Shown: positions 1 to 64,000 of the stretch, in pieces
Layout: the number at the start of each line of letters is the position of its first letter
Numbering within the stretch: the first letter of the stretch is position 1
NCBI GenBank assembly: GCA_963751515.1
Contig: CAVVUR010000002.1
Span: forward strand, 69,888 to 133,887
Source: an uncultured delta proteobacterium
Lineage (GTDB): Bacteria; Desulfobacterota; WTBG01
DNA length: 64,000 bases
Reading direction: 5' to 3'
Notes under the pieces: model-generated
Seen by the model: the letters and a program-made list of their open reading frames with translations, nothing else
The model's database searches: none
What the model was told of the DNA's origin: nothing
Made by a program: the position numbers and the translations under genes

Positions 1-115
1 TGCCCCACACCGACGGAAGGCTCTTCCCCGAAGTGAGCGCGAGGCTGTCTGCCGCCAAAAAAATATGCTGAACCTGTCGCCGGGGTGACGGGACGAAGGC
101 CCGGAGTACGCTTGC

Positions 116-901
116 ATGAGCACGGTTATCGCCATTGCCGGAAAAGGGGGGACAGGCAAGACCACCATTGCCGGGCTGATTATCAGGTATCTGCGCCGAA
201 GCGGCCGCGTGCCCATCCTGGCGGTTGATGCGGATCCCGACTCAAATCTGCCCCAGGCCATAGGCCTGGGCGCTGAAAAAAGCATCAGCACCATCGGCAG
301 GGCGCGGCAGGACTTTTTTGTAAGCAGGGGGGCGGTGCCGGCGGGCGTTCCCAAGGAAGCCTATCTGGAACTGCGCTTGAACGAGGCGCTGGTTGAGACG
401 TCGGACATAGACCTGCTGGTGATGGGCCGACCCGAAGGCGCGGGATGCTATTGCTACATCAACAATGTGTTGCGAAGCTTTCTTGAATCGCTGGGCAGGA
501 ATTACCCGTATGTGGTAATCGACAACGAGGCGGGGCTGGAGCACCTGAGCAGGCGCACCGCCCAGCGGATCGATATGCTGGTGGTTGTGTCCGACTATTC
601 GGTTAACGGGCTTCGCGCGGCGGGGAGGATTCGCCAGCTCTCGGAAGAGCTGGAGCTTGAGATCGGCAGGCGCTTTCTGGTGATTAACCGGGTGCCCGGC
701 GAGCTGGACGGGGCTTTCAGGAAGCGGGCCGAGGGGCAGGGCCTCGGCCTCCTGGGGGTGGTCCCGCTTGACGAAGGCATCAGCGAGGGCGACCTGGAGG
801 GGAGGGCGGTGATTGACCTGCCGGACGGGAACAGGGCGGTCGGGGCGGTGAATGACTTCATGCAAAAGATCATTGCCGCGGCCTCAAAACAGGGGGGATA
901 A
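116..901 (+). CDS. cooC: CODH/ACS nickel-insertion accessory ATPase (CooC/AcsF family)
   Basis: 261-aa ORF with N-terminal P-loop AIAGKGGTGKTT and a CooC-type GCYCY metal motif; sits directly upstream of the acs genes. Confidence 0.9.
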   Translation: MSTVIAIAGKGGTGKTTIAGLIIRYLRRSGRVPILAVDADPDSNLPQAIGLGAEKSISTIGRARQDFFVSRGAVPAGVPKEAYLELRLNEALVETSDIDLLVMGRPEGAGCYCYINNVLRSFLESLGRNYPYVVIDNEAGLEHLSRRTAQRIDMLVVVSDYSVNGLRAAGRIRQLSEELELEIGRRFLVINRVPGELDGAFRKRAEGQGLGLLGVVPLDEGISEGDLEGRAVIDLPDGNRAVGAVNDFMQKIIAAASKQGG

Positions 902-907
902 AGAGGG

Positions 908-1809
908 ATGACGGCAAAAATAATAAACGGAACGAGATCGCGCAGCAGATCCGGGAAGAACTGCGGCAGGAAGTTGCTGCCATGAAGGAAAAGCATAAGG
1001 TGGTGCCCGGCCTTGTGACCATACTGGTGGGTGAGAATCCCGCATCGGTGAGCTATGTAACGGCAAAGCAGAAGACCTCCCATGAGCTGGGTTTTTATTC
1101 CGTTCAGGACAACCAGCCCGCCGATGTTTCAGAAGAGCAGCTCTGAGCTGATCGAGCAGTATAACAGGACCGAAAATTCACGGCATACTGGTGCAGCTGC
1201 CCCTGCCCAAGCACATTGATGAAAAGAAGGTCTTCAATGCCATCGATCCGGACAAGGATGTGGACGCTTTTCATCCGGTCAATGTGGGCAGGCTCATGAT
1301 TGGCGGGGATGAGGCAAAGTTTCTGCCCTGCACGCCGGCAGGCATACAGGAGCTGATCGCGCGCTCGGGCTATGCAACCGACGGGGCCGAGGTGGTCGTG
1401 GTGGGCAGGTCAAATATCGTCGGCAAGCCCATTGCCAATATCCTGCTGCAAAAGGCCCAAGGCCAACGCCACGGTGACCATCGTGCATACCGGCACCAAA
1501 GACATGGCAAGCCACTGCAAGCGGGCGGATATTCTGATCGTGGCCGCGGGCGTGCCCGATCTGGTCAAGCCGGAATGGATAAAGCCGGGGGCCTGCGTCA
1601 TTGATGTGGGCGTGAACCGCGTGGGGGAAAAGATCAGCGAAAAGACCGGCAAAAAGATCGCCATGCTCAAAGGCGATGTTGATTTTGATGCTGCAAAAGA
1701 AATTGCCGGCGCCATTACGCCTGTGCCGGGCGGCGTGGGCCCCATGACCATCACCATGCTCATGGCAAACACGGTCAGGGCGGCAAAGTTCGCGCTCAAA
1801 ATTCCGTAA
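908..1809 (+). pseudogene. folD: Bifunctional methylene-THF dehydrogenase / methenyl-THF cyclohydrolase FolD, interrupted by 4 frameshifts (probably sequencing indels)
   Basis: FolD hallmarks spread over three reading frames: [95 protein letters not shown]. Frame order is 2>1>2>0>1. Each shift is repaired by adding bases to short homopolymers. Confidence 0.8.
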
Positions 1810-1835
1810 TGCAGTTTGTGCACAGGAGGTATTTC

Positions 1836-3362
1836 ATGGCAGTCACGATTTCACCCCAGAAATATGCCGGCAGCGTTCGGCCGATGCTCATCGGCTCGGG
1901 AGAAAAGGCATTCACGGTCGGCGGCGATACGGCCTATCCCTTTTTCACCTTTGAGGGTAAGATGCCCAACGTGCCCAGAATCGGAATACAGGTGCCGGAT
2001 TGCGCCCCTGACGACTGGGCGGAGGCCTGCCTTGAGCCCTACCGGGATGTGCTCAACGATCCGGTAGCCTGGGCCAAAAAAGCGCAGGATGAATACGGCG
2101 CTGATTTTATCCAGCTCTGGCTCAAGAGCACGGATCCCAACGGTCTCAACCGGAGCGCCGCGGATGCGGCGCAAACCGCGAAAGAGGTTGCCGCCGCCAT
2201 AAAGGTCCCGCTGCTGGTGTGGGGCTGCGCCAACGCGGCCAAGGACGCGGAGGTGCTGAGCAAGGTGGCCGAGGTGTGCGCCGGAAAGGATTTGATGATC
2301 GGGCCCGTCTGCGAGGACAACCACCGGCAGCTGGGCGCCCAGGCGCTGGCGTACAACCTGACCGTGGTCGCCAACAGCCCCATCGACATCAATCTGGCAA
2401 AGCAGCTCAACATCCTGCTCAACAATCTCGGCGTTCCCCTTGATAAAATCATTATAGACCCCACCACCGGCGGCCTCGGCTACGGCATTGAGTACACCTT
2501 TTCGGTAATGGAGCGCATACGGCAGGCCGCTTTAACCCAGGACGATGACAAGCTGCAGTGCCCTTTCATGAGCAACCTGGCGGACGAGGTGTGGAAGTGC
2601 AAGGAGGCAAAATTGCCCTCCGATGCCAAAATGGGTGATGCCGCCACACGGGGCGTGCTGATGGAGGCCATAACCGCCGTCACGCTTTTGAATGCCGGGG
2701 CTGAAATGCTGGTCATGCGGCACCCGGAGGCCATCAGCCGGGTGCGCGAGTACATTGCGGAGCTTGGCGGTTTCGCGCTGCCGGCACGGGCGAAGGCGAA
2801 AGTAACCCCCCTGCAGAAGGAGGCGGCGCCCGCATCGCGGCCCGCGGCTGCCGCCGGGACAGCCTCAGCGGTCATGGCTTCTCTCCGGGATGGCGGGCGC
2901 TGCAAAATCATGCAGTGCGTGGACACCCCGTCGGAGCTGGCCCCGGGATACGCCATGGCGCTCATCAGGATCATTGCGGACGACGAGGCAGCGGGGGATG
3001 ACCTGGTCCTGATGTCGGCACAGGCGGCCGCGGCTGAAACGGCCCCGGTTCTGGAAGCCGCTGAAGTTCCGGGAAGCCCATCGCAGGAGGCGGCCAAGCC
3101 CGCCTTTCAGCCGGCGCCGGCCTGGTCGCCGCTCGAGGATCCGACCGCGGGGTACAGCTATAGCCTCGAGGAAAAGAAGGATTTTGCCGGCCGTCAGGTT
3201 AAGCTCATTCAGAACAACTACGAGGCGGGCCGGGCGGAGGGAAAAGGCGACTGGCGCGGCACGCTTCAAGACAAGGAAGAGCTGATCCGGCAGGTGAAGA
3301 CCGGGCTGCATTACTGGTACGGCGAAGGATATGGCAGCGAGCGGCGCAAGAAGCCGGCGTAG
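1836..3362 (+). CDS. acsD: Corrinoid iron-sulfur protein small subunit (AcsD/CdhD) with ~190-aa C-terminal extension
   Basis: AGGAGG RBS before the ATG at 1836. The N-terminal ~310 aa look like AcsD/CdhD (TIM-barrel type, DPTTGGLGYGIEY). An Ala/Pro-rich linker and an extra C-terminal domain follow. Confidence 0.8.
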   Translation: MAVTISPQKYAGSVRPMLIGSGEKAFTVGGDTAYPFFTFEGKMPNVPRIGIQVPDCAPDDWAEACLEPYRDVLNDPVAWAKKAQDEYGADFIQLWLKSTDPNGLNRSAADAAQTAKEVAAAIKVPLLVWGCANAAKDAEVLSKVAEVCAGKDLMIGPVCEDNHRQLGAQALAYNLTVVANSPIDINLAKQLNILLNNLGVPLDKIIIDPTTGGLGYGIEYTFSVMERIRQAALTQDDDKLQCPFMSNLADEVWKCKEAKLPSDAKMGDAATRGVLMEAITAVTLLNAGAEMLVMRHPEAISRVREYIAELGGFALPARAKAKVTPLQKEAAPASRPAAAAGTASAVMASLRDGGRCKIMQCVDTPSELAPGYAMALIRIIADDEAAGDDLVLMSAQAAAAETAPVLEAAEVPGSPSQEAAKPAFQPAPAWSPLEDPTAGYSYSLEEKKDFAGRQVKLIQNNYEAGRAEGKGDWRGTLQDKEELIRQVKTGLHYWYGEGYGSERRKKPA

Positions 3363-3394
3363 CTTAATTATTAATCCCTCGAAGGAGGAGACCC

Positions 3395-5602
3395 GTGTCC
3401 AAGATCATATCATCCGCGGCCATTCGGGGCGCGCACAAGATTGCCCACCGTGTTGAGGAAAAGTACGCCGGGGCGCTGGCCAGGTATGGCCCCGACCAGA
3501 AGATCGGATTTCCCGACACCGCCTATTACCTTCCCATTATCTACTCCATGCTGGGCATCCCGGTGAAGAATCTGGGTGATTGCCAGCTGGTGTTCCGGCG
3601 GAGCCGGACGCTGCTCCCGCCGCTGGTAAAGGAAACCCATCACCTCCCCTACCTGGCCCCCGCCCTGGACGCGGGAATGGCCACCCTCTTCTACGAAGAA
3701 GTGGAGGAGGCGATCCGCTACCTGGAGCAGCCTGAATTTTACCTGACCGGGGAAGAGGTCTCGGACAAAAACATCTGGCTGGGCGCCGCCAATGACATTA
3801 TCCTGAGGAAGCGGGGGGTTGAATTTGTTGACGGCAGCGCGCCCGGCTTCGCCGCGGTGGTGGGCGCTGCCCCCGACAAGGAGACGGCCGCGAACATCGC
3901 CCACGAGCTGCAGCTCAAGAATCTCTATGTGTTCATGGCCTCCCACACCGACGGGGTCAGGTTTTCCGAGCAGCTGGTGGATGCGGGGGTGCAGATCGGC
4001 TGGAACACGCGGCTGGTTTCCTTCGGTCCCGACATCTCAGCGGCGGTGTTTGCGCTGGGGTTTGCGGCGCGCGCCGCCATGGCCTTCGGCGGCATCAAGC
4101 CGGGCGACTTCAGAAAAAACCTCATCTACAACAAGGATCGCATCTTCGCCTTTGTGCTCGCCCTGGGCTTTGTCTCCGATGAGTGGTATGCCAACGCCGC
4201 GGGCTGCATCAATTTCGGGTTTCCGGTCATCGCCGATACCCCCATACCGGAAGTGCTGCCCACGGGGATCTGCACCTATGAGCATGTGGTCTCCAATGTC
4301 CCCCATGACCAGATGGTGGCGCGGTCCATCGAAGTCAGGGGGCTCAAGGTAAGCGTCACCGAGGTTCCCATCCCCGTGGCCTACGGCCCCGCCTTCGAGG
4401 GAGAGCGGGTGCGCGGCGATGACATTTACCTCGAGTGCGGCGGGGGAAGGACGCAGATGATCGAGATCTCTGAGATGAAGGACATGTCGGAGGTCGAGGA
4501 CGGGAAAATCGAGCTGGTGGGCAAGGACATTACCGATGTTCCCGCCAAGAGCAGGCTGCCGCTGGCCATCTTCGTCGAGATTGCCGGCCGCCAGATGCAG
4601 GAGGACTTTCTTCCCATCCTGGAGCGCCAGATCCACCACCTGATCAACTATGCCCAGGGCCTGATGCATATCGGCCAGCGGGATATAGCCTGGATCAGGA
4701 TCGCCAAGCAGGCGGTGGAAAAAGGGCTGACCCTCAAGGACATCGGCAGGATCATCCATGCCATGTTCCACAAGGACTTCGGCGCCATCCTGGACAAGGT
4801 ACAAATCACCCTCTACACCGAGGAGGAGAAGGTGCAGGAAATCACCCGCCGGGCGCGGGAGGTGTTCAAAATCCGCGACGAGCGCATTGCCGGCATGACC
4901 GACGAGGATGAGCCGGTCTACTATTCCTGCACCCTCTGCCAGTCATTCGCCCCGTCCCATGTCTGCGTGGTGACGCCCGAGAGAACAGGGCTGTGCGGCG
5001 CCTACAACTGGCTTGACTGCAAGGCGTCGAACGAGATTAATCCCACCGGTCCCAACCAGCCCATTGAGAAGGGCGAGGTGCTCGACGGCCGCTACGGAAG
5101 CTGGACCGGTGTCAACGGCTTTATCAGGAAGGCCTCCCGCGGCAATGTGCAGTCGGCGAACGCCTACAGCATTATGTCCAATCCCATGACCTCCTGCGGA
5201 TGCTTTGAATGCATCGCCGCCTACCTGGACAAGTGCAACGGGGTGATGACCGTCGACCGGGACTTCAAGGGCGAGTCCACGCCCTGCGGCATGAAATTCA
5301 CCACCCTTGCCGGCACGGTGGGAGGCGGCAACCAGACACCAGGCTTTGTGGGCCACAGCAAGCATTACATCGGTTCAAAAAAGTTTCTCAGGGCCGAAGG
5401 GGGGATCAAGCGCCTGGTGTGGATACCCAGGCACCTCAAGGAAGAGCTTCGCGACAAAATCAATGAGCAGGGAAAGCTCCTGGGCGTGGAGAACCTGGCG
5501 GACCGCATTGCCGATGAAACGGTCGGCCTGACCCAGGAGGAGATACTGCCCTTCCTGAAGGAAAAGAAACATCCGGCACTGGAGATGGAGTCCATGATCT
5601 GA
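3395..5602 (+). CDS. acsB: Acetyl-CoA synthase catalytic subunit (A-cluster; AcsB/CdhC)
   Basis: 735 aa, GTG start after GAAGGAGG. Contains the A-cluster Cys motif SCGCFEC and CxxxxxxC upstream. Length and context are typical of bacterial AcsB. Confidence 0.9.
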   Translation: MSKIISSAAIRGAHKIAHRVEEKYAGALARYGPDQKIGFPDTAYYLPIIYSMLGIPVKNLGDCQLVFRRSRTLLPPLVKETHHLPYLAPALDAGMATLFYEEVEEAIRYLEQPEFYLTGEEVSDKNIWLGAANDIILRKRGVEFVDGSAPGFAAVVGAAPDKETAANIAHELQLKNLYVFMASHTDGVRFSEQLVDAGVQIGWNTRLVSFGPDISAAVFALGFAARAAMAFGGIKPGDFRKNLIYNKDRIFAFVLALGFVSDEWYANAAGCINFGFPVIADTPIPEVLPTGICTYEHVVSNVPHDQMVARSIEVRGLKVSVTEVPIPVAYGPAFEGERVRGDDIYLECGGGRTQMIEISEMKDMSEVEDGKIELVGKDITDVPAKSRLPLAIFVEIAGRQMQEDFLPILERQIHHLINYAQGLMHIGQRDIAWIRIAKQAVEKGLTLKDIGRIIHAMFHKDFGAILDKVQITLYTEEEKVQEITRRAREVFKIRDERIAGMTDEDEPVYYSCTLCQSFAPSHVCVVTPERTGLCGAYNWLDCKASNEINPTGPNQPIEKGEVLDGRYGSWTGVNGFIRKASRGNVQSANAYSIMSNPMTSCGCFECIAAYLDKCNGVMTVDRDFKGESTPCGMKFTTLAGTVGGGNQTPGFVGHSKHYIGSKKFLRAEGGIKRLVWIPRHLKEELRDKINEQGKLLGVENLADRIADETVGLTQEEILPFLKEKKHPALEMESMI

Positions 5603-5625
5603 TGTGCTCATGCAGTGACGTTGTT

Positions 5626-5926
5626 CTAGCAGGCTGTTGAAAAACACCCATCTGATTCGTGGCTCAAAGGGGAGGGGCTTTTGACGCCACAACAATTTGT
5701 CTTTAGACTTACGGCACGACCCGGTGCCTTCGACTTGAACCGAAAGCAGGCAGCTTTGCAGAGACTTCGATACGGCTGCTGCCATGCGGGTCTGTCGGAC
5801 AAAGTTAGAGAGATGCTGCCGTTCTACAGGTTCCGAATACTTTTGTTGTGGCTAAAAAGCCCTTCCCCCTTGAGCCACATACTTTTGAACAGCCTGAGGA
5901 AAGCTATTATTTCAACAGCCTGCTAG
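5626..5926 (+). repeat. Nested palindromic intergenic repeat, copy 1 (core 5659-5878 inside a CTA...TAG-flanked shell, variant A)
   Basis: Core has ~36-bp terminal inverted repeats, GTGGCTCAAAGGGGAGGGGCTTTTGACGCCACAACAA / TTGTTGTGGCTAAAAAGCCCTTCCCCCTTGAGCCAC. Outer inverted repeat is CTAGCAGGCTGTTGAAAAA ... TTTCAACAGCCTGCTAG. Five further copies occur in the window. Confidence 0.9.
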
Positions 5927-5968
5927 TGCGTGCAGGGAAGGGCTGCACCGCGTGCACAGGAGGTAACG

Positions 5969-7324
5969 ATGGCGCTTACCGGAATTGAAATTTTTAAATT
6001 GCTTCCCAAGACAAACTGCCAGGAATGCGGCGTTCCCACCTGCATGGCCTTCGCGGTGAAACTGGCGGCCGGGCAGGCGGAGCTGGACTCCTGTCCCTAT
6101 GTGAGCAAGGAATCGCGGGAGAAGCTGGAGGAGGCCTCCGCGCCGCCCATCCGTCCGGTGGTGATCGGCCCGGGTGAAGGAGCCCTGAAAGTCGGCGGTG
6201 AGACGGTGATGTTCCGGCACGAAAAGACCTTTGTCAACAAGCCCGGCATCGGCCTTCTCATCACCGATGCCATGGGCGATACCGAGCTGGAAGGCAGGCT
6301 GAAAACGTTCAGGGAGCTGGAGTACGAGCGGGTCGGCCTTCTTTTAAAAGCGGACATCGTGGCCGTAAAGGACACCACCGGGGATGCCCGGAAGTTTGCC
6401 GGGACGGTAGAAAAGGTGATAAAGGCGGGGATTAAAAACCTGGTTTTGATGAGCGATACAACCGGGGTCCTGAAGGCGGGGGTAACGGCGGCCGCGGATT
6501 GCAAACCGCTTCTCTATGCGGCAACAAACGAAAATCTCGAGGAACTGGGCAAACTGGCCCTTGAGCAGAGCTGCCCGCTGGCGGTAAAGGGGAACGGCCT
6601 GGAGGAGGTTGCCGCCATGACCGTCAAGCTCACCGAGATGAAGATCAAGGACATCGTTGTGGACACCGGCGCCAGGAAGCTGAGCCAGGCCTTTCAGGAC
6701 CACATCGCCATTCGCAGGGCGGCGCTGGTTGACCGGTTCCGCCCCCTGGGTTTTCCCACCATCGTCTTCCCCTGCGAGATGACCGACGACCCCGTCCAGG
6801 AGGCCATTATCGCCGCAACCTTCATACCCAAGTACGGCGGCATCATCATTCTGTCAACGGTTGAAGGGCACAATCTTTTCCCGCTGGCGCTGCAGCGGAT
6901 GAACATCTATACCGATCCCCAGCGGCCCATGGCCACCACGGAAGGCATTTACGAGATCAACAACCCCGACGAGAACTCGCCGGTGCTGATAACCAGCAAC
7001 TTCTCCCTCACCTATTTTATTGTATCGGGCGAGGTGGAGTCCAGCCGGGTTCCCGCCTGGCTGCTCATCAAGGACACCGAGGGACTTTCGGTGCTCACCG
7101 CCTGGGCGGCGGGAAAGTTTGTGGCCGATGCCATCGCCCCGTTTGTAAAAAAGTGCGGCATCGAGGGAAAGATCAAGCACAGAAAGCTCATCATACCGGG
7201 GGCGGCCGCAACCATCAGCGGAGAACTGGATGAAGAACTTAAGGACTGGGAGGTTCAAATCGGGCCGCGGGAAGCAGCCCACATTACGCCCTTCCTGAAA
7301 AACCTCGCCTCCGGGAAGGCATAA
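5969..7324 (+). CDS. acsC: Corrinoid iron-sulfur protein large subunit (AcsC/CdhE)
   Basis: AGGAGG RBS. N-terminal [4Fe-4S] motif CQECGVPTCMAF...CPY, then TIM-barrel and B12-binding-like regions; lies between acsB and acsE. Confidence 0.85.
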   Translation: MALTGIEIFKLLPKTNCQECGVPTCMAFAVKLAAGQAELDSCPYVSKESREKLEEASAPPIRPVVIGPGEGALKVGGETVMFRHEKTFVNKPGIGLLITDAMGDTELEGRLKTFRELEYERVGLLLKADIVAVKDTTGDARKFAGTVEKVIKAGIKNLVLMSDTTGVLKAGVTAAADCKPLLYAATNENLEELGKLALEQSCPLAVKGNGLEEVAAMTVKLTEMKIKDIVVDTGARKLSQAFQDHIAIRRAALVDRFRPLGFPTIVFPCEMTDDPVQEAIIAATFIPKYGGIIILSTVEGHNLFPLALQRMNIYTDPQRPMATTEGIYEINNPDENSPVLITSNFSLTYFIVSGEVESSRVPAWLLIKDTEGLSVLTAWAAGKFVADAIAPFVKKCGIEGKIKHRKLIIPGAAATISGELDEELKDWEVQIGPREAAHITPFLKNLASGKA

Positions 7325-7475
7325 GATTTCTCATGCCGGCGGGAGTCTGACTGAGTGACAACCGGCAGGAACGGCTTTAAGCCGCAAATGAATGGCATGA
7401 ATGCGCTCCTGCCGAAAGTTCGACCATGTTTGGTTTATTGTTAACGATTGTGACACACACGGGGGGATCAAAGCC

Positions 7476-8363
7476 ATGATAGTAGCCATCGCCGAGAGCA
7501 TTAACATCATGTCCAAGACCATAGGGCCGGCCATGCGGGAGAAAAACCCCAGGCCCATCCAGGAAATGGCCATCGCCGAGGCAGAGGCCGGTGCGCAGTT
7601 TCTCGACGTCAACATAGGGCCCGCGCGCAAGGGCGGCGCCGAGATGATGGAGTGGCTGGTCAGGACCATCCACGAGGTGGTGGATCTGCCCCTCTCGCTT
7701 GATACCACCAACCTGGAGGCCATGGAGGCGGGCTTGAAGGCCCACAAAAAAGGAGGGCGGCCGCTGGTCAATTCCGTTTCCTGTCAGCTTGACCGCATTG
7801 ATCCGGGGCTCGACCTGGTTAAAAAATACGGCGCGCTCATGGTGGGACTGCTTTGGGGAACCGACGGGATGCCGCGGGACGTGAATGAACGGGCGTCCCT
7901 GGCCGTGGATCTTATCATCAAGGCCAACGAAAAGGGGATTCCCAATGAGGATATTTTCATCGATCCCATTGCAACCCCCATCAGCGGAGAGATAAACCAG
8001 GTGAAGGCCTGTCTGGAGTTTATGGGCATGCTGCAGGATCTGGGCCCCGGCTGCAAATCGACTGTGGGATTGTCAAACGTCTCCAATGGCGCCCCTGACG
8101 CATTGCGCCCCTTTTTGAACCGTCCCTATCTCCTCATGCTCCACAAGCAGGGGCTCTACTCGGCTATTGTTGACGCGTACGATAAGGAAATGATGGCCCT
8201 CTGCAAAGGCGGGATGCCGGAACTGCGAGAGCTGGTTGCGAAGCTGATGGAAGGCCGGCCGGTTGATATGGCGGCCCTTTCAGAAAAAGAAAAGCAGTAT
8301 GCCAAATCAGTGAAAGTGCTTCAGGGGCAGGTGCTGTTCTCTAACTCCTGGCTGGACACCTAG
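7476..8363 (+). CDS. acsE: Methyl-THF:corrinoid/iron-sulfur protein methyltransferase
   Basis: Pterin-binding, DHPS-like sequence (FLDVNIGP, LSLDT, NSVS, IDPI, GLSNVS). Start chosen at the internal ATG 7476 of ORF 7401-8363. Confidence 0.85.
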   Translation: MIVAIAESINIMSKTIGPAMREKNPRPIQEMAIAEAEAGAQFLDVNIGPARKGGAEMMEWLVRTIHEVVDLPLSLDTTNLEAMEAGLKAHKKGGRPLVNSVSCQLDRIDPGLDLVKKYGALMVGLLWGTDGMPRDVNERASLAVDLIIKANEKGIPNEDIFIDPIATPISGEINQVKACLEFMGMLQDLGPGCKSTVGLSNVSNGAPDALRPFLNRPYLLMLHKQGLYSAIVDAYDKEMMALCKGGMPELRELVAKLMEGRPVDMAALSEKEKQYAKSVKVLQGQVLFSNSWLDT

Positions 8364-8696
8364 TGTAGTGCGTCATTGATTCCTTTATTTATATGTGGCT
8401 CAAGGGGGAGGGGCTTTTTAGCCACAACAAAATTATTCCGGATCCTGTAGAACGGCAGCGTCTCTCTAACTTTGTCCGACAGACCCGCGTGGCACCAGCC
8501 TGTATCGAAGCCTCTGCAAAGCTGCCTGTCTGCGGTTGAAGTCACAAGGCACCGGGTCGTGCCGTAAGCGTAAAGACACATTGTTGTGGCGTCAAAAGCC
8601 CCTCCCCTTTGAGCCACTGAACCTCTTCTACGGCATGGTATTCGCAACGCACAGGAGCCTTTCATAAGTAAAGATGTGTTGGACGCACTACACTAG
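8360..8696 (-). repeat. Nested palindromic intergenic repeat, copy 2 (core 8395-8617, inverted; shell variant B), followed by a half-copy of the variant-A shell at 8693-8735
   Basis: Same core as copy 1 in opposite orientation. Outer inverted repeat is CTAGTGTAGTGCGTC ... GACGCACTACACTAG. The left TAG (8361-8363) is the acsE stop codon. Confidence 0.9.
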
Positions 8697-8772
8697 CCGG
8701 CTGGTGAAAACACCCATCTGCTGTGTTACGTACAAGATGTGCTTCTCTGCCGGGCGTTAAAGGAGTAGTTGT

Positions 8773-9459
8773 ATGCAGATGCTGTATGAATTGGCCCGGG
8801 GACCGCTGGTGTGGATCTCGGCGCTTATTTTTATGTGCGGCATTGCCGTGCGGGCCCTGCAGCTGTTTTTAGTAACCAGGCGGAAGGAGCGCATCCTTTG
8901 TCCCGCCCGCCCTACCGGGGAAGCCCCTCCCGCGGCCGCAACAGGCGAAGAGAAAAAGATAAACATGATTGTTGCCTTTCAGAACACGCTCATCGGGAAA
9001 AACCCGGTCATGGCCATCGTGAGCGTGATATTCCACAGCTGTCTTTTTCTCGCCCCCCTTCTTGCCCTCGGCCACAGCCTCCTCATCTACGAGTCCTGGG
9101 GGATATCCCTCCCCAGCCTGCCTGACCGGTTGATCGATCTTTTAACCATGATCCTTGTGGCCTGTGCCTTCTTTTTTCTGATGCGCCGCATCGTGATTCC
9201 CCGGGTGCAGGCCATCTCCGGCGCCTATGATTATGCCGTGCTCTTCCTGACCGCCGCTCCGTTTCTGACCGGCCTTTTCGCCTATCATCAGTGGTTTGAT
9301 TACAAGACGGTCATTACCCTGCATATGCTTGCGGGCGAGGCAATGCTTATTGCCATTCCTTTCAGCAAGATCGGGCACATGGTCTTTTTCTTTTTTGTGC
9401 GGATGCTCATGGGCGGCGAATACGCTTTCGGGCGGGGCAACAGGACCTGGTCGCGGTAG
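8773..9459 (+). CDS. NarI/DsrM/HmcE-like integral membrane cytochrome b-type subunit
   Basis: 228 aa with ~5 predicted TM helices and conserved His residues in the helices. Resembles the nitrate reductase gamma / HmcE / DsrM family. AAGGAG RBS. Confidence 0.6.
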   Translation: MQMLYELARGPLVWISALIFMCGIAVRALQLFLVTRRKERILCPARPTGEAPPAAATGEEKKINMIVAFQNTLIGKNPVMAIVSVIFHSCLFLAPLLALGHSLLIYESWGISLPSLPDRLIDLLTMILVACAFFFLMRRIVIPRVQAISGAYDYAVLFLTAAPFLTGLFAYHQWFDYKTVITLHMLAGEAMLIAIPFSKIGHMVFFFFVRMLMGGEYAFGRGNRTWSR

Positions 9460-9477
9460 GAAGGAAAAGGAGACCCG

Positions 9478-9909
9478 ATGTCTGAACATGAGAAACCGGC
9501 GGCCGACACGGCGAAAATCAGGGAGCTGCTCGGGCAGAAAAAGAGCAGGATGAAGCTCTGTCTCGCCGCGTGCGCAAGCTGCAGCCTGTGCGCGGAGAGC
9601 TGTTTTCTTTTCATGAGCCATGACAAGGATCCCCGCTACATGCCCTCGTATAAAGTGGTGCGTTCCCTGGGGCGGCTTTACAAAAAACGCGGCAGGGTAA
9701 ACCGCGCCCAGCTTGAAGAGATGAAGGAGCTGGTCTTCAGGAACTGCGCGCTCTGCGGACGCTGCTATTGTCCCTTCGGCATTGATATTCCCAATATGAT
9801 TGCCTTTGCGCGGTCCATTTTGCGCTCGCAGGGCATTTACGGCATGTATCCGCATTCGGTGGGCGGCCCGGAGGCTGAGTACCGCGACAGCGCCGGGAAG
9901 CAGGAATGA
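9478..9909 (+). CDS. HdrC / HdrD-N-terminal-like 2x[4Fe-4S] protein (no CCG domain)
   Basis: 143 aa with two ferredoxin-type Cys clusters, CASCSLCAESC and CALCGRCYCP. No CCG-domain Cys motifs are visible in it or downstream. Confidence 0.6.
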   Translation: MSEHEKPAADTAKIRELLGQKKSRMKLCLAACASCSLCAESCFLFMSHDKDPRYMPSYKVVRSLGRLYKKRGRVNRAQLEEMKELVFRNCALCGRCYCPFGIDIPNMIAFARSILRSQGIYGMYPHSVGGPEAEYRDSAGKQE

Positions 9910-9951
9910 TGGGGGTGCAGCACGTCGAGCACGTTCGATGGCTAACCTTGT

Positions 9952-10081
9952 CACCCTGAATCCTTTGCTGTCATTCTGAGCGCAGCGAAGAATCTCATAG
10001 AATCAAATAAAATGGAGATTCTTCGGCTGATGCCTCAGAATGACATTATGACACAGTCTCACAAGGGAGAGGGTCAGGGTG
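9952..10081. repeat. Nested palindromic element carrying the GTCATTCTGAGCGCAGCGAAGAATCTC motif
   Basis: Inner inverted repeat GTCATTCTGAGCGCAGCGAAGAATCTC / GAGATTCTTCGGCTGATGCCTCAGAATGAC (9970-10044). Outer inverted repeat CACCCTGA / TCAGGGTG. The same motif recurs at 22617 and 23091. Confidence 0.8.
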
Positions 10082-10127
10082 AGGGGTAAGTGATGAGAAG
10101 TGAAATCCACGCAAGGGAGCGTAAGAC

Positions 10128-10805
10128 ATGGTTATAGCGGAGATTAAGCCACTGGAAGAGATAAAGGCGATGCTCAGGGGCTATGGGCAGGTGCTTACGG
10201 TGGGATGCGGAGGATGCGTCGCCGTCTGCCTGGCCGGGGGCCAGAAGGAAGTTGACAATTTGAACCTCCGTCTGTCGCTGTCATTCAAAGGGGAGGGGAT
10301 CCCCTTCAGCATCGGCGGGTATACAGTGGAGCGCCAGTGCGAGGTGCCCTTTTTGACCGAGCTTGACCGGATGGTCAAACCGTACGGGGCGCTTCTCTCC
10401 ATGGCCTGCGGTGCGGGCATTCAATTTCTGGCGGAGCGGTTTCCCGACCAGCCGGTTTTCCCGGCGGTCAACACCACCTTTGTGGGTGTCAACCGGGATA
10501 TCGGATGGTATGAAGAGCGCTGCAAGTGCTGCGGGGACTGCGTGCTGGACATGACCGCCGGAATTTGTCCGGTGACCATGTGCGCCAAATCCCTCTTTAA
10601 CGGGCCCTGCGGCGGGCCCAAAGACGGCCATTGCGAGGTAAGCGCGGACATCCCCTGCGCCTGGGTGAATATCTACGAACGGCTGAAGGCGCAGGGCAGG
10701 CTGGACGGCATTCATAAAATATACGCCCCCAGGGAGTGGCAGGACCAGATTCAGAGAAGCACTATTTTGGAAGAGTACCGGGAGAGATATACGCCGAAAT
10801 CCTGA
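10128..10805 (+). CDS. metV: Methylene-THF reductase accessory subunit MetV (MTHFR C-terminal-domain protein)
   Basis: 225 aa, Cys-rich. Carries the motif CPVTMCAKSLFNGPCGG typical of MetV-type proteins and lies immediately upstream of metF. Confidence 0.8.
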   Translation: MVIAEIKPLEEIKAMLRGYGQVLTVGCGGCVAVCLAGGQKEVDNLNLRLSLSFKGEGIPFSIGGYTVERQCEVPFLTELDRMVKPYGALLSMACGAGIQFLAERFPDQPVFPAVNTTFVGVNRDIGWYEERCKCCGDCVLDMTAGICPVTMCAKSLFNGPCGGPKDGHCEVSADIPCAWVNIYERLKAQGRLDGIHKIYAPREWQDQIQRSTILEEYRERYTPKS

Positions 10806-10874
10806 AAAGCCACATGCCCTGCCCTTCTGATTCAGCCGGGAGCCGGGGCACAGCATCCAAACGGGAGCCGCGAG

Positions 10875-11798
10875 ATGAAATCAGGAAGCAATTTGGAGAA
10901 GGTGCTCAGCGCGGGGAAATTCGCCGTAACCGGGGAGCTCGGCCCTCCCCGGGGGGCGGACGCGGAGGTGATACAGGAAAAGGCGAAGCATTTCAAAGCC
11001 ACGGTTGACGCCATCAATATTACCGACAACCAGACGGCGGTGGTGCGCATGGCCAGCTGGGCAGCCTGCACCCTGCTCATCAGGGAGGGGCTGGAGCCCA
11101 ATTACCAGATGGTCTGCAGGGACCGCAACCGCATTGCCATGCAATCCGACATCCTGGGGGCATATGCCCTGGGCATCAGGAACATGCTCTGCCTCTCCGG
11201 CGACCACCAGATCTTCGGCGACCACCCCAAAAGCAAGAAGGTGTTTGACATTGATTCAGTCCAGCTCATCGGCATGGTCAAAAAGATGCGCGACGAGAAG
11301 ACATTTTTAAACGGCGAGGCGCTTACCAAGGCCCCCGAAATGTTTATCGGTGCCGCCGCGAACCCTTTTGCCGAGCCCTACGAATTCAGGGTCCACCGGC
11401 TGGCCAAAAAGATAGCGGCGGGAGTCGACTTCATACAGACCCAGTGCATTTATAACATGGAGCGGTTCAGGGCGTGGATCACGCAGGCGCGCGACATGGG
11501 TCTCACCGAAAAGGTGTACATCCTGGCCGGGGTCACCCCCATGAAGTCGCTGGGCATGGCGCGCTACATGCAGAAAAACGTTCCCGGCATGGATGTCCCC
11601 GACTGGGTGATCAAGCGGATTGAGGGCGTTGAGAAAAAGGCCCAGGCGGCCGAGGGCATCGCCATCTGCTGCGAGCAGATCGAGGAATTCAAAACCATGA
11701 AAGGGGTGGCAGGGATCCACCTTATGGCCATCGAGTGGGAGCACCGCGTCCCGGAGATTGTCCAGAAGGCCGGGCTGCTGCCCCGCCCCGTTGCGTAA
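10875..11798 (+). CDS. metF: 5,10-methylenetetrahydrofolate reductase
   Basis: 307 aa with a MetF-like TIM barrel (AINITDN, LCLSGDH, FIGAAANP, DFIQTQ). Confidence 0.85.
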   Translation: MKSGSNLEKVLSAGKFAVTGELGPPRGADAEVIQEKAKHFKATVDAINITDNQTAVVRMASWAACTLLIREGLEPNYQMVCRDRNRIAMQSDILGAYALGIRNMLCLSGDHQIFGDHPKSKKVFDIDSVQLIGMVKKMRDEKTFLNGEALTKAPEMFIGAAANPFAEPYEFRVHRLAKKIAAGVDFIQTQCIYNMERFRAWITQARDMGLTEKVYILAGVTPMKSLGMARYMQKNVPGMDVPDWVIKRIEGVEKKAQAAEGIAICCEQIEEFKTMKGVAGIHLMAIEWEHRVPEIVQKAGLLPRPVA

Positions 11799-11830
11799 GA
11801 TCATACCGGTTTACAGGTCAGGGCACGTGA

Positions 11831-13594
11831 ATGAATAAGAAATGGTTGGCATTGGTGGTCATGGCGTCTTTTTGTATCTGTCTGGGGATCATCGGGAAGA
11901 AGTCAGGTGTTTCCTCGGAAGAAGCGGCGGTGGATGCGGTGGTTCAGGAAAGCGGCATCACCGAGGAGACGCTCGCGCCCGACGTGCAGCCTCCTGCAGT
12001 GGAAAAAAAGGAATTGCCGGAGCGGCCGCGCTTTATCACGCTGCCGGAACTGTTTAAGGAGCTTGAGAGGGCGCCGGTAAAGTTCAACCACGACAGGCAC
12101 GCGCGCAGGTTAGAAAAGGATGGGTGCACCCTCTGCCATGCCAAGAACGACGATGAAAAGCTCCTGTTTACCTTTCCCAAGGAGCGGGACGAGAGCGATA
12201 AAGACGCGCTGATGAATTCGTATCACGACACCTGCATCACCTGCCACCAGGAGAAAACCGGCGCGGGGGAGAAGGGGGGGCCGGTCACCTGCGGGGAATG
12301 TCATGTCATCGGCGGGGAGTATCTGAAGCGGGAATATCTCCCGGTCATGCCTGAGTACTACGAGGTATTGCGAGACACCTATCACAAGGACTGCATTTCC
12401 TGTCACCAGGAACCCGCCACGGCGGCGGAAGATGCCGGGGGCCTTGACTGGAAGGCCTTCTATGTGAAGGAACGCGCCCTGACCGAAGATGCCTGGCCCA
12501 AGGTTCTCTTTGACTACCTGATTCACGACAAGCACAGCAAAACGCTCGAAGAGAAATGCGAGCTCTGCCATTATATTTCCCCTGAGCGTAAAGCGCAGCT
12601 GGCGGCCGAGGGAAAAGAGCCCGCCTGCAAGGACTGGCTCAGGGAGATTGACGCAAAGAACAGCTTGACCGAGGAGGAGAGCGCACACTTCCGCTGCTTA
12701 AACTGCCATTTTGCGCGGAAAGAGAAACAGGAGAAGGGTGGGCCGCTTTACTGCAATGAATGCCACACGGGTACAGAGCGCACCATCGAAGAAATGGCCG
12801 CTGTTTCCCGCCAGGACTGTGAACAGGAGGAGAAGATCCTTATCATGATAGAAGAAGGGTCCCGGGCCAAGGGGGTGCCGTTCAACCACAAGGGACACCA
12901 GGAAAAAACCCGTTCCTGCCAGGACTGCCACCATCAAACCCTGCGGCCCTGTGTTGAATGCCATACGGTGGAGGGGTGCGACGAGGGTGAAGGCATCACC
13001 CTGGCAGAGGCATATCACCAGGCTTCATCGCCCTGGAGCTGCATCGGATGTCATGAAATTGAAAAGAAGAAGGCGGACTGCGCCGGCTGCCACCACCGCC
13101 TCAAGGGAGGACTGGTTGAATCCTCCTGCGGCACCTGCCACACAGGGGAGCTTGCAAGCCTTGAAACGGCCAAAAAACTTCCTGACCCGAAGGAGCTGTT
13201 CCCCGATGACCTTGAGGATGAGCTGGAGATCAAGGTCCTGGAAAACGAGTACCGGCCTTCAAAGGTAAAACACCTGCAGATCCTGAGGAAGCTCACTGAC
13301 ATTTCAAACGAAAGCAAGCTGGCACAGCATTTTCATGTTGAGGAGAACACCGTCTGCGCCGGCTGCCACCATCTGGGACCCCTGGAGAAGCGGGCACAGG
13401 TTCCGTCCTGCGCGACGTGCCACACCGTCCGCAAGGAACCCGAGTCTGCTACACCAACCCTGCTCGGCGCCTATCACCAGCAGTGCCTGGGCTGCCACAA
13501 GCAGATGGGCGGCAAGGAAGAAGACATGCCTCAGACCTGCACCGGCTGTCATGAGGAGAAGAAGGCAGAACAGGCTCAGGCGGTCAAAGAATAG
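11831..13594 (+). CDS. 16-haem periplasmic cytochrome c (HmcA-like)
   Basis: 587 aa with an N-terminal signal/anchor. I counted 16 CxxCH motifs, the number found in high-molecular-weight cytochrome HmcA. Confidence 0.85.
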   Translation: MNKKWLALVVMASFCICLGIIGKKSGVSSEEAAVDAVVQESGITEETLAPDVQPPAVEKKELPERPRFITLPELFKELERAPVKFNHDRHARRLEKDGCTLCHAKNDDEKLLFTFPKERDESDKDALMNSYHDTCITCHQEKTGAGEKGGPVTCGECHVIGGEYLKREYLPVMPEYYEVLRDTYHKDCISCHQEPATAAEDAGGLDWKAFYVKERALTEDAWPKVLFDYLIHDKHSKTLEEKCELCHYISPERKAQLAAEGKEPACKDWLREIDAKNSLTEEESAHFRCLNCHFARKEKQEKGGPLYCNECHTGTERTIEEMAAVSRQDCEQEEKILIMIEEGSRAKGVPFNHKGHQEKTRSCQDCHHQTLRPCVECHTVEGCDEGEGITLAEAYHQASSPWSCIGCHEIEKKKADCAGCHHRLKGGLVESSCGTCHTGELASLETAKKLPDPKELFPDDLEDELEIKVLENEYRPSKVKHLQILRKLTDISNESKLAQHFHVEENTVCAGCHHLGPLEKRAQVPSCATCHTVRKEPESATPTLLGAYHQQCLGCHKQMGGKEEDMPQTCTGCHEEKKAEQAQAVKE

Positions 13595-13612
13595 AAGGCA
13601 CACAAAGCATTC

Positions 13613-14536
13613 ATGAGAAGTTCCAGACGGACATTTTTACAAAGGACAGCGGGTGTTGCCGGTCTGCTCCTGCTGAGCGGCCGGAGAGAGTCCGAAGCAT
13701 CCCGTCTGCAGGTCAATCCGGATCAGTGCGGCGTGCTGGTTGACACAACGCGCTGCGTGGGATGCCGGAACTGCGAAAAGGCCTGTAATGAGATAAACGA
13801 AGACCTTCCCCGCAGGCCGGCGGAGTGGTTTAAGGATGAGTCGGCATTGATGGAGAAGCGGCGGATGGACTATGGAGCTTACACCGTGGTCAACCGCTAT
13901 GAAAGCACGCCGGGAAGCAAGCCCTATTTTACAAAATTTCAGTGCATGCACTGCCTATACCCTGCCTGCGTTTCCGCCTGCATCGTCGGCGCTTTTACCC
14001 GGGACCCCAGCGGGGCGGTCATCTATGACGCCTGGAAGTGCATTGGCTGCCGCTACTGCATGGCTGCCTGTCCTTTCCAGGTGCCCGCGTATGAATTCGG
14101 CAACGTACTGACGCCTCAGGTGAGAAAGTGCACTTTCTGCTTCCAGACACGGCTGGCGAAGGGCGGAGTGCCCGCCTGCGTGGAATCATGCCCCATGGAG
14201 GTTATGACCTTCGGGAAGCGGAATGACCTTATCATGCGGGGAAGAGAACTGATCCGGAAATACCCCGGCGTCTATGTCCCTCATATCTATGGTGAGCAGG
14301 AGGCGGGAGGAACTGCGTGGCTTTATTTATCAGGTGTTCCTTTCGGGGAAATAGATTTCCCCACCCTTGGATACCATCCCTCGCCGGGCTTTACCGAACC
14401 GATTCAGCATACTATTTTTAAATGGTTTCTCCCGCCGATGGGATTGTACGCAACCCTGGGCGGCATCATGTGGTACCTGCGGAACAGAAAAAAAAGTAAT
14501 AATCCCAACCAGGATGCGCAGGGGAAACGGGGCTGA
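13613..14536 (+). CDS. Periplasmic 4x[4Fe-4S] ferredoxin-like subunit with Tat signal (HmcB/HybA/PsrB-like)
   Basis: Twin-arginine signal SRRTFLQ, several CxxCxxCxxxC clusters and a C-terminal TM helix. Confidence 0.8.
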   Translation: MRSSRRTFLQRTAGVAGLLLLSGRRESEASRLQVNPDQCGVLVDTTRCVGCRNCEKACNEINEDLPRRPAEWFKDESALMEKRRMDYGAYTVVNRYESTPGSKPYFTKFQCMHCLYPACVSACIVGAFTRDPSGAVIYDAWKCIGCRYCMAACPFQVPAYEFGNVLTPQVRKCTFCFQTRLAKGGVPACVESCPMEVMTFGKRNDLIMRGRELIRKYPGVYVPHIYGEQEAGGTAWLYLSGVPFGEIDFPTLGYHPSPGFTEPIQHTIFKWFLPPMGLYATLGGIMWYLRNRKKSNNPNQDAQGKRG

Positions 14537-14538
14537 TC

Positions 14539-15750
14539 ATGGACGTTCACCAACACGCGGCACCGGTGCAGAAAAAGTTTTTTACCCGGGGCATGATAAT
14601 GCTGACCGCAATCATGCTCAGCGGGCTCGCGTTCGGCCTCTACCGCATGTTATTCGGCCTTAAGGCAGTCACCAATTTAAATGACCAGTATCCGCTGGGT
14701 CTCTGGATCGGGGTTGATGTGGCCACCGGTGTCGCGCTGGCGGCCGGCGGCTTTACTTCGGGCGCGCTGGTCTACGTTTTCAACCGCGAGAACTTTCACG
14801 CGGTCATCCGCCCTGCCCTGCTGACCGCCCTGCTCGGCTACACCTTTGTGGGTATCGGGCTCATGTTTGACCTGGGACGCTGGTATAACATCTGGCATCC
14901 GGCGGTTCCCTCCATGTGGCAGGGAAATTCCGTGCTGTTTGAAGTCGGCATGTGCGTGATGATCTATCTGACGGTCCTGTATATGGAGTTTGTCCCCGTT
15001 GTCTGCGAGCGTTTCATCGGTCGCGTCAAACTTCCCGGCCCGCTCGGCCGGTTTAATGACAGGGTGGACATTGCGCTCCGGTTCGCCGACCATATCCTGG
15101 GCCGGATCATGTTTCTCTTCATCATTGCCGGCATAACCCTCTCCTGCCTGCACCAGTCCTCCCTCGGCACCCTTATGGTCATTGCCCCTTACAAGATGCA
15201 CCCCCTCTACCGATCGCAACTGGGACCGCTCTTCTTCCTTACCTCCGCCTTCGCAGTGGGACTTTGCATGATCATCTTTGAATCGATGATTGCCGGCAGG
15301 GCCTTCGGGCGAAAACCGGAGATGCATGTGCTCACCCCGCTCGCAAAAATCATCCCCTGGCTGCTGGGTTTGTACATTGCCGTCAAGCTGGGAGATATGC
15401 TATGGAGGGGAAGTTACCTCTATCTTATGGATGACCATCCTGCAGTTATAATGTTCTGGATTGAATTCGGCCTCCTGACCGTGGCGCCGTTCTTCATGTT
15501 CATGTCATCGGATATCCGCCGCTCGCCCCGCTCTCTTTTTATCGCCGCCTCCATGTATATCGTCGGGATTCTGCTAAACCGGTCAACCGTCTTTTTCATT
15601 GCTTACCAGCCGCGCTACGCGGTTAAGGCCTATGTTCCCGCCATGGGTGAATTTGCCCTGACCATCGGACTCATTCTCACCGTTGTTTTTATCTACCGCG
15701 CCCTGGTATCCCTGCTGCCGGTGCTGCCCGCTCCGGAAAAAGAGAGCTGA
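14539..15750 (+). CDS. NrfD/PsrC-family quinone-interacting membrane subunit (HmcC-like)
   Basis: 403 aa, ~10 TM helices; translationally coupled to the preceding FeS subunit (2-nt gap). Confidence 0.75.
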   Translation: MDVHQHAAPVQKKFFTRGMIMLTAIMLSGLAFGLYRMLFGLKAVTNLNDQYPLGLWIGVDVATGVALAAGGFTSGALVYVFNRENFHAVIRPALLTALLGYTFVGIGLMFDLGRWYNIWHPAVPSMWQGNSVLFEVGMCVMIYLTVLYMEFVPVVCERFIGRVKLPGPLGRFNDRVDIALRFADHILGRIMFLFIIAGITLSCLHQSSLGTLMVIAPYKMHPLYRSQLGPLFFLTSAFAVGLCMIIFESMIAGRAFGRKPEMHVLTPLAKIIPWLLGLYIAVKLGDMLWRGSYLYLMDDHPAVIMFWIEFGLLTVAPFFMFMSSDIRRSPRSLFIAASMYIVGILLNRSTVFFIAYQPRYAVKAYVPAMGEFALTIGLILTVVFIYRALVSLLPVLPAPEKES

Positions 15751-15799
15751 AACAGCAGGGGTGTTTCAAGCCATTGTCCATATAAGTGCGACCGGCATC

Positions 15800-18700
15800 T
15801 TAAGGCACTGAACAGCCGGCGCAGTCGGCCCGCAAAAACTGCTCTTTCATGATTACCAGGTCGGCGAGGTTGACACTGCCGTCATTGTTGCCATCAGCCT
15901 CACAGGGGTTGCTGCCGCAGCCGGTGCTGAGGAACTCCCTCTTCATTATTACCAGGTCTGAAAGATCAACTTTGGCATCACAGTTACAATCTGCGTAACA
16001 CTCGCAGGCATCGCCGATCCCATTACCGGAAACATCACCCTGCCCCCGGTCACAGTAATGACCGTCTCCGCATGCAGGATCGCCGGTGCAGTCCCCCCCG
16101 GTCGCAATAACCACGCCGCTTGTTTCCTTCACGCACCTGCCCAACTCCGGGCCATTGGGAAGGTCAGGGCAGTTATCATCACAACCTTCGGTCAAGCCGC
16201 CTGAACAGAAATTATCGCCGGCGGTTCCGCTCGAGTCGCCGTCGGCCAGAACGCCGTCGCCATCCTCGTCCCCCGGATTTACACACCGGTCCAGTGGTTC
16301 ACTGCATACTAACGGGGGACAGGGATTCCCGGAGTGCTGGGAGCAACTGCCGGAGCTGCAGGTGTCGGCACCGTTGCAGAATGTACCGTCGTTACACACC
16401 GTGCCGTCGGCCCGGGGCCGGGAAATGCATTGATCAAGGGTGTCGTCACATACCCCCGCGGTGCACTGGTCGTCCAGGAACGAGCAGTCCCTGGCTGAAC
16501 CGGCCCCGCAGGTACCATCCGAACAGAAGTCTCCCACTGTGCAGTAGAGGCCATCTTCACACGGACTTCCGTTGGAGATGACGGTGTGTATGCAGGAGCC
16601 TGATCCGCTGCAGGTGTCGCTGGTACAGGAGTTGCCGTCATTGGAGCAGGGGGTTCCCGCCGGGTTATAGCAGCTGTCGGTGCCTTCCTGGCATTGCTTG
16701 CATTCCGTTTCCGGGCAGGGCGGTACGCCGGGGCGGCAATCGCCGACGGGATCGCACTGCTCGGGGCCATTGCAAAACAGGCCGTCACTGCAGAGGGCAT
16801 CGTCGGGTTCAAACCGGCAGCCGGTCAGCGGATCGCAGAAGTTATCGGTACAGCCGATACCATCATCACAGAGGGAATTGACGGGACTGTGCACGCAGGA
16901 CCTGCTGCCCTCAAGGCAGGAGTCTGCCGTGCAGTCAATGCCGTCGCTGCAATCAGGCGGACTGCCGCCATGGCAGATGCCGTCGGTTCCGCAGCTCTCC
17001 ACGCCGCTGCAGAAATATCCGTCATCGCACTCCCCGTCATCGCCGCACGCGGTGAAACAGAATTCCCCTGCCTGCACCGTGACAGCCAGCTGGAAAATTA
17101 AATCCTGCACCCCCACATTGATGGGAGTGAGCGTCCTGCACGCTCCCACCGGCGCCGAGGGTGAAACGCGATGCGCAAGGGTAAAGATGGGTCCGGCTCC
17201 GGGCTCAATGAGGTTCCCGATGAAAGAAACCAGGGACACCCGGCAGCAACCGTTGACTTCATTGGATGAACAGGTGAACCCCGCTGTGCGTTCCGTAGTC
17301 GTACAGCCGCTGCAGGTAAGGTAGTTATCTGTATCACAGATTTCCATCTGCATGCCTTTCACCTCACTGAAGGAGGTGGCAAGACTCACCTCAGCTTCGC
17401 CCCCGGCTGAGCCGGGAGGTCCCGTGCCGTCTTCCACGGTGATGGTGATCGGCTGACACTGGTCTGTCGCCTCATTGCAATCCCGGCCCCTGCAGGGGTA
17501 GTCATTGGGAAACTGAAACAGCAGATCGCAGACGCCGGTATCACAGGTTTCTGTCCCGTTGCAGAAGAGGCCGTCATTACAGTCTTCATCCTGTGTGCAG
17601 TTGCAGAGATCCTGCGACTCATTACAGACCGATCCCGATGGACAGGGATCGCCGGCGTGCAGCGAGCACATTCCGCCGCTGCAGGTGTCCTTGCCGTTGC
17701 AAAACGCCCCGTCATTACAGGAGGCGCTGTTGGGGAGCTGCACGCAGCCGCCCGACCCGTCACAGACATCGTCGGTACAGAGGTTTCCGTCATCACCGCA
17801 GCGGGTTCCGGCCGGGTCGAAACAGCTGTCGGATGCTTCCTGACAGGCGTTGCACTCCGTGCCGGGGCAGGGGGCTGTGCCGGGCTGACAGAATCCGCCC
17901 CCACAGGTCTCCAGTCCGTTGCAGAATAACCCATCGTCACAATCTTCGTCATCGGTGCAGGGGATGAGACAGATATCCTGTGCCTCGTCGCAGGTGGAAG
18001 CGGGAGCGCAGGGATCACCGCTGTGGGTGCACACATTGTTTGCCTCATCGCAACCCTCCGCGCCGTTGCAGAAGAATCCGTCGTTTCCGCAGGGAGGAGT
18101 GCCCGCACGGCAGATACCCTCGCACTGTTCTTCACCGTTGCAAAAAATACCGTCATCACAATCGGCATCGGAGGTGCATACGTAAAAGCAGAACGAACCC
18201 TTCCCGGTTATCACCGGGAGCTCGACGGGATTTCCGTTCACGTCCTCGCCCAATACCGATACCTCTTCGGGGTTGAGGTCCCTGCACCCGGAGGAGGGGG
18301 CGCCCCGCGATACCCGGTAGGCAAGCGCAAATACCGGGCCTTCGCCCGGCGGGATAGGATCGGCAGCGCCTGAATTTATGGCAATGACCCTGACGCAGCC
18401 GTTGGTCAGGTTTTCATAGAAGCAGGAAAAGCCGGCGGGGGTACGCCCGGCAGGCTGGCAGCCGGTGCAATCGAGATAGTTATCCACATCACAGACATCA
18501 ACCGAGATGGCCCGTACCGGATTGCCGGGATTGGTGAGGCTTATCTCTACGGGATTGTTGGATGAACCCGGCAGACCCGATCCCTCTCCCAGGGTGAGGA
18601 AAAGAGGAGCTTCTCCCTCCAGGCAGAGATCCGTTTCCTCATCGCAGACGAACAGGGGCGGGGTCTGACAGGGGTAGGAGCCGGCACGGCAGTTGCCGCT

Positions 18701-19867
18701 GCCGGTATCACACCGCTCCACGCCGTTGCAGAAGAGTCCGTCACTGCAGTTTGCATCGGTTGTGCAGCTCACGAAGCAGAATAATCCCGAGCCGGTTACT
18801 ACCGGGAGCTCGATGGGATTTCCGCTCACGTCCTCGCCCAATACCGATACCTCTTCGGGGTTGAGGTCCCTGCACCCGGAGGAGGGGGCGCCCCGCGATA
18901 CCCGGTAGGCAAGCGCAAATACCGGGCCTTCGCCCGGCGGGATAGGATCGGCAGCGCCTGAATTTATGGCAATGACCCTGACGCAGCCGTTGGTCAGGTT
19001 TTCATAGAAGCAGGAAAAGCCGGCGGGGGTACGCCCGGCAGGCTGGCAGCCGGTGCAATCGAGATAGTTATCCACATCACAGACATCAACCGAGATGGCC
19101 CGTACCGGATTGCCGGGATTGGTGAGGCTTATCTCTACGGGATTGTTGGATGAACCCGGCAGACCCGATCCCTCTCCCAGGGTGAGGAAAAGAGGAGCTT
19201 CTCCCTCCAGGCAGAGATCCGTTTCCTCATCGCAGACGAACAGGGGCGGGGTCTGACAGGGGTAGGAGCCGGCACGGCAGTTGCCGCTGCCGGTATCACA
19301 CCGCTCCACGCCGTTGCAGAAGAGTCCGTCACTGCAGTTTGCATCGGTTGTGCAGCTCACGAAGCAGAATAATCCCGAGCCGGTTACTACCGGGAGCTCG
19401 ATGGGATTTCCGCTCACGTCCTCGCCCAATACCAGCGCTTCTTCCAGATCCAGATCCTTGCACCCTGAGGAAGGGGCCCTCCCGGACACCGTATATGTAA
19501 GCTTAAGCACCGGGCCTTCGCCCGGCGGGATAGGATCGGCAGCGCCTGAATTTATGGCAATGATCCTGACGCAACCGTTGGTCAGGTTTTCGTAGAAGCA
19601 GGAAAAGCCGGAAGGGGTGCGCCCGGCAGGCTGGCAGCCGGTGCAGTCGAGATAGTTATCCACATCACAGACATCAACCGAGATGGCCCGTACCGGATTG
19701 CCGGGATTGGCGAGGCTTATCTCTACGGGATTGTTGGATGAGCCGGGCAGGCCCGATCCCTCTCCCGCAGTGATGGTCACCTGAGCATAGAGCCGGCATG
19801 AACATCCCCAGGCCAGGATTAAAAACATGGCTCGAATAAGAAGGTTTATCCGGGGTCCTTTTATCAT
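15800..19867 (-). CDS. Giant secreted Cys-rich scaffoldin-like protein: 4 cohesin-like modules, DGxFCNG-type Cys-rich repeats, TSP3-like Ca-binding stretch, C-terminal dockerin-like module
   Basis: Start moved to ATG 19867 (AAGGAAG RBS; signal peptide MIKGPRINLLIRAMFLILAWG). Four modules of type GEGSGLPGSSNNPVEISL..VRAISVDVCD..; many C.DG.FCNG..C units; DDNCPDLPN; C-terminal duplicated DLSDLVIMKREFL / DGSVNLADLVIMKEQFL. Confidence 0.65.
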   Translation of the reverse strand: MIKGPRINLLIRAMFLILAWGCSCRLYAQVTITAGEGSGLPGSSNNPVEISLANPGNPVRAISVDVCDVDNYLDCTGCQPAGRTPSGFSCFYENLTNGCVRIIAINSGAADPIPPGEGPVLKLTYTVSGRAPSSGCKDLDLEEALVLGEDVSGNPIELPVVTGSGLFCFVSCTTDANCSDGLFCNGVERCDTGSGNCRAGSYPCQTPPLFVCDEETDLCLEGEAPLFLTLGEGSGLPGSSNNPVEISLTNPGNPVRAISVDVCDVDNYLDCTGCQPAGRTPAGFSCFYENLTNGCVRVIAINSGAADPIPPGEGPVFALAYRVSRGAPSSGCRDLNPEEVSVLGEDVSGNPIELPVVTGSGLFCFVSCTTDANCSDGLFCNGVERCDTGSGNCRAGSYPCQTPPLFVCDEETDLCLEGEAPLFLTLGEGSGLPGSSNNPVEISLTNPGNPVRAISVDVCDVDNYLDCTGCQPAGRTPAGFSCFYENLTNGCVRVIAINSGAADPIPPGEGPVFALAYRVSRGAPSSGCRDLNPEEVSVLGEDVNGNPVELPVITGKGSFCFYVCTSDADCDDGIFCNGEEQCEGICRAGTPPCGNDGFFCNGAEGCDEANNVCTHSGDPCAPASTCDEAQDICLIPCTDDEDCDDGLFCNGLETCGGGFCQPGTAPCPGTECNACQEASDSCFDPAGTRCGDDGNLCTDDVCDGSGGCVQLPNSASCNDGAFCNGKDTCSGGMCSLHAGDPCPSGSVCNESQDLCNCTQDEDCNDGLFCNGTETCDTGVCDLLFQFPNDYPCRGRDCNEATDQCQPITITVEDGTGPPGSAGGEAEVSLATSFSEVKGMQMEICDTDNYLTCSGCTTTERTAGFTCSSNEVNGCCRVSLVSFIGNLIEPGAGPIFTLAHRVSPSAPVGACRTLTPINVGVQDLIFQLAVTVQAGEFCFTACGDDGECDDGYFCSGVESCGTDGICHGGSPPDCSDGIDCTADSCLEGSRSCVHSPVNSLCDDGIGCTDNFCDPLTGCRFEPDDALCSDGLFCNGPEQCDPVGDCRPGVPPCPETECKQCQEGTDSCYNPAGTPCSNDGNSCTSDTCSGSGSCIHTVISNGSPCEDGLYCTVGDFCSDGTCGAGSARDCSFLDDQCTAGVCDDTLDQCISRPRADGTVCNDGTFCNGADTCSSGSCSQHSGNPCPPLVCSEPLDRCVNPGDEDGDGVLADGDSSGTAGDNFCSGGLTEGCDDNCPDLPNGPELGRCVKETSGVVIATGGDCTGDPACGDGHYCDRGQGDVSGNGIGDACECYADCNCDAKVDLSDLVIMKREFLSTGCGSNPCEADGNNDGSVNLADLVIMKEQFLRADCAGCSVP
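18190..19790. repeat. 588-bp tandem repeat (~2.7 copies), in frame within the scaffoldin-like gene
   Basis: 18241-18790 and 18829-19378 look identical base for base; a third, diverged unit follows. Each 196-aa unit is a cohesin-like module plus a Cys-rich linker. Confidence 0.9.
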
Positions 19868-19880
19868 TGCGGCTTCCTTA

Positions 19881-20702
19881 TCATCTGCAGGCCTCACAAC
19901 AATTGGTCTTGCCCAGTGCCCTGTCCACAATCACCAGGAGGTCAAAGGTATCGAACGTACCATCGGTTTGGCAATTTGAGGAGTCAGAGGGGCTGCCGCA
20001 GAAAGGGGGCATTCCATTGGGTACATCTCCATGGAGTTGCTGACAGGAGTTCGCCGTCCTCCGCCCCGAAACCAGGTCAGCACCCTCCATCACGTCCAGA
20101 AGGTTAACCGTCCCATCACCGCAGGCGGTGCCTGCCGGGGAAATCCCCTGGGGGTAAATATCACCATACGAAGAAAGGCAGAACTCACCATCGGCGGTGG
20201 TTACATCAAGCGAGGCACCCGACTGATCCGATACATTCTCATGGTTAATGCTAAGTGTGGTGCATGCATCGTTCCAATTCTCCTCACCCACGGTGTAGCT
20301 GAGGGTGCACACCGGGCCGGTTCCCTCCTGGATGAGAAAACCCTGGAAAGAAATGAGCACCACCCGGGCACATCCATTATCCAGTTCACTGGCAAAGCAG
20401 GAAAAATGGGAGGCGCGGCTGGTAGTCTTGCAGCCTCCTTTATCTGCTATGGTGAGATGGTCTTCGGGATCGCACACCTCCATCTGAACGGCCTTTATTT
20501 TATTTCCCGTATTTGAGAGGTTTATATCAACCTTATTGTCTGATGAACCGGGAAGGCCTGATCCCGTGCCCGGGGCAAGCGTTACCTGAGAACAGGTGAT
20601 GGAGGGCACGCCTGCCAGGCATAGCAAGACCGTGCTAACGAATAAAAAAAGGCATCCGAATTTAGCTTGTATTCGGAGCGGCATTTCCATGCATCTATAC
20701 AC
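19881..20702 (-). CDS. Secreted cohesin-like + atypical dockerin-like protein
   Basis: Signal peptide, then the module GTGSGLPGSSDNKVDINL..IKAVQMEVCD. C-terminus GDGTVNLLDVMEGADLV ... GDVPNGMPPFCG ... DGTFDTFDLLVIVDRAL. Stop lies 13 nt before the start of the downstream giant gene. Exact start (20702 or 20684) is uncertain. Confidence 0.6.
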   Translation of the reverse strand: MYRCMEMPLRIQAKFGCLFLFVSTVLLCLAGVPSITCSQVTLAPGTGSGLPGSSDNKVDINLSNTGNKIKAVQMEVCDPEDHLTIADKGGCKTTSRASHFSCFASELDNGCARVVLISFQGFLIQEGTGPVCTLSYTVGEENWNDACTTLSINHENVSDQSGASLDVTTADGEFCLSSYGDIYPQGISPAGTACGDGTVNLLDVMEGADLVSGRRTANSCQQLHGDVPNGMPPFCGSPSDSSNCQTDGTFDTFDLLVIVDRALGKTNCCEACR

Positions 20703-20976
20703 CGGACCAGATCTCCTTAAAATAATTTTACGGAACCATTTCAGTTTCTTAGAGAAATTACAATATCAGGGGCATGTCTTATATTAACGGCCCAAAAAAT
20801 ATTTTGTCATTTATTATTAATAATACTATATATAACATAATTTAAGAAAGCAATCAACATGCCTCCATTCTGGTATGTGTGGCCTGCTTAAAAGTTAGTA
20901 ACTAAATAATATAATTGATGAAATAAAGGAATTGTTTGATTTGAAGCATATCCTGTGTGAAGCTCCCCCCTTTTTG

Positions 20977-21005
20977 TTGACGTTTAGCAGCGATGATTAT
21001 ATAAA
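20977..21005 (+). promoter_or_regulatory. Candidate sigma70-type promoter of pyrE
   Basis: TTGACG (20977-20982), 17-nt spacer, TATAAA (21000-21005), in an AT-rich gap ~30 nt upstream of pyrE. Confidence 0.45.
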
Positions 21006-21037
21006 TACTTTGTTCCCACATGAGAAAAGGAGATTAT

Positions 21038-21595
21038 ATGCTGGAAAAACTGATTGAAATGATTGCAGAGCGGTCTTTCCAGATGAGCGACGCACCAAGC
21101 TTCAAGCTTGCGTCAGGAAAGCTCAGTAAATATTATGTCAACTGCCGGTTGGTCACTATCGACCCCGAGGGAATGCATCTCATCGGCAACCTCGTCTATG
21201 ACAGAATAAAAGACATGGGCATTGATCTCATAGGCGGCCCCTCTCTGGGAGCCGTCCCCATTGTGGATGCCGTTTCCATGACGGCCTATCAAAAGGGAAA
21301 ATATATAAAGCCGTTTTACGTGCGCGAGCAGGCAAAAGACCACGGGATCGGCAAAAAGATAGAGGGCAATATCAAAAAGGGTGAGCGGGCGGTGATTGTG
21401 GATGATGTTATCACCACGGGTGCATCAACCATTCGCGCCATCGAGAGCGCGCGCAACGAAGGCCTCCTGGTAGTAAAGGTGATTACCCTGGTGGACCGGG
21501 AGGAAGGCGGAAGGGAAGAAATCAGGCGGCAGGTGGAAGATGTCGAAAGCCTGGTGAGCTTGAGCACGCTCATACAACTCGCCGGCAAGCGCTAG
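21038..21595 (+). CDS. pyrE: Orotate phosphoribosyltransferase
   Basis: PRPP-binding motif VIVDDVITTGAS with OPRTase-like N-terminal region. Start set at ATG 21038, preceded by AAAGGAGA. Confidence 0.85.
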   Translation: MLEKLIEMIAERSFQMSDAPSFKLASGKLSKYYVNCRLVTIDPEGMHLIGNLVYDRIKDMGIDLIGGPSLGAVPIVDAVSMTAYQKGKYIKPFYVREQAKDHGIGKKIEGNIKKGERAVIVDDVITTGASTIRAIESARNEGLLVVKVITLVDREEGGREEIRRQVEDVESLVSLSTLIQLAGKR

Positions 21596-21724
21596 CAGGC
21601 TGGTGAAAAACACCCATCTGCTGTGTTACGCTCATCCTTCGTCATTGCAGCGTACTCGCATGTACGCCTCATTCCTCAGGATTTCGCGTGCCTTGCATCT
21701 GGATGTTTTTGACCAGCCTGCTGG
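21592..21724. repeat. Stand-alone 133-bp variant-A-type shell element (no core)
   Basis: CTAGCAGGCTGGTGAAAAACACCCATCTG ... ATCTGGATGTTTTTGACCAGCCTGCTGG. The left TAG (21593-21595) is the pyrE stop codon. Confidence 0.75.
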
Positions 21725-21821
21725 AACCGTAGTAGGAACCAAAAAATCTTTTAGAAAAAAACCTACCAAGAGAAAAGAATATCCTGTAGAGCACTTCTGT
21801 ACCTGCTGAGAGTTCATCCCC

Positions 21822-22586
21822 ATGAGATACACGCTGGGCACCGATCGAACAGCCGCATTGCGGCTGGAACAATTGGCTTCCTTTTTCAATCCCTTTTCGC
21901 GTCAATTTATTCAGAAATATACATCAGCGTCGTTCCGATCGGCTGTAGACCTGGGCTGCGGTCCCGGTTTTACCACAGACATGCTTGCTGAAGCAACCGG
22001 CTGTCCCGCTGTCTATGGTATCGACAGCTCTGCCCGGTTTCTCAAAGCGGCAGCGGCCCGGTTTAAACAATACCGATTTTTCAAGCATGACGTTTCCCGG
22101 ACACCGTTTCCTGTGCGGGGAGATCTTATTTACACCCGGTTCCTGCTTACCCACCTGAAAAACCAGGCGGAACTGGTAAACCAGTGGGTGCAGCAGCTCA
22201 ATGTCAATGGCGTGCTGCTCATTGAAGAGACGGATGCTATTGATACCGAAATCGGGGTTTTCAAAAAATATGTGCAGGTAACCGAGGGATTGATTGCCTC
22301 GCAGGGGGGATTTTTGTATGCCGGCAGGCTGCTGGCTGATGCCCGCTATGATGCGGAGGTTGTTTGTAACCGGCCCGTGTCCATTCCTGTTCCCAATAGC
22401 ATATGCGCCTCATGGTATTACCCCAACACGGTCAGTGTCTGGGAACGGGAAGGATACATAAAGGAGCGGGTGTCGGAGAAGGAGCGCGGGAAGATAGCAG
22501 ACGAGATTCTGGAAATACAGGATTCAGGCGATATGACCCAGGGGATTACTTGGACGTTGCGAAGGCTGGTGTTGAGGAGAATATGA
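21822..22586 (+). CDS. Class I SAM-dependent methyltransferase
   Basis: 254 aa with motif I VDLGCGPGFTT; substrate not inferable. Confidence 0.6.
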   Translation: MRYTLGTDRTAALRLEQLASFFNPFSRQFIQKYTSASFRSAVDLGCGPGFTTDMLAEATGCPAVYGIDSSARFLKAAAARFKQYRFFKHDVSRTPFPVRGDLIYTRFLLTHLKNQAELVNQWVQQLNVNGVLLIEETDAIDTEIGVFKKYVQVTEGLIASQGGFLYAGRLLADARYDAEVVCNRPVSIPVPNSICASWYYPNTVSVWEREGYIKERVSEKERGKIADEILEIQDSGDMTQGITWTLRRLVLRRI

Positions 22587-22616
22587 TGGTGTGCTTAATA
22601 AACATTTGCTCTGGTT

Positions 22617-23055
22617 GTCATTCTGAGCGCAGCGAAGAATCTCATCACTCATTAAGATCTGGTACCGCAATAACCCTCAATTTTTACACCAGTGAAAAAC
22701 CAGATCATTTGTTTCACCAGGGATGACAAGCTCTACCAGCCATCACTCATATCTTTCCAATCAGGGTTATGTAACTCGATAAGTTCAATCTTCTTTTTTC
22801 TCAACCATCCTTTGATTTGTTTCTCACGTGCAATTGCAGCATGCACGTCAAATGTTTCCTCAAAGAACACTAACTTTTTCAAATTGTATTTACGTGTAAA
22901 ACCCGGCAGAATGTTCTCTTTATGTTCATAAACACGCCTAGTTAAATTATTCGTTATTCCAGTATAGAGCACGCCCCCTTTCCTGTTTGTCATTATATAA
23001 ACGAAATAATTTTTTTCCATAATAATATGAGATCCTTCGTTTCACTCAGGATGAC
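22617..23055. mobile_element. GIY-YIG gene enclosed by 29-bp imperfect inverted repeats of the GTCATTCTGAGCG motif
   Basis: Left arm GTCATTCTGAGCGCAGCGAAGAATCTCAT (22617-22645) and right arm ATGAGATCCTTCGTTTCACTCAGGATGAC (23027-23055) flank ORF 22733-23020. Confidence 0.5.
22733..23020 (-). CDS. Small GIY-YIG nuclease-family protein
   Basis: 95 aa: YFVYIMTN..GVLYTGITNNL..R..EHK. Confidence 0.8.
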   Translation of the reverse strand: MEKNYFVYIMTNRKGGVLYTGITNNLTRRVYEHKENILPGFTRKYNLKKLVFFEETFDVHAAIAREKQIKGWLRKKKIELIELHNPDWKDMSDGW

Positions 23056-23090
23056 AAACCCTCCATTCCACTGCGTTGAGCACTGAGGGT

Positions 23091-23159
23091 GTCATTCTAA
23101 GCCAGCGAAGAATCCCTTCTTTTAAAATAAACGAGACCCTTCACTCCATTCAGGGTGAC
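23091..23159. repeat. Third copy of the GTCATTCT..GAAGAATC palindromic element
   Basis: GTCATTCTAAGCCAGCGAAGAATCCCTTC ... GAGACCCTTCACTCCATTCAGGGTGAC. Confidence 0.7.
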
Positions 23160-23214
23160 AAGAACATGTAAAGAGCTGTCAGACACACCGCGCTAACCAA
23201 ATCTATTTGAACCT

Positions 23215-25398
23215 TCAGTGTCTGCGGTCGCGCCTCCGGTAGGACCGGCTTCGGCGCCGGGATTTTTCCTCTTCCAAGCCTTTCTTTTCCCTGCCCATCT
23301 CAGCCAGGGTAAGGTTGATTTCATTCAGTTCCGTGTTTACGCTGGCCACGGCCACTTTGACCGGGTCGCCCATCCTGAATATGCGGCCGGTGTGACGCCC
23401 GATGATCCGGTACTGCTTTTCATCGTAGTGATAGTAATCATCATCCACGGATGACAAGCGGACCATTCCCTCGGCGCCCAGGCTGGTGAGCCTCACAAAA
23501 AAGCCGGATGCCACTGTGCCGGATATAACTCCCTCGAACTCGTCTCCCACGTGCCTGGCCATGAAGGAGACCTGCTTGGTGCGCACCCCTTCCCGCTCGG
23601 CAGCCTCGGCCACCCGCTCCGTCTCAGAGCAGTGCCCGCTCACGCGGTCGATCAGCCCGGTTACGCGGCGCGCGAAAGGGGCCGGGTACTTACCCTGCCG
23701 CAGCTTGCGTATCAGCCGGTGTACCAGAAGATCGGGGTATCTTCTGATGGGCGACGTGAAGTGGGTGTAGTGGGTAAAGGCGAGGCCGAAGTGCCCTATG
23801 TTTTGCCCCTGGTAGAGCGCCTTTTGCATGGAGCGCAGCATGAGCTCGTTGATGAAATCCTCCTCGGGCCGGCCCTTGACCTGCTGAAGAAAGCGGGCAA
23901 ACTGAATCGGCTTGATGTGTTCAGATGCGTGGAAGGTGTGGCCGAGCCGCCCCATCATCTCCGAGAAAGCGGTCAGTTTCACCATGGCAGGCTTCCCATG
24001 AACCCGGTAGAGAAACGGCTGGTCCTTGCTGAAGGCCTCGAAAGCAACTGCCCGGTTGGCAGCCAGCATGAATTCCTCGATCAGCCGGTGTGATTCAAGC
24101 CGCACCCTGTCGCCCAGCTCGAGCACCTCTCCCTGCTTGTTCAAGATAATCTTTGCCTCGGGCAGGTCAAAATCAAGCGAGCCTTCAGCGGCACGCTGCC
24201 TGGTTAAAAGCGTTGCCAGTTCACGGGCCAGAAGGAGGCTGTCGGCAACCCGCTTTACCGCGGGCGCAGCAGGCTGGCCATTGTAAAAATCCTGGACCTC
24301 TTCGTAGGAGAGCTTTGCCTGCGAGCGTATGACCGTGTCCATGATCCGCCAGCCGAGCACTTTCCCATGCCGGTCAAAATCCATAATAATAGAGTGCGCA
24401 AGCCGCCGCCGGTTGGGACGCAATGAACAAACATCGTTTGACAACACCTCGGGAAGCATGGGTATGACCATGCCGGGAAGATAGACCGAATTGCCCCGCT
24501 CGAATGCCGCTGTGTCAAGGGCCGTCCCCTCATTGACATAAAACGAAACATCCGCAATATGCACCCCCAGGCGATAGCCCTGGGGAGTTCTTGCAATGGA
24601 AATGGCATCATCATGATCCTTGGCGTCAAAGGGATCTATGGTGTAAATGCATTCGTGGGTGAGGTCGGTACGGCGCGCCATTTCCCCGCCCGTGTCCATG
24701 GCGGCCGCCTTTTCCGCCTGGTTCATCACCTCATCCGAAAACCCTTCCGGAAGGTTATGGCTCTTGACGATGGCGAGCATGTCCACCCCCGGCGCCGTGG
24801 GAAGGCCGATACGTTCAGTCACCCTGCCGTAGGGGTTGGTATGCGGGTCATCCCAGGCGGTCAGATTTACCACCACCTTTTCCCCTTCCTGCGCGTGGAG
24901 AGAGTCCTGGCGGGAAATAGAGATATCGCGGTGAATGCGCGGATTATCGGGATGGACAAACAATAATTCGTTCTTTTTGCGGAGCACTCCGACAATGTTC
25001 CTGCTTGACCGCTCAAGAACTCTGATTACGGCGCCGGAAGGGCGCCCGGACCGCTCCCCCAGCAGCTTTACCATCACCCGGTCGCCGTCCAGGGCAGTAT
25101 GGAGCCCTGCGTCAACTATCATGATATCCTGCTCAACACCTTCAATCTCGAGAAATCCCCGGCCGGAGCGATTAATGGAAATCGTCCCCACGGCCATGTC
25201 CAGCTGGTCGGGCTGCCCGATCCTGCCCCGCTTGAGCATGATCAGTGAGCCGTCAGTGATGAGCTTTTTCACCAGCCGCCGGAATGTGGGATATTCCTCC
25301 TGGCTGATGTTCATCGCCCGGGCCAGTTCCTTGAGGCTCATGGGCCGGGCAGTTTCTGATTGAATAAATTGTAATATGGTATCCGATGTCAGTGGCAT
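23215..25398 (-). CDS. rnr: Ribonuclease R
   Basis: 727 aa with cold-shock-like N-terminal region, an RNB catalytic domain (DPFDAKDHDDAISI), an S1 domain and a basic C-terminal tail. Confidence 0.85.
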   Translation of the reverse strand: MPLTSDTILQFIQSETARPMSLKELARAMNISQEEYPTFRRLVKKLITDGSLIMLKRGRIGQPDQLDMAVGTISINRSGRGFLEIEGVEQDIMIVDAGLHTALDGDRVMVKLLGERSGRPSGAVIRVLERSSRNIVGVLRKKNELLFVHPDNPRIHRDISISRQDSLHAQEGEKVVVNLTAWDDPHTNPYGRVTERIGLPTAPGVDMLAIVKSHNLPEGFSDEVMNQAEKAAAMDTGGEMARRTDLTHECIYTIDPFDAKDHDDAISIARTPQGYRLGVHIADVSFYVNEGTALDTAAFERGNSVYLPGMVIPMLPEVLSNDVCSLRPNRRRLAHSIIMDFDRHGKVLGWRIMDTVIRSQAKLSYEEVQDFYNGQPAAPAVKRVADSLLLARELATLLTRQRAAEGSLDFDLPEAKIILNKQGEVLELGDRVRLESHRLIEEFMLAANRAVAFEAFSKDQPFLYRVHGKPAMVKLTAFSEMMGRLGHTFHASEHIKPIQFARFLQQVKGRPEEDFINELMLRSMQKALYQGQNIGHFGLAFTHYTHFTSPIRRYPDLLVHRLIRKLRQGKYPAPFARRVTGLIDRVSGHCSETERVAEAAEREGVRTKQVSFMARHVGDEFEGVISGTVASGFFVRLTSLGAEGMVRLSSVDDDYYHYDEKQYRIIGRHTGRIFRMGDPVKVAVASVNTELNEINLTLAEMGREKKGLEEEKSRRRSRSYRRRDRRH

Positions 25399-25407
25399 GA
25401 CTGCACT

Positions 25408-26756
25408 TTAACAGTTGGGAAAGCCTGTCCGTATAAACGGCTTCATCTGCGCTTCGACCGGCACGGTGGCCATCTTCTGCATCATGGCGATAATATCCGG
25501 GCGCTCTTTCTGGATGACATCCATTTTTCTCATAATGGATCCGTTGATGTTGTTCACCAGGTTGTAGGGATTGAGCGAGCAGGGAAGTATTTCGGTGACC
25601 AGCTTGTAGAGATAATTGGCCACATCCTCTCCCACCAGCCCCGCGCTCAGCAGGGTCAGGAATTCCCGGTAGTCCATAAATCCGGGTAAATTCTTCAACC
25701 ACCAGTCAATGTAGTGCTGCACTCCCTCCCGGTTGGGCTTGTTGTTGCGCAGCGCTTCGGTAATCGCGTTTGCGGCCCTGGAGCCGGTCATCATGGAGCC
25801 GGTGCATTCCGCCTCCACCGTCCAGCCGGCGTCCCCGGTGATGAGCACGTTGTCTTTAAACGGGATTGGCGCCGGCGACCAGATGTTGGCCACGTGCCCG
25901 TGCCGCCTGAGGATGGTGGCACCCTTGAACCAGCCTGAAAAAGGGCTGTCCTTGATGGTCCGGTCAATCACCTCCTGATAGTTGATCTCCGGGTGCGAAC
26001 ATCCCCCCGCGTATACCCAGGATTCGTCTTCCCCATAAGGGCTGAGGCCGACCCAGAGCATGATGGGCAGCCTGCCATTATGAAACACGATGGGATAATT
26101 TACCGCTTCTGGATAGGGCGGCCGTACCCCCTGCATGTAATAGCCGGCGCCGACGATGGTGCCGAAGAAGGAGCGCTGCTGGTTCAGGCCCAGAATTTTC
26201 ATCAGCCGCGAGTTGACGCCGTCAGCGGCTATGGTGAATGTCCCCTTGAAAATTTTCCCCTCGGCGGTGCTGATCTCATTGACCCCGTCGGCACGCCGGT
26301 GCCCGATGACATTCATGCCCGGGAACACCTTGACGCCGCTTTCCAGCGCTTCGCTCATCAGTCCATTGAGCAGCTCATGCTTGTTATAAAAGGCGGAAAG
26401 GCGGGTTTTGCTTCCACCCCGCTTGTTTTTTTCATAATCACCCAGCCGCACACAGTGCTTCCCGTCAGGGGTATAGACGTTCCAGGCATAGAAGTTCTTG
26501 AAAGGGCCGTCATAGCGCACCGAGAAGTTGTTGACCGGGAACACGATGCGGCGCTGCTTTTCATCGAAATACATCCGCTCCCCGAAGTAGTATTCGTCTT
26601 CAATTGCAACCATGGTCTGGCAGCTGCGCTGAATGGCGGTTACATTTTTCTTGCGTTCAATCAGGGCGACATCCAGGCCGTTCTGTCCCGCCACCTTTGC
26701 CGCCATCAGCCCCGCGGGGCCTCCCCGACAATTACCACATCAAACACTTTTGCCAT
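25408..26756 (-). pseudogene. FAD-dependent oxidoreductase (geranylgeranyl-reductase-like), one N-terminal frameshift
   Basis: The ORF lacks its dinucleotide-binding start. Upstream, MAKVFDVVIVG is in another frame, and adding one G to a G-run (~26715) restores VVIVGGGPAGLMAA. Confidence 0.65.
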
Positions 26757-26897
26757 ATGCCGCCCTTTCAGCTACAGGTTAGATAGTTTCATTATCAAAC
26801 CATTTTACATCGCCTGCAGTATAAAAATGTGCCCTTCGACTGTCAATAAAAAAATGGATTGCGGTACATCTCCGGCAGTGGTTGAGAAAGAGCGGAT

Positions 26898-27980
26898 TCA
26901 TTCCACCAGAAAATGCGTCTGTCGTGCGCAGTCTTCCATGTGGGCCATGATATCACCCGTAGCGGCGCGGTACATCTCCAGCGCGTCACCCCCCTCACGG
27001 AAAGCCCGTGCTATTGCCGTGCCGCACCGGTAGCCTGAATCCATGGCAGCGCTGATGCCCTCATCGTTGAGGTATATAAACCCGCCTGCCTGGCCGGTCA
27101 GCAGCACCCTGCCGCGGCCCAAGTCCGGGGGCCACATCTTTATGATGCACCCCTCCACACGCTCGTGCTGCGCGAGCAACACCCTGAAGTTTGCCCGGAG
27201 AAACTCCTTGAAGGTTTCCATGCCTGAGCGCACGGTACGGCCGTTAAAGGATCCGACGCACAGCACGAGGCAGTCATTCTTGCGGTGGACGCAGGAGAGC
27301 ATTTCCCCGACGCTTTTTTCAAAAAAAACATGCCAGCATCCCTCGCGCAGGGTTCCCATATCCGTAGCCGGGCAATACTCCTGATAGATGACAACTGCGG
27401 GCGTTGCGGCCCAAACGTCCGGCGTCAGCGCCCTGCGCACTGACGAGGCGCTGCCATCCGCTCCGACCAGGTAATCACATTGTATTGTACGGCTCGGGTC
27501 ACCCTTCCCGCCGGGTTCCAGTATCTCGGGATCACGCAGAAAAATGTCGACCCTGACCTGCTCCCCTTCAGCCGCACATCCCCGAAACAGGCAGTTTTCC
27601 CTGATTGCCGCTCCGCATTGTTTTACCAGCCAGTGGTCAAACTTGTCGCGATGGACATTATAATAAGTTTGGGGGAACACGTGGCCGTTTTTGGGTATCT
27701 CCCAGAAATACTGGGTAAAGTCCTGCCCGCCTTTCCACTCTATAATCTGCGAGGCCTGGATGGTCTTTGGCGCGCAGTAGATTTCCTCCGGTGGCAGCGA
27801 GCCGAAGAGCTTAGGCAGCAGTTCCTGGGTCTGTCCGAACAGAACGCCCGAACATGTTTTATGCCGCGGCAGCGACTCTACGTCGACAATCAGCGCCTCA
27901 ACCCCCGCGTCATGCAAGGCCCTGGCGCACGACGCGCCGGCAGGGCCGGCGCCGACAATGACAACCTGGTATTTTTCCAC
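26898..27980 (-). CDS. FAD-dependent oxidoreductase (geranylgeranyl-reductase-like paralogue)
   Basis: GTG start at 27980 after AAGGAG; VVIVGAGPAGASCA Rossmann motif. Confidence 0.65.
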   Translation of the reverse strand: MEKYQVVIVGAGPAGASCARALHDAGVEALIVDVESLPRHKTCSGVLFGQTQELLPKLFGSLPPEEIYCAPKTIQASQIIEWKGGQDFTQYFWEIPKNGHVFPQTYYNVHRDKFDHWLVKQCGAAIRENCLFRGCAAEGEQVRVDIFLRDPEILEPGGKGDPSRTIQCDYLVGADGSASSVRRALTPDVWAATPAVVIYQEYCPATDMGTLREGCWHVFFEKSVGEMLSCVHRKNDCLVLCVGSFNGRTVRSGMETFKEFLRANFRVLLAQHERVEGCIIKMWPPDLGRGRVLLTGQAGGFIYLNDEGISAAMDSGYRCGTAIARAFREGGDALEMYRAATGDIMAHMEDCARQTHFLVE

Positions 27981-28240
27981 AGAGACTCCTTTATGTGCAA
28001 TGTAAATCCAATCATATAGTGGTTTTTCCCTGCCTGCAAGTTTTTTTGGCACTCCCATGAATGGTCGGGAGTATTTCCCATAATGCAGGCCGTCCCGGCA
28101 TATAAAGTATTGACTCACCCGCGTCGTTTTCATATAGTGACTGCCTGTAATGAAGCAACAGTTCCGACGGCAGGCCACACAGCACTTCCGTCAGCACGTG
28201 AACGAGCATGGTTTTTATCCGCACATGAAAGGAGAATCGT

Positions 28241-28690
28241 ATGATGAAAATACTTGTCATTTACCACAGTCAGCAGAGCGGCAACACTGGGGGTTGGCGG
28301 AGGCCCTGGCTGACGGCGCCCGCACCGCCGGGGCTGAGGTTATGATCATTAATACCAATGAGCGCCGGGTGACACTTGATGATGTGCTGGGCGCTGACGC
28401 GGTTGCCATAGGCTCACCCGATTATTACGGCTATGTGGCGGGCACCATCAAGACATTTTTCGATGACATGTATATATGGGACAAAAGAAGGGAAGGCGGT
28501 AACCGGAAAACCAGCCGCCCTTTTTTATTCGCATGGCGGCGGCGGTACGGTCAGGCAGAGCCTGGAGAAATTTGGCAATCGATTCTTTAAGCAGGTGGGC
28601 GAAACCTTGGAGCGAAAGCCTTCCGATGCAGGTGAAGCGGCGGAAAAGTGCCGTGCCCTCGGCAAGGAGCTTGCTGGGAAAGCGGGTTAA
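28241..28690 (+). pseudogene. Flavodoxin-like / NADPH-dependent FMN reductase-like protein with 2 frameshifts
   Basis: MMKILVIYHSQQSGNT after AAAGGAGA, then LAEALADGARTAGAEV..IGSPDYYG.., then ALFYSHGGGG.. in different frames. Confidence 0.6.
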
Positions 28691-28839
28691 AATGGGCAAC
28701 CACCTATTGTGTTTCATGCGCTATTAAGAACAAATAAATTTTTAATATTTTACTTGACAATATTTGGATATTTTTGTTACGCTACAATATACGTTTATAG
28801 TTGTTAAAAAATTAAATAATTTAATTATGGAGAGGATTT

Positions 28840-31619
28840 ATGAGAAAGCTATCAATGATTTTGTCGGTTTTGTGTATTTCATTCCTGATTGCCTTTCCGG
28901 CCTTTCCGCTATCCTATCAGATTGATGTGGGACAGGATGGAATTGATACCGGCGGAGAGGTAGTCCTTTCTGGCCAAACAAACGTGAATATTGACCTTAT
29001 AGTCGATGACTATGACTGTCCGCCTGATGACAAACTCTTCGGCGTGCAGTCATATCTTTACATTGATGAGTCGATTGTCAAGGTAAACAGCTGCACACCG
29101 CGCACAGACCGCGGGTGTGATCTTTCGCTGAGCGGATGCACGCCTGCAGGAACCCAATGTGTACAGCGTGATCTGTAGTAACTTTCGTTTTATAACTGTT
29201 TCCCGGCGGCAGCCTGACTTTTGCCACTTTTAATGTTACGGTATTGGACAGGAACGACCGTAATGAGATTGGAGAATGACATTAGTGATCTTGATCCGGG
29301 TTATGGATCCTATGGTGATGGATATGTAGCCGACTGTACCCTGACAGGTCAAGTATTTCCTGCCGATGCAAGTCTCACGATTAATCCTTCACAAGCGGTC
29401 TGCGGCAACGGAAATCCCAGCCAGGAGAGCAGTGTGATGACGGCAATACCGTCGGTGGAGACTGCTGCAGCGCCACCTGTCAGTTCGAAGGGGCAGGCAA
29501 CCCATGCGGAGACGGCAATACCTGCAATGGCGCAGAAACCTGTAACGGTACCGGCATCTGCCAGGCCGGCGCGCCGATTAACTGCAATGACTCCAACGTC
29601 TGCACCACGGACACCTGTAATCCAGCATCCGGCTGTGTGAATACCCCGATCAGCTGCGATGACGCCAGTCTCTGCACCACGGATACTTGTAATCCAGCAT
29701 CCGGCTGCGTGAATACCCCGATCAGCTGCGATGACGCCAGTCTCTGCACCACGGACACCTGTAATCCAGCATCCGGCTGTGTGAATACCCCGATCAGCTG
29801 CGATGACGCCAGTCTCTGCACAACGGATACTTGTAATCCAGCATCCGGCTGTGTGAATACCGTCATCAGCTGCGATGACTCCAACCCCAACACCACGGAC
29901 ACTTGCGACCCGGCTACCGGCGAGTGCATCCACACTCCCCCGGGTTGCACAAATCCCTGTAGCGATAATAATGCATGTACAGAGAACGACGCGTGTGTCG
30001 GTGACGTATGCACAGGCGCTCCGGTCAATTGTGACGACGCCAGTCTCTGCACCACGGACACCTGTAATCCAGCATCCGGCTGTGTGAATACCCCGATCAG
30101 CTGCGATGACGCCAGTCTCTGCACCACGGACACCTGTAATCCAGCATCCGGCTGCGTGAATACCCCGATCAGCTGCGATGACGCCAGTCTCTGCACCACG
30201 GACACCTGTAATCCAGCATCCGGCTGTGTGAATACCCCGATCAGCTGCGATGACGCCAGTCTCTGCACCACGGATACTTGTAATCCAGCATCCGGCTGCG
30301 TGAATACCGTCATCAGCTGCGATGACTCCAACCCCAACACCACGGACACCTGCGACCCGGCTACCGGCGAGTGCATCCACACTCCTCCCCCGGGCTGTAC
30401 AGATCCCTGTAGTGATAATAATGCATGTACAGAGAACGACGTGTGTGTCGGTGACGTATGCACAGGCGCTCCGGTCAATTGTGACGACGCCAGTCTCTGC
30501 ACCACGGACACCTGTAATCCAGCATCCGGCTGTGTGAATACCCCGATCAGCTGCGATGACGCCAGTCTCTGCACCACGGACACCTGTAATCCAGCATCCG
30601 GCTGCGTGAATACCCCGATCAGCTGCGACGACGCCAATCCCTGCTCTACGGACACCTGCAACCCGGCTACCGGTTGCATGAATACACCAATCAATTGCGA
30701 CGACGGCGACCCCAATACCACGGATACCTGCGATCCGGCTACCGGTGAGTGCATCCACACCCCCCCGGGTTGCATAAATCCCTGTAGCGATAATAATGCG
30801 TGTACAGAGAACGACGTTTGTGTGGGTGACGTATGCACAGGAACTCCAGTCAATTGCAATGACTCCAACCTTTGCACCACGGATACATGCAACCCCGTAA
30901 CCGGCTGCGTGTATACCCCGATCAGTTGTGATGACGGAGTAAGCTGCACCGACGATACCTGCAACCCGGCTACCGGCTGTTCGAACACCCCCAATAACGC
31001 CAATTGCCAGGATGACGGTCTCTATTGCAACGGTGATGAGGTTTGCGACCCGATTAATGATTGTTTTTCAACCGGCAATCCCTGTCCGGATGGTTCCGTT
31101 TGCGATGAGATAAACGATGAATGCGATCCGGAAGCAGGCTTAACCGTTAAGGTTGATATCAAACCCGGGTCCTGTCCGAATCCGCTCAACCTAAAGAGTC
31201 GAGGCGTTGTATCGATTGCTATACTCGGGTCAATGGATTTTAAGGTGAATGATATCGATCCCATGACCGTTATGATAGGCAGAGCAAGCGTTCCAGGGAA
31301 GGTAGCTCCCATTCGCTACAGCTATGAAGATGTTGCCACGCCTTATGAAGGTGAACTCTGCGGATGTAATCGTTGCTCTGGCGATGGGTACAAGGACCTG
31401 GTTCTTAAATTCGAAATCGAGAAACTGGTTGATACCTTAATGCTTGGAGAGGCGGCCGGGCAAACAGTCCCGCTCATCATAACCGGCAATCTTAAGGAAA
31501 GAAAGGGTGGCACAGCATTCTCGGGCCAGGACTGCATGAAAATCCTTAAGAATACTTTAAAATTAAAAGATTTGATTGACCAGTTCAAGAAAGAGAAGGA
31601 TAACCGCGGCAAGAAGTAG
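28840..31619 (+). pseudogene. Secreted Cys-rich repeat protein (N-terminal beta-sandwich-like 'YxCxPxDxLFG' domain, CGNG..GEQCDDGN unit, ~15 CDDxxxCTxDxCNPxxGC repeats), at least 3 frameshifts near the 5' end
   Basis: ORFs 28840-29178, 29221-29640 and 29637-31619 align consecutively to the paralogues at 31911 and 43579. Signal peptide MRKLSMILSVLCISFLIAFPAF. Frameshifts at ~29150, ~29200-29250 and ~29415. Confidence 0.6.
29581..30960. repeat. Nested tandem repeats: 72-bp (24-aa) units organised in a 447-bp higher-order repeat
   Basis: The unit TGCGATGACGCCAGTCTCTGCACCACGGACACCTGTAATCCAGCATCCGGCTGTGTGAATACCCCGATCAGC recurs near-identically. Blocks start at 29581, 30028 and 30475 (period 447). 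Confidence 0.9.
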
Positions 31620-31910
31620 GGATATGCATGAGTAAGTGAAAAGCAAGTTTAAGAAGTTCAGCATCGGGGCTGATAGCAGAAGCTAGCAGCCCTTAGTTTA
31701 TTAATACAACCTGAACAAATAGACTTATCGCCTGCATAGAGGGCTGAAGCTGAATTTAATATGGAATTCACAGTTATCGAACAAGCCCTTTTTTGTTTGT
31801 TCAATTGATAAAATTACTTGCACAAATTGCTCATTTGAGATAAAAGCACATTGTTGAAAACAGGCTATGTCTTTATAAGTTTAATTTTAAAACTTTGAAA
31901 AGGAGGAAGT

Positions 31911-34900
31911 ATGAAAAAGCTATCATTGATTTTATCGGTTCTGTTAATCTCAACCCTCTTTGCCATTCCAGCCTTTCCGTTATCTTATGAAATTGATGTC
32001 GGCCAGAATGGGACCTTTGAAACAACTGGTGGCAATAATGATGGGACCATCGATCTTAATGTTAATGATTCTGTAACCATGGACATTTATGTGGACGGAT
32101 ATTCCTGTGCGCCAAATGATCAGCTGTTTGGAGTACAAGCATACATGTTTGTAGATGAATCACAGGTTTCGGTTAGCGGTTTCCCTTTTAGTGTCGCAAA
32201 TGGCGGGCCTTTTGATAATGGTTTGAGTGGATTTATACAGCAAGAAGCAAATGTGTATCTTTTGTCCGCCTCCAACTTTACTTTCGTAACTGTCACCGGT
32301 GGGAAACAAAAATTTGCCACGATGACTTTATCATGTATTTCAAGCGGTACGTTTACTCTGGCTATAGCAAATGACCTTACCTCTTATGGGTACTCATCGT
32401 ATTCCGACGGATTCGTTGCGGATTGTGGCTTAGTCTATTTGTTTCCCACTACTGCGTTATTTACAATTAATCAGAACCAGCCGACCGTCTTTCCGGAAGT
32501 CGCAACCACCTGTCCGGTAGTGGCAACGACCTGCCCGGCAGTAGCGACGACCTGCCCAGAAGCGGCAACCAGCTGTCCGGCAGATCCGACGAACTGTCCG
32601 ATTGCAGCCACCAGCTGTCCGGCAGATGCGACCTTCTGTCCTGAAATACCAACGGTATGTCCTGAAGGAGTGACTACCTGCCCAGAAATACCAACGACCT
32701 GTCCCACAGGTGCGACTTTCTGCCCAGAAAATCCAACCTTCTGCCCAGAAAATCCAACCTTCTGCCCTGAAATAGCAACCGTCTGTCCTGAATCAGTAAC
32801 CGCTTGTCCAATAGTGGCGACGGTTTGTCCTGAAGGCGTGACCCTCTGTCCTGCAAATCCAACCTTCTGCCCTGAAGGTGTAACTACCTGCCCCGAAATA
32901 CCAACTGCCTGTCCTGCAGTTGCAACCGTCTGTCCTGAATCAGTAACCAATTGTCCGGTGCAGGCAACCACTTGTCCGATAGAGGCAACTGTTTGTCCCG
33001 CAGGTGCGACCTTCTGTCCCGAAATACCAACTGTATGCCCCGAGGCGGCAACGATCTGCCCAGAAATATCAACGACCTGTCCCACAGGTGCGACTTTCTG
33101 CCCTGAAAATCCGACCTTCTGTCCTGAAATACCAACAACATGCCCTGAGACAGCAACTGTCTGTCCCGTAGAGGCAACGGTGTGTCCGGAGGAAGCAACG
33201 GTTTGTCCGGTAGAGGCAACAGTGTGCCCGGAGGAAGCAACTGTCTGTCCTATAGAGACAACAGTTTGTCCAGTAGGCGCGACCTTCTGCCCTGTAACTG
33301 AAACTGCCTGTCCTGAAACGGAAACGGTGTGCCCCGCCGCTGATTGTCCGTTAGCTTATAAGTTCGATTTTGATGGTGACAGGTACTGGGATACAGAATG
33401 GGAATTAACTCCTCCTGACCCACCTGCTGCCGGCGAGACAGTTCAAGTTGACATCTGGCTGAATGGATATGTGTGTCCGCCGAGTGACGATCTTTTTGGC
33501 ATACAGTTATACTTTTTGTATGATCCAAATGCCATGCAGGTGATCCAGGCCTATCCTAATAATAGCGATCACGGAGGACCTTTCGATCCGAGCCTAAGTG
33601 GATTTCTACCGCAGGCGCCCGGAATATATCAATTGATTGCCGCAAGTTTCGATTTTGTCTCAGTGATTGGTAACAGGATTTTAGTGGGAACGATTGAACT
33701 GCAGTGTACAGAGGCCGGCAGTAACATTGCGATTGTGGCTGCAGACGACCTGGGATTTGATCCATATAGAGATGGATTTGTTGCAGACTGCGAATCTGTT
33801 TCGCAATTTCCCATCGAAGCTATTGCAACAATATACCAACTGTGCAACTCAGATGCAGACTGCGATGACAGTAACCAGTGCACCACGGAATATTGCGACA
33901 CAGAAACAGACAGATGTGTTTATACTGTATTGGAAAATGACACACCCTGTGATGACGGTGTGTCCTGCAATGACCCTGATATTTGTGTTGACGGACAATG
34001 CGTGTTTCAGGGTGACCCCTGCTGCGAGATTGCCATCGACCCCAAAACTGCCGAAGCGTATTACGGCGAGACCATCCAATTTACGGTCTCTGAGAAAGGA
34101 GACTGCAACCCGACGCCTTGTTACACCTGGGAAGTGCTGGCCTCGGGCGGCACGGGGAACACCACAGAGAGATACAGCTGGGCGGCTGCGGCTGAGGCAG
34201 GCACAGGCAACACGGCGGGCGGTGGTGTGATAGACGAGAATGGCCTCTATACTGCCGGAGATTCTGTAGGTACCGACATCGTTAGGGTAACCGACAACTG
34301 CAGCACTGGCGCACCCTACGATGAGGCGGAAGTGACTGTTACCGGACCGCCTCCAACAACTACAACAACAAGCGTAAGACCGACAACCACCACTACGAGT
34401 ATAGAAACAGAATGTGATGAGGATATAGACTGTACTGATGAATTGTACTGCAACGGCGCCGAGACATGTGTAGGTGGAATTTGCCAGGACGGGACGCCGG
34501 TTGCCTGCACTGATGACGGACAATTCTGCAATGGCACGGAGAGCTGCAGCGAGCAGGCTGATGCGTGTGTCAGTTCCGGCAATCCCTGCGGGACCACACA
34601 ATCCTGCAATGAGACAACCGATGCATGCGAGCAGCTTGCCCGGATTGACGCGCTTTTGCCTCCTTCCTGGTATCAGTCAAGGTGGATACCCTTGATCAGG
34701 CCGCTGCGCATTGTCGGATCAGGCACCAGTTTTCAGGCTCGTGAATCAAAAGTTACCTTTGAGCCGAACATTGCCGTATTTCCGTTCTTTTCGAGAGTCG
34801 TGGATGAAGAAAATATCCTCATCTGGACCTATATCATGCCGCAGTGGCTGACCAGGCCGCTCGAGGGACCTGTACAGGTGACAGTCACTACCGGTTCTGA

Positions 34901-34973
34901 AGTAGTATCTGCCGACTGGGATATCAATTTGCTCCCCTTCCCACTTGATCAAGAAGGGGCGGATCTGGAGTAA
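31911..34973 (+). CDS. Secreted modular Cys-rich protein: two 'YxCxPxDxLFG' beta-sandwich-like domains, 40 PxxxTxC heptads, Cys-rich DG..C.. repeats, Ig-like region, Thr-rich linker
   Basis: 1020 aa; AAGGAGG RBS; signal peptide MKKLSLILSVLLISTLFAIPAF; paralogous to the N-termini of 28840 and 43579. Confidence 0.6.
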   Translation: MKKLSLILSVLLISTLFAIPAFPLSYEIDVGQNGTFETTGGNNDGTIDLNVNDSVTMDIYVDGYSCAPNDQLFGVQAYMFVDESQVSVSGFPFSVANGGPFDNGLSGFIQQEANVYLLSASNFTFVTVTGGKQKFATMTLSCISSGTFTLAIANDLTSYGYSSYSDGFVADCGLVYLFPTTALFTINQNQPTVFPEVATTCPVVATTCPAVATTCPEAATSCPADPTNCPIAATSCPADATFCPEIPTVCPEGVTTCPEIPTTCPTGATFCPENPTFCPENPTFCPEIATVCPESVTACPIVATVCPEGVTLCPANPTFCPEGVTTCPEIPTACPAVATVCPESVTNCPVQATTCPIEATVCPAGATFCPEIPTVCPEAATICPEISTTCPTGATFCPENPTFCPEIPTTCPETATVCPVEATVCPEEATVCPVEATVCPEEATVCPIETTVCPVGATFCPVTETACPETETVCPAADCPLAYKFDFDGDRYWDTEWELTPPDPPAAGETVQVDIWLNGYVCPPSDDLFGIQLYFLYDPNAMQVIQAYPNNSDHGGPFDPSLSGFLPQAPGIYQLIAASFDFVSVIGNRILVGTIELQCTEAGSNIAIVAADDLGFDPYRDGFVADCESVSQFPIEAIATIYQLCNSDADCDDSNQCTTEYCDTETDRCVYTVLENDTPCDDGVSCNDPDICVDGQCVFQGDPCCEIAIDPKTAEAYYGETIQFTVSEKGDCNPTPCYTWEVLASGGTGNTTERYSWAAAAEAGTGNTAGGGVIDENGLYTAGDSVGTDIVRVTDNCSTGAPYDEAEVTVTGPPPTTTTTSVRPTTTTTSIETECDEDIDCTDELYCNGAETCVGGICQDGTPVACTDDGQFCNGTESCSEQADACVSSGNPCGTTQSCNETTDACEQLARIDALLPPSWYQSRWIPLIRPLRIVGSGTSFQARESKVTFEPNIAVFPFFSRVVDEENILIWTYIMPQWLTRPLEGPVQVTVTTGSEVVSADWDINLLPFPLDQEGADLE
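32493..33332. repeat. 40 uninterrupted 21-bp (heptad) coding repeats, consensus P-[EV]-x-[AP]-T-x-C
   Basis: Counted in the translation from PEVATTC, PVVATTC ... to PETETVC; the register never slips. Confidence 0.9.
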
Positions 34974-35030
34974 GGATGAATTGTTTGTCAGACTGCGGAG
35001 CTTGAACAGTAATTAAGGGAAGCAGAAATC

Positions 35031-35082
35031 AAAACCACGAAGATGTGTGATTGAGAGCAAACACATCTTCGTGGTTTTTTTA
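35031..35082 (+). terminator. Rho-independent terminator after the 31911-34973 gene
   Basis: Perfect 18-bp stem AAAACCACGAAGATGTGT / ACACATCTTCGTGGTTTT, 12-nt loop, then a T-run. Confidence 0.85.
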
Positions 35083-35278
35083 TTGTTGAGCAAAGGCGGG
35101 GCATCCTTAACTTTTTTGAGCAGCAGCAGGTAGCGTTTGTTGAGAACACAAAAGGGATAATACGATTCAGGGTACTGAGGTGATAGATGGGGATAAGAAG
35201 CATCTGCGTGAGGGAGGGGAAGAGAAGGGGCTCTATTCAAGTCCGCATGTGAATAAGGCAAAAAACGTACTGACTGGC

Positions 35279-35311
35279 TTGAATTTACTGGTCGGGGCGA
35301 GAGGATTCGAA
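35279..35311. repeat. 33-bp direct duplicate of the tRNA-Pro 3' end plus 10 bp of downstream flank
   Basis: TTGAATTTACTGGTCGGGGCGAGAGGATTCGAA is identical at 35279-35311 and 35619-35651. Confidence 0.9.
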
Positions 35312-35348
35312 TGCGCCCGAGGCGCACAAGCCTCTTCAGAGGATTGCT

Positions 35349-35609
35349 TTATCCGCCTCTGGCGGACTCCGACATAAGCTCCCAACTATCAAGCCATTTG
35401 CGGCCTTGGCCGGATTTTAAGAATCTTTCTCTTGTGCGGGCGGTAGCGTAGTCTGGAAACTCTTCAGTAAAGAGCAAAACAAAACTGTCTAAAATCTGAC
35501 CACCTTTGGATTTTTTAACACGGTGTTCATTCATGCGTCGCGGTAAATCATTGGTTATACCTACATATCGCTTACTGTTTTTCCCCTTCAAAACGTATAA
35601 GGTGACCAT
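35349..35609 (-). CDS. Small GIY-YIG nuclease-family protein
   Basis: 86 aa: LYVLKGKNSKRYVGITNDLPRRMNEH; lies between the two 33-bp direct repeats. Confidence 0.75.
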   Translation of the reverse strand: MVTLYVLKGKNSKRYVGITNDLPRRMNEHRVKKSKGGQILDSFVLLFTEEFPDYATARTRERFLKSGQGRKWLDSWELMSESARGG

Positions 35610-35628
35610 GAATTCTTGTTGAATTTAC

Positions 35629-35706
<78 letters not shown>

Positions 35707-35974
35707 ACGTTGATTACACCGACGCTTTCTGACATGAGGCTTCGGCCGCAATGCGATGGGATAGCATATTGGTGACTGCCCCCAAACACATGAGATCGCA
35801 TCGTGCTTTCTAATACTTTTCAGTGTTTCTGTCAAGTAGTCATTGACAGCCGCCTCTTTCTCCTCTTCACATAAAAACAGAAAACCAATAAAATGGATTG
35901 ATTTAGAACAGGGTATTTTGTTTAATGAAAGTCCTCTGGATGATTATTCCATTTTTTATGGCAGGCGCCCACCT

Positions 35975-37561
35975 ATGCAAAAAAATTACGCTGCGGCAGG
36001 CAAGGATGTGATCTCCTGGAACTCTCTTGTTGACGCCCTGGTGCTGATCACAATTTTTTCCGTGCTGCTGCTTGACTTTAACGGTTACAGATGGCTGATG
36101 CCCATTGACGAGGGGCAATGGCTTTTTTATGCCGATCAACTGTTACAGGGTAAAGTTTTATACCGGGAGATATGGTATCAATTTGGTCCAATGGTGCTCT
36201 TTGGTCTGAAGTGGAGCATGCAGATTCTTGGCAAGACCCTGGCCACGGAGCGAATCTATTTCTGGTTCTTGTCTCTCATCGGTTTAGCGGCGTTGTATCT
36301 CTTTTCAAAGCAACTATTGGAAAGAAGAACAATCAAATTACTCCTTTGCCTCATCGCCTTGCTTAACAGCCTAACCTGCAAATTAATGATGGTCAATCCG
36401 GCTTTTCTTGCAAGGCAGTGTTTCGGCCTGTTGCCATTATATCTGCTGTTTGGCTCAAGCAGCGAAAAGGGGAGATGGAAATATTTTGCAGCCGGGTTTT
36501 TAAGCATGTTTTCAATACTGGTATCCCAGGAGACCGGCACTTTTTCGCTTGTCGCATCATTGACCTTTCTGGCTATGAAGCGATTTGAATCCCGAAGGAA
36601 TGCCCTGTGCTTAAAAGAACTCTCTTGGTTCGCGGCGGCATTTCTTCTCTGCCTGCTGATGTGGATGAGTTATTGCTTACATGAAGGATTTGTGAAGGAC
36701 TACTTTGTGATCAGCTTTGGCGAAATCTTTTCCATGGTGGGGAAATACCAGCATTCCCCGTTGCCTGTGCTTTCATCCCTGATTGAAAATTACCGGAACC
36801 TGGCCGCTTATTACCACATGGCGTTGACATACTTACCAATACTTGTCTCGCTGCTTACCATCACTTATGTGGCGGCCAGCAAAAAGTTGGATGCCAGGCT
36901 CGTTTCGATATCCGTGTACGGCATCTGTTGCTTCGGCATACTTCTGGGGCGATGTGATATTTACCATTCCACATTTGCGGGACTCCCCCTCCTTATTCTC
37001 ATTTCCTACTGGTTTGAAAGGGCCCTTTGCGTCAAAGGACGAACTGCACAATACTCTATGATCAGTGTGATTACGGGTTTCTGCTTATTGCTTCTCACAG
37101 CCAATGCGTCCAATCTCAGTAAGCTTTTTGCAAACTCCCGCATAGTGAAAAAGACGGCATATGCAGAAAAATTGTCCTATTTGGGAAGTGCCATGATTCC
37201 CATGGATCAATACGAAGCCATATGGAGTGCAAAAGGGGTTATCGAACATAATTCGCATGCATCGCAAGAATTTATTATTATACTGAATTCACCATTTTAC
37301 TACTTTTTCATAGATCGCCCCACCAGCACCAGGTTTGCCACACCCCTGTTTGCAAATAATGAAGAAGCAAAGCGGGAAATACTTCAGGAATTGCGTGAGG
37401 GAACATATTACTTTGTTCTCTATGACAATATTCGGTTTCCAGCTGTAGACTATGATTATTACTTTCGGGAAATCTTTGACGTTGTGAGGGCAGGATACAG
37501 CACTTTTTCCAAAACAGGCGATCATACTTTTGTCCTGAAAATCCGAAACCGCTCACGGTAA
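35975..37561 (+). CDS. Polytopic membrane protein of unknown function (low-GC gene)
   Basis: ORF 35843-37561 (first ATG at 35975) with at least 10 hydrophobic helices followed by a soluble C-terminal part. Visibly AT-richer than its surroundings. Function not assignable. Confidence 0.4.
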   Translation: MQKNYAAAGKDVISWNSLVDALVLITIFSVLLLDFNGYRWLMPIDEGQWLFYADQLLQGKVLYREIWYQFGPMVLFGLKWSMQILGKTLATERIYFWFLSLIGLAALYLFSKQLLERRTIKLLLCLIALLNSLTCKLMMVNPAFLARQCFGLLPLYLLFGSSSEKGRWKYFAAGFLSMFSILVSQETGTFSLVASLTFLAMKRFESRRNALCLKELSWFAAAFLLCLLMWMSYCLHEGFVKDYFVISFGEIFSMVGKYQHSPLPVLSSLIENYRNLAAYYHMALTYLPILVSLLTITYVAASKKLDARLVSISVYGICCFGILLGRCDIYHSTFAGLPLLILISYWFERALCVKGRTAQYSMISVITGFCLLLLTANASNLSKLFANSRIVKKTAYAEKLSYLGSAMIPMDQYEAIWSAKGVIEHNSHASQEFIIILNSPFYYFFIDRPTSTRFATPLFANNEEAKREILQELREGTYYFVLYDNIRFPAVDYDYYFREIFDVVRAGYSTFSKTGDHTFVLKIRNRSR

Positions 37562-37855
37562 TCGATCAGCTTCTGCATCAAGGTATTATTGTTCAGCTGT
37601 CAGTGCGGCACACCTTTTCACTGCACCATCTCCACGTATAGCACGTCCTGATTGCCACGACCTATCTGCTTGATTATTCCAGTTCCCTTTTGATTGCATT
37701 GTTTTAGAACCTACGTTCATTCCATTTCCGTCTAGACACTCCCGCCATACACCGGGAGGTTTCTTCTTAAGTTTTTTGAATAATTACCGAATCATTTGAA
37801 GAACACAACCGGCAGTGAGCCCTTTGTTTGCCAATGGTTTCGCACCGAGGAATGT

Positions 37856-39538
37856 ATGAAAGATGAATCCAAGACAAAAGAGCAGCTCGTTCAAGAACTG
37901 CGGGAACTCCGTCACAGGAATGCCACGTTAGAGGGGAGAGAGGCACAGCCGCAGCATGGCGGAGAAGAAGTCAAACAAACAAAAGACCACTTGGACAACA
38001 TCATAGAAAGCTCGCTGGACGGCATCGTTGTGGGGGACAGCACGGGAAACATTGTCAGGGTGAACAGGTCGTTTTTACAAATGATAGGCTACCAGCCTGA
38101 AGAGGTGTATGGAAAACATGTAATGGAGCTTTCGATAACAGAGGAGGGGGTGTACAAATCCACCACCGGGGAAACGGTCACGGTAGATGAGGAATTTTTT
38201 AATGATGCGCGAAAAGCCACCCATGAAAAATTACTCAAGGAAGGAAAAGTAGCCAACTGGGAGACCTATTATCTCCGGAAAGACGGGAAAATTGTTCCCG
38301 TGGAGATGAACCTGACTTTTATCTATAACGAGGAGGAGGAAGTCACCGGGTCGGTCGGCATAGTGAGAGACATCACCGAAAGGAAACGAGGCACTGCCTC
38401 ATTAAAAAAATCGGAACAGAAGTATCATAACCTCATCGAGCTCGCCAGCGCGGGTATTCTTGTTGCGGAAAACGATACCATAACCCAGGTGAATAAGACG
38501 GCTGAAGAAATATACGGCTATGGTAAAGATGAGCTTATCGGCCAGTCCCCCAGCGTTTTGTCTCCCGAGAAATACAAGGAGCATCACAGAAAAATCCTGC
38601 TTGATATTTTAACCTCGGGCAAGGCAGATAAGATGATTTTTGAGGAGGAGGGTTTAAGAAAAGACGGTTCCCTTGTTCCCATCGAAATTTCCTTTACCCT
38701 CGAGGTTGAAAAGGAGAACATGATCATCGCCGTGGTGCGGGACATTTCCGAGCGCCGGAAGGCGGAGGAAGAGCGCAGCCGTCTGCTTGATGAACTGAAG
38801 GACAAGAACAAGGAACTGGAACAGCTGGTGTACATAGCATCCCATGATCTTCGTTCACCGCTGGTGAACGTTCAGGGCTTCAGCAATGAACTGGAGCACG
38901 CCTTCAAGTACGTGCAGTCCATCCTGTTTCACAGCGAAGACGTCTCCGAGCGGGTGAAGGAGACGCTCGCCCCCACCCTGGACGAGGACATCCCCGAGGC
39001 CATTCATTATATTCTTACCAGCATTGCCAAGATGGATTCATTGCTCGCCGGTCTGCTGCGGCTCGCGCGCCTGGGCCGGGCGGCGCTCAACATCAAATCA
39101 CTCAACATGAACAAAATCCTGGGCGACATAACCAAATCCTTTGAATACCAGGCAAAGGAGGCGGGTGTGATCCTCACGGTTGAAACGCTTCCTCCCTGCA
39201 TGGGGGATGAAACACAGATCAACCAGGTCTTTTCCAACCTTATCGACAACGCCTTTAAATATCGCAAGCCCAGCCAGCCGGGCGTCATCGCCATAGGCGG
39301 CGGCAGGGAAAACGGGAACGCGGTTTATTACGTGAAAGACAATGGAATCGGCATCGCCCCCGAACATCAGGACAAGATCTACGAGCTGTTCCATCGCCTT
39401 GATCCCAAAGCCACCCAGGGGGAGGGGCTGGGTCTTGCCATCACCCGCAGAATCCTTGACCGGCACACCGGGAAAATATGGGTCAAATCTGAACAGGGCA
39501 GGGGGAGCACCTTTTTTGTGTCCCTGCCGGCCAATTAG
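37856..39538 (+). CDS. PAS-domain sensor histidine kinase
   Basis: Coiled-coil N-terminus, two PAS-like regions (VRDITERK), H-box ASHDLRSPL and N/G boxes (NLIDNAFKY, DNGIGI, GLGLAI). Confidence 0.8.
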   Translation: MKDESKTKEQLVQELRELRHRNATLEGREAQPQHGGEEVKQTKDHLDNIIESSLDGIVVGDSTGNIVRVNRSFLQMIGYQPEEVYGKHVMELSITEEGVYKSTTGETVTVDEEFFNDARKATHEKLLKEGKVANWETYYLRKDGKIVPVEMNLTFIYNEEEEVTGSVGIVRDITERKRGTASLKKSEQKYHNLIELASAGILVAENDTITQVNKTAEEIYGYGKDELIGQSPSVLSPEKYKEHHRKILLDILTSGKADKMIFEEEGLRKDGSLVPIEISFTLEVEKENMIIAVVRDISERRKAEEERSRLLDELKDKNKELEQLVYIASHDLRSPLVNVQGFSNELEHAFKYVQSILFHSEDVSERVKETLAPTLDEDIPEAIHYILTSIAKMDSLLAGLLRLARLGRAALNIKSLNMNKILGDITKSFEYQAKEAGVILTVETLPPCMGDETQINQVFSNLIDNAFKYRKPSQPGVIAIGGGRENGNAVYYVKDNGIGIAPEHQDKIYELFHRLDPKATQGEGLGLAITRRILDRHTGKIWVKSEQGRGSTFFVSLPAN

Positions 39539-39562
39539 CCATTCTATAAGGAGCATACGCCG

Positions 39563-40003
39563 ATGAATAAAGAAGTGGTCATACTTATCGCCGAGGACGA
39601 TGAGGGGCATGCCGCGCTGATAAAGAAAAACCTGAAGCGCGCGGGAATCTCCAATGAGATTGTGCACTTCAAGGACGGGGTGGAGGCGCTCGACTTCCTG
39701 ATGGGGAGCAACGGCGGCGTGCCGCACCGCAAACCAAACGCCGCCTACATGCTGCTGCTGGACATTCGCATGCCCAAGGTTGACGGAGTTGAAGTGCTGC
39801 GGCAGGTGAAGGGGCACGAACAATTGCGCAAGATGCCGGTGATCATGATAACCACCACCGACGACCCGCGCGAGGTGGAAAATTGCCACACCCTGGGCTG
39901 CAGCAATTACATTACCAAGCCCATTGATTATGAGAAATTTGTTGAATCCATCAGGCAGCTCGGACTCTTTCTGATGGTCGTGGAAGTGCCGCAACTCAAT
40001 TGA
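39563..40003 (+). CDS. Single-domain response regulator (receiver only)
   Basis: 146 aa: ILIAEDDEGH ... LLLDIRMPKVDG ... TKP. Confidence 0.8.
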   Translation: MNKEVVILIAEDDEGHAALIKKNLKRAGISNEIVHFKDGVEALDFLMGSNGGVPHRKPNAAYMLLLDIRMPKVDGVEVLRQVKGHEQLRKMPVIMITTTDDPREVENCHTLGCSNYITKPIDYEKFVESIRQLGLFLMVVEVPQLN

Positions 40004-40013
40004 GAAGCAGGTC

Positions 40014-42383
40014 ATGGAAGAACAGAAGCGCGCTGATGGCACGGCGAAGCATCAGCCAGGTACACGCCGGGTGATTTTTGTGGTGGAGGATGAGGCGGGT
40101 TTGTCGCACCTGCTCCAGAAAAACCTCCGCCGCGAAGGCTATCACACGGAAGGTGCGTCGAGCGGGGAGGCGGCCCTGGCCTTTGTTGCCGCCAACCGCA
40201 ACGCGCTAATGCTGCTGGACTACAGCCTGCCCGACATGTCGGGCAGGCGGGTGGTTGAAATCCTCACCGAGCGGCAGCTCAGCATACCCTTCATCATCAT
40301 GACCGGGCACGCTGACGTGAAAGTGGCCGTGGAAATGATGAAGCTCGGCGCGCGTGACTTCGTGGTGAAGGATGCGGAATTTCTCTCGGTATTGCCCGCC
40401 GTGGTCAAGCGGGTGGTGGAACAGCTGGAGGTAGCGGAGCGGCTGGCAGAGGTCGAATCGAAGCTGCTGAAGTCGGAGGAGCGCTATCACGACCTTATCG
40501 AGTTTGCCAACGCGGGAATTATCGTTGCCGAAGGGGATGTTATAACCGACATCAACAAAAGGGCCGAGGAGCTGTACGGCTATGAAAAGGACGAGCTGAT
40601 CGGCCAATCGCCCCGCCTGCTCACCCCCGAGCAGTACTGGGCGAAACATTACGAAGTGCTCGAAGAGGTGGCGACGTACGGCAGGTCAAAGACCTCAATG
40701 TTTGAGGAAGAAGGGATCAGGAAGGACGGCACGTTTTTTCCGCTCGAGATCTCCTTTTCGCTCACCGGAAAGAAAAACAAAACGGTCATCGGCGTAATCA
40801 GGGACCTTACCGAACGGAAGAAGCGGGAGAACGAAATCAGGGAGGCCAAGGAATTCCTGGAAAATCTCTTCCAAACCTCAACCGACGCGATCATGGTTAC
40901 CGACGCCGGGGGATACATCACCATGGTCAATGGCGCCATGGAAGGGATGGTGGGGTATGGGCGGGAGGAGCTGCTCGGAATGCATACCGGCCGGTTTACT
41001 CCCCGGGATGAGGGCGTCAAATCCCAGGCGCTTAAAATTATGGAACGGCTTTTCAACGAGGGGAAGGTCTACGGGCAGGAATCGCTCTGGCTGAAAAAAG
41101 ACGGGCAGCAGATATTTGTCGAGTTTAACCTCTCCCTTCTCAAAGAAAAAGACGGCACCATTGTGGGAGGGGTTAATTTCATCCGGGATGTCACGGAAAA
41201 AAAGAAGATGGAGCAGCAGCTTCTCCAGTCGGAAAAGCTTAAATCACTGGGCGAGCTGGCGGGAGGGGTCGCGCACGACTTCAATAATATTCTCGCCGCC
41301 ATTCTGGGACGGGTGCAGTTATTGCGAAAGCAGCTTGCCCCACCCATGGGGAAGACGGAAAAAAGGGGCTCGGCGATTGATCTGGAGAAAGGCCTGGAAA
41401 TTATTGAGCGGGCTTCACTGGATGGCGCGGAGACAGTCAGGCGAATCCAGGAGTTCTGCAGACGGAGAGGCGATCAAAAGGATTTTGTGCAGGTTGATCT
41501 CAATGAACTGATAGAAAACGCTCTGGAATTTACCAAGGTCAAATGGGCGGACGAGGTCCAGTCCAGGGGGATAAAAATCGAGATCAGCAAAGCGCTTTCC
41601 AGCCTTCCCCCCATCATGGGAAGCGCCTCGGAGCTCAGGGAGGTGTTTACCAATCTGATAAACAACGCCGTTGATGCCCTGCCCCGGGGCGGTGAAATAA
41701 GGGTCCAATCCTGCATGAATACTGAGTGGGCGGTAATCACCATTGAGGATACCGGGGGCGGTATTCCCCTCAGCATAAAAGACAGAATTTTTGACCCTTT
41801 CTTTACCACCAAAGGTCCTCAATCCACCGGGCTGGGATTGAGCGTGTCCTACGGAATCATCAACCGGCATCATGGCACCATTACCGCTGAAAGTATGGAG
41901 GGTAAAGGAACTGCCTTTACCCTCAAGCTGCCGCTCACCGGGACAGCAGATACAAAAGAAGATCACCGGGAAAAAGTTATACCCATGCAGGGCAAACATA
42001 AAAAAGCCAGGATTCTGGTGATCGATGATGAGGCGGATGTGCGCGAGCTGCTGCGTGACATTCTCAGCGATGCCGGCCATGATGTGGAAATGGCCCATAA
42101 TGGCTGCGAAGGCATAGAGATGTTTGAAAAGCAACCCTATGACCTTGTCCTTACCGACCTTGGTATGCCGGTGATGTCCGGCTGGGAGGTGGCGGGGAAG
42201 ATCAGGCAGATGAACAAATGCGTTCCCATTGCCCTCGTCACCGGGTGGAATGTGGTGCTGGATGATGCAGCCTTGCACAGCAGCGGCGTAAACCTTGTCG
42301 TTCACAAGCCGTTCCAGGTGGACCAGGTTCTTAATCTGGTCAAGGAAGGGGTAATTGTAAAGGACCGGCCCATGGCCGTCTGA
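40014..42383 (+). CDS. Hybrid sensor kinase: REC - 2-3 PAS - HisKA/HATPase - REC
   Basis: N-terminal receiver (VVEDE..LLDYSLPDMSG), PAS regions, GGVAHDFNN H-box, HATPase boxes and a C-terminal receiver (ILVIDDE..VLTDLGMPVMSG). Confidence 0.8.
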   Translation: MEEQKRADGTAKHQPGTRRVIFVVEDEAGLSHLLQKNLRREGYHTEGASSGEAALAFVAANRNALMLLDYSLPDMSGRRVVEILTERQLSIPFIIMTGHADVKVAVEMMKLGARDFVVKDAEFLSVLPAVVKRVVEQLEVAERLAEVESKLLKSEERYHDLIEFANAGIIVAEGDVITDINKRAEELYGYEKDELIGQSPRLLTPEQYWAKHYEVLEEVATYGRSKTSMFEEEGIRKDGTFFPLEISFSLTGKKNKTVIGVIRDLTERKKRENEIREAKEFLENLFQTSTDAIMVTDAGGYITMVNGAMEGMVGYGREELLGMHTGRFTPRDEGVKSQALKIMERLFNEGKVYGQESLWLKKDGQQIFVEFNLSLLKEKDGTIVGGVNFIRDVTEKKKMEQQLLQSEKLKSLGELAGGVAHDFNNILAAILGRVQLLRKQLAPPMGKTEKRGSAIDLEKGLEIIERASLDGAETVRRIQEFCRRRGDQKDFVQVDLNELIENALEFTKVKWADEVQSRGIKIEISKALSSLPPIMGSASELREVFTNLINNAVDALPRGGEIRVQSCMNTEWAVITIEDTGGGIPLSIKDRIFDPFFTTKGPQSTGLGLSVSYGIINRHHGTITAESMEGKGTAFTLKLPLTGTADTKEDHREKVIPMQGKHKKARILVIDDEADVRELLRDILSDAGHDVEMAHNGCEGIEMFEKQPYDLVLTDLGMPVMSGWEVAGKIRQMNKCVPIALVTGWNVVLDDAALHSSGVNLVVHKPFQVDQVLNLVKEGVIVKDRPMAV

Positions 42384-42443
42384 GCGCCGCCGGAAGAATA
42401 AGCCGCCGCATGTGAAGAGAATCAATTCATAGCTATGGCTGCT

Positions 42444-42477
42444 AAAAAAAGACAGGGTCACGTCCCTGTCTTTTTTT
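42444..42477. terminator. Bidirectional Rho-independent terminator between convergent genes
   Basis: A-run, stem AGACAGGG / CCCTGTCT with a 6-nt loop, then a T-run. Confidence 0.8.
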
Positions 42478-42510
42478 GGTAATGCTGCCGGTATGTCTAT
42501 AATGCAATGG

Positions 42511-43458
42511 TTAATAAATCTGGCCCGATAAGCAATAATCACAGCAGTTCATCTTATCCAGGGCCATGTCAATAATCACCAGAAGATCATATATGTCAAT
42601 GTTGCCGTTACGCTCACAGTTGGCAGCGCCGGGAGGATTTCCGCAGTAAGGCGGCATGCCGTTTGGAACGTCCCCATTATTACGCTGACATGCGGTAGGC
42701 GCCTGCAGACCCAGGACGATATCCACCATCTCCAAAATATCAAACAGATTGACGTCACCGTCGCCACAGGGAGCGCATCCCGGATCGAGACAGTCCTGCG
42801 GAAAGATATCGCCGCATACATTAAAGCACACCTCACCGGTATCCGTGCAGGCACACAGGGCTTCGTTGTACTGATCGGCTACCTGCACGTTCGTTGCCTT
42901 AAGGCATACGCAGTCAGGGCATGCTTCCGGATTTATCTGGTCATAAATCACCGTCGCTATCGGCCCCTCGCCCGGTGCGATCAGCCCGGCCGGCGAATAG
43001 AGCACCACCCTGCAGATGCCGTCAGGCTGTTCAGCTGCGATGCAGGTGAACCCCAAGGCCCGGTCCGGATCAGGGAAGCACCCGGTACAGGCAAGGTTGT
43101 CCTCCCCGTCCTGGCATTCGCCGATCTGAAAATCAAGCGCCTTTACCATGTGATCATTGTTGGTGAGACTTATGGCTGCCTCCAGGGAATCCGTATCAGG
43201 AGAAACAGTTGTTTCTCCTATGTCGAGGATGACCTTTCCGATCTGTATTGCAACCGCATCACGGCCACCATTCAATGGGTCAGTAGCGGTTACCGTACAT
43301 TCAACTACTTCTGCTATGTAGTTGCAGGTATCGCCAACGGTCAGCCGGGCACTGCAGTCACCGGTAGAAACGATAGTTGCCGCATCCGGCTTGGTGCACT
43401 TCACCGTCCATACAGGATAGGATATGCCCTCACAATCAGTACAAGTGTAGAAATCCAC
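42511..43458 (-). CDS. Cohesin-like + atypical dockerin-like Cys-rich protein segment; no signal peptide of its own, and probably the C-terminal part of one gene with 43579-44409
   Basis: Module SLEAAISLTNNDHMVKALDFQIGECQD...; C-terminus GDGDVNLFDILEMVDIVLG ... GDVPNGMPPYCG ... NGNIDIYDLLVIIDMAL. The same frame stays open upstream as far as the TGA at 43579-43581. Confidence 0.6.
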   Translation of the reverse strand: MDFYTCTDCEGISYPVWTVKCTKPDAATIVSTGDCSARLTVGDTCNYIAEVVECTVTATDPLNGGRDAVAIQIGKVILDIGETTVSPDTDSLEAAISLTNNDHMVKALDFQIGECQDGEDNLACTGCFPDPDRALGFTCIAAEQPDGICRVVLYSPAGLIAPGEGPIATVIYDQINPEACPDCVCLKATNVQVADQYNEALCACTDTGEVCFNVCGDIFPQDCLDPGCAPCGDGDVNLFDILEMVDIVLGLQAPTACQRNNGDVPNGMPPYCGNPPGAANCERNGNIDIYDLLVIIDMALDKMNCCDYCLSGQIY

Positions 43459-43546
43459 TATTTCACCGCAGGTCAGGGCGAGACCCCGTCTCCCCGGCCG
43501 GTTGTAAGGTGGGTCATCCAGGGGTGGTGGATCCTCGCAGCCATGT

Positions 43547-43565
43547 TCTACCCCTCCGAGGTAGA
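43547..43565 (-). promoter_or_regulatory. Hairpin 13 nt downstream of the in-frame UGA (SECIS-like candidate)
   Basis: Minus-strand RNA is UGA-N13-UCUACCUC-GGA-GGGGUAGA: an 8-bp stem (one G.U pair) with a G-rich triloop. Confidence 0.3.
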
Positions 43566-43578
43566 TCTCAATATCACA

Positions 43579-44409
43579 TCACGTGCATCCCTTAATTTCG
43601 ACCAGGGCACAGCACTGGGCCGGTTCGCCGGCATCACCCGTGTTAGCGGTATCGGTGGCACACACCGTGCAGGTCTCACCAATGAAGGTTTCCGGTACGC
43701 TCAAGAGACCCGTAACCGGATTGATGGTTGCTAAAGCACAATCTTCGGTCCAGACATAGGCCGGCGGGTTGTCACAGTAATTATTCGAGGGAGCGGCATT
43801 AAAATCCTGGGTGACCGTCGACCCGGTAACTGGCTGCACGACAGCCGTAGCCGGCGTTACCGCACATTCACAGGGCGGGATGAACTGGTTAACTGCCACC
43901 ACGGCATCGGTCGGGAAAATGCTGGCCAGATTGCAGTCCGCGATGAATCCGTCGTTGTAAGGACCGCCGATGTCGTTAGCCATAACGAGATTGAAATCCG
44001 TATCGTTATCACAGGTCAGTGTCGCGCTACCCATCTTGTACTTGTTGCCGGTAACCGTGATGAAGGTAAAGTTACTGCAGATCAGTGAAAGCACGCCCGG
44101 TTCCGGAGAGGTACATCCGCTCAGGCTGCCGTCGCACTGCGCTGCCGTGTTGGGAGAACAAGCGCTGATGGTAGCAGCTGTGTAGTCATAACTAATGTAA
44201 GGCGACACACCAAACAATTTATCATTAGGCGCACAGGAGTATGCTTCAATGTAAAAACCAAGGGTGACGGAGTCGCCAACCTCAATTGAAAGGGCGCTAT
44301 CACCGGTCCCATTTCCGTTCACGTCGACCGCATAGTTTACCGCCGATGCCGGACTGATCATGAGACCGACCATCAACAGCATACCGCAAAAAATTGAGAA
44401 CGGTTTCAT
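43579..44409 (-). CDS. Secreted Cys-rich protein, N-terminal 'YxCxPxDxLFG' domain + Ig-like region; ends at a UGA that is in frame with the next ORF
   Basis: Signal peptide MKPFSIFCGMLLMVGLMISPASA; paralogous to the N-termini of 28840 and 31911. Confidence 0.6.
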   Translation of the reverse strand: MKPFSIFCGMLLMVGLMISPASAVNYAVDVNGNGTGDSALSIEVGDSVTLGFYIEAYSCAPNDKLFGVSPYISYDYTAATISACSPNTAAQCDGSLSGCTSPEPGVLSLICSNFTFITVTGNKYKMGSATLTCDNDTDFNLVMANDIGGPYNDGFIADCNLASIFPTDAVVAVNQFIPPCECAVTPATAVVQPVTGSTVTQDFNAAPSNNYCDNPPAYVWTEDCALATINPVTGLLSVPETFIGETCTVCATDTANTGDAGEPAQCCALVEIKGCT

Positions 44410-44452
44410 TGCTTCAACTCATTACATAGCGGATAATATTTAATCGTATTGT

Positions 44453-44480
44453 ATTATATCAATATAATCAATAAAGTCAA
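44453..44480 (-). promoter_or_regulatory. Candidate sigma70-type promoter for the 44409 gene
   Basis: On the minus strand: TTGACT, 16-nt spacer, TATAAT, ~40 nt upstream of the ATG in an AT-rich gap. Confidence 0.5.
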
Positions 44481-44528
44481 TATATTTTCTTGCCGTTGTG
44501 CGAGGGCACATTTTTTTGGGAACCGTAC

Positions 44529-46201
44529 CTAATGCACCACCGGCAGCAGCACGTGCGAGGGATAGGTGCTGTTATAGTAGATGGTGTTGGCGGCGGTTAT
44601 CATGTTCTCCTTGTCAAAGGTATCCCCCCCGGTGTTGGGATTGACGTCAAACCGGGGGTTGTTGCTGCTGGATACGGCAAGGCGGAGGCGGTGGCCGGTG
44701 TTGACGATGATGCTGGTGGCCCAGAGATCAATCTCAAACCGGTACACGGTCCCCGGCGTCATAAGCTCGGGGGTGGTGAAGGTGTTGCGATAGCGGGCTC
44801 GAATAATGCCGTCGGCTATGAGCATGGATTGACCTTCAGGGTAGACGTCAGTGAGCTTGGCGGTAAAATCGGTGTCAAGGGCATCGGATGAAGCATATAA
44901 AATAACTTTCAGGTCACCGGTCACTTCCAGCGGCGCCTCAAGGATCGCGGTTGAAAAGACCACCACATCCGGGCGGCCTTCAAGATCCGACTGGTCATAA
45001 GGTCCTGCTGCTATGGTGAGATCGAGATTTGTGCCGCCCCTCGAAGGAACGGGATCTTCGGGGTCGAAGCGATAGGAGGAAGAAAAAGCTCCCCCGGCGG
45101 CCGCATCGGGCGAGAGGACACCCTCCGGGTGCAGGTAGTAGGCGGTCGGGGGCACCTCAAACGGCGGCCAGGTTGGCGCGTACCTCCACTCGTGGCCCGG
45201 CGCCTCATAATCCCGGGCATCTCCCATGACGTAGTAGTAAACGGGATCCGTTTCCATAATGCCTGTATCTTCACCTTTGAGCCAGTAGTCAATCCAACTT
45301 TCGAACAACTCATTCTGATCGAGGACCGAGCTCGGCGGGAAGGTAATCTCTCCCTGCTCCCTTGAACTGTATCCTGAATGGGTCCAGGGGCCGATGACAA
45401 GCCTCTGGTTTCCTCGTGCGCCCCGGCCCCCTCATCTTGACGGGTGAGAAATCCATTGATGGCCCCCTTCAGTGCCATGTCGTACCAGCCTCCCACGTGC
45501 AGCGCCGGCGCCCTGACCACGTTTGCCCTGATTTCAACGTTTCCCAAATCCCAGAAGGAGTCGTAGGAGGGGTGCATTTTATAGGTTTCGAGAAAAAAGC
45601 TTGCCCCCTGCCGGTCCAACCAGCCGGTAACCTGGGCCTGGTTAAAGGCGCCGCCCTGAAAAACAATCTGCGAGTAATTGTCTGTGGGCGTAAAGCGGAT
45701 GAACTGACAGGCAAGGCCGGGCGGCGCTGTTCCCGCCATCAGATGCTGGGTAATGCCTTCAGCGGACTGACCGGCGGTTCCTATCTTCCCGTTGCACCAG
45801 GTCTGTCTGCGTATCCAGGCCACCGTATCGTATCCGTCCTGGTTGTCTCCCCAGCCATCGTCCAGGAAAGGCCGGTACTCACCCTCGGAGTCAAAGCGTC
45901 CCCGCACATCCTGTATGACAATGGCGTACTCGTCAGCGAACCTGAACAGCGACTCGCTTTCCTCCCTGCCGTAGGGTGTCCTGATCAGGAGCACCGGCCA
46001 GGCGCCCCTGCCGTTGGGCGGCAGGTATACATCAGTGGCCAGCTTGACCTTGTCTCTCATGGGAACCATGTAGGTTTCGCTGACCGAACAGCCGGACAGC
46101 ACAAGGCCGAGCGCAAGAACCAGCAGGGGCACAAAGCAGTTCAGAAACGTCCATGTTTTTGGCAGATAGGAAGATCCGAATGTGTCAGTAGTGTTTCGCA
46201 T
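44529..46201 (-). pseudogene. CocE/NonD-family (X-Pro dipeptidyl-peptidase S15-like) hydrolase, lipoprotein signal, one frameshift (~45420)
   Basis: LVLSGC lipobox and LLIRTPYGRE. The two ORFs 45011-46201 and 44529-45308 join as ...RGNQRLVIGPWTHSG... in the second frame. Confidence 0.65.
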
Positions 46202-46224
46202 ATGTCCTCTGTATCTGTGAAAGG

Positions 46225-46851
46225 TTAGCGGTAGCTCTTGAGCCCCTGTCGGATAAAGACGGCGCGCTGTATCTGCTGGAAGAGATACTGATAGCGCGCC
46301 GGATCTTCCACTATACGGGACTGCTCTTTGCCGCCGGAGGTTACAATGTTCTGCTTATCCTTTTTCTTCTCGGCATAGCTGAAGGTGTTGGTGGGAAGAG
46401 AGCCGAATGCGGTAATGGTCATCCGTTGCCGGATCCGGTTTTCACCCCAGGCTTCGATATGGCAGGTGAGCTGCTCCCACCGGTTCCACTCGGACAGGGT
46501 CATTTTCCGGTCCTTCGATTCTTTTAGTATATCATCCCGGTAGCCGGCATCCTTCTCCGCATACCAGTCTTCATGCGGGCCTATGATGTCCTGGTGCTTG
46601 AGGGAAACGGCCTGGATAATCCCGCTTGATTTGTCGACCACTTCAATTTGCCAGCCCTCGTCCTGCAATACGGAAATGGTCGCGGCGAACCCCGTGTCAA
46701 AGTCGCCTTCCAGTTCCTTGGTCTGCATGGCCGCACGCTGCTGGACCGAGAGCGGCGGAGGGGGCTGCAAACGGGACTTGCCCTGGCCGCAGCCTGAAGC
46801 AAAGGACATGCTTATCAGAACCAGCAGGAGAAGGTGATAGATCGTTTTCAT
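46225..46851 (-). CDS. Hypothetical lipoprotein
   Basis: Signal peptide with lipobox FASGC; no recognisable domain. Confidence 0.5.
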   Translation of the reverse strand: MKTIYHLLLLVLISMSFASGCGQGKSRLQPPPPLSVQQRAAMQTKELEGDFDTGFAATISVLQDEGWQIEVVDKSSGIIQAVSLKHQDIIGPHEDWYAEKDAGYRDDILKESKDRKMTLSEWNRWEQLTCHIEAWGENRIRQRMTITAFGSLPTNTFSYAEKKKDKQNIVTSGGKEQSRIVEDPARYQYLFQQIQRAVFIRQGLKSYR

Positions 46852-46870
46852 CGCGGCAGCGGGATCCTCT

Positions 46871-47352
46871 TTAAAACTGGGTTGCCATCATGCGATAGTC
46901 CCTGACCAGGTCTTTGTCATCAAACTGAATCATCAGGGTGAAGGTGGCGCTGCTGACCTGCCCGGCAGAACTGCTCTTGCCCGAGGAACCACCAACGGTT
47001 GCGCCGCCGCCGATGGCCACGTCACCCGCCAGTCCTCCGGCAATGGCGCCGGCCCCCCCGGAGGCGTTCCATTCAGCGACTTCTGACGCTGAAGCCATGC
47101 TCTGCCTGTCGTATGTCCACACCTCGTGGCCGTCCTTGTCCCGGGTGATGATGTTGGGGGCACCGAAGACCGAGATAATCTCGGTCTGGGTGGCGACTCC
47201 GACCTTGACGTACTTCTTGACCATGCCGGCGGTCAGGTTGCTCTTCTGCTGATTGCTGTAAGGTAATTCAGGCGATCGGGCACGGACGCAGCTCAATACA
47301 GATATGCAGGAGAAAAGAATGAGTAGCGCGAAAGGGAATGCTCTTGTGGCCA
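46871..47352 (-). CDS. Hypothetical lipoprotein with BamE/SmpA-OmlA-like segment and Gly-rich region
   Basis: Start at ATG 47352 (MATRAFPFALLILFSCISVLSC lipobox); G.T..EIISVFG.P......DG.EVWTYD. Confidence 0.45.
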
Positions 47353-47463
47353 TGGCTCCTCCCGATGAAGCGGTTAATTCGGTTTGTATTATAAACCTAG
47401 GACATAATTTCCGAACTGTCAATGGAAATGGCAGGGGGGTTATAAGGACGTGAAGTGCCATCC

Positions 47464-47503
47464 AAATAGAAAAGGGGAACCGGGCAATGCCGGCTCCCCT
47501 TTG
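47464..47503 (-). terminator. Rho-independent terminator downstream of nfnB
   Basis: Minus strand: GGGGAGCCGGC-ATT-GCCCGGTTCCCC hairpin followed by TTTTCTATTT. Confidence 0.65.
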
Positions 47504-47530
47504 ATGTGGATCGGATGGTAGCGTGTTATC

Positions 47531-48951
<1,421 letters not shown>

Positions 48952-49018
48952 GAGTTTCTCCTTTTAATCGCTGGTGATCACGGTCGATTCACGCTTGATG
49001 CCCATGCCCCTCATCCTC

Positions 49019-49338
49019 GTGTAGTGCGTCCAAGACATCTGGCTCCTGTGCGTTGCGAATACCATGCTCTAGAAGAGGTGCAGTGGCTCAAAGGGGAGGG
49101 GCTTTTGACGCCACAACAATTTGTCTGTACGCTTACGGCACGACCCGGTGCCTTACGACTCAAACCGCAGACAGGCAGCTTTGCAGAGGCTTCGATACAG
49201 GCTGTTGCCATGCGGGTCTGTCGGACATAGTTTGAGATTCGCTGCCGTTCTACAGGCTCCGAATAATTTTGTTGTGGCTAAAAAGCCCCTCCCCTTGAGC
49301 CACATATAAATAAAGAAATCAATGACGCACGACACTAG
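49019..49338 (+). repeat. Nested palindromic intergenic repeat, copy 3 (core 49083-49303; shell variant B)
   Basis: Shares core and shell with copy 2. The right-hand CTAG (49335-49338) contains the nfnA stop codon (minus strand). Confidence 0.9.
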
Positions 49339-50156
49339 CCCTCTATGGCTGCAAGAGAGATTTTTTCTTCTGCCAGATATTGCTGGAGTCGATTGATCAG
49401 CAGGTCAAAATCCACTTTGTGGCCGTCAAACTCCGGGCCGTCCACGCAGCCGAACTTGGTTTCACCACCCACCAGAACCCTGCACACACCGCACATGCCG
49501 GTGGCGTCCAGCATGATGGGATTCAGGCTGACGATGGTCTTGACCTTGAAGGGCTCGGTGGTCTTGCAGACGAACTTCATCATCACGGCAGGACCGATGG
49601 CGATAACGCGATCGATCTTTTCCCCGCTCTCCAGGATCTCCTTGAGGGGGTCGGTGACCAGGCCGTGTCTGCCCATGGATCCGTCATCGGTGGTGATGAT
49701 AAGCCGGGTGGTGACCGCCTCCATCTCCCCGGTGAAGGTGAGCAGGTCTTTGGTGCGGGCGCCGACGATGCCGGTTACCTCGTTTCCCGCCTGGTGGAGG
49801 GCCCGGGTGACGGGATAAATGACCGCCGTCCCCACGCCCCCGCCGATGCAGATGACTTTCCCGAATTTTTCAATTTCCGTATGCTTGCCCAGCGGGCCCA
49901 CCAGGTCGGTTACGCTGTCGCCGATGCTGAGCCTGCCCAGCAGTTTTGTCGTCTTGCCCACCTCCTGGAACACAATGGTTATGGTACCCACCTCCCGGTC
50001 AAAATCATTGACCGTGAGGGGAATGCGTTCACCCGGCTCATTCAATCGTATGATGACAAATTGGCCCGGCCTGACCTTTTTGGCGATTTCCGGCGCCTGC
50101 AGTTTAAGCAGGGTAACCGTGGATGCCAGCTTCTGCTTGTCAAGTACCTTGTACAC
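49335..50156 (-). CDS. nfnA: NfnA-like FAD/[2Fe-2S] ferredoxin-NADP reductase-type subunit
   Basis: 273 aa, GTG start after AAAGGAGG. PyrK/SudB-like: RIPLT, GPLG, GGGVG, and C-terminal Cys cluster CGVCRV...C. Confidence 0.7.
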   Translation of the reverse strand: MYKVLDKQKLASTVTLLKLQAPEIAKKVRPGQFVIIRLNEPGERIPLTVNDFDREVGTITIVFQEVGKTTKLLGRLSIGDSVTDLVGPLGKHTEIEKFGKVICIGGGVGTAVIYPVTRALHQAGNEVTGIVGARTKDLLTFTGEMEAVTTRLIITTDDGSMGRHGLVTDPLKEILESGEKIDRVIAIGPAVMMKFVCKTTEPFKVKTIVSLNPIMLDATGMCGVCRVLVGGETKFGCVDGPEFDGHKVDFDLLINRLQQYLAEEKISLAAIEG

Positions 50157-50445
50157 AGCCTGCCTCCTTTACATTGGGTAATAGAGCGGGAAAGTGTTGA
50201 CGCCGCGTTGCGGCCATCAGCCCCGGCATTGATTTCAGTGGCCATTCACACCCGTTCTAAAACGATACAGTCAGCTTCTCTGCCGCGGTTGTAATCACAG
50301 AGGAAATGCCTTGACAGGGAAATATACATATGCTAGAAATTTTCATCCATTTTTCAGGGTTTTATTATACATCCGCTATTTTTTCAAGCTGAAAATTTTT
50401 ACTCGGCAGAGAGATTTTTTCTCGGGTAATGATGCCATAAAACGC

Positions 50446-51126
50446 ATGGACACGCGCAATGCGGGAAGCAACCCTGCCGGATCACCGTACGACCATGCTT
50501 TTACATTGGCCTGCGAGGTTTTAAGAAGGGCCGACATAGAGGAGCGGGCAGGAAAAAGCGGGGCTTTTTTTAAGAAAGAAGATGACGGGCGCTGCCTGAT
50601 CAAGCTCACTTTTTTAAATCAATATTGCCTCATACATTTTCCCGACATAACGGTAACCTATCAAAGCGAAGGAGGGGAGGTTCCCCTCTGGAGCAGGCTC
50701 GTCATTCTGCATTACCTTATACAGGCGCAGGGCGGCCCGCTTGCCGGCGAGTGGATAAGCTTTCGACAATTGTCCGGCGGGGACATGTATTACCCGGCTT
50801 TCGACAGGAGATCACAAAAGCCGCTGCTCGACTTTTTTGCGCAGCGGGATGATCTTTTTGAAGAGGCCGGTCGCGCCCTGGGAGGAACAAAGGCTCCCGC
50901 GGGTGACCGGGGTGTCATCATTTCCGCTCTCCCGAAAGTTCCCATGGCTTTTCTTTTCTGGAACGGGGATGAGGAATTTCCGCCTGAGGCGCGGATCCTG
51001 TTCGATGCCAGCCTGCCCGCCTATCTTCCCACGGAAGATGCCGTGGTGCTGGCGCAGCAGGCGGCCTTCCGGCTCATCGACCGGGGGCGGGAACTGGCCC
51101 GTAAGCACGGTACCATTCATTACTAG
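50446..51126 (+). CDS. Hypothetical protein, DUF3786-like (recalled from memory, unverified)
   Basis: ORF 50311-51126 with the first plausible ATG at 50446; no catalytic motif recognised. Confidence 0.35.
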   Translation: MDTRNAGSNPAGSPYDHAFTLACEVLRRADIEERAGKSGAFFKKEDDGRCLIKLTFLNQYCLIHFPDITVTYQSEGGEVPLWSRLVILHYLIQAQGGPLAGEWISFRQLSGGDMYYPAFDRRSQKPLLDFFAQRDDLFEEAGRALGGTKAPAGDRGVIISALPKVPMAFLFWNGDEEFPPEARILFDASLPAYLPTEDAVVLAQQAAFRLIDRGRELARKHGTIHY

Positions 51127-51417
51127 CAGGCTGTTGAAAAACACCCATCTGATTCGTGGCTCAAAGGGGAGGGGCTTTTGACGCCACAACAATGTGTCTT
51201 TACGCTTACGGCACGACCCGGTGCCTTCGACGCGAACCGAAAGCAGGCAGCTTTGCAGAGGCTTCGATAGAGGCTGTTGCCATGCGGGTCTGTCTGACAA
51301 AGTTAGAAAGTCGCTGCCGTTCTACCGGTTCCGAATAGTTTTGTTGTGGCTCAAAAGCCCCTTCCCTTTGAGCCTTTGAACGGCCTGAGGAAAACTACTT
51401 TTTCAACAACCTGCTAG
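51123..51417 (+). repeat. Nested palindromic intergenic repeat, copy 4 (core 51156-51374; shell variant A)
   Basis: Near-identical to copy 1. The left TAG (51124-51126) is the stop codon of the preceding ORF. Confidence 0.9.
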
Positions 51418-51426
51418 AGCGAGGAC

Positions 51427-51798
51427 ATGGCCATGGCTGAAGGATACACGCCGCTGATCATTTTTCTTTTCCTGTCGGTTCTCTTCGCGGGGGCTGTCAT
51501 CGCTCTGTCGGCCCTTTTCGGACGGAAGGCAGCGACCCGGGAAAAGCTTATGCCCTACGAATGCGGCCTTGACCCGGTGGGCAATGCGCGAACGAGGTTC
51601 TCGGTCAAGTTTTTCATCATTGCCATGCTGTTTATCGTCTTCGACGTGGAGGCGATGTTTTTATACCCCTGGGCGATTGTCTTCCGGCAGTTTAACCAGT
51701 TTAAAGGCTTTGTCTTTTTAGAAATGGCTGTTTTTATCGGTATCCTGCTGGTCGGCTTTATATATGTGTGGAAGAAGGGGGCTCTGGAATGGGAGTAG
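51427..51798 (+). CDS. nuoA: NADH-quinone oxidoreductase subunit A
   Basis: 123 aa, 3 TM helices, YECG motif, FDVE. Confidence 0.85.
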
Positions 51799-52274
51799 AA
51801 AGCTATCTTGGTGATACCATTATCACCACCACCCTTGAGAAAGTAGTCAACTGGGCCCGAAAATCATCGCTCTGGCCCGCGACCTTCGGGCTGGCCTGCT
51901 GCGCCCTCGAAATGATGGCCACCGCCGCCGCCCGCTACGATATTGCCCGCTTTGGCGCCGAGGTCTTCAGGGCCTCGCCGCGGCAGGCAGACCTGATGAT
52001 TGTTGCCGGCACCCTGACCAGAAAAATGGCGCCCGTGGCCAGGAGGATCTACAATCAGATGCCCAATCCCAAGTGGGTCATTGCCATGGGCGCCTGCGCA
52101 TGCTCGGGCGGAATCTTTGACACCTACGCCGTGGTGCAGGGGGTGGATGAGATTATCCCCGTGGATGTGTATATGCCCGGATGCCCGCCCCGGCCGGAAG
52201 CATTGCTCTACGCCATCATGCAGCTTCAGAAAAAGATAGAAAAGGAACACTTAAGGGAAAAGAACCATGGCTAG
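51789..52274 (+). CDS. nuoB: NADH-quinone oxidoreductase subunit B
   Basis: GLACCA..., GACA.SGG and PGCPP cluster-N2 motifs. Start ATG 51789 overlaps the nuoA stop. Confidence 0.85.
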
Positions 52275-52728
52275 TATGGAAGAGTTGGTCGGGAAAATAA
52301 AGGAAACCTTTCCCCAGGCCATCGAAGAAACGGCAGTCTATAAGGATGAGCATACCATACGGGTCAAGCTGTCATACCTGCTCGAGGTCTCGCGCTTCCT
52401 CAAGGAAGACACGTCATGCGGCTTTGACTTCCTCTCCGACCTCTGCGGCGTCGACTACATGGGCCGGGTGCCCCGCTTTGAGGTGGTCTATCACCTGTAT
52501 TCCCTGAAACACCGGCACCGGCTGCGCATGAAAATCTCCCCCTCGGACGAGGACCTTACCGTGCCTTCCGTGGTTTCTGTCTGGAAGACGGCGGACTGGC
52601 ACGAGCGGGAGTGCTACGATCTTTTCGGCATAACCTTCAGGGATCATCCTGATTTGAGGAGAATTCTCACTCCTGACGGGTTTACAGGGTATCCGCTCAG
52701 AAAAGATTTTCCGCTGCGGGGAAGATAA
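52267..52728 (+). CDS. nuoC: NADH-quinone oxidoreductase subunit C
   Basis: 153 aa, 30-kDa subunit motifs (W.ERE..D.FGI.F..HPD). Confidence 0.85.
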
Positions 52729-52737
52729 ACGGGGGCA

Positions 52738-53934
52738 TTGCATAGCATGGAAACGGCGTCTGACATCAGGACAGAGTTGGTAACCCTGAACATGGGGCCC
52801 CAGCACCCAAGCACCCACGGGGTGCTGCGGGTGGTGCTGGAGCTCGACGGCGAGGTGGTCACCAAGGCAACCCCGGTGCTGGGGTATCTGCACCGGGGCA
52901 TCGAGAAGCTGGCCGAGCATAAAACCTACCACCAGTTCATTACCCTCACCGACCGGCTGGATTATACCTCGCCCTTTATCAACAACCTTGCCTACGTGCT
53001 TACGGTTGAGAAGCTTCTCGACCTGGAGGTTCCGCTCCGGGCCCAGTATATCAGGGTGCTGCTCGCAGAGCTTACCAGGATCCAGAGCCACCTCATCTGG
53101 CTGGGAACCCATGCCCTGGACATCGGGGCCATGTCGCCGCTGCTCTACTGCTTCCGCGAGCGGGAAGAGACCCTGGACATGTTTGAAATGGTGGGCGGGG
53201 CCCGGATGAACCAGAGCTACTTTCGCATCGGGGGCCTTGCCGCCGACCTGCCCGACGGGTTTGAAGAAAAGGTGAAGGCGTTCTGTGAGGTGCTGCCCTC
53301 GCGGATTGACGGGTACGAGCGCCTGCTGACGGAAAATAAGATCTGGCTCAACCGGACAAAGGGCGTGGGCGTCATTTCAGCGGAAGAGGGGATCGCCCTG
53401 GGACTTTCCGGTCCCTGCCTGAGGGGCTGCGGGGTACAGTGGGACCTGCGCAAGGCCAACCCCTATTCGTCCTACGATCACTTTGATTTCGAGATACCCA
53501 CCGGCCGGTACGGGGATTCGTATGACCGCTACCTGGTGCGGCTGGAGGAGATGCGCCAGAGCAACCGGATCATCAGGCAGGCCCTGGAGCGGCTGCCCTC
53601 GGGCCCGTTCAACGCCGTGAGCCCCAAGGTGGTGCCTCCGCCGAAGGAACTGGTGCAGGAAAATATTGAGTCATTGATCATCCACTTCCACCTCATGACC
53701 GAAGGTTTTAATGTGCCCAAAGGTGAGGCGTATTGCAGCGTGGAGTCGTCAAAAGGCGAGCTGGGCTTTTATATTGTGAGCGATGGGGGCAGCAAGCCCT
53801 ACCGGGTGAAGATCCGCACCCCCTCGTTTGTGAACATGGAATCGTTCTCCACCATGGCGCAGGGGCGTATGATGGCGGACATCGTTGCCATTATCGGCAG
53901 CATTGACATCTGCCTGGGAGAGGTGGATCGCTAG
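52738..53934 (+). CDS. nuoD: NADH-quinone oxidoreductase subunit D
   Basis: NMGPQHPSTHGVLR and the 49-kDa subunit pattern. Confidence 0.9.
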   Translation: MHSMETASDIRTELVTLNMGPQHPSTHGVLRVVLELDGEVVTKATPVLGYLHRGIEKLAEHKTYHQFITLTDRLDYTSPFINNLAYVLTVEKLLDLEVPLRAQYIRVLLAELTRIQSHLIWLGTHALDIGAMSPLLYCFREREETLDMFEMVGGARMNQSYFRIGGLAADLPDGFEEKVKAFCEVLPSRIDGYERLLTENKIWLNRTKGVGVISAEEGIALGLSGPCLRGCGVQWDLRKANPYSSYDHFDFEIPTGRYGDSYDRYLVRLEEMRQSNRIIRQALERLPSGPFNAVSPKVVPPPKELVQENIESLIIHFHLMTEGFNVPKGEAYCSVESSKGELGFYIVSDGGSKPYRVKIRTPSFVNMESFSTMAQGRMMADIVAIIGSIDICLGEVDR

Positions 53935-53963
53935 GCAGTGTTGAACAGGGAGACAACAAGCGC

Positions 53964-54338
53964 ATGACCTTTAGAGAGTTGGCGAATATTTTAGGAGCTG
54001 AGGTTCTGGTCGGGGACGAACGCATGGATAGTACGATTAGGGACGCCTTTGCCGCCGACCTCTTAAGCGATGTTCTGGCCTTTGCCAAGGAGGGTACGCT
54101 CCTGATAACCGGGATCACCAATCCGCAGGTGGTGCGCACCGCTGAAATGCTCGAGCTGCTGGGCATTGTATTCGTGAGGGGCAAAAGGCCTGACGAGGAA
54201 GCAGTCAAGCTCGCCCGGGCGAAAAAGATACCGCTTTTGTGCACCCGTTACATCATGTTTGAAACCTGCGGCAGGCTGTTCTCAAGCGGTATGGTCGGTT
54301 GTATTGAAAGAGTGGAAAATGCAGGAAAAACAGGCTGA
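53964..54338 (+). CDS. DRTGG-domain protein
   Basis: 124 aa: DLLSDVL...LITG..N.Q.VRTA. Paralogue at 56103. Confidence 0.55.
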   Translation: MTFRELANILGAEVLVGDERMDSTIRDAFAADLLSDVLAFAKEGTLLITGITNPQVVRTAEMLELLGIVFVRGKRPDEEAVKLARAKKIPLLCTRYIMFETCGRLFSSGMVGCIERVENAGKTG

Positions 54339-54762
54339 GCCCCTGTTGGAGCAGGAATTCATTGTGCAGGGTGGTGATTTCATCCATGCCGGCGAGGTTT
54401 CAAGCAGCATTAAGGCCATCTTAAAAGAGATCGGCATAAGCCACGACGTCATCAGGCGGGCTGCCATTGCCACCTACGAAGCGGAGATGAACGTCGTGTG
54501 CTACGCGCGGCGGGCTGCCTTTCATCTGGCCATTACCCCTGACCGGCTGACGGTTATTGCCGAGGACGAAGGGCAGGGCATTGCCGATCTCGAGCGGGCC
54601 ATGCAGGAAGGGTTTTCAACCTCCTCCAGGGAAATCAAGGAAATGGGTTTCGGGGCGGGCATGGGGCTGCCCAACATCAAGAAGAACACCGATGAATTGC
54701 GCATCAGTTCGGTGGTGGGGGAAGGCACGCGTCTGGAAATGGTTATCTTTACCCGGAAATAA
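54319..54762 (+). CDS. Anti-sigma-factor-like Ser-kinase / HATPase_c-fold ATP-binding protein
   Basis: Start at internal ATG 54319; EDEGQGI...GFGAGMGL G-box-like motifs. Confidence 0.5.
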   Translation: MQEKQAEPLLEQEFIVQGGDFIHAGEVSSSIKAILKEIGISHDVIRRAAIATYEAEMNVVCYARRAAFHLAITPDRLTVIAEDEGQGIADLERAMQEGFSTSSREIKEMGFGAGMGLPNIKKNTDELRISSVVGEGTRLEMVIFTRK

Positions 54763-54771
54763 AGACGATCC

Positions 54772-56085
54772 ATGAGCAAATATTATCACTCCATTGAAGT
54801 GGAAACCGATAAATGCACCGGCTGCATGCAGTGCATGCGGGCATGCCCCACCGAGGCCATGCGCATCCGTGAGGGCAAGGCCCTCATCCTGGAGGACCGG
54901 TGCATTGACTGCGGTGACTGCATCCGGGTGTGTCCCGCCCGGGCGGTCCGATCCATGACCGGGTCGTTCGAAGACTTGACCAGGTTTAAATACACCATCG
55001 CCATACCTTCTCCCGTCCTTTACTCCCAGTACGGCATGGGGATTACCCCCAACCATATTTTAAACGGTCTTAAGGGCCTGGGTTTTAACGAGGCCTATGA
55101 TGTGGGCAAGGCCTGTGAAATTTATTCGGCGGTGCTCAAAGAACACCTCCACAGCTATTCTCAAAACAAGCCCTACATCTCAACCGTCTGCCTGGCCGTT
55201 GTCAGGCTCATCCAGATAAACTTTCCCGATCTCATGGGAAATCTGCTTTCCATGGAGGCGCCCAGCGCCATCGCCGGAGCTTACAAGATGGCCAAGGCCA
55301 AAATACTGGGAATAAGCCCCCAGGATGTCGGGGCCATTTTTATCACCCCCTGCCCCGCCAAGATGATCGCCGTAAATCACCCCATCTTCAAATCGGATCC
55401 GACCCTGGACGGGGCCATTGCCATTTCGGATATCTACGGGGTTCTCTTCAGCGCCATCCGCAAGATCAAGGCGCTTGAGCCGCTTCACGACTCGGGCGGC
55501 TTCGGTGTGGCTACGGGGATCCCCGGCGCGTGCATTGCCGGCCTCGAAATCGAGAATGCCATAGCCGTGGACGGGGTTAAAAATGTAATCAACATACTGG
55601 AGGACGTGGAGCGCGGCAAAATCACCAATGTAAACTATCTGGAATTATGGGCCTGCCCGGGCGGGTGCGTGGGGGGCCCCCTTGCGGTGGATAATCGCTT
55701 TCTGGCCAAGATCAAGGCCATGAAACTGATTCAGCAGATGGGGAGGAATTTAAACATTAACCTCGCTGAAGTGGAGCGGATGCGCGCCCACCTGTCATGC
55801 GATGTTGAGCTGTCCACCTATCCCGTGCAGCCGCTGAGCACGGATGCCAGGGAGGCGATCAGGAAAGTAAAGGAGCGGGAATCCATTTTAGAGAGCCTCC
55901 CGCGCATTAATTGCGGGGCATGCGGCGCCCCAAACTGCAAATCCTTTGCCGAGGATGTCGTTCAGGGAAGGGGTGAGGTCACTGATTGCGTGTTCAAGCT
56001 CAAGGAGGCGACCATGGAATCGCTCCGCAGGGGACTTGAAATAGCTCAGAAAGCCCCTCTTTCGATTCGCAAGCGGGGAGCATAA
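54772..56085 (+). CDS. [FeFe]-hydrogenase-like protein (putative sensory, HydS/Hfs-type): 2x[4Fe-4S] + H-cluster-domain-like + C-terminal Cys cluster
   Basis: CTGCMQCMRACP and CIDCGDCIRVCP; H-domain-like TPCPAK and WACPGGCVGGP; C-terminal CGACGAPNC....C. Confidence 0.6.
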   Translation: MSKYYHSIEVETDKCTGCMQCMRACPTEAMRIREGKALILEDRCIDCGDCIRVCPARAVRSMTGSFEDLTRFKYTIAIPSPVLYSQYGMGITPNHILNGLKGLGFNEAYDVGKACEIYSAVLKEHLHSYSQNKPYISTVCLAVVRLIQINFPDLMGNLLSMEAPSAIAGAYKMAKAKILGISPQDVGAIFITPCPAKMIAVNHPIFKSDPTLDGAIAISDIYGVLFSAIRKIKALEPLHDSGGFGVATGIPGACIAGLEIENAIAVDGVKNVINILEDVERGKITNVNYLELWACPGGCVGGPLAVDNRFLAKIKAMKLIQQMGRNLNINLAEVERMRAHLSCDVELSTYPVQPLSTDAREAIRKVKERESILESLPRINCGACGAPNCKSFAEDVVQGRGEVTDCVFKLKEATMESLRRGLEIAQKAPLSIRKRGA

Positions 56086-56102
56086 GCAGCAGGGGAGCAG
56101 GC

Positions 56103-56444
56103 ATGAAGCTGAAGGAAATCATTGACCGGTTGGAGCTGAAGGTGGCGGCCGGGGAGAACCTGGACCGGGAAGTGGCCGGGGGGTACGCGAGCGACCTCTT
56201 AAGCGATGTCATGGCCAACAGCAGGGAGGGGGATATCTGGGTGACCCTGCAGGCACATCCCAATATCATCGCCGTTGCCTCCCTCAAGGGCATGGCCGGC
56301 GTGGTTATTGTGCAGGGCAGAACCCCCGAGGCACAAACGGTGGACAAGGCCCGGCAGGAAGACATTCCCCTTATGGTCACCGGGCTGCAGACCTTTGAGC
56401 TCGTCGGCAGGTTATACGGCCTCGGCATTTCCGGAATGAGGTGA
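56103..56444 (+). CDS. DRTGG-domain protein
   Basis: 113 aa; DLLSDVMA...VTLQAHPN; paralogue of 53964. Confidence 0.55.
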   Translation: MKLKEIIDRLELKVAAGENLDREVAGGYASDLLSDVMANSREGDIWVTLQAHPNIIAVASLKGMAGVVIVQGRTPEAQTVDKARQEDIPLMVTGLQTFELVGRLYGLGISGMR

Positions 56445-57193
56445 TGCTCAGAGCATATCGGGCTGATTTGCATATCCATTCCATCCTTTCTCCCTGCACC
56501 GAACCTGCCGAGATGTCGCCCCGCGCCATTGTAAAGCGGGCAGGGGATGCGGGTTTGCATCTGATAGCCGTGTGCGATCATAACTCCTGTGAGAATCTTC
56601 CCGCGCTTCAAAAGGCGGCAGAGGCGACCAGTCTGGCGGTGCTGGCAGGTATGGAGATAACCACTCGGGAAGAAATTCATATTCTGGGCCTTTTTGATAC
56701 GGAGGCGCATGCCTTTGAGGTGCAGAAGGTTGTGTACGAGCATCTCTCCGGCGAAAACGATGAAAAAGCCTTCGGCTGCCAGGTGGTGGTCAACGAGCAT
56801 GAGGAGGTAGTTTCCTTTAATAAAAAATTGCTGATCGGGGCAACCACGCTTTCCCTGGAAGCGGTGGTTGAACTCATTCATTCCCGCGGCGGCATAGCCA
56901 TTGCTTCGCACATTGATCGCGAGGCATACAGCATCATAAGCCAGCTCGGCTTTGTTCCGCCGGGGCTGGCGCTGGATGCGCTGGAGGTTTCGCCGGCCAC
57001 GGGCCTGGATGAGGCGCGCCGGCGTTTCCCCGGGCTTGATCACCTTCCCTTCATCAGCTCATCGGACGCCCACTCCCTTGACGGGATCGGGAGTAGTTCA
57101 ACCGTCTTTCTGATGGAAGCTGCAGGCATCGACGAAGTGAAGCTGGCGCTTGCCGGAAGGGAGGGCAGAAAGGTGCTCGGGGGACAGGGATAG
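56441..57193 (+). CDS. PHP-domain (polymerase/histidinol-phosphatase-like) phosphoesterase
   Basis: DLHIHS.LSPC...AVCDHN...ASHIDR...SDAH metal-binding His/Asp pattern. Confidence 0.6.
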   Translation: MMLRAYRADLHIHSILSPCTEPAEMSPRAIVKRAGDAGLHLIAVCDHNSCENLPALQKAAEATSLAVLAGMEITTREEIHILGLFDTEAHAFEVQKVVYEHLSGENDEKAFGCQVVVNEHEEVVSFNKKLLIGATTLSLEAVVELIHSRGGIAIASHIDREAYSIISQLGFVPPGLALDALEVSPATGLDEARRRFPGLDHLPFISSSDAHSLDGIGSSSTVFLMEAAGIDEVKLALAGREGRKVLGGQG

Positions 57194-57194
57194 C

Positions 57195-57740
57195 GTGCAG
57201 GATTTCTCCCTCCACATTCTGGATCTGGTTGAGAATTCCATAACTGCCGGGGCAACGCGGATCGAGATCGGGATAGACGAGGACAGCAGCAGGGATCTGC
57301 TCAGCATAGAGATTACCGACGACGGCAAGGGCATGAGCAGGGAGATGGCGGGCAGGGTGCTGGATCCTTTTGTGACAACGCGGACGACCAGAAAGGTGGG
57401 CCTGGGGTTGCCGCTCTTTGCCCAGGCGGCCCGGGCGTGCAATGGCGGGGTTCACATAGAATCCGCGCCGGGCCGGGGGACGAAGCTGACCGGTACCTTT
57501 CAGGCAAGCCATATTGATCGCAAGCCCTGGGGAAGCATGGTTGAGACCCTGATCACCCTCATCGCAGGCAATCCCGGGATCAGCTTTTATTATCATCATC
57601 GCAAGGATGACCGAACCTACCGCCTTGACACAGCGGCGATCGGGAAGGAGCTGGGCGAGGTCCCCGTTTCCGATCCCCGGGTGATCGGGCTGATCAGGGG
57701 CGATCTCGAGGAGGGCCTGGCGCAATTAGGCGTGCAATGA
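57195..57740 (+). CDS. HATPase_c-fold ATP-binding protein
   Basis: GTG start at 57195; LVENSITAGA...DDGKGM...GLGLP.. N/G1/G2-like boxes. Confidence 0.5.
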   Translation: MQDFSLHILDLVENSITAGATRIEIGIDEDSSRDLLSIEITDDGKGMSREMAGRVLDPFVTTRTTRKVGLGLPLFAQAARACNGGVHIESAPGRGTKLTGTFQASHIDRKPWGSMVETLITLIAGNPGISFYYHHRKDDRTYRLDTAAIGKELGEVPVSDPRVIGLIRGDLEEGLAQLGVQ

Positions 57741-57849
57741 ACAATGTTATATGGTGAGTGAGGGCCGTTTGCGCCACAACACCCATAATTTGATAATTGG
57801 CCTGCGGGGTCAGAATAATTTTGATTACATCCCATGGTAGCGGGGACAC

Positions 57850-58070
57850 GTGGCTCACGGGGAGGGGGTTTTTAAAGCCACAACAATTTGTCCCTTGGCT
57901 TACGTCACGACCCCGTGCCTTACGAATTAAGCCGCGGACAGGCAGTTTCCACGGGCTTCAACGAAGGCTGTTGCCATGGGGTCTGTCGGTACGAATTTAC
58001 AAGGCATCTGCCGTTCTACAGGTTCCGAATAATTTTGTTGTGGCTTTAAAACCCCCTCCCCGTGAGCCAC
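57850..58070 (+). repeat. Palindromic intergenic repeat core, copy 5 (diverged subfamily C)
   Basis: GTGGCTCACGGGGAGGGGGTTTTTAAAGCCACAACAA ... TTGTTGTGGCTTTAAAACCCCCTCCCCGTGAGCCAC; no CTAG shell. Confidence 0.85.
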
Positions 58071-58190
58071 TTATGAAAACCTGGTATAGGGGAAGGTGGC
58101 TTACGGCATGGCCCGATACTTACAAATGCGTTCCTTTACCTTTAAGGTTAACGCCAAGCGGATTGCAGCAGAGTGGAGGTATTCTAAGTA

Positions 58191-58700
58191 ATGACCGCAG
58201 AATCAGCGCAGAAGCAGCAGGAAGTTACCGTGGAGATAACCGCGGAACAGTGGGAAAAGGTTGACCGGGTCATCGATGACCACGTCGGCAAGCCCGGTTC
58301 GCTCATACCCGTTCTCCAGCAGTGTCAGGACGTGTGCGGCTTTCTGCCCGCCGAGGTGCAGCGCAGAATTGCCGAAGGCCTGAACATATCGCCCAGCCTG
58401 GTGTACGGGGTGGTATCCTTCTACTCCTATTTTACCATGAAGCCCCGGGGCAAGTACAATGTCCGCGTCTGCCTGGGAACGGCCTGCTTCGTCAAGCGGA
58501 GCGAGGAAATATACAAGCGGCTGCAGCAGGAGCTGGGCATCCACGAAGGCGAGGTGACGCCGGACATGAAATTTTCCCTGGAGGGCGTGCGCTGCATCGG
58601 GTGCTGCGGCCTTGCGCCGGCCATGATGGTCAACGAGGACACCTATGGCCTGCTGGAGCCGGCGACGGCTCTGGACACCATAAAGAAAAATTATTATTAG
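58191..58700 (+). CDS. nuoE: NuoE/HndA-type [2Fe-2S] subunit
   Basis: 169 aa; thioredoxin-like [2Fe-2S] pattern CLGTAC....CIGCCGLAP. Confidence 0.8.
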   Translation: MTAESAQKQQEVTVEITAEQWEKVDRVIDDHVGKPGSLIPVLQQCQDVCGFLPAEVQRRIAEGLNISPSLVYGVVSFYSYFTMKPRGKYNVRVCLGTACFVKRSEEIYKRLQQELGIHEGEVTPDMKFSLEGVRCIGCCGLAPAMMVNEDTYGLLEPATALDTIKKNYY

Positions 58701-58728
58701 GAAGCGATGCACGCGGGAGGGATGACAA

Positions 58729-59112
58729 ATGCCGAAACTGACGCTCGATGACTTAAAACGGATAAAGGAAGAATCAAAAGCCGCGACCACCCTCCGGGAA
58801 GGCGGCCAGCGCGTCAAGATAACCGTCCACATGGGCACCTGCGGAATCGCGTCCGGGGCGCGGGCGGTCATGAGCGCCTTTATGGATGAGATTGCCAAGC
58901 GGCAGGTCACGGATGTCATCGTTACCACCTCCGGATGCGCGGGGCTATGCAGCCGCGAGCCCATGGCCACGGTTGAGCTTCTCGGCGAAGCGCCGGTCAA
59001 GTACGTGGATCTGGATGACGGGAAGAGCAGGGAGATTCTGGTGGAGCACGTTATCGGCGGCAGGATGGTGGAAAAATATGCCCTGGCGGTGGGCAGTGAA
59101 ACGACCTATTAA
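58729..59112 (+). CDS. Thioredoxin-like [2Fe-2S] ferredoxin (HndB-like)
   Basis: 127 aa; C..G.. and TSGCAGLC motifs; sits between the nuoE-like and nuoF-like genes, as in Hnd/HydABC-type loci. Confidence 0.6.
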   Translation: MPKLTLDDLKRIKEESKAATTLREGGQRVKITVHMGTCGIASGARAVMSAFMDEIAKRQVTDVIVTTSGCAGLCSREPMATVELLGEAPVKYVDLDDGKSREILVEHVIGGRMVEKYALAVGSETTY

Positions 59113-59133
59113 GCTGCAGGAAGGAACGGGCAG

Positions 59134-60921
59134 ATGAAAACCTTTCGCTCACATGCGTTGATTTGCGCCGGAACCGGCTGTGTGTCCAACAAGTCGCTAC
59201 AAGTACGAACGGCGCTTGAAGAAGAGCTCAAGAAGTGCGGACTGGAGGAAGAGGTGCAGGTGGTCATCACCGGGTGCAACGGCTTCTGCGCCGTCGGCCC
59301 GGTCATGGTGGTCTACCCCGAGGGGATCTTTTATCAAAAGCTCACCCGGGAGGACATCCCCCTGCTGGTGTCGGAGCATTTCCTCAAGGGAAGGCCGGTC
59401 GAGAAGCTCATGTACCGGGAGGAGGAAAAGAAGGCGACGGTGCCCCGCATGCAGGACATCTCCTTCTTCGGGCTGCAGGTGCTCCGCGCCTTACGGAACC
59501 GCGGCATCATCGACGCTGAAAAGATTGATGAGTACATCGCCCGCGACGGATACCAGGCCCTGGGAAAAGCGCTTACCGAGCTGACGCCCGAGGGCATCGT
59601 CGAGGAGGTCAAGATTTCCGGGCTTCGGGGCCGCGGCGGCGCCGGTTTCCCCACCGGGCTGAAGTGGGAGTTCTGCGCCAAGGCCAGGGGCGAGGTGAAG
59701 TATGTTTTGTGCAATGGGGATGAGGGTGACCCCGGCGCGTTCATGGACCGCAGCATCCTGGAGGCGGACCCGCATTCGGTTTTGGAGGGGATGACCATCG
59801 CGGCCAGGGCCATCGGCGCCCATCAGGGCTACATTTACGTGCGCGCGGAATATCCGCTCGCCGTTTCCCGGCTCAAGGTGGCCATCCGGCAGGCGCGGGA
59901 CTACGGCCTGCTCGGAAAGAACATTCTTAACTCGGGCTTCGATTTTGACATTGACATTTACCAGGGAGCCGGGGCGTTTGTCTGCGGCGAGGAAACGGCC
60001 CTGATGACCTCCATTGAAGGGAAGCGGGGCATGCCGCGGCCGCGGCCGCCGTTCCCCGCGTACAAGGGGCTGTGGAGAAAGCCGACCATTTTAAACAACG
60101 TGGAGACCTACGCCAATGTTCCGCCCATCATCCTGCACGGCGGCAGCTGGTACAGCGAGCTGGGAACGGAAAAGAGCAAGGGCACCAAGGTCTTTGCCGT
60201 GACCGGCGCGGTCAACAACATCGGCCTGGTTGAAGTGCCCATGGGCACCAGCCTGCGCTCCATCATCTATGATATCGGCGGCGGCATCAAGGGCAAGCGC
60301 AAGTTCAAGGCGGTGCAGATGGGCGGCCCGTCGGGCGGGTGCATTCCCGAGTCGCTGGTTGACACCCCGGTGGATTATGAGTCGATCAGTCAGACCGGTG
60401 CCATCATGGGGTCCGGCGGCATGGTGGTGATGGATGAAACCACCTGCATGGTCGATATCGCCAAGTTCTTCCTGGGCTTTACCCAGGAGGAATCATGCGG
60501 AAAGTGCATTCCCTGCCGGGTGGGAACCAAGATGATGCTTGATATCCTGACCCGGATAACCGCGGGCGAGGGGAAGGAAGAAGACCTGGAGACGCTCAGC
60601 GACCTGGCAGGCACTATCAAGGCCACGGCCCTCTGCGGCCTGGGCAATACCGCGCCCAACCCGGTGCTCACCACCCTGCGCTATTTTCGTGATGAATATG
60701 AGGCGCATGTGCGGGAAAAGCGCTGCCCGGCGCACTCCTGCATTTCCCTCATCAAGTTCACGGTCAACCCCGAGCTCTGCAAGCGGTGCGGCCAGTGCTT
60801 CAAGGCCTGTCCCGCCGGGGCGGTTGCCTGGGAAAAGAAGCAGGTGGCCACAATCGACCGGGAGAAGTGCGTCAAGTGCAAGAACTGCATCATGGCCTGT
60901 AAGTTCAATGCCATTGAGTAG
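59134..60921 (+). CDS. nuoF: NuoF/HydB/HndC-type NAD(H)-, FMN- and FeS-binding subunit with extra N-terminal [2Fe-2S] and C-terminal 2x[4Fe-4S] domains
   Basis: 595 aa: GLRGRGGAGFPTG, NGDEGDPGAF, ESCGKCIPCR; N-terminal CAGTGC...GCNGFC; C-terminal CKRCGQCFKACP / CVKCKNCIMAC. Confidence 0.8.
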   Translation: MKTFRSHALICAGTGCVSNKSLQVRTALEEELKKCGLEEEVQVVITGCNGFCAVGPVMVVYPEGIFYQKLTREDIPLLVSEHFLKGRPVEKLMYREEEKKATVPRMQDISFFGLQVLRALRNRGIIDAEKIDEYIARDGYQALGKALTELTPEGIVEEVKISGLRGRGGAGFPTGLKWEFCAKARGEVKYVLCNGDEGDPGAFMDRSILEADPHSVLEGMTIAARAIGAHQGYIYVRAEYPLAVSRLKVAIRQARDYGLLGKNILNSGFDFDIDIYQGAGAFVCGEETALMTSIEGKRGMPRPRPPFPAYKGLWRKPTILNNVETYANVPPIILHGGSWYSELGTEKSKGTKVFAVTGAVNNIGLVEVPMGTSLRSIIYDIGGGIKGKRKFKAVQMGGPSGGCIPESLVDTPVDYESISQTGAIMGSGGMVVMDETTCMVDIAKFFLGFTQEESCGKCIPCRVGTKMMLDILTRITAGEGKEEDLETLSDLAGTIKATALCGLGNTAPNPVLTTLRYFRDEYEAHVREKRCPAHSCISLIKFTVNPELCKRCGQCFKACPAGAVAWEKKQVATIDREKCVKCKNCIMACKFNAIE

Positions 60922-61021
60922 CAAGGGGGCATTAGGCATCTGTCATAATAAGTAAATGATGTTTAAAGAGCGGCCTGCGGGAAGGGGGTTTTTCAAGCCA
61001 CATACACGTCATTGATACGGG

Positions 61022-61237
61022 GTCTGTGGGAGGGGGATTTTTTAAGCCACAACAAAATTATTCGGAGCCTGTAGAACGGCAGCTGCCTTGTAAATTCACT
61101 CCGACAGACCCCATGGCAAGAGCCTTTGTTGAAGTCCGTGGAAGCTGCCTGTTCGCGGCTTAATACGTAAGGCACGGGGTCGTGACGTAAGCTGACAGAC
61201 AAATTGTTGTGGCTTTAAAAACCCCCTCCCCGCAGAC
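61022..61237 (-). repeat. Palindromic intergenic repeat core, copy 6 (subfamily C, inverted), plus an extra half-arm at 60975-61003
   Basis: GTCTGTGGGAGGGGGATTTTTTAAGCCACAACAAAA ... TTGTTGTGGCTTTAAAAACCCCCTCCCCGCAGAC; the centre matches copy 5 in reverse complement. Confidence 0.85.
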
Positions 61238-61370
61238 TCCTGATTGTATGAGCTATAAAAAAATTTAAAACCTTTAGAACAGCAAATGCCATGTCAATGT
61301 AACCTGAAAATCCCACGGCACCGATATATATTTATTAAACAGGCGATACCATCGAGGTTGAAGGCGTATT

Positions 61371-63980
61371 ATGATTAGTTTGACCATTGACGATCGGGAA
61401 ATAGAGGTAGCGGATGGCTCCACCATCCTCGAGGCCGCGGAGGCTGCCGGGGTTTTTATTCCCACCTTTTGCTACCACAAGCGCCTGATGCCCTTCGGGG
61501 CGTGCCGCATGTGCGTGGTTGAGGTTGAGCAGATGAAAGGCCGGCTGGTCCCTTCCTGCTCCACGCCGGCCGCCAACGGTATGGTGGTGAACACCAACAC
61601 CCCCGCGGTGCGAAGCGCCCGCAAAACCCTGCTTGAGCTGCTGCTGGTTCACCATCCCCTGGATTGTCCCGTGTGCGACAAGGGGGGCGAGTGCAAGCTG
61701 CAGGACCTGGTGTATGAATACGAGGTGAGCAGCAACCGCTTTCTTGACCGGAAGCTCAGCCAGCCGGCTGAAACCGCCTCGCACCTGATAGAAAGGAATG
61801 TGAACCGCTGCGTGCTCTGCGGGATGTGCGCGCGGGTGTGCGAGGAGATGGTGGGCGTAGCCGAAATCAGCTTTGTCAACCGGGGATTCAAGACCAGGAT
61901 CGGCACCGACTTTGACCGGGTGCTGGACTGCGAGTTCTGCGGCGAGTGTGTTAACATCTGCCCGGTGGGCGCCCTGACCGACAAGCTTTTCAAATACAAG
62001 GCCCGTTCCTGGGAGCTTGTCAGGACGGACACCGTCTGTTCCTATTGCAGCACCGGCTGCACCATCACCCTGGGGGTAAAGAACAACCGAATCTACCGGG
62101 TGATCGGGGATGACAGCATCGGGGCCAACCGGGGGAGCCTCTGCGCGAAGGGCCGGTTCGGCTACGGGTATGTCTCCAGCCCTGAGCGGATGAACAGCCC
62201 CCTGGTGAGAAAGGGCGCCGAGGGGCTGGTGCGGGCGACCTGGGCGGAGGCGATGGAGAAAATAGCGGAAGGTCTGGGCGCGGTCAAACAGAAATACGGG
62301 CCCGACGGGATCGGCGGCATCTGCTCCGGCCGCCTGACCAACGAGGAGGCCTACCTGTTTCAGAAATTTCTGCGCGCTGCCATAGGCACCAACAACATCG
62401 ACCATGCCGGGGGATACAGCTACTCGGGGCTGATGAAGGGACTGAGGCCCGCACTGGGCTTGACCGCGGGCACCGCCACGCTGAACGACATACGCAATGC
62501 GGACACCGTGTTCCTGCTGCGCTGCCACCTCTCCGAGACGCATCCGGTGGTGGGATACCAGGTTACCATGGCGGTAAAGCGGGATGAACGGAAGCTGGTT
62601 GTCGCCAGCGAGCGGCCGATCAAGCACAGCCGGCTGGCCAGCTGCGCGCTCATCCACCGGCCCGAAACCGAGCTGGTCCTGCTGCAGGGCATGATCAATA
62701 TCATTATCAGCGAGGGGCTGTACGACAGGGAGTTTGTCTCTTCCTCCACCGCCGGTCTTGAAAATCTTAAGCATTCGGTAGCCCGGTACACCCCGGAGCA
62801 CTGTGAAGGGGTGACCGGCGTTGGCCGGGATGACCTCGTGCAGGCAGCCCGACTGATTGCAGGCAGCAAGCGGCTGTGCATCCTCCTTTCCACCGGCCTG
62901 GGGATTCCCGCGGATGATGAAAAGCTGGGTCTGGCGGTGGCCAACCTCGCCCTGCTGACCGGCATGGTGAAGCGGGAGGGATGCGGCATCGCCTTCCTGG
63001 GGGAGAAGTGCAATGCCCAGGGCACACTGGACATGGGAGTGCTTCCCGGTTTTCTGCCCGGATTCGATGAAGTGGGTGATGACAAGACGCGGGGCCGCTT
63101 TGAAGAAGCGTGGAAGGTGACCCTTCCCGCGCGGCCCGGCCACAACGCCATGGAAATGATCACCAGCGCGGCGGAAGGCAGGCTGCACGCGCTGTACCTG
63201 GCAGGGGAAAATCCGCTGCTGAACTATCCTGAGAGCGAATACACCCGGAAGGCCCTGGAGTCCCTGGATTTCCTGGTGGTGCAGGACATGTTTTTAACCC
63301 CCACCGCCCGGCAGGCCGACGTCGTGCTGCCGGTGGCCAGCTTTGCCGAGAAAAGAGGAACTTATACCAGCTTCGAGCGGAGGGTGCAGGCGCTGTCCCC
63401 GGCGCTGCCGGTGCTGGAAGGGGTCAAAACAGACCTGGAAATTTTCTGCGAGCTGTCCCGCAGAATGGGGCATGCCATGAAGGCAACCGGGCCCGAGGAT
63501 GTGATGAAGGAGATCGGCTCGCTGGTTCCTCTCTACGCGGGCGTCAGCTGCGAATCCCTCGGAGCGGGAGGCCGGCTTGTGCCGTCCCCGCCGGCCGGCC
63601 CGAGGACGAGCTACAGCTTTTTCCCGCTCGAGCATGTCGAACCGGCCCGCGGGACTGATGGTGACTATCCGCTGCTGCTGCGCACCGGCAGCATGCTTTT
63701 TCATTCCGGTTCCCTGTCAACCCACGCCCCGGCGTTGAACGAGCTCGGGTCCGGCGGCAGGGTGGATGTGTCTCCTGCCGATGCCAGGGCATACGGCCTT
63801 GGGGATGGAGAGAAGGTGCTGGTTACATCAAGGATGGGGTCACTGGAGGCAAAGGTGAAAATCAGCAGAAAGCAGGCGAAGGGAATGGTGTATATTCCCT
63901 GCCACTTCGCAGCCCACCCCGTCAACCGGCTGACCAGCAGGGAGCTTGTCCCGACCCGGGTTAAGCTGGAAAAGATGTAG
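61371..63980 (+). CDS. nuoG: NuoG-type 75-kDa subunit ([2Fe-2S] + [4Fe-4S] clusters + molybdopterin-oxidoreductase-like domain lacking an obvious Cys/Sec Mo ligand)
   Basis: 869 aa: CYHKRL..GACRMCVVE, HPLDCPVCDKGGEC, CVLCGMCARVC, CGECVNICP, CSYCSTGC. The formate-dehydrogenase active-site position reads HAGGYSYSG, with no C/U-H. Confidence 0.75.
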   Translation: MISLTIDDREIEVADGSTILEAAEAAGVFIPTFCYHKRLMPFGACRMCVVEVEQMKGRLVPSCSTPAANGMVVNTNTPAVRSARKTLLELLLVHHPLDCPVCDKGGECKLQDLVYEYEVSSNRFLDRKLSQPAETASHLIERNVNRCVLCGMCARVCEEMVGVAEISFVNRGFKTRIGTDFDRVLDCEFCGECVNICPVGALTDKLFKYKARSWELVRTDTVCSYCSTGCTITLGVKNNRIYRVIGDDSIGANRGSLCAKGRFGYGYVSSPERMNSPLVRKGAEGLVRATWAEAMEKIAEGLGAVKQKYGPDGIGGICSGRLTNEEAYLFQKFLRAAIGTNNIDHAGGYSYSGLMKGLRPALGLTAGTATLNDIRNADTVFLLRCHLSETHPVVGYQVTMAVKRDERKLVVASERPIKHSRLASCALIHRPETELVLLQGMINIIISEGLYDREFVSSSTAGLENLKHSVARYTPEHCEGVTGVGRDDLVQAARLIAGSKRLCILLSTGLGIPADDEKLGLAVANLALLTGMVKREGCGIAFLGEKCNAQGTLDMGVLPGFLPGFDEVGDDKTRGRFEEAWKVTLPARPGHNAMEMITSAAEGRLHALYLAGENPLLNYPESEYTRKALESLDFLVVQDMFLTPTARQADVVLPVASFAEKRGTYTSFERRVQALSPALPVLEGVKTDLEIFCELSRRMGHAMKATGPEDVMKEIGSLVPLYAGVSCESLGAGGRLVPSPPAGPRTSYSFFPLEHVEPARGTDGDYPLLLRTGSMLFHSGSLSTHAPALNELGSGGRVDVSPADARAYGLGDGEKVLVTSRMGSLEAKVKISRKQAKGMVYIPCHFAAHPVNRLTSRELVPTRVKLEKM

Positions 63981-64000
63981 CAGGCATAATTAAAATTAAA

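Follow-up and report, generated by a model that had tools for sequence, protein, structure and literature searches.

MITEPsy1, a MITE derived from IS5 in Pseudomonas syringae, has the terminal inverted repeat (TIR) GGAAGGTCTGAAAAAGCC and takes CTAG or YTAA as its target, with a duplication of 4 nt (PMC3189936). The repeats described here, found in a 64-kb stretch of DNA from an uncultured member of the Desulfobacterota (hereafter the window), resemble it in being small, non-coding and TIR-bounded, in inserting at CTAG/YTAA with a 4-bp duplication, and in their strain-variable presence. The motif AGG..T.TGAAAAA.C is present in the MITEPsy1 TIR and in the A-type end of our elements, the resemblance between A-type TIR and GGAAGGTCTGAAAAAGCC being one of loose motif only (PMC3189936). 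Unlike MITEPsy1 they are three times longer and possess a large internal foldback module which is absent from that element, and past the TIR motif there is no similarity.

The Correia elements, which are restricted to Neisseria, share with these repeats a size of 100-150 bp or more, long TIRs and polymorphism between strains, and have a functional centre. They duplicate TA, however, and their TIR sequences are unrelated to those found here. Also shared is an intergenic setting; Correia elements are often co-transcribed, with stems that are cut by RNase III (PMC10969869). The ERIC/IRU elements of Enterobacteriaceae and Vibrionaceae are likewise imperfect palindromes of transcribed intergenic regions which occur in both orientations and in size variants created by internal insertions or deletions. 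ERIC is unrelated in sequence and without a defined CTAG duplication, and its copies are mostly old and fixed, whereas those described here are polymorphic between near-identical strains.

REP, BIME and REPIN sequences, with their RAYT proteins, offer a parallel in extragenic hairpin units occurring singly or as inverted doublets, in mosaics with short motifs (PMC3116915). The arms of our elements do not have the GTAG head of REPs but start, in subfamily 1 only, with GTGGC; their spacer of 145 bp is much longer and is conserved; no RAYT gene was found in the fetched loci with an approximate IS200 TnpA query; and the TIRs and 4-bp duplications of the outer frames are typical of DDE transposition. 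Modular construction, with one internal piece occurring between various ends or modules, is also described for the Tn3-derived TIMEs (PMC4133298) and the BrickBuilt MITE of Porphyromonas (cited in PMC10969869); both differ from our elements in transposase family and in sequence.

Our reading, to which we would give a probability of roughly 0.8, is that the repeats are composite non-autonomous MITEs which insert at CTAG/YTAR, are moved in trans, and are selfish rather than regulators of energy operons. The family is genuine, new and recently active, ordinary in kind and unusually modular. Its interest lies in the targeting of CTAG and stop codons and in an architecture of shared core and swapped ends.

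A foldback core within swappable frames

Six copies of a repeat of ~220 bp had been described from the sequence alone, and all six were recovered at the same positions by repeat finding, MAFFT alignment and an nhmmer profile (E 1e-65 to 1e-75; Table 1). With the same profile no seventh core copy was detected in the window at E<1e-3. All six are intergenic, none lying within an ORF, and Pfam bore out the neighbouring genes named by the sequence-only reading. Its observations stood in these respects; what did not stand was the confinement of the repeats to energy-metabolism operons and the equation of the core with the whole element.

The core is a foldback in which inverted arms of 38-45 bp, earlier put at ~36 bp, enclose an asymmetric centre of 145 bp. 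The arms are indeed true terminal inverted repeats, a G-tract marking the left arm and a C-tract the right, and the asymmetry of the centre is also real. Two subfamilies can be told apart, the first made up of c1-c4 and the second of c5-c6. The exact central hairpin GGCACGACCCGGTGCC, previously ascribed to every copy, is present in c1-c4, whereas c5 and c6 have GTCACGACCCCGTGCC at that point. Similarly, the GTGGC...GCCAC mini-hairpin ascribed to each arm is a property of subfamily 1 copies: c6 is missing the GTGGC tip and hence the intra-arm hairpin, and the cores of more divergent relatives have no mini-hairpin at all. In c6 and in the copies L028b/c, L086 and L036b the arm tips are completely different and the intra-arm hairpin has been lost. 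The arm tracts GGGGAGGGG (5669-5678) and CCCCTCCCC (5861-5870), like their counterparts in other copies, resemble Shine-Dalgarno and anti-Shine-Dalgarno sequences, and would pair with each other in a transcript.

The mobile unit is larger than the core. In c1-c4 the core is enclosed by an outer frame with its own short TIRs and CTAG flanks, so that the true ends had been missed when the ~220-bp core was taken for the whole element; the span 5626-5926 originally delimited around c1 corresponds exactly to one complete element with both CTAGs included. Alignment of the flanks revealed one pair of outer modules common to c1 and c4 (type A) and another common to c2 and c3 (type B). Type A elements start with CTAG-CAGGCTGTTGAAAAACACCCATCTGATTC and end with TTTTTCAACAGCCTG-CTAG, their outer TIRs being CAGGCTGTTGAAA and TTTCAACAGCCTG (given below as CAGGCTGTTGAAAAAC). 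Type B elements start with CTAG-TGTAGTGCGTC and end with GACGCACTACA-CTAG, TGTAGTGCGTC and GACGCACTACA also being their outer TIRs. At 290-330 bp for the framed elements, with six copies in the window, no coding content, outer TIRs of both types and inner arms of 38-45 bp, the repeats have the size (below ~600 bp), copy number and termini of MITEs. We propose that the ~220-bp foldback core is carried between short outer modules of either type A (CAGGCTGTTGAAAAAC) or type B (TGTAGTGCGTC). Neither an A nor a B frame, nor any clear duplication, was found in the c5 region.

Table 1. Repeat copies and related elements in the window (core positions from the nhmmer profile)
Feature	Position	Strand	Location	Core	Flanks and other parts
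c1, A-type composite MITE	5626-5926	+	between acsB and acsC	5659-5878 (+)	CTAG 5626-5629; A-left with TIR CAGGCTGTTGAAAAACACCCATCTGATTC 5630-5658; A-right 5879-5922; CTAG 5923-5926
c2, composite MITE with B-type ends (TIR TGTAGTGCGTC)	8360-8696	-	acsE to narI-like gene	8395-8617 (-)	CTAG 8360-8363 (contains acsE TAG stop); CTAG 8693-8696
Solo left end of A-type MITE (CCGGCTGGTGAAAACACCCATCTGCTGTGTTACG)	8697-8730	+	abuts c2		shares c2's CTAG
Core-less small MITE (133 bp), A-type TIRs, different interior	21592-21724	+			CTAG (left; contains stop codon of upstream ORF) and CTGG
c3, B-type composite MITE	49016-49338	+	between nfnA and nfnB	49083-49303 (+)	CTCG 49016-49019; CTAG 49335-49338 (contains nfnA stop codon)
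c4, A-type composite MITE	51123-51417	+	DUF3786 gene to nuoA	51156-51374 (+)	CTAG 51123-51126 (contains DUF3786 gene stop codon); CTAG 51414-51417
c5 region, ~440 bp extra DNA	57741-58176	+	HATPase gene to nuoE	57850-58070 (+), subfamily 2	degenerate arm-like remnant 57753-57781; further repeat debris
c6 region, ~400 bp extra DNA	60931-61328	-	nuoF to nuoG	61021-61240 (-), subfamily 2	extra solo arm 60970-61001

Insertion at CTAG and differences between strains

It is the entire unit of 290-330 bp that goes into CTAG (YTAR), leaving a copy of the 4-bp target at either end. Both sides of c1, c2 and c4 are formed by CTAG, and those of c3 by CTCG and CTAG, the target-site duplications being seen at framed elements. 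In a wider sample of 58 unique A-type and 20 unique B-type elements, among the matches listed, most flanks read CTAG or CTAA, or differ from one of these by a single base. CTAG is scarce in the window, with 17 occurrences as against 244 expected from base composition, a depletion of ~14-fold, or 39 expected under a Markov model, and nine of the 17 flank these elements. Only eight sites are without an associated MITE; CTAG is found, for example, at 22938, 31683, 35683, 37732, 47397, 50333, 52271 and 53931.

The copies sit just after genes because of this depleted target, which at c2, c3 and c4 includes the upstream gene's TAG stop. The stop-codon CTAG of acsE has also been hit independently by an unrelated MITE in a relative (L151). 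On our reading much of the CTAG left in the genome is intergenic, or the C+TAG of stop codons; new copies therefore land immediately 3' of genes, and insertion spares both the ORF and the downstream ribosome-binding site, so that copies are tolerated even in essential operons such as acs, nuo and nusG-rplK. A preference for a depleted tetranucleotide overlapping TAG stops thus offers safe landing sites inside essential operons, and such targeting alone can mimic operon-specific regulatory repeats.

Orthologous sites were compared in relatives graded by a NuoF search. The syntenic contig L026 of MAG MFD03899.bin.1.233, whose NuoF is 97% identical, is empty at all four of the sites corresponding to c3, c4, c5 and c6, with gaps of 63, 15, 34 and 65 bp. 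At c4 its empty site reads ATTACTAGCACGAGG, with one CTAG, as against ATTA-CTAG-(287 bp)-CTAG-AGCGAGG in the window; at c3 the site is precisely empty, with TTAG where the window has CTCG-(315 bp)-CTAG. In a 99% identical strain (L028) the c3 and c5 sites are empty and c6 is filled, the c4 CTAG carries a mini element of 94 bp composed of A-left, one arm and B-right, and two further divergent cores lie along the nuo operon. L029 has at the c5 site an element of ~135 bp with a single arm. Neither L154 (AcsE 98% identical) nor L151 (94%) has an insertion at the c1 site; at the c2 CTAG there is a variant B-type element in L154 and the unrelated MITE in L151, which has also duplicated CTAG. The reciprocal case is provided by a related MAG (L022), in which a copy separates two genes that lie side by side, uninterrupted, in the window. 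Presence or absence therefore differs at four of the six sites between strains which are 97-99% identical.

Because precise empty sites occur at c1, c3, c4 and c5 in close relatives (94-99% protein identity), the insertions are recent. The 4-bp duplications and precise empty sites rule out segmental duplication of the intergenic regions. The sequence-only reading had favoured a MITE-like DNA element while recalling REP/BIME/ERIC-like regulation; empty orthologous sites and 4-bp CTAG duplications uphold the first part, and the second gained no support (see below). The elements mark very recent strain divergence in an uncultured, acetyl-CoA-pathway lineage of Desulfobacterota. In the most distant carrier examined the host proteins are 80-93% identical to those of the window and the core ~80% identical, a divergence which would fit long residence with continuing activity in a clade of genus or family level.

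The same intergenic gaps in relatives also hold unrelated MITE-like repeats (L151 6885-7105; L026 14463-14770; L029 12842-13096 and 14564-14886), examples being one with the TIR GGTGGTGTCCC and interior GTCATTGCGAGGAGC..., and the palindrome GAACGTTGAACATTCAACTTCCAACGTCCAAC. Several MITE families crowd the intergenic space of these genomes.

The wider family and its probable transposase

Scans of a genome collection placed the core in three Desulfobacterota MAGs, and scans of metagenomes in at least 120 loci; a plasmid database and viral contigs gave no match. We fetched 838 kb of related DNA from uncultured Desulfobacterota around ~130 copies, which contained, among the matches listed, 98 full cores (84 unique in sequence) and 80 unique insertions when counted by flank. 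Many of the metagenome matches (L031-L150) fall no more than ~100 bp from the end of a contig; short-read assemblies of this lineage are evidently broken by the repeats, which explain its frequent contig breaks.

The association with energy metabolism is true of the window only. Elsewhere the neighbours are functionally unrelated, and include nusG|rplK, beta-ketoacyl synthases, type II secretion E/F, pilus genes, ParA-like ATPases, DisA, FtsH/CorA, CobS and PurM. Among the matches listed, 35 of the 53 copies with both neighbours called sit between co-directional genes, and relative to transcription 18 of these 35 are sense and 17 antisense. Coding potential can be dismissed, a conserved reading frame being excluded by single-base indels between copies which break any frame; a stop-free frame spans none of the 80 unique copies (among the matches listed) other than L025, where the ORF is antisense to rplK/nusG.

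The IS5 group duplicates a 4-bp YTAR target, with CTAG preferred, and both traits were found here. Because of this duplication and target, together with the loose TIR resemblance to MITEPsy1, the type A elements are most likely moved in trans by an IS5-group DDE transposase, presumably encoded elsewhere in the genome. The assignment is less clear for type B frames, since the B-type TIR begins TGTAGTG, as does the end of the IS3-family element ISPsy24 (PMC3189936). We would regard the elements as selfish, with any effects on host mRNA, such as RNase III cutting of the long double-stranded stem, being by-products.

Neither an autonomous element nor a transposase with matching ends was found in the 838 kb around ~130 copies, nor were A or B TIR pairs at IS-size spacing with a transposase between them. 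In the window phmmer gave no transposase match with two approximate query sequences, a weak test, and with approximate queries there was no true match to IS5 or IS200 transposases in the fetched loci. Three candidates were rejected: L001, at first sight a longer autonomous element, is a truncated copy abutting a ketoacyl-synthase gene; the TIR pair 2.1 kb apart in L056 encloses ilvD and no transposase; and the ORF with a weak match to IS5 transposase in L047 specifies a methyltransferase.

Mosaic cores and the alternative readings

The constant part of the family is the core and not the ends: it occurs in A frames, in B frames, in A/B chimeras, in the middle of a third palindromic repeat, and without any frame (c5, c6, L022, L047 and two copies in L028). 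The orientation of the centre within a frame is divided ~85:15 among the matches listed, and the flipped centres (~15%) presumably arose by recombination between the arms. Solo arms look like deletion derivatives formed between the short direct repeats GTGGC common to both arms. Three cores (L064 1882-2236, L140 910-1263 and L148 73-430) have an insertion of ~130 bp near model position 150, which represents further nesting. Compared between lineages ~65% identical, the arms are wholly different over their outer 12-15 bp yet complementary, while the inner arm GCCACAACAAT and the centre are nearly invariant. Drifting but complementary arm tips with a highly conserved centre are the opposite of the usual MITE pattern, and the simple model leaves unexplained the spread of the core among at least three frames, in both orientations or frameless. 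These oddities may keep in play a second mode of movement and a small chance of selected structure. With its one core and several frames the family is well suited to the study of end exchange among MITEs.

It is possible, though doubtful, that the inner core is an independent mobile element of REPIN- or IS200/IS605-like type, dependent upon a HUH tyrosine transposase. It would move as single-stranded DNA without duplication, beside a short target such as TCA, and would prefer the centres of palindromic MITEs and then travel with them; this is compatible with our best explanation for the outer frames. The frameless core in L022 lies between 22 and 34 bp of ordinary spacer, its orthologous site in the window being empty, and further frameless cores are those of L047, c5, c6 and L028 (two); no duplication is detectable around them. 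A divergent core in L028 sits in the middle of the third palindromic repeat, which is uninterrupted at the L029 locus. One flank of the core ends in TCA/TTC in five or more unrelated settings (B-left TTCA, A-left ATTC, c6 ATCA, L022 GTCA and L047 ATCA), and the solo arms and arm-frame mosaics resemble REP singlets and BIME-like mosaics. The TCA flank could, however, be no more than an inheritance from the frames. All of the B frames found had arms, in a sample biased to arm-bearing loci; a GTAG head like that of REPs is missing from the arms; divergent lineages do not conserve the intra-arm hairpin; and no Y1/HUH transposase was seen in the fetched loci by phmmer with an approximate IS200 TnpA query, again a weak test.

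Unlikely, in our estimation, is a centre of 145 nt which is a selected structured RNA or single-stranded DNA, has captured several unrelated TIR frames (A, B and others) and also moves alone beside TCA. It might then be a cis-acting module recruiting transposition or homing machinery, or an mRNA-processing element, and the core would be a parasite of other MITEs with a mechanism of its own.

Covariation, suggested earlier as a check on the repeats, was found in the terminal stem and in no other helix of the centre (RNAalifold on 32 and 84 copies; stacked-helix scan). In the stem eight pairs have changed on both sides, the compensatory changes being concentrated in its two outer helices, and none of 500 shuffles reached the observed covariation score; such covariation is equally expected of transposon TIRs. 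At position N of the invariant blocks GACCCN and N'GGGTC the pair is G:C in 59 copies and C:G in 14, with a mismatch in six; this covariation may represent a single evolutionary event. The Rfam scan proposed at the same time produced no relevant match to the elements: at the gathering score the sole match in the whole window was a tRNA gene (35632-35706, minus strand), and Rfam 15 at E<=10 gave, in the c3 region, one chance-level match outside the element. For c1 and c2 transcripts the predicted folds have energies of -134 and -143 kcal/mol (z about -7.9). No terminator-like site was found within either, and a single weak promoter-like match (9/12) occurs in c1 at 5681-5709, which disposes of terminator and promoter readings. 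The core-site consensus of integron attC sites does not fit.

That the elements are domesticated cis-acting RNAs of ERIC/Correia-like type, with stems which direct RNase III/RNase E or block exonucleases, strikes us as quite unlikely. Co-transcription inside operons would, under that reading, set the relative expression of subunits, an effect consistent with the location of 35 of 53 copies between co-directional genes (among the matches listed), with the very stable long stems predicted for c1 and c2 transcripts, and with the lack of terminator-like sites in these two; such effects on transcripts are on record for Correia and ERIC elements (PMC10969869). Against it stand the even orientation (18:17, among the matches listed), the functionally unrelated neighbours, and presence or absence which varies at four of six sites between 97-99% identical strains. 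Any MITE would form such a stem, so that the stem is no evidence of selection. For the same reasons of orientation, neighbours and strain polymorphism, and since the centre displays no covariation of stacked pairs, the mRNA-tuning role in the manner of REP/BIME/ERIC suggested earlier has no support. An incidental effect on mRNA through the long double-stranded stems is plausible, and anyone inferring acs or nuo regulation from intergenic structure will need to take these elements into account.

Very improbable is a multi-copy structured ncRNA gene, perhaps a ribozyme or transposon guide RNA: the centre is conserved as much as or more than the arm tips in lineages ~65% identical overall, and the closing stem (eight pairs, 0/500 shuffles) and GACCCN/N'GGGTC covary, but stem covariation is equally expected for TIRs, the single covarying position may be one event, there is no other covarying helix in the centre (RNAalifold, helix scan), no Rfam match (gathering score, window; E<=10, c3) and no orientation bias, and only the weak 9/12 promoter-like match.

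Apart from the composite MITEs, two further features of the window deserve mention. The nfnA/nfnB pair flanking c3 is on the minus strand, and nfnB (gltD-like, 47670-48951) has an apparent frameshift, a 330-aa ORF (47959-48951) continuing in another frame (47670-48080). Relatives encode at least 472 aa; in the window nfnB is either a pseudogene or the result of a sequencing or homopolymer error. Large ORFs with internal tandem repeats are located at 15800-19930 (minus), 29480-31619 and 31911-34973 (plus), with periods of 588 bp (18186-19661), 72 bp in super-repeats of ~230 bp (29490-30940) and 21 bp (32439-33326); they probably specify repetitive surface or secreted proteins.

What the first reader, a model, noticed from the sequence alone, without database searches (positions are those of the whole stretch)
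8773..15750. metV-metF embedded in an Hmc-like transmembrane redox cluster: candidate membrane/periplasm-coupled methylene-THF reductase
The gene order is: NarI/HmcE-like cytochrome b, HdrC/HmcF-N-terminal-like 2x[4Fe-4S] protein, metV, metF, 16-haem HmcA-like cytochrome, Tat-exported HmcB-like FeS protein, NrfD/HmcC-like subunit. All are co-oriented with short gaps, directly downstream of acsE. Together they resemble a rearranged HmcABC..EF complex with MetVF inserted. Known MetVF partners are cytoplasmic (the HdrABC-MvhD type). A link to a quinone or periplasmic cytochrome module would give the methyl-/methylene-THF couple (about -200 mV) a membrane-associated electron route. The way this step is coupled in organisms that run the pathway oxidatively remains debated.
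Basis: inference. Interest (0 to 1): 0.65.

Follow-up and report, generated by a model that had tools for sequence, protein, structure and literature searches.

The report
Membrane-wired methylene-tetrahydrofolate reductase gene cluster
A key enzyme of the Wood-Ljungdahl carbon pathway (MetVF) is encoded here in one block with a membrane cytochrome b, a small iron-sulfur adaptor and a periplasmic 16-haem cytochrome module, and this link recurs in about 100 other genomes and metagenome contigs, which points to a membrane connection for this enzyme that has long been proposed but not found in genomes.

Summary
Window 8773-15750 (+) encodes seven genes directly after cooC-folD-acsDBCE:
- a TmcC/HmcE-type dihaem cytochrome b
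- a 143-aa 2x[4Fe-4S] protein matching only the N-terminal third of HmcF/TmcB, with no CCG domains
- MetV and MetF
- a 16-CXXCH HmcA-like cytochrome
- a Tat-signal HmcB/HybA-like FeS protein
- an HmcC/HybB NrfD-type subunit

- In 80 of 80 species-level genomes carrying the small FeS protein, it lies next to metV and/or metF, nearly always with the cytochrome b.
- The link survives four gene orders, with a 16-haem HmcABC module, a 4-haem TmcA-like cytochrome, or no detected cytochrome c.
- Natural cytochrome b-FeS fusions exist.
- MetF proteins 73-77% identical sit in canonical hdrABC-mvhD clusters instead, so the membrane module and Hdr look like alternative partners of near-identical MetVF cores.

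Most likely this is a Tmc/Hmc-type transmembrane redox complex whose disulfide-reducing domain has been replaced by MetVF. It would link the methyl-/methylene-THF couple to periplasmic cytochromes c and/or menaquinone. No description was found in the searchable literature. All evidence is genomic; direction and energy coupling are inferred. I rate it a new variant of known kinds, with interest about 0.7.

The parts
8773..9459 (+). Integral-membrane dihaem cytochrome b of the TmcC/HmcE (NarI-like) family, 228 aa
   Evidence: NCBIfam gives TmcC 4.4e-56 and HmcE 4.2e-46, both full length and both below the equivalog cut-offs. Four His residues (H88, H101, H184, H202) are conserved in 99% of 73 orthologues, and there are about 5 hydrophobic helices. 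A good RBS (AAAGGAG) lies upstream.
9478..9909 (+). Cytoplasmic 2x[4Fe-4S] adaptor protein, 143 aa. It corresponds to the N-terminal ferredoxin domain of HmcF/TmcB/DsrK and lacks the CCG catalytic domains
   Evidence: NCBIfam HmcF model positions 39-152 of 457, 4.7e-29. Pfam Fer4_8/Fer4_17. Eight Cys residues are invariant in the motifs CxxCxxCxxxC and CxxCxxCxC. The family has at least 594 clusters at 90% identity; the 120 listed are 124-178 aa long. No signal peptide.
10128..10805 (+). metV, the FeS/Zn small subunit of MetVF-type methylene-THF reductase, 225 aa
   Evidence: Pfam PF12225, 4.9e-36. 14 Cys residues.
10875..11798 (+). metF, the flavin-containing catalytic subunit of methylene-THF reductase, 307 aa
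   Evidence: Pfam PF02219, 4.6e-40, full length. 67-96% identical to the MetF copies next to cytochrome b-FeS in other genomes.
11831..13594 (+). Periplasmic 16-haem cytochrome c, HmcA-like, 587 aa, with an N-terminal signal/anchor
   Evidence: 16 CXXCH motifs. NCBIfam HmcA 391 bits against a cut-off of 400. Hydrophobic segment at residues 4-22.
13613..14536 (+). Tat-exported periplasmic multi-[4Fe-4S] protein, HmcB/HybA-like, 307 aa, with a probable C-terminal membrane anchor
   Evidence: SRRTFLQ motif at residues 4-10. NCBIfam HmcB 324 bits and HybA 243 bits. Pfam Fer4_11.
14539..15750 (+). NrfD-family integral membrane subunit, HybB/HmcC-like, 403 aa; the usual quinone-interacting partner of the HmcB/HybA type of protein
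   Evidence: Pfam NrfD 9.1e-14. NCBIfam HybB 349 bits, HmcC 254 bits, QrcD 119 bits. Eight or more hydrophobic segments by a crude hydropathy scan.
116..8363 (+). Upstream Wood-Ljungdahl genes on the same strand: cooC (116-901), folD (about 909-1809, frameshifted), acsD (1809-3362), acsB (3395-5602), acsC (5930-7324), acsE (7401-8363)
   Evidence: Pfam. The same order precedes the cluster in L001, L004, L005, L007 and others.
8395..8617 (.). MITE-like inverted-repeat element inserted in the acsE-cytochrome b spacer. It is not part of the complex, but it explains the long gap
   Evidence: 24-nt arms that are 96% complementary. Six arm matches at four sites in the window against 0.01 expected. 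Absent from close relative L007.

Best explanation
The block encodes a membrane-anchored MetVF methylene-THF reductase. It is a Tmc/Hmc-type transmembrane redox complex in which MetV-MetF takes the place of the disulfide-reducing CCG domains of the cytoplasmic subunit (TmcB/HmcF).

Proposed electron path, which is reversible:
1. MetF flavin (methylene-THF/methyl-THF, about -200 mV)
2. MetV FeS centres
3. the two [4Fe-4S] clusters of the 143-aa adaptor
4. the two haems b of the TmcC/HmcE-type cytochrome b, which span the membrane
5. the periplasmic HmcB-like FeS protein and the 16-haem cytochrome (and through them the soluble cytochrome c3 pool, hydrogenases and formate dehydrogenases), and/or menaquinone at the NrfD-type subunit

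In the reductive direction, periplasmic H2 or formate would reduce cytoplasmic methylene-THF. Protons would be released outside and consumed inside, which generates proton-motive force. In the oxidative direction (acetyl-CoA oxidation), electrons from methyl-THF would be exported, helped by the membrane potential, to cytochromes c or menaquinone.

Shown: the gene content, the domain truncation, the cofactor motifs, the conserved linkage and the fusions. Inferred: physical assembly with MetVF, participation of HmcABC in the same complex, direction and energy coupling.
For: 1. Domain logic. The FeS protein matches only HmcF model positions 39-152 of 457 and has no CCG domain. This short form is a stable family rather than a broken gene: at least 594 clusters, the 120 listed being 124-178 aa, with eight invariant Cys.
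2. Strict linkage. In 80 of 80 GTDB species genomes the FeS gene is adjacent to metV and/or metF. In 72 a near-full-length cytochrome b hit was recovered, and most of the rest are cut by contig ends.
3. Rearrangement. Four gene orders occur, with met genes interleaved:
   - cytb-FeS-metV-metF-hmcABC
   - metF-cytb-FeS-metV-hmcABC
   - metF-cytb-FeS-c3-metV
   - metV-cytb-FeS-metF
4. A periplasmic cytochrome c recurs in different forms. It is the 16-haem HmcA plus HmcBC here, and a signal-peptide tetrahaem TmcA-like protein in the Syntrophaceae-type loci.
5. Rosetta-stone fusion. P0124 is cytochrome b (residues 6-238 aligned, 38% identity to the window protein, E 2e-50) fused to the FeS domain. 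A c3 cytochrome gene follows it.
6. Wire-like cytochrome b. Four His residues are invariant in 73 orthologues, as expected for a dihaem NarI-type wire.
7. Module swap. MetF proteins 73-77% identical to the window's lie in canonical hdrC-hdrB-hdrA or hdrA-mvhD clusters (L114, L138). Near-identical MetVF cores therefore pair either with Hdr or with the membrane module.
8. Operon context. The block follows acsE on the same strand, with short spacers in relatives and no intergenic terminator-like site.
9. Biochemical precedent. [quoted passage not shown] Methylene-THF reductase activity was also measured in the membrane fraction of Thermacetogenium phaeum, with benzyl viologen and weakly with the quinone analogue AQDS (PMC6895022).
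Against: - There is no experimental evidence for any member of this family: no transcript, complex or activity data.
- MetV and MetF have no predicted transmembrane segments, so docking to the adaptor is inferred from synteny only. No multimer model could be run.
- The monomer model of the adaptor was poor (pLDDT 52).
- MetVF enzymes purified from acetogens work with reduced ferredoxin as soluble enzymes (PMC9430772).
- At least one window-type relative also carries hdrA-mvhD-metVF next door, so MTHFR activity need not depend on this cluster.
- Menaquinol (about -74 mV) cannot reduce methylene-THF without an energy input, so a purely quinone-coupled reductive role is thermodynamically awkward.
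- The Desulfobacterales-type loci show no cytochrome c detectable with the window's HmcA, so the periplasmic link is not universal.
Confidence: 0.7

Rival explanations
1. The core is real but HmcABC is separate. Cytochrome b + FeS + MetVF form a DsrMK/HdrED-like methyl-THF:menaquinone oxidoreductase. The HmcA-HmcB-HmcC genes encode an independent Qrc/Hyb-like cytochrome c:menaquinone oxidoreductase that is merely co-transcribed and communicates only through the quinone pool.
For: - The Desulfobacterales-type loci (metV-cytb-FeS-metF) have no detected cytochrome c gene, so the core can stand alone.
- The HmcB- and HmcC-like proteins also score as HybA/HybB and QrcC/QrcD, which are quinone-coupled modules.
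- Methyl-THF (-200 mV) to menaquinone (-74 mV) is exergonic, which follows from established potentials.
Against: - Every window-type locus with enough downstream sequence (17 of 17) continues from metF into hmcA, and into hmcB and hmcC as far as the contig reaches. A second order (metF-cytb-FeS-metV-hmcABC) keeps the same set together.
- Other lineages insert a TmcA-like cytochrome c between the FeS gene and metV, which argues for a direct periplasmic partner of the cytochrome b.
- In the canonical Hmc complex the A-B-C and E-F parts belong to one complex (established knowledge of Desulfovibrio Hmc).
Confidence: 0.2
2. The linkage is coincidental or regulatory only. MetVF is an ordinary soluble ferredoxin-dependent reductase. 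Cytochrome b, the FeS protein and HmcABC form an Hmc-like complex that serves another cytoplasmic acceptor, for example ferredoxin, and sits in the Wood-Ljungdahl operon only for co-regulation.
For: Purified MetVF enzymes use reduced ferredoxin and are soluble (PMC9430772; PMC8578096). A two-cluster ferredoxin-like adaptor could in principle reduce a soluble ferredoxin.
Against: - Adjacency in 80 of 80 genomes, with met genes interleaved between or around cytb-FeS in four orders, is hard to explain by co-regulation alone.
- In many loci the acs genes are absent from the sequence held, yet metV and/or metF remain adjacent.
- The adaptor has lost the only catalytic domain of its parent family.
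- Near-identical MetVF cores sit with HdrABC-MvhD where the membrane module is missing.
Confidence: 0.08
3. Degenerate remnant: the 143-aa gene is a truncated, decaying hmcF, and the cluster is a broken Hmc operon into which metVF was inserted.
For: The window does contain signs of damage or sequencing error elsewhere (frameshifted folD) and inserted repeat elements.
Against: - The short form is conserved at about 120-180 aa in at least 594 clusters and in 80 species genomes, with invariant cluster ligands.
- All seven ORFs in the window are intact.
Confidence: 0.02

Closest known systems
Hmc complex (HmcABCDEF) of Desulfovibrio vulgaris
   Same: A 16-haem periplasmic cytochrome, a Tat-exported FeS protein, an NrfD-type subunit, a NarI-type cytochrome b and a cytoplasmic FeS subunit. 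It is a transmembrane electron conduit between the periplasmic cytochrome c3 pool and the cytoplasm.
   Different: - The gene order is E-F'-metV-metF-A-B-C instead of A-F.
- There is no HmcD.
- The HmcF counterpart keeps only the ferredoxin domain and lacks the CCG domains.
- All subunits score below the NCBIfam equivalog cut-offs.
- The cytoplasmic catalytic partner is MetVF rather than a disulfide/DsrC-type site.
Tmc complex (TmcABCD) of Desulfovibrio
   Same: The cytochrome b is closest to TmcC. Sister loci carry a TmcA-like tetrahaem cytochrome and a TmcB-N-like FeS protein. The architecture is the same: cytochrome c, cytochrome b, cytoplasmic FeS protein.
   Different: TmcB is truncated. 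No TmcD was identified. In the window a 16-haem cytochrome plus HmcBC replaces TmcA. MetVF is attached.
Hdr-type MetVF methylene-THF reductase (MetFV-HdrABC-MvhD; Moorella thermoacetica, Sporomusa ovata)
   Same: The MetV-MetF catalytic core is the same; MetF proteins in Hdr-type clusters are 73-77% identical to the window's. Both have a partner containing an HdrC/HdrD-type two-cluster ferredoxin domain (Fer4_8/Fer4_17).
   Different: The partner here is membrane-integral and periplasm-facing (cytochrome b, c-type cytochromes). It has no HdrA flavoprotein, HdrB CCG domains or MvhD. No electron-bifurcating flavoprotein is encoded in the block.
DsrMK / HdrED (cytochrome b + HdrD-like quinol- or methanophenazine-linked reductases)
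   Same: A NarI-type dihaem cytochrome b paired with a cytoplasmic protein that starts with the same two-[4Fe-4S] domain (DsrK hit 4.8e-13). Both link a membrane redox pool to a cytoplasmic reduction.
   Different: The catalytic CCG domains with the non-cubane cluster are absent. The substrate would be methylene-THF handled by a separate flavoenzyme.

Membership tests
Hmc complex (HmcABCDEF) | 16-haem periplasmic cytochrome HmcA | tested here: met
   16 CXXCH motifs. NF045713 scores 391 bits, just under the 400-bit cut-off.
Hmc complex (HmcABCDEF) | Periplasmic FeS subunit HmcB and NrfD-type HmcC at equivalog level | tested here: inconclusive
   HmcB scores 324 bits against a cut-off of 420. 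HmcC scores 254 bits against 550, while HybB scores higher at 349 bits. The domain types are right, but the equivalog thresholds are not reached.
Hmc complex (HmcABCDEF) | Small membrane subunit HmcD | tested here: not met
   No additional ORF of at least 80 aa lies on the + strand between or beside the seven genes, and the inner gaps are at most 218 bp. An HmcD homologue was not searched for by sequence.
Hmc complex (HmcABCDEF) | Full-length HmcF with C-terminal CCG (HdrD-like) domains | tested here: not met
   Only model positions 39-152 of 457 are matched, and Pfam finds no CCG domain. A full-length relative, P0141, does show CCG.
Tmc complex (TmcABCD) | TmcC-type cytochrome b membrane anchor | tested here: inconclusive
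   NF045723 gives 4.4e-56 and 190 bits over full length, below the 240-bit cut-off. It is the best-scoring family.
Tmc complex (TmcABCD) | TmcA tetrahaem cytochrome, full-length TmcB and TmcD | tested here: not met
   The window has a 16-haem protein instead of TmcA. The TmcB counterpart is truncated. No TmcD candidate was seen, though it was not specifically searched for.
MetVF-type methylene-THF reductase | MetF (PF02219) with adjacent MetV (PF12225) | tested here: met
   E-values 4.6e-40 and 4.9e-36; the two genes are adjacent, 69 bp apart.
Hdr-type MTHFR (MetFV-HdrABC-MvhD) | hdrA, hdrB (CCG), hdrC and mvhD adjacent to metVF | tested here: not met
   None in the block or among the window ORFs that were scanned. 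They are present in comparison loci L114, L138 and L024. The rest of the genome could not be examined.
RnfC2-type MTHFR (Acetobacterium woodii) | RnfC-like NADH-oxidising subunit next to metVF | tested here: not met
   No RnfC-like domain in the block.
NarI-type dihaem cytochrome b | Four conserved haem-ligating His residues in two transmembrane helices | tested here: met
   H88 and H101, then H184 and H202, each conserved in 99% of 73 orthologues, and located in or next to the predicted hydrophobic segments. Haem binding itself is not testable here.
Physical cytochrome b-FeS-MetVF complex (the claim made here) | Subunits co-purify and transfer electrons to each other | not testable with these tools
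   Only gene linkage and a cytochrome b-FeS fusion are available.

The most novel reading that the evidence does not exclude
This cluster, with its Tmc-like and cytochrome-c-less sister forms, would be a genetically hard-wired version of the proposed respiratory coupling site of the Wood-Ljungdahl pathway: a methylene-THF reductase that works as the terminal (or, in reverse, the initial) enzyme of a transmembrane electron transport chain.

In the reductive direction, periplasmic H2 or formate oxidation would drive cytoplasmic methylene-THF reduction and generate proton-motive force. This 'folate respiration' is the chain proposed for Sporomusa ovata, where no membrane partner has been identified.

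In complete-oxidising sulfate reducers and syntrophic acetate oxidisers, the same complex run backwards would be the missing exit for the -200 mV electrons of methyl-THF. It would use the membrane potential for reverse electron transport to periplasmic cytochromes, hydrogenases or formate dehydrogenases.
Probability: 0.45. Interest if true: 0.85.

Novelty: new variant of a known kind. Interest (0 to 1): 0.72.

Why it matters
How the methylene-THF reductase step is coupled to energy conservation is a long-standing open point in Wood-Ljungdahl bioenergetics. The step is the most exergonic redox reaction of the reductive pathway and an energetic barrier in its oxidative direction.

- Reviews state that genome sequences gave no evidence for membrane localisation (PMC8578096).
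- The Sporomusa ovata study could not identify the membrane-integral partner (PMC9430772).
- For acetate oxidisers the route of the methyl-THF electrons is only postulated (PMC6895022; PMC6295475).

A conserved operon that places MetVF between a transmembrane cytochrome b and periplasmic cytochromes gives a concrete hypothesis that can be tested genetically and biochemically. It occurs in lineages that are abundant in sediments, soils and digesters. It would change how ATP yields, electron budgets and syntrophic electron export are modelled for these organisms. It also shows a new way in which Tmc/Hmc-type complexes are re-used, by swapping their cytoplasmic catalytic module.

Tried and rejected
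- **Structure of the adaptor.** AlphaFold2 on a 22-sequence alignment gave mean pLDDT 52 and pTM 0.39. This is too poor for a fold search, so none was run.
- **Solved structures.** Sequence searches of the PDB with MetV and with the adaptor found nothing at E <= 0.01.
- **MetV N-terminal half.** Pfam at E <= 1 found no family, so no link to CCG or FlpD domains could be shown.
- **Apparent fusion in L060.** The 404-codon open frame is only stop-free upstream sequence in another gene's frame, not a fusion. Real fusions were found later (P0124, P0126).
- **Exact-sequence look-up of the window's MetF.** Not on record.
- **Promoter and terminator scan.** Only 2 promoter-like sites against 6.7 expected, and no terminator-like site in the spacers between the cluster genes. 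This is uninformative for transcription units.
- **Rfam.** Only one tRNA in the window and nothing in the spacers.
- **Literature.** Nine full-text searches and several papers were read. No description of a cytochrome b/FeS-MetVF or Hmc/Tmc-MetVF cluster was found.
  - The only hint is an unexplained label 'MetF-ABC' in a figure legend of the Desulfobacterium autotrophicum HRM2 genome paper (PMC2702500).
  - The comparative-genomics review of sulfate reducers by Pereira et al. 2011 was not held, so prior mention cannot be excluded.
- **Pseudogene reading of the truncated hmcF.** Rejected on conservation.
- **Organism.** It could not be named beyond 'uncultured delta proteobacterium'. The closest match is L007, MAG MFD03899.bin.1.233, at 92-98% amino-acid identity for the intact genes.

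Full report
**1. What is in the window**

ORF listing and translation show thirteen co-oriented genes on the + strand from 116 to 15750. Pfam identifies the first six:
- cooC (116-901)
- folD (about 909-1809, broken by frameshifts)
- acsD (1809-3362)
- acsB (3395-5602)
- acsC (5930-7324)
- acsE (7401-8363)

The finding's block follows:
- **8773-9459, cytochrome b.** A 228-aa membrane protein that matches the TmcC (4.4e-56) and HmcE (4.2e-46) models over full length.
- **9478-9909, small FeS protein.** A 143-aa protein with Fer4_8/Fer4_17 domains. It aligns only to positions 39-152 of the 457-position HmcF model and to 31-137 of TmcB. It is the ferredoxin-like N-terminal domain of the HdrD-like cytoplasmic subunit, without the CCG domains.
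- **10128-10805, MetV** (PF12225, 4.9e-36).
- **10875-11798, MetF** (PF02219, 4.6e-40).
- **11831-13594, 16-haem cytochrome.** A 587-aa protein with exactly 16 CXXCH motifs and an N-terminal hydrophobic signal (HmcA model, 391 bits against a cut-off of 400).
- **13613-14536, periplasmic FeS protein.** It carries an SRRTFLQ twin-arginine motif (HmcB 324 bits, HybA 243 bits).
- **14539-15750, NrfD-family membrane protein** (HybB 349 bits, HmcC 254 bits).

Three points need correcting:
- There is no HmcD.
- The cytochrome b scores a little better as TmcC than as HmcE.
- The NrfD subunit scores better as HybB than as HmcC.

All the Hmc/Tmc-family scores are below NCBI's equivalog cut-offs, so these are relatives of the Desulfovibrio proteins, not orthologues.

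**2. Spacers and transcription**

Inner gaps are 18, 218, 69, 32, 18 and 2 bp. The 409-bp gap after acsE looked like a possible operon boundary. However, it contains a ~225-bp element with 24-nt inverted ends. The end motif matches six times at four sites in the window, against 0.01 matches expected; one site lies in the acsB-acsC spacer, and the four elements align with each other. The closest relative (L007, 92-98% amino-acid identity for the intact genes) lacks the element and has an acsE-cytochrome b spacer of about 80 bp. In L004 the spacers within the block are about 20-160 bp. The consensus scan found no terminator-like site in any spacer. Co-transcription is thus plausible but not shown.

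**3. The truncated FeS protein is a real family**

A search of 5.8 billion proteins returned 594 relatives at E <= 1e-5. The 120 best are all 124-178 aa long and carry only the two-cluster domain. Eight cysteines in two motifs (CxxCxxCxxxC and CxxCxxCxC) are invariant in a 22-sequence alignment. In the 1.84-billion representative library the family is compact, with 15 clusters at E <= 1e-30. Full-length relatives such as P0141 (434 aa) do carry CCG domains. The 143-aa gene is therefore not a decayed hmcF.

**4. Linkage to metVF, tested from the FeS side**

A scan of one genome per GTDB species with the family alignment gave 116 confirmed loci, of which the best 80 were kept. tblastn with the window's proteins and ORF measurement gave these results:
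- The FeS ORF is short in all 80 loci.
- It has metV and/or metF as an immediate neighbour in 80 of 80.
- The cytochrome b is found directly upstream wherever the contig allows. A near-full-length hit was recovered in 72 loci.

Four gene orders occur:

| Type | Gene order | Loci | Notes |
|---|---|---|---|
| A | cytb-FeS-metV-metF-hmcA-hmcB-hmcC | about 20 | The window type. In 17 of 17 loci with enough downstream sequence hmcA follows metF. Usually directly after acsE. |
| A' | metF-cytb-FeS-metV-hmcABC | 5 | |
| B | metF-cytb-FeS-c3-metV-(second metF) | about 36 | Mostly MAGs labelled Syntrophaceae or Thermodesulfobacteriota. |
| C | metV-cytb-FeS-(metF) | about 19 | Desulfobacterales, including MAGs labelled Desulfotignum. 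|

In type B the roughly 500-bp space between the FeS gene and metV holds a 134-188-codon ORF with a signal peptide and 4 CXXCH motifs. It scores as TmcA, and the type B cytochrome b scores as TmcC at 215 bits.

Most record titles name delta-proteobacterial or Thermodesulfobacteriota MAGs. A few are labelled Planctomycetaceae, Thermoguttaceae, Victivallales, Acidobacteriota, Thermodesulfovibrionia, Spirochaetota or Myxococcota. Those labels were not verified.

Exact-protein look-ups independently showed the full type A order in JGI, NCBI and Logan assemblies.

**5. Linkage tested from the MetF side**

A metagenome scan with the window's MetF returned 80 loci with 73-85% identity. Among the 34 loci with at least 2.5 kb on both sides, 13 carry cytb-FeS and 21 have only metV-metF. 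All loci at 78% identity or more with enough flanking sequence are type A.

Two of the plain loci were inspected:
- L114 reads hdrC-hdrB-hdrA, then metV-metF.
- L138 reads metV-metF, then hdrA, an hdrA/mvhD fusion and hdrC.

These are the canonical Hdr-type reductase. Near-identical MetVF cores therefore come with either the soluble Hdr module or the membrane module. That is what would be expected if both are alternative electron-transfer partners of MetVF.

One type A relative (L024) carries hdrA-mvhD-metV-metF directly after hmcC, with MetV and MetF 45-46% identical to the window's. Both systems can therefore co-exist in one genome.

**6. Evidence that the cytochrome b and the FeS protein form one unit**

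- P0124 (375 aa) is a natural fusion. Its residues 6-238 align with the window's cytochrome b (38% identity, E 2e-50), and the FeS domain lies at 252-370. A 143-aa c3-type cytochrome gene follows it.
- P0126 is a second such fusion.
- The cytochrome b has four His residues conserved in 99% of 73 orthologues (H88/H101 and H184/H202), in or next to predicted hydrophobic segments. This is the pattern of NarI-type dihaem cytochromes, which carry electrons across the membrane (established knowledge of NarI, DsrM and HdrE).

**7. Mechanism proposed**

Shown:
- a transmembrane dihaem cytochrome b
- a cytoplasmic two-cluster adaptor derived from TmcB/HmcF that has lost its catalytic CCG part
- MetV and MetF always next to them
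- a periplasmic c-type cytochrome module in most forms

Inferred:
- The adaptor docks to MetV and passes electrons between the haems b and the MetF flavin.
- The complex thereby connects the methyl-/methylene-THF couple (about -200 mV) with the periplasmic cytochrome c pool, and possibly with menaquinone through the NrfD-type subunit.

With periplasmic H2 or formate as donor, the reaction is exergonic. It would generate proton-motive force by charge separation. This is the scheme deduced for Sporomusa ovata membranes, where the membrane partner of MetVF remained unidentified (PMC9430772).

Run in reverse, the complex offers an exit for methyl-THF electrons. This would serve complete-oxidising sulfate reducers and syntrophic acetate oxidisers. 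Export of electrons to the positive side of the membrane could use the membrane potential to reach lower-potential acceptors. That is the kind of reversed electron transport postulated for Thermacetogenium phaeum (PMC6895022).

Menaquinol alone (-74 mV) could not drive the reductive direction. This is why I favour the cytochrome c route for reduction and regard quinone as a possible acceptor in oxidation. The direction used by the window's organism cannot be decided: among the window ORFs that were scanned, none is a sulfate-reduction gene.

**8. Rivals**

- **HmcABC is a separate Qrc/Hyb-like module that is only co-transcribed (0.2).** The cytochrome-c-less type C and the HybAB/Qrc similarity support this. 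Against it stand the invariant metF-hmcA continuation in types A and A', and the TmcA-like gene wedged between the FeS gene and metV in type B.
- **Pure co-regulation, with MetVF soluble and ferredoxin-dependent (0.08).** This fits the enzymology of acetogen MetVF. It does not explain 80 of 80 linkage through four rearrangements, linkage in loci where no acs genes are seen, or the loss of the CCG domain.
- **A decaying hmc operon (0.02).** Conservation excludes this.

**9. Comparison with known systems**

The block is not a member of the canonical Hmc or Tmc complexes: HmcD is missing, HmcF/TmcB is truncated, the order is rearranged and the scores are below cut-off. It is a member of the MetVF reductase family in its core. 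It is not the Hdr-type or the RnfC2-type.

Functionally it resembles Tmc/Hmc and DsrMK/HdrED, with MetVF in the place of the CCG catalytic domain. Equivalently, it resembles an Hdr-type MTHFR whose soluble HdrABC-MvhD module has been replaced by a membrane module.

**10. Novelty**

Nine full-text searches and the papers read found no description of this linkage. A review states that genome sequences gave no evidence for membrane localisation of the reductase (PMC8578096).

The Desulfobacterium autotrophicum genome paper lists 'MetF-ABC' in a figure legend without explanation (PMC2702500). That label may reflect early notice of the type C neighbourhood. A key comparative review (Pereira et al. 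2011) was not available.

NCBIfam has no model for the adaptor or for this cytochrome b subfamily, and sources name the adaptor only 'Fe-S oxidoreductase' or '(Fe-S)-binding protein'.

I rate it a new variant of known kinds. It is of high interest because it turns an old bioenergetic question into a defined experiment. The rating is tempered by the purely genomic evidence and by the chance of an unseen prior mention.

Noticed in passing
window 5659-5878, 8395-8617 (outer arms 8360-8401 / 8655-8696), about 49083-49300, about 51156-51380: A MITE-like element of about 225 bp with 24-nt terminal inverted repeats (GTGGCTCAAGGGGGAGGGGCTTTT). The end motif matches six times at four sites, against 0.01 matches expected. 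Two sites sit in spacers of the acs-met operon, and the acsE-cytochrome b copy is absent from the 93-98% identical relative L007.
   Followed up: partly
window 909-1809: folD is split by at least two frameshifts, near 1143 and near 1455. It is either a pseudogene or carries indel errors of a long-read assembly. The relative L007 likewise shows hmcA and hmcC broken into several frames.
   Followed up: partly
window 9910-10127: The 218-bp FeS-metV spacer contains a short motif (GTCATTCTGAGCGCAGCGAAGAATCTC) that resembles a repeat seen in the corresponding spacer region of L001. It may be another small mobile or structured element.
   Followed up: no
L024 16528-20411: A window-type relative carries hdrA-like (split), mvhD (FlpD), and a second metV and metF (45-46% identical to the window's) directly after hmcC. 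Membrane-type and Hdr-type reductases therefore sit side by side in one genome.
   Followed up: partly
L087 93-1632 (protein P0124); also P0126: Natural fusion of the TmcC-like cytochrome b with the two-cluster FeS domain (375 aa), followed by a 143-aa c3-type cytochrome gene, on a 1.8-kb contig.
   Followed up: partly
L082 12165-20342 and other type B loci (L049, L057, L079): The Syntrophaceae-type loci hold several extra MTHFR paralogues: a second metF 35-39% identical right after metV, a 669-aa MetF-MetV fusion on the opposite strand, and a further MTHFR-domain gene. Their roles are unknown.
   Followed up: no
window 1809-5602 compared with L004/L005: Relatives L004 and L005 have a CODH catalytic subunit gene (Prismane domain, about 655 aa) between acsD and acsB. 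The window and L001 do not, so the CODH subunit must be encoded elsewhere in them.
   Followed up: no
window 47959-48951 (-), 50311-51126, 52738-53934, 54772-56085, 59134-60921, 61371-63980: A second redox gene set:
- GltD/NfnB-like protein
- DUF3786
- NuoD-like protein
- Fe-hydrogenase-like protein with a corrinoid-type FeS domain
- NuoF-like protein
- NuoG/molybdopterin FdhA-like protein

It is probably an NAD-linked or bifurcating formate dehydrogenase/hydrogenase that serves the same pathway.
   Followed up: partly
window 15800-19930 (-), 29637-31619 (+); GC profile 20000-38000; tRNA 35632-35706 (-): There is a 1376-aa protein with a dockerin domain and Dicty_CTDC repeats, and a 660-aa protein with nine such repeats. 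The region 20-38 kb has lower GC (0.45-0.51 against 0.55-0.63 over 1-20 kb) and contains the window's only tRNA. It may be a genomic island.
   Followed up: no
L010, L011, L014, L016, L018 (record titles): Window-type clusters occur in MAGs labelled Thermoguttaceae, Victivallales and Planctomycetaceae, with the FeS protein 64-75% identical. This reflects either horizontal transfer outside Thermodesulfobacteriota or mis-binning or mislabelling.
   Followed up: no

Follow-up and report, generated by a model that had tools for sequence, protein, structure and literature searches.

Two genes of a Thermodesulfobacteriota-like anaerobe as a probable operon encoding a secreted, non-cellulosomal cohesin-dockerin assembly system

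Our analyses have identified two adjacent genes, termed p2 and p1, that probably constitute an operon of a Thermodesulfobacteriota-like anaerobe encoding a secreted, non-cellulosomal cohesin-dockerin assembly system. The genes are located in DNA from an uncultured delta proteobacterium (GCA_963751515.1, contig CAVVUR010000002.1, positions 69,888-133,887 of the forward strand), and the whole stretch of 64,000 nt that was analyzed is referred to below as the window. The two proteins contain modules of a Cys-rich cohesin subfamily, which we have named CohA (four modules in p1 and one in p2). Both the architectures and the gene order of p1 and p2 recur in other metagenome-assembled genomes (MAGs) of the Thermodesulfobacteriota, and the proteins most likely form a matrix or adhesin rather than an enzyme complex.

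Gene Layout and Genomic Neighborhood

The p2 gene (19881..20702, minus strand; 273 aa, GTG start, preceded by AAGGAG) is followed on the same strand by the p1 gene (15800..19867, minus strand; 1355 aa from an ATG, preceded by AAGGAAG), with an intergenic gap of 13 nt in the ORF list. This arrangement of two co-oriented genes, described in the initial annotation of the DNA, is supported by the reading frames and their ribosome-binding sites and by an independent gene call on a Logan contig, where the same spacing, the exact p2 protein and the same neighbors are found. Both p1 and p2 carry predicted Sec-type signal peptides with a cohesin located directly after each, and no outer-membrane, S-layer, SLH, sortase, or T9SS sorting signal was detected in either protein by Pfam. 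The host is presumably diderm; a Sec signal by itself takes a protein no further than the periplasm.

Upstream in window coordinates lie genes for CODH/ACS, MTHFR, a multihaem cytochrome, an FeS protein, and an NrfD-like membrane protein, and the metabolism represented in the window is that of the Wood-Ljungdahl pathway and redox reactions, not of polysaccharide use. The Hmc-like genes (14539-15750, plus strand) are convergent with p1 (15800-19867, minus strand) and end 49 nt from its 3' end; the multihaem cytochrome next to p1 consists of cytochrome domains only. The window had been described as devoid of glycoside hydrolases and, in agreement with this, no GH, PL, CE, or CBM family was found in p1, p2, or the ~40 window ORFs that were scanned.

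The CohA Modules as Cohesins

The Pfam cohesin model PF00963 misses all five modules of p1 and p2, even at E <= 1, and a search of PDB sequences with the CohA profile gave an E value of only 0.19 for the cohesin 4uyp. The cohesin identity of CohA was hence established through comparisons of structure and of profiles. The CohA module of p2 (20172..20591, minus strand; aa 38-177) was modeled with AlphaFold2 as part of the mature protein in a single chain (mean pLDDT 80), with pLDDT values of ~90-97 over the module. When this module was compared with the PDB by Foldseek, the top 50 matches were all cohesins (E 3.2e-12 to 3e-6, TM 0.76-0.79), among them the non-cellulosomal cohesin of A. fulgidus (2xdh; rank 12, E 2e-10). 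Profile-profile comparison by hhalign of CohA with five Pfam-verified cohesins gave a probability of 99.0% (E 8e-18, 129 columns), and in two proteins (P0034 and P0036) the CohA profile and PF00963 match the same module (95.6 and 101.8 bits). Judged by the predicted fold and these profile matches, the five CohA modules of p1 and p2 are real cohesins despite the silence of PF00963, and the four cohesin-like modules that had been reported for the 1355-aa protein are upheld on this basis. Across the CohA family, the median number of Cys residues per module is 6.

Architecture of p1

Three of the cohesins of p1 are arranged as tandem 588-bp units (18020..19783, minus strand), each consisting of one CohA and one Cys-rich unit. 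The units cover aa 29-224, 225-420, and 421-616, and a repeat search gave a spacing of 588/588; at 85-97% DNA identity they represent a recent internal duplication. All four modules lie on the minus strand: CohA-1 (19352..19783; aa 29-172) directly follows the predicted signal-peptide cleavage site LYA|Q, CohA-2 (18764..19195; aa 225-368) is 87% identical to CohA-1 and 95% identical to CohA-3 (18176..18607; aa 421-564), and CohA-4 (17045..17452; aa 806-941) shares ~40% identity with CohA-1 to -3. With these four CohA modules, p1 resembles the multi-cohesin scaffoldins of cellulosomes.

The cohesins are separated by Cys-rich repeats of disulfide type, and two Cys-rich repeat regions are delimited, also on the minus strand. 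Region I (17453..18175; aa 565-805) contains 39 Cys and is made up of DG.FCNG and Dicty_CTDC-like units, and region II (15998..17044; aa 942-1290) additionally contains a TSP3-like DNCP..PN motif and a "..GDACEC" block that precedes the dockerin; this C-terminal part of p1 is also present in an orthologue (L010, 9095-11479). The strict motif C.DG.FCNG occurs 9 times in p1 and relaxed units number ~16-17, fewer than the approximately 25 units originally counted. Dicty_CTDC (PF00526) reaches 26.3 bits on p1 against a cutoff of 27, and 278 bits on the neighboring ORF at 29637-31619; neither TIGR02232 nor the other NCBIfam Cys-repeat models gave a match. The DDNCPDLPN stretch that had been described as TSP3-like is a motif only, with no match to Pfam TSP_3 (PF02412) in p1. 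At the equivalent site of the L010 orthologue TSP_3 reaches 15.2 bits (cutoff 25), and significant TSP_3 matches are present in 11 of the 72 family representatives that were scanned.

The C-terminus of p1 carries a type-I-like dockerin (15836..15997, minus strand; aa 1291-1344) consisting of two near-identical segments, DCNCDAKVDLSDLVIMKREFL and DGNNDGSVNLADLVIMKEQFL. Each segment, as read from its sequence, has the calcium-ligand pattern D-x-N-x-D-x-x-x-D/N-x-x-D, with D1, N3, D5, D/N9, and D12 kept in both loops. The initial description of a canonical-looking duplicated dockerin in the large protein is confirmed by its match to Pfam PF00404 (34.4 bits, cutoff 22.9, spanning 1-56 of the 57-position model) and by a phmmer match to the dockerin of C. 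thermocellum CelS (1daq; E 2.2e-8). In type I dockerins, the near-identical symmetry of the two segments underlies a dual binding mode.

The DocX Tail of p2

The p2 protein has an adaptor-like layout (viz. signal peptide, one CohA, and a C-terminal tail, which we refer to as DocX), and five close homologues of it were found. The DocX tail (19884..20168, minus strand; aa 179-273) contains a duplicated dockerin-like segment with Cys-bracketed insertions at both calcium-loop positions. The first insertion is 8-14 aa long and the second mostly 16 aa, the bracketing Cys are conserved, and both 12-residue calcium loops are thereby split. An internal duplication is evident in the helices (DLFDILE.IDIILG and DIFDvLVIIDkALG), and the model of the tail contains three helices at low confidence (pLDDT 63). 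With this pLDDT-63 model, the top 14 Foldseek matches were all dockerins, each of them weak (E 0.18-2.6). Comparison of DocX with dockerins by hhalign gave a probability of 67%, which rose with larger alignments to 85.2% (E 6e-6), against 0.6% for a reversed control. Pfam reported nothing on the p2 tail and matched relatives of DocX only at E 0.31-0.68, and the DocX profile yielded no dockerin matches among PDB sequences. On this predicted structure and these alignments, the tail probably represents a dockerin variant whose two calcium loops have Cys-bracketed insertions, so that the 273-aa protein can be read, as first proposed, as one cohesin plus a dockerin-like C-terminus, with moderate support for the latter. 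Because the insertions interrupt both canonical calcium loops, calcium dependence may be lost in DocX. To our knowledge, no described dockerin has this layout of inserts in both calcium loops and direct fusion to a cohesin.

Related Genes in the Window and in Other Genomes

A third protein of the window also ends in a CohA-DocX cassette. Its gene (42511..44409, minus strand) forms one frame comprising CohB, Ig-like segments, CohA (42817-43239), and DocX (42514-42816), the latter two located on the minus strand by six-frame HMM scans; the frame has an in-frame TGA at 43579-43581 and is continuous in the orthologues L005, L007, L010, and L013. The modules at 43579-44409, 28840-29640, and 31911-34973 are of a second type (CohB), unrelated to CohA (hhalign probability 0.1%), and their status as cohesins is unproven. 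Hence, of the paralogous modules previously assigned to 28840-34973 and 42511-44409, only the segment 42511-43458 carries a true paralogue of the p1/p2 module, whereas the rest belongs to a different type. The share of the window attributed to this protein class, given earlier as about 23%, is recalculated as (4903+6134+1899)/64000, or ~20%.

CohA matches at E <= 1e-3 were obtained for 1016 representative clusters from metagenomes. Among the top 146 representatives, the architectures include CohA-DocX (16), CohB-CohA-DocX (3), and CohA(n)-Doc (17), the number of CohA modules in a protein reaching 7, and CohA lies within the first 45 residues in 96 of the 146; in p1 and its homologues it directly follows A-x-A-type cleavage sites. 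All DocX tails are preceded by or fused to a cohesin, both in four Thermodesulfobacteriota/Deltaproteobacteria MAGs (16/16, preceded by CohA) and among the CohA representatives (30/30), and the start of DocX lies 1-3 residues behind CohA in ~24 of these 30 representatives and at all of the related loci. At these loci, the DocX proteins have N-terminal parts made up of CohB, Cys-rich repeats, Ig-like segments, or linkers rich in Thr. A rhamnosidase domain and a purple acid phosphatase domain were each present in a single one of the 72 representatives scanned. A gene cassette is common to three loci (L010, L013, and L008), viz. a CohB-CohA-DocX gene, a small cohesin-like gene, and a CohA scaffoldin with a dockerin. 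In L008, a gene resembling p2 also precedes one with multiple CohA modules, in the same order as in the window.

Proposed Assembly and Alternative Explanations

We infer the function of p1 and p2 from these architectures. In the proposed assembly, the dockerin of one protein would plug into the cohesin of another, in a calcium-dependent manner by analogy with cellulosomes. Up to four DocX-bearing proteins (viz. p2 and the 42511-44409 protein) could be collected by p1; since the DocX-bearing proteins themselves carry a free cohesin, the complex could branch or form chains, and another cohesin, encoded elsewhere, would receive the p1 dockerin and so hold the entire assembly. The parts attached to these modules are non-catalytic (Cys-rich repeats, Ig-like segments, and the second beta-module), and p1 and p2 are therefore most likely to yield a self-assembling protein matrix or adhesin, located at the cell surface or extracellularly. 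The dockerin-like tails, both here and in the relatives, are carried by non-catalytic proteins, which makes a structural or adhesive assembly the better inference. The earlier preference for such a role over polysaccharide degradation is thus sustained by the non-catalytic nature of the tail carriers and the lack of CAZymes and CBMs nearby. A further, tentative possibility is that the CohA-DocX dyad serves as a self-complementary polymerisation unit of a kind not described before. Its head-to-tail chains would attach to scaffoldins with multiple CohA modules, p1 among them, and yield in anaerobic diderm bacteria an extracellular protein matrix hardened by disulfides. This matrix would be family-wide, would escape detection by present domain databases, and may underlie the formation of aggregates or consortia.

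These observations bear differently on other explanations. The classic scaffoldin layout of p1, with four cohesins and one dockerin, would also suit a true cellulosome-like scaffold collecting dockerin-tagged hydrolases or other enzymes encoded outside the window, and the single rhamnosidase and single purple acid phosphatase cases noted above, together with the occurrence of ANME archaeal dockerins on substrate-binding proteins (PMC9012536), point in this direction. However, no CAZyme, CBM, or dockerin-bearing enzyme is present in the 64 kb, DocX is fused to a cohesin in all 16 tails of the related MAG loci and all 30 of the representatives, the N-terminal parts examined are non-catalytic, and the window metabolism is of a different kind, which leave this explanation improbable. 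It is rather doubtful, too, that there is no pairing between molecules, CohA being a beta-sandwich spacer in a Cys-rich adhesin and DocX a cis clasp on its own CohA or a stabilising cap, so that p1 and p2 would be independent adhesins. The close spacing of CohA and DocX, like that of one compound unit, and the interrupted calcium loops of DocX agree with such an arrangement, as does the lack of a known partner for many non-cellulosomal cohesins and dockerins in the work of Peer et al. (2009), as cited in PMC9012536. Against it, the four CohA of p1 are without DocX and stand alongside a symmetric dockerin of canonical type whose calcium ligands are intact, a combination not easily accounted for unless binding occurs in trans, and multi-CohA and CohA-DocX proteins are encoded together in conserved cassettes in several MAGs.

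The positioning of periplasmic or extracellular redox proteins (the Hmc-like complex and multihaem cytochromes) for electron transfer, which the initial annotation had also considered, is very improbable. It draws upon the adjacency of the cytochrome, FeS, and NrfD-like genes to p1 and on the treatment of surface adhesins alongside extracellular electron-transfer conduits in the ANME/SRB literature (PMC10553843). The Hmc-like neighbors are indeed present, but a functional link with them is not supported: they are convergent and not co-transcribed with p1, and synteny speaks against it, as no Hmc or Wood-Ljungdahl homologue was found near the family genes at 14 related loci and the Hmc neighborhood is not conserved. 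In six-frame HMM scans of the window, dockerin or DocX was confined to p1, p2, and the 42511-43578 gene, and no cytochrome with a dockerin was detected. A redox-positioning scaffold is thus largely refuted by synteny.

Significance

The concept of non-cellulosomal cohesin-dockerin adhesins in sulfate reducers has already been published (PMC10553843, PMC9012536), and such systems have been noted before in sulfate-reducer-like bacteria but are not known to have been characterised. Domain annotation would largely miss the present system, as Pfam sees one dockerin in p1 and nothing in p2, yet CohA has >1000 representative clusters in public metagenomes, and the gene cassettes recur in several Thermodesulfobacteriota MAGs. 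Cohesin and dockerin proteins are among the few candidates for the building of aggregates by sulfate reducers and their partners, and profiles of CohA and DocX would permit a proper census of these systems. A disulfide-rich cohesin and a loop-inserted dockerin could also offer protein engineering plug-and-socket pairs that are orthogonal to the existing ones.

Comparison with Known Systems

Like the scaffoldins and adaptors of clostridia (e.g., CipA of C. thermocellum or ScaA/ScaB of A. cellulolyticus), p1 is a secreted protein that combines repeated cohesins of ~140 aa with a C-terminal dockerin, and a small "adaptor" (p2) with a cohesin and a probable dockerin is encoded beside the scaffoldin. 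The p1 dockerin, with its two near-identical segments, matches that of CelS, and CohA superposes on type I cohesins (TM 0.76-0.79). In contrast to clostridial cellulosomes, p1 and p2 have no CBM, SLH, or sortase anchor, no dockerin-bearing enzymes are encoded in the window, and the host is presumably a diderm anaerobe with the Wood-Ljungdahl pathway and multihaem cytochromes. CohA differs from clostridial cohesins in being Cys-rich and invisible to PF00963, the linkers of p1 are Cys-rich repeat arrays instead of Pro/Thr linkers, and a second, probable dockerin type (DocX) has insertions in both calcium loops.

The system resembles the non-cellulosomal modules surveyed by Peer et al. (2009), of which 2xdh is an example, in that the hosts, as far as that survey is reported, do not degrade cellulose and partners often lack identification. 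The archaea with dockerin or cohesin domains in the same survey, as related in PMC9012536, lack large multi-cohesin scaffoldins, unlike the four-cohesin p1 and the family described here with up to 7 CohA.

Cohesin and dockerin proteins of the sulfate-reducing partners of ANME archaea have been proposed to be adhesins, examples being "dockerin I / adhesin 8", "cohesin 2 / adhesin 14", and the HotSeep-1 cluster AMM40420-AMM40427 (Murali 2023, PMC10553843). Compared by description only, these ANME/SRB adhesins (Chadwick 2022, PMC9012536; Murali 2023, PMC10553843) share with the present system a Desulfobacterota-type sulfate-reducer context, clustered cohesin and dockerin genes, scaffoldin-like proteins with multiple cohesins and a dockerin, the lack of a cellulolytic role, and a proposed function in adhesion or matrix formation. 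They differ in that they were recognized through standard domain annotation, to which CohA and DocX would be invisible. According to Murali et al. (PMC10553843), those adhesins have no close homologues outside syntrophic SRB, whereas relatives of the CohA family are found in MAGs from unrelated surveys, and the family is thus not obviously tied to ANME consortia. Among atypical dockerins, that of Ruminococcus flavefaciens ScaA (PMC3821032) likewise has a duplicated-segment core decorated by extra structural elements; DocX is distinguished from it by Cys-bracketed inserts at both calcium-loop positions and by its direct fusion to a cohesin.

Organization of the p1–p2 operon

Two neighbouring minus-strand genes, viz. 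p2 (positions 20702 to 19881; 273 aa) and p1 (19867 to 15800; 1355 aa), lie 13 nt apart and form an operon whose products carry Sec-type signal peptides. The GTG start of p2 has AAGGAG ten nucleotides upstream, and the ATG at 19867, preceded by AAGGAAG, is most plausibly the start of p1; a promoter and terminator scan gave no score above that of shuffled sequence. In an independent assembly (Logan ERR10755939), p2 is identical, the next gene call again begins after a gap of 13 nt, and the phosphoribosyltransferase neighbour of the window is likewise present.

The signal peptide of p1 (aa 1–28; predicted cleavage site …RLYA|Q) is followed by CohA-1 (aa 29–172), the first of four modules of a Cys-rich cohesin subfamily termed here CohA, a single Cys-rich unit (aa 173–224), CohA-2 (aa 225–368), another single Cys-rich unit (aa 369–420), CohA-3 (aa 421–564), a Cys-rich region (aa 565–805), CohA-4 (aa 806–941), a second Cys-rich region (aa 942–1290) with a DNCP..PN motif and a '…GDACEC' block at its end, and a duplicated dockerin (aa 1291–1344). 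Cysteine makes up 142 residues (10.5%) of this protein. The first three CohA modules, each with the Cys-rich unit after it, form a tandem array of 588-bp copies with 85–97% DNA identity, which points to recent internal duplication; these copies were detected by a second repeat search and missed by Tandem Repeats Finder, because its longest period is 500.

Some details of the initial annotation require revision. In place of about 25 C.DG.FCNG units, there are 9 copies of the strict motif and about 16–17 relaxed units; NCBIfam models of the TIGR02232 type, with which these repeats had been associated, have no match on p1 or p2, and Dicty_CTDC on p1 falls just under its threshold (26.3 vs. 27). 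The stretch described as TSP3-like does contain the DNCP..PN motif, but TSP_3 has no match in p1; the equivalent site in an orthologue scores 15.2 bits, and TSP_3 is significant in 11 of 72 CohA-family members. The family occupies 20% of the window and not 23%.

Identification of the CohA modules as cohesins

Three independent lines of evidence agree in identifying the CohA modules of p1 and p2 as genuine cohesins. The Pfam cohesin model (PF00963) does not match either protein, and PDB sequence searches with a single CohA module and with the CohA profile yielded nothing significant (best cohesin match E 0.19). The silence of PF00963 does not refute the cohesin identity proposed earlier, because the structural and profile–profile tests are positive. 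In an AlphaFold2 model of mature p2, built from an alignment of 19 sequences, the CohA module has a pLDDT of about 90–97, and the top 50 Foldseek matches of the model in the PDB are all cohesins, comprising types I, II and III as well as non-cellulosomal ones (E as low as 3.2e-12; target TM-score up to 0.79). A transitive sequence link is provided by a CohA profile search of 1.84 billion representatives, which retrieved 1016 clusters at E <= 1e-3; in two of the cluster representatives (P0034 and P0036) PF00963 also recognizes the stretch found by the profile (95.6 and 101.8 bits). Lastly, hhalign aligns CohA with five Pfam-verified cohesins over 129 columns (99.0%, E 8e-18). The modules contain a median of 6 Cys each.

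Among the top 146 CohA representatives, to which our architecture census extends, proteins have up to seven CohA modules, and CohA immediately follows the N-terminus in 96. The arrangement CohA(n)-dockerin is seen in 17, and 30 carry the dockerin-like tail of p2, referred to as DocX, which starts 1–3 residues after CohA in about 24 of these 30. Domains that co-occur with CohA are PF00963, TSP_3, Dockerin_1 and Dicty_CTDC, with T9SS sorting domains in a few. Some CohA proteins that lack a terminal dockerin (locus L008 16862–19015, P0006 and P0007) appear, by eye, to have a C-terminal tail in common (about 75 aa; …Y.…L…P.G…I…YY…P…), which Pfam does not recognize and which is absent from the window.

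The dockerin of p1 and the DocX tails

The C-terminus of p1 is a canonical dockerin, which covers the full-length Pfam model (34.4 bits vs. a threshold of 22.9) and matches the Clostridium thermocellum CelS dockerin with E 2.2e-8. Its two segments, DCNCDAKVDLSDLVIMKREFL and DGNNDGSVNLADLVIMKEQFL, both retain the calcium-ligand positions and have nearly identical helices. Segment symmetry underlies the dual binding mode of type I dockerins, and by analogy a dual binding mode may be inferred for the p1 dockerin.

DocX (p2 aa 179–273) recurs at the end of the 42511–43458 ORF. It has no Pfam match, and a PDB sequence profile search yields only spurious GPCR matches. The family consensus (CGDIYPQDC..C..CGDGVVDLFDILEaIDIiLG….GDVPNGmPPYCGnP.G.pNCepDGdIDIFDvLVIIDkALGK.NCC) consists of 'DG.V/I-D-x-F-D + helix' halves, duplicated as in a dockerin, and in both halves a Cys-bracketed insertion (8–14 aa in the first, mostly 16 aa in the second) splits the first Asp of the loop from the remainder, so that the calcium loop is not uninterrupted. 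The tail is modelled as three helices at low confidence (pLDDT 63), and the top 14 Foldseek matches of this model are all dockerins, each weak at E 0.18–2.6. With small alignments hhalign gives 67% for DocX against dockerins; the value rises to 85.2% (E 6e-6) when 36 DocX and 20 dockerin sequences are used, as against 0.6% for the reversed-alignment control. In view of the dockerin-like halves, the fold matches and the hhalign results, DocX is probably a derived dockerin, and the tails of p2 and of the 42511–43578 gene are two probable variant dockerins.

Related and disrupted genes in the window

Paralogous modules had also been reported elsewhere in the window, which is correct for 42511–43458, where a true CohA and DocX are found, but not for the others, which belong to a second beta-module type, CohB (43579–44409, 28840–29640, and two modules in 31911–34973). 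CohB has no detectable kinship to CohA (hhalign 0.1%) and gives only a faint signal against verified cohesins (6%, E 0.006); the best E-value with Pfam cohesin, obtained for 1 of 8 modules, is 0.017, PDB sequence searches were empty, and ten CohB homologues have no cohesin match. On these sequence comparisons, the assignment of CohB to the cohesins is unproven. Between two CohB modules of ORF 31911–34973, the linker of this 1020-aa secreted protein (32511–33347, plus strand) comprises forty tandem x-x-T-x-C-P-E heptapeptides, with CP every 7 residues exactly, 39 times, an unusual and perfectly periodic Cys/Pro pattern.

The regions 43579–44409 and 42511–43578 (minus strand) constitute a single CohB-Ig-CohA-DocX frame broken by one in-frame TGA at 43579–43581 (…EIKGCT*CDIEIYLGG…); orthologues in the related MAG loci L005, L007, L010 and L013 are continuous. 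An 8-bp hairpin, UCUACCUC-GGA-GGGGUAGA, can be read off the sequence 13 nt downstream. Despite this hairpin, selenocysteine at the TGA is unlikely, because the residue at this position is A, E, L, S, V or I in eleven orthologues and Cys in none of them; a nonsense mutation or sequencing error is more likely. Another gene (28840–31619, plus strand), encoding a signal peptide and CohB-type module, 15 Dicty_CTDC repeats (278 bits) and an unassigned C-terminal domain, is apparently split over three frames (28840–29178, 29221–29640 and 29637–31619), and is either a pseudogene or a repeat-rich gene with assembly indels. An X-Pro dipeptidyl-peptidase (S15) gene (44529–46201, minus strand) likewise comprises two overlapping ORFs in different frames, with Peptidase_S15 in 45011–46201 and PepX_C in 44529–45308. 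Three disrupted genes in 64 kb suggest an error-prone assembly or gene decay. Two large ORFs, at 25408–26706 (minus; 432 aa) and 35843–37561 (plus; 572 aa), have no Pfam match, and the sole Rfam match in the window is a tRNA gene (35632–35706, minus).

Conservation of the system in other genomes

The co-encoding of these genes is conserved, and CohA/DocX is a recurrent system, not a chance mosaic. DocX is present in four species-level GTDB MAGs, all Thermodesulfobacteriota or Deltaproteobacteria, one of which has six loci; identity to these GTDB relatives is at most 72%. In the related loci each of the 16 DocX tails comes directly after a CohA; a cassette of Ig-like segment, CohA and DocX is conserved, and the N-terminal part varies (CohB, Cys-rich repeats, Thr-rich linkers and others). 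Three loci (L010, L013 and L008) share a three-gene cassette in the order CohB-Ig-CohA-DocX gene, small cohesin gene, scaffoldin, the last consisting of signal peptide, CohA, Cys-rich, CohA, Cys-rich, TSP3-like, GDACEC and dockerin; in L008 there is, in addition, a multi-CohA protein encoded after a DocX protein, an order also seen in the window. The small middle gene (L010 8417–8968; L008 10622–11260; L013 8639–9028), which is missing from the window, encodes a truncated, Cys-free, secreted cohesin-like protein, with an Ala/Pro/Lys-rich linker in two of the three MAGs; hhalign relates it to CohA (94%) and to verified cohesins (88%). The scaffoldin dockerin may have its receptor or anchor in this candidate protein.

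Possible function of the p1–p2 system

The domain-level reading of p1 and p2 is largely right and the feature is real; its function we infer as follows. Insertion of dockerins into cohesins would link the CohA/DocX proteins to each other, with p1 serving as the primary scaffoldin, to which as many as four partners could dock. As each contributes a free cohesin, the p2 and 42511–44409 proteins could be adaptors or chain extenders, and the p1 dockerin would fix the assembly to a further cohesin encoded outside the window. The host cell is presumably diderm, and neither p1 nor p2 shows a detectable signal for sorting or anchoring. The product is, on balance, likely to be a surface or extracellular matrix or adhesin, a role favoured because the attached parts are non-catalytic.

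Other explanations appear less probable. Adhesins whose modules do not pair, with a cis clasp, are conceivable but unlikely. That p1 is a scaffold for enzymes whose genes lie elsewhere is more doubtful still; the absence of glycoside hydrolases was confirmed in about 40 ORFs scanned, which also lack CBMs, and six-frame HMM scans of the window restrict dockerin and DocX to p1, p2 and the 42511–43578 gene. A scaffold for positioning redox proteins is very improbable. The Wood-Ljungdahl/Hmc-like setting is indeed present: upstream in the window, the plus strand encodes CODH/ACS subunits, a corrinoid methyltransferase-like protein and MTHFR, followed by a multihaem cytochrome c, an FeS protein and an NrfD-like membrane protein. 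These genes are convergent toward p1, and a tblastn search of the 14 related loci with all window proteins did not place any Hmc or Wood-Ljungdahl homologue in the vicinity of family genes. On orientation and unconserved synteny we reject a functional link of p1/p2 to these genes and, with dockerins only on family genes, the suggested redox-positioning role is unsupported. A PAS histidine kinase (37796–39538, plus) and a hybrid kinase/response regulator (40014–42383, plus) adjoin the CohB-CohA-DocX gene, and in two related loci (L001 4366–6243; L009 2431–4068) homologues of the hybrid kinase (41–47% identity) are separated from family genes by a few kb; these kinases may regulate the CohA/DocX system.

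Comparison with known cohesin–dockerin systems

At the level of modules, the p1/p2 system would work like the scaffoldin/adaptor pair of a cellulosome, but it is unlike a cellulosome in having no CAZymes within the window, no CBM and no SLH or sortase anchor. Cohesins and dockerins outside cellulosomes occur across life (Peer et al., 2009, as cited in PMC9012536). ANME archaea have scaffoldin-like proteins that combine as many as five cohesins with a dockerin (PMC9012536), and syntrophic sulfate reducers have highly expressed cohesin/dockerin gene clusters, proposed to be adhesins and, according to that study, without close homologues in other Desulfobacterota (PMC10553843). Set beside these published ANME and sulfate reducer adhesins by their description only, the new elements here are the CohA subfamily, Cys-rich and Pfam-invisible, together with its size; DocX, with its loop insertions and its obligate fusion to CohA; and the conservation of CohA/DocX cassettes in MAGs of unrelated surveys.

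Follow-up and report, generated by a model that had tools for sequence, protein, structure and literature searches.

The N-terminal domain shared by the genes at 28840, 31911 and 43579 of the window (the whole stretch of 64,000 nucleotides that was analysed) is probably a divergent cohesin module, whose most likely role is to receive dockerins within a surface scaffold of the non-cellulosomal kind. Two things are new here: a distinct and rare lineage of cohesins, marked by a Cys pattern of its own, and conserved in-frame UGA codons, which the original prediction does not connect with the domain.

Copies and motifs of the shared domain

As stated in the original prediction, all three genes start with a signal peptide, which is of the Sec type as judged by eye (MRKLSMILSVLCISFLIAFPAFP / MKKLSLILSVLLISTLFAIPAFP / MKPFSIFCGMLLMVGLMISPASA), and in all three the signal peptide is followed by the domain of about 170 amino acids. 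The second, internal copy claimed for the 31911 protein is also present (Table 1). The four copies in the window comprise about 165–170 residues each and are 33–45% identical in pairwise comparisons. A family HMM run over the window recovered exactly these four copies and no other below E=1: module 1 of 31911 with an i-E of 1.3e-64, module 2 with 5.6e-71, the 43579 copy with 5.2e-58, and the 28840 copy as two pieces (1.2e-27 and 4.4e-08). The domain is always found at the mature N-terminus, directly behind the cleavage site of the signal peptide.

The motif landmarks listed previously were all found, with small deviations; as seen here they read Y.(I/F/V)D, Y.C.P.D.LFG, LSG(C/F), (N/S)F.F..V.G, (N/D)D(L/I), and DG(F/Y)(V/I)ADC. 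The Cys pattern had been described as fixed. This applies to one near-universal core pair, C66/C172 in the 31911 numbering, whose two cysteines co-vary: out of 29 sequences, 26 have the one and 27 the other, and two have lost both. Two further pairs are optional and co-occur. The CGNG..GEQCDDGN unit proved to be a genuine TIGR02232 repeat (23.7 bits, cutoff 20.8). For the Ig-like segments that had been proposed, no profile match was obtained in any of the window proteins.

Table 1. Positions of the genes, modules and signals in the window
Feature	Position	Strand	Basis or remarks
Signal peptide of the 1020-aa 31911 protein	31911..31976	+	read by eye
31911, cohesin-like module 1 (residues 23-195)	31977..32495	+	HMM, AF2, Foldseek
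31911, heptad spacer joining cohesin-like modules 1 and 2	32502..33335	+	forty phased 7-residue repeats
31911, cohesin-like module 2 (residues 479-646)	33345..33848	+	HMM
31911, C-terminal half	33849..34970	+	residues 647-705 Cys-rich repeats; 706-812 putative Ig-like segment; then PT linker; 832-907 Cys-rich repeats; 908-1020 'WYQSRW' beta-sandwich (113 aa)
Gene 28840	28840..31619	+	frame-broken; three-frame translation and reconstruction; order: signal peptide, cohesin-like domain, TIGR02232 Cys-rich repeat, Dicty_CTDC-type repeats, C-terminal domain
28840, cohesin-like domain	about 28906-29400	+	family HMM, two pieces
28840, four frameshift sites	about 29146-29159, 29198-29209, 29244-29256, 29410-29422	+	within the cohesin-like domain or directly behind it
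28840, TIGR02232 Cys-rich repeat	CGNG at 29401-29412	+	NCBIfam
28840, Dicty_CTDC-type Cys repeats (24 aa, about 15)		+	Pfam Dicty_CTDC, 15 stretches, E 1.3e-84
28840, C-terminal domain	from about 31137	+	
Full frame of 'gene 43579'	44409 to 42511	-	sole interruption is the TGA at 43579-43581
43579 gene, signal peptide	44341-44409	-	
43579 gene, cohesin-like module (residues 24-186)	43852-44340	-	HMM; has both optional Cys pairs
43579 gene, in-frame TGA (codon 277)	43579..43581	-	candidate selenocysteine codon, context G-C-T-U-C
43579 gene, hairpin UCUACCUC-GGA-GGGGUAGA	43547..43565	-	13 nt past the UGA; loop begins 21 nt past the UGA
43579 gene, post-UGA part	42511..43578	-	Cys-rich module and atypical dockerin-like C-terminus (GDVNLFDILEMVD ... 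NGNIDIYDLLVIID)

The spacer of the 31911 protein is built from the repeat CP-E-x-x-T-x with one Cys per heptad (40 CP motifs) and is underlain by 21/42-nt tandem repeats; in the orthologue P0005 the spacer is shorter, with about 16 repeats. The 'WYQSRW' domain at the C-terminus is common to 31911 and five other family members. Its AF2 model (pLDDT 69) had no match in the PDB below 1e-3, and the domain was uninformative because the model is only moderate and the sandwich generic Ig-like.

Gene 28840 had been taken as one open frame. Its cohesin-like domain can, however, only be read by means of four frame hops (three +1, one -1), all situated at homopolymers of 2–3 nt, and the gene contains 72-nt and 378-nt tandem repeats. 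Nearby genes with a broken frame in the window have intact counterparts in a syntenic contig. The frameshifts may be assembly errors; alternatively, gene 28840 may be a pseudogene.

Relationship to cohesins

That the domain was hard to name by eye is understandable, as neither Pfam nor NCBIfam gives a match at threshold for any of the window copies. The best one was a weak match of 31911 module 2 to Pfam Cohesin (residues 497-555, 13.4 bits, E 0.088). The AF2 model of the domain, based on an alignment of 29 sequences, reached a pLDDT of 93.2 and a pTM of 0.88. With the 31911 domain a Foldseek search had been suggested; PDB ranks 1–22 were all cohesins with a probability of 1.00, among them 2vo8, 6kgf, 1g1k, 2vn5, 1aoh, and 1anu. 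The first rank was 2vo8 (E 4e-7, TM 0.81, rmsd 2.9 Å). In the structural alignments the sequence identity to the PDB cohesins was 8–17%. Ranks 23–50 included beta-sandwich adhesin domains (AgI/II C-domains, pilins), and glycosidase chains were seen at low TM only (ranks 33, 37, 44, and 47). A carbohydrate-binding-type likeness had also been suggested; no family of carbohydrate-binding modules (CBM) was found in the Pfam/NCBIfam matches or among the 50 listed Foldseek matches.

At the sequence level the connection is made by relatives of the window proteins. Two of them, P0057 (36.6 bits) and P0072 (42.3 bits), score above the gathering score of Pfam Cohesin PF00963 (24.1 bits), and further matches were obtained for P0026 (E 0.0018), P0064, and the internal copy of 31911. 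All these matches cover the same residues as the cohesin-like domain in the same register, and at E<=0.01 Pfam Cohesin is found in 9 of the 67 family members. The best PDB sequence matches of P0057 are four CipA cohesins. Searches of the PDB sequences with family profiles of 3 and of 29 sequences found no cohesin and no other match, and hhalign detected no relation between the family and the modules of the giant protein of the first locus of the window (15800-20702). Since direct PDB sequence and profile matches are absent, the homology is argued from the structure and the intermediate sequences. Both bear out the likeness to a cohesin beta-sandwich that had been suspected earlier. The same results count against its being a novel-looking domain: it has a cohesin fold, and its relatives pass Pfam Cohesin over the same residues. 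A clear match to a characterised family had been named as the finding that would speak against novelty, and such a match now exists at the level of the fold and via the intermediates.

Distribution and dockerin partners

The family is rare: among 1.84e9 cluster representatives, 88 belong to it. No relative turned up in two pattern scans covering 185,579 species genomes, and a pattern scan of metagenomes yielded three loci only. In its own genome the family is expanded, with about 13 copies spread over 7 contigs (14 genomic matches).

Dockerin_1 was detected in 12 of the 67 family proteins. The own-genome paralogues L008 and L009 consist of a signal peptide, the cohesin-like domain and a dockerin, with a very short linker between the latter two in L008. 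The fused dockerins of the relatives are Cys-bracketed and type-I-like (C-N-G-D-x-K-V-D-L-x-D-L-V-I-M-K), and the C-terminal dockerin of the 1376-aa first-locus protein of the window is of the same flavour. Upstream of the orthologue of 31911, at a distance of 1.5 kb, lies the gene of a beta-helix protein with a dockerin. In the 28840 and 31911 proteins no cell-anchoring module could be recognised.

We infer that the modules bind dockerins and propose the following arrangement. After export by the Sec pathway the module would act as a socket for the Ca-dependent docking of dockerin-bearing proteins. As the 28840 and 31911 proteins combine sockets (one and two, respectively) with long Cys-rich spacers and have no dockerin, they would be scaffolds or receptors. 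The partners plugging in would be dockerin-bearing family members and cargo proteins, the latter comprising proteins of the beta-helix, M4 protease, Lcl_C, and TSP3 types and the window's own 1376-aa protein. Together they would build an extracellular matrix or an adhesion network rich in disulfides, as a surface scaffold of a sulfate-reducer-type bacterium. For part of the family, including the 43579 gene, the full-length protein would require recoding of a UGA, most likely to selenocysteine.

We considered two alternatives to the role as a dockerin socket. First, the cohesin fold could have been repurposed for the binding of glycans, partner cells, or minerals and metals, or as a rigid spacer, with the dockerins binding to canonical cohesins such as those of the first locus (15800-19930). 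The distance of the lineage from canonical cohesins, with neither a threshold Pfam match nor a profile relation to the first locus, would agree with this, as would its own invariant motifs and disulfides, the adhesin beta-sandwiches at Foldseek ranks 23–50, and the consideration that a domain connected to a dockerin by a very short linker, as in L008, need not bind to itself. On the other hand, the 22 best structural matches are true cohesins with a better TM than the adhesin domains, dockerin fusion is frequent, and neither CBMs nor lectins are among the top Foldseek matches, so that we regard repurposing as unlikely. Second, a new family converging on the common beta-sandwich would account for the low identity to the PDB cohesins and the fruitless PDB sequence searches but is highly improbable given the graded intermediates that pass Pfam Cohesin in the same register, the dockerins, that is the functional partner module, carried by members of the family, and the cohesin-specific Foldseek matches.

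Comparison with known cohesins

A divergent cohesin socket can be compared with three known systems. The clostridial type I cohesins (PF00963; C. thermocellum CipA 1anu/1aoh, C. cellulolyticum 1g1k/2vn5, C. acetobutylicum CaCohA2 6kgf) have the same beta-sandwich (Foldseek probability 1.0, target-normalised TM 0.6–0.8) and likewise occur together with dockerins in secreted, modular proteins in one or several linker-separated copies. In contrast to these, the lineage described here, 8–17% identical to them, is longer (about 170 residues against about 140), its copies in the window stay below the Pfam threshold, and it has a disulfide-type Cys pair and a constant position at the mature N-terminus. 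Unlike in clostridial cellulosomes, carbohydrate-active enzymes or CBMs are not present nearby, and the host is a Gram-negative anaerobe of the sulfate-reducer type. The best structural matches are the cohesins of the Clostridium perfringens GH33/GH84 proteins (2vo8, 2jh2, 2w1n), which are non-cellulosomal and assemble secreted proteins. These are internal to glycosidases of a Firmicute toxin complex, whereas in the present lineage the modules stand at the front of scaffold-like proteins that are rich in Cys and contain no enzyme.

Cohesin/dockerin proteins have been proposed as adhesins of syntrophic sulfate-reducing bacteria (SRB) and ANME (Murali et al. 2023, PMC10553843), and cohesin/dockerin 'adhesins' of syntrophic sulfate reducers and ANME archaea were also reported by Chadwick et al. 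(2022, PMC9012536). With these and with the first locus the lineage shares the type of organism and the proposed role in an enzyme-free plug-and-socket matrix or in adhesion. The known adhesins were, however, found by domain-database annotation, which misses the present lineage, and the modules of the first locus have no detectable profile-level relation to it.

An in-frame UGA in the 43579 gene

The gene at 43579 has the predicted signal peptide and domain, but it is not complete: its 276 amino acids are the front part of a frame of 632 codons. The interrupting TGA (case 1) is kept in three independent assemblies, namely the window, L013 (JGI), and L014 (ENA). The sequence after the UGA is under purifying selection (pN/pS 0.30–0.33, p=0.01 and 3e-5). 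A separate signal peptide is missing from this part, which aligns colinearly with the intact paralogue P0006/L004 (631/664 aa); 56 homologues were found. A Pfam match was not obtained for it, and hhalign showed no relation between the post-UGA module and the cohesin-like family. P0093, P0099, and P0103, inspected as possible starts just past the UGA, turned out to be mis-called, as their upstream frames are open and have their own signal peptides.

The hairpin following the UGA agrees with the published bacterial SECIS model. It is identical across the three orthologues and missing in the TGA-less paralogue. Its position is within the top 1.1% of the codons of its gene, and the stability of the whole 65-nt segment is not above that of shuffled sequences (z 0.84). 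Among about 27 case 1 homologues a Cys at the column aligned with the UGA was found only in P0124 and possibly in P0097; otherwise this column is occupied by T/Q/A/S/L/I/G/D/V/K. The P0124 gene is frame-broken and hence uninformative.

In-frame UGAs across the family

Single in-frame UGAs were found in four further family genes, and all five stops are UGA. The TGA is kept in at least two different sequences in case 1 (three) and in case 2 (two, L011 and L024); the orthologues sharing it include JGI contigs that have diverged by 6–14% at the nucleotide level. For cases 1 and 2 the post-TGA sequence has a pN/pS of 0.30–0.49 (p=3e-5, 0.01, 0.04) and contains no more stops or indels. Four of the five UGAs lie within a single beta-sandwich, whereas the case 1 UGA is situated at a module boundary. 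A further candidate, P0046/L027, was discarded: the interruption there is a simple frameshift, and the stop is TAA. General use of TGA as a sense codon in the organism was rejected, long open reading frames being mostly unchanged or a few codons longer under TGA=U.

The archetype of bacterial selenoprotein genes with a SECIS inside the reading frame is E. coli fdhF, and the bSECIS model is reportedly that of Zhang & Gladyshev. [quoted passage not shown] Four of the five UGAs are followed by a SECIS-like hairpin 21–24 nt on (stem 6–8 bp, loop 3–4 nt, G[G/U] first); the UGA of L028 has no hairpin and fails the SECIS geometry. In the four cases RNAfold gave an MFE of -13.4, -10.3, -11.6, and -9.8 for the local segment and energies of -9.0, -7.2, -10.2, and -5.0 for the hairpin only, to be read against the model limit of <= -7.5 kcal/mol. 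Compared with all codons, the TGA codons of these cases rank at 0.011–0.065 (Fisher p=0.0011 over five). Rfam gave no SECIS match. In four of the five cases a Cys stands within 1–3 residues of the UGA, as is typical of selenoproteins; the contexts with a neighbouring Cys are GC[T/P]-U-C, GCG-U-G, CVT-U, and W-U-C.

The field's main criterion for a selenoprotein is homologues with Cys in place of selenocysteine, for which Zhang & Gladyshev demand at least two such homologues and >50% of pairs aligned with the TGA (PMC1976440). The family does not offer homologues to this extent; the case 2 column is K/N in the intact homologues. None of selA, selB, selC, and selD is encoded within the 64-kb window, and the reading frames listed under TGA=U include no known selenoprotein gene there.

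Our leading reading, towards which we lean, is that the UGAs are decoded as selenocysteine via a SECIS inside the reading frame, giving a new class of exported selenoproteins. Several family members may then be the first cohesin–dockerin selenoproteins. With a lower probability, the TGAs are nonsense mutations or consensus errors that leave pseudogenes or truncated products only. Many genes are broken in the assemblies concerned, Cys at the UGA-aligned columns is limited to P0124 and possibly P0097, the UGA position differs among the paralogues, and L028 is without a hairpin. Against this stand the recurrence of the same TGA in three (case 1) and two (case 2) independent assemblies, TGA as the stop in five of five instances, a downstream pN/pS of 0.30–0.49 with no further stops or indels, and SECIS-like hairpins behind four of these stops, with a combined p of about 0.001; moreover, truncation gives no folded product in four of the five cases.

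Read-through without selenocysteine, e.g., by hairpin-stimulated near-cognate decoding that yields short and long isoforms, appears improbable. The downstream constraint and the conserved hairpins fit any recoding, and since the case 1 UGA is at a module boundary, a short (socket) and a long (socket plus dockerin) isoform would be sensible there. In the four mid-domain cases, however, a short isoform would end halfway through the sandwich and could not fold, the hairpin geometry and the loops with a leading G agree specifically with the bacterial SECIS model (PMC13188914), and the Cys close to the UGA in four of the five cases also argues against read-through.

Decoding as selenocysteine would have parallels in bacterial selenoprotein genes, in which the UGA is likewise kept in orthologues and accompanied by a hairpin 21–24 nt on and a near Cys (CxU, UC, CxxU). 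Unlike known bacterial selenoproteins, the family is without Cys-for-selenocysteine homologues and the UGA position varies by paralogue. The known selenoproteins are cytoplasmic or periplasmic oxidoreductases, whereas the products here would be exported and structural.

Significance

Cohesin–dockerin pairs are well understood in cellulosomes, whereas the many non-cellulosomal ones, including those of syntrophic SRB and ANME consortia, are uncharacterised. Because counts use domain databases, which miss this lineage, surveys underestimate the socket side. The lineage may be the missing partner of the genome's 'orphan' Cys-bracketed dockerins. If the selenocysteine reading is true, an exported, structural, non-oxidoreductase family would join the prokaryotic selenoproteome. 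The standard search strategy by selenocysteine/Cys pairs could not find such families, and gene callers would split their genes systematically (P0002/P0091, P0045, P0039/P0090, P0055, and P0041). A selenol or selenenylsulfide would then sit in the extracellular plug-and-socket scaffold of sulfate-reducer-type bacteria, where it might provide a redox-switchable or covalent (Se-S) matrix lock, or a metal- or mineral-binding site.

Copies of the domain in the window

The open reading frames from 28840 (+), from 31911 (+) and from 44409 (-, to 43579) show typical n-h-c signal peptides, as originally predicted. The segments behind the three signal peptides and residues 471-650 of the 31911 protein were aligned with MAFFT. 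They form four copies of about 165-170 aa with the landmark motifs present and a pairwise identity of 33-45%; both the shared domain of about 170 aa and its internal second copy in the 31911 protein were thereby recovered. A family HMM applied to the six-frame translation of the window found exactly these four copies (i-E 1e-58 to 1e-71; the 28840 copy in two pieces) and no further copy at E<1. The CGNG...GEQCDDGN unit noticed previously corresponds to the TIGR02232 cysteine-rich repeat, with a score above the cutoff. The three genes do carry the domain, but two of them had to be corrected: 28840 is not a single open frame, and 43579 comprises only the first 276 codons of a frame of 632 codons.

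Reading the domain of gene 28840 requires four frame changes within 280 nt (29146-29422, +), each at a homopolymer of 2-3 nt; the other 2.2 kb of the gene are a single open frame. Two broken neighbours in the window, the Peptidase_S15 gene and the gltD-like gene (see table), are unbroken (504 and 589 aa) in L014, a syntenic contig of another sample. Because these neighbours are whole there, the frameshifts of gene 28840 suggest local indel errors of this assembly more than decay.

The remainder of gene 28840 consists of about 15 Dicty_CTDC-type Cys repeats of 24 residues, and its DNA is made up of tandem repeats of 72 and 378 nt. At 29574-30936 (+) the 72-nt repeats are near-identical (84-93% matches) and arranged in the 378-nt higher-order repeat, suggesting recent expansion or gene conversion. 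This repeat region is also prone to mis-assembly.

Features of the window and of related loci
Feature	Position	Strand or contig	Description
Heptad spacer	32502-33335	+	forty uninterrupted phased CP-E-x-x-T-x repeats, one Cys per heptad, between both modules
C-terminal domain of ~113 aa (W-Y-Q-S-R-W ... V-T-T-G-S-E ... L-L-P-F)	34632-34970	+	recurs in the homologues P0005, P0009, P0033, P0034 and P0086
tRNA gene	35632-35706	-	only match to Rfam in the whole window (64 kb) that reaches the gathering threshold
Peptidase_S15/PepX_C-type gene	44529-46201	-	split over two overlapping frames
gltD-like gene (Fer4_20/Pyr_redox_2)	47670-48951	-	split over two overlapping frames
516-aa Beta_helix_4/dockerin protein	L018/L019 1313-2863	GCA_025490955.1 contig JAOQIC010002539.1	adjoins TonB-dependent receptor gene
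UGA case 2	L011 (this genome, G000:C18, ~64.5-65.3 kb) and orthologue L024		context GCG-U-G; hairpin 7 bp, GGUC loop
UGA case 3	L025		context CVT-U-R; hairpin 8 bp, GUUC loop
UGA case 4	L026		context NFW-U-C; hairpin 6 bp, GUU loop
UGA case 5	L028		context AAK-U-G; no hairpin

Relationship of the domain to cohesins

No significant match to a family in Pfam or NCBIfam was obtained for the domain in the window proteins; the sole Pfam hint in the window was Cohesin (PF00963, E=0.088) on the internal copy of 31911. An exhaustive profile search among 1.84 billion cluster representatives returned only 88 relatives, in most of which the domain starts at about residue 21, right after the signal peptide. 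When 67 relatives were scanned with Pfam, Dockerin_1 was found in 12, TSP_3 in 10 and Cohesin in 9. The Cohesin matches coincide with the residues of the module in constant register, reaching 36.6 bits in P0057 and 42.3 bits in P0072 (cutoff 24.1) and staying under the threshold in P0026 and P0064. The best PDB sequence matches of P0057 are four C. thermocellum CipA cohesins.

An AlphaFold2 model of residues 22-198 of the 31911 protein, resting on a 29-sequence alignment, is of high confidence (pLDDT 93.2, pTM 0.88) and has eleven strands. The Foldseek comparison of this N-terminal module with the PDB, which had been proposed as a check, gave cohesins at all of ranks 1-22, with the C. perfringens GH33 cohesin 2vo8 on top (E 4e-7, TM 0.81, rmsd 2.9 A); sandwiches of adhesins and pilins rank below, with lower TM scores. 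From the Cohesin matches in the relatives and from the predicted structure we conclude that the shared domain is a divergent cohesin. The resemblance to cohesins suspected by eye was therefore correct, and the description of the domain as novel-looking has to be given up because it matches a characterised family in its predicted fold and through intermediate sequences. What is new is the variant, a rare form of a known module.

The module of this family exceeds canonical cohesins in length by about 30 residues and is always situated at the mature N-terminus or repeated after a spacer. What had been described as a fixed Cys pattern holds for one core pair, C66 (Y-x-C-x-P, 26/29 sequences) and C172 (A-D-C, 27/29), which is near-universal and was lost together in two sequences. 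The remainder are nested optional pairs, two in number, whose partners co-occur in 10/9 and 4/4 of the 29 sequences. Presumably the pairs form disulfides. Profile comparison detected no relationship between this module and either the cohesin-like modules at 15800-19930, in the window's first locus, or the module that follows the UGA of gene 43579.

The genome of the window (2.96 Mb in 18 contigs, 74% complete) contains 14 module matches on 7 contigs. No relatives came from 185,579 species genomes in two pattern scans; a metagenome scan gave three loci, of which two belong to sister samples within the JGI project that also yielded contig L013. The family is uncommon and its environmental range restricted.

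Architecture of the family proteins

The 31911 protein is composed of a signal peptide, the first cohesin-like module, 40 heptads, the second module, Cys-rich repeats and a putative Ig-like segment, followed by a PT linker, further Cys-rich repeats and a C-terminal sandwich of 113 aa. In its orthologue P0005 the domains are arranged identically but the heptads number only about 16; the spacer is thus variable in length. For the C-terminal domain the AlphaFold2 model is moderate, a generic Ig-like sandwich with no specific match in the PDB. Family proteins ending in this domain are without dockerins, and the domain may serve instead for anchoring or for contact with partners.

Four paralogues from the same genome are built differently. 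L008 and L009 consist of signal peptide, module and dockerin; L006 combines dockerins, Lcl_C-like domains, the module and heptads of the 31911 type; L005 has the module, Cys-rich repeats, a beta-helix and TSP3. The accompanying dockerin is Cys-bracketed and type-I-like (C-N-G-D-x-K-V-D-L-x-D-L-V-I-M-K), and the 1376-aa protein of the first locus ends in the same type. In the single chain of the homologue P0016 (864 aa, metagenome) the cohesin-like module is accompanied by an M4 protease of the thermolysin type, a galactose-binding-like domain, TSP3 repeats and a dockerin; therefore, the module is borne by enzymes too. The 516-aa Beta_helix_4 protein with its terminal Cys-bracketed double dockerin is encoded 1.5 kb upstream of P0005, the two-module orthologue; the two are candidates for a cargo and its scaffold encoded side by side.

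The best-supported reading of the family is a non-cellulosomal cohesin-dockerin assembly system, in which, we infer, the modules bind dockerins. The 28840 and 31911 proteins, having sockets and spacers and no plug, would be scaffolds or receptors, and dockerin-bearing proteins would plug into the sockets to give a disulfide-rich extracellular network. Such a network agrees with the proposal that cohesin/dockerin proteins of syntrophic SRB and ANME serve as adhesins (PMC10553843). It seems unlikely that this module lineage binds something else than dockerins. Non-cellulosomal cohesin-dockerin scaffolds as such are known, though still uncharacterised.

In-frame UGA codons

The frame of gene 43579 extends over 632 codons from 44409 to 42511 (-) and is broken by one TGA at 43579-43581 (case 1, context GCT-U-C), which joins the gene to ORF 42511-43458 with its atypical dockerin-like part. 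Elsewhere in the genome, on a different contig, an intact paralogue of 631/664 aa is colinear with the entire frame. The codon is also TGA in L013 (JGI contig, 86% nt identity upstream) and in L014 (ENA contig), that is, in three independent assemblies. After the TGA the pN/pS ratio comes to 0.33 over 135 codons (p=0.01) and 0.30 over 338 codons (p=3e-5), equal to that upstream; the frame beyond the TGA is under purifying selection. The part after the TGA has no signal peptide of its own and no convincing start. A hairpin of 8 bp, UCUACCUC-GGA-GGGGUAGA, is situated 13 nt past the UGA (UGA and hairpin: 43547-43581, -). Its 21 nt are identical in the three orthologues while the flanks vary, and the hairpin is absent from the paralogue without the TGA.

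Four more family genes (cases 2-5, see table) each contain a single in-frame stop with a colinear open frame beyond, and all five stops are TGA. Gene callers break these four genes into two 'proteins' (P0045, P0055, P0039/P0090, P0041). In L011 and its orthologue L024 the TGA is at the same codon, 202/232 aa are identical and the final stop is shared. The UGAs of cases 2-5 fall within the cohesin-like sandwich, so that a truncated product could not fold.

[quoted passage not shown] The four hairpins of cases 1-4 agree with it in geometry, the loop beginning 21-24 nt past the UGA with G[G/U]. As a control, only 4.2% of ordinary codons in the UGA genes precede a hairpin meeting criteria stricter than the published model. 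By the published criteria the TGA codons, ranked against every codon of the respective gene, stand at 0.011, 0.057, 0.048, 0.065 and 0.227. Fisher's combined p is 0.0011 for all five and 0.024 for the three that were analysed once the hypothesis had been set. Since the stems are unrelated in sequence and encode different protein segments, the hairpin tracks the UGA and not the protein position.

On this sequence evidence we consider it slightly more probable than not that the in-frame UGAs encode selenocysteine. Several points speak against this reading. The main criterion of the field, homologues with Cys aligned to the UGA (PMC1976440), tells against it: the column of case 1 varies and contains Cys in no homologue other than P0124 ('GCPCC') and perhaps P0097, and that of case 2 holds K/N and no Cys in intact homologues. 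Moreover, the UGAs of the five cases are not at one homologous column, L028 is without a hairpin, and Rfam detected no SECIS or tRNA-Sec family in the 64-kb window. That the UGAs are nonsense mutations or mark pseudogenes appears less likely to us, and some other kind of read-through is improbable.

In the literature searched we found no link between selenoproteins and cohesin/dockerin modules. If true, the conserved UGA-plus-hairpin pattern in this family, gene 43579 included, would be unexpected for both fields, and it is directly testable.
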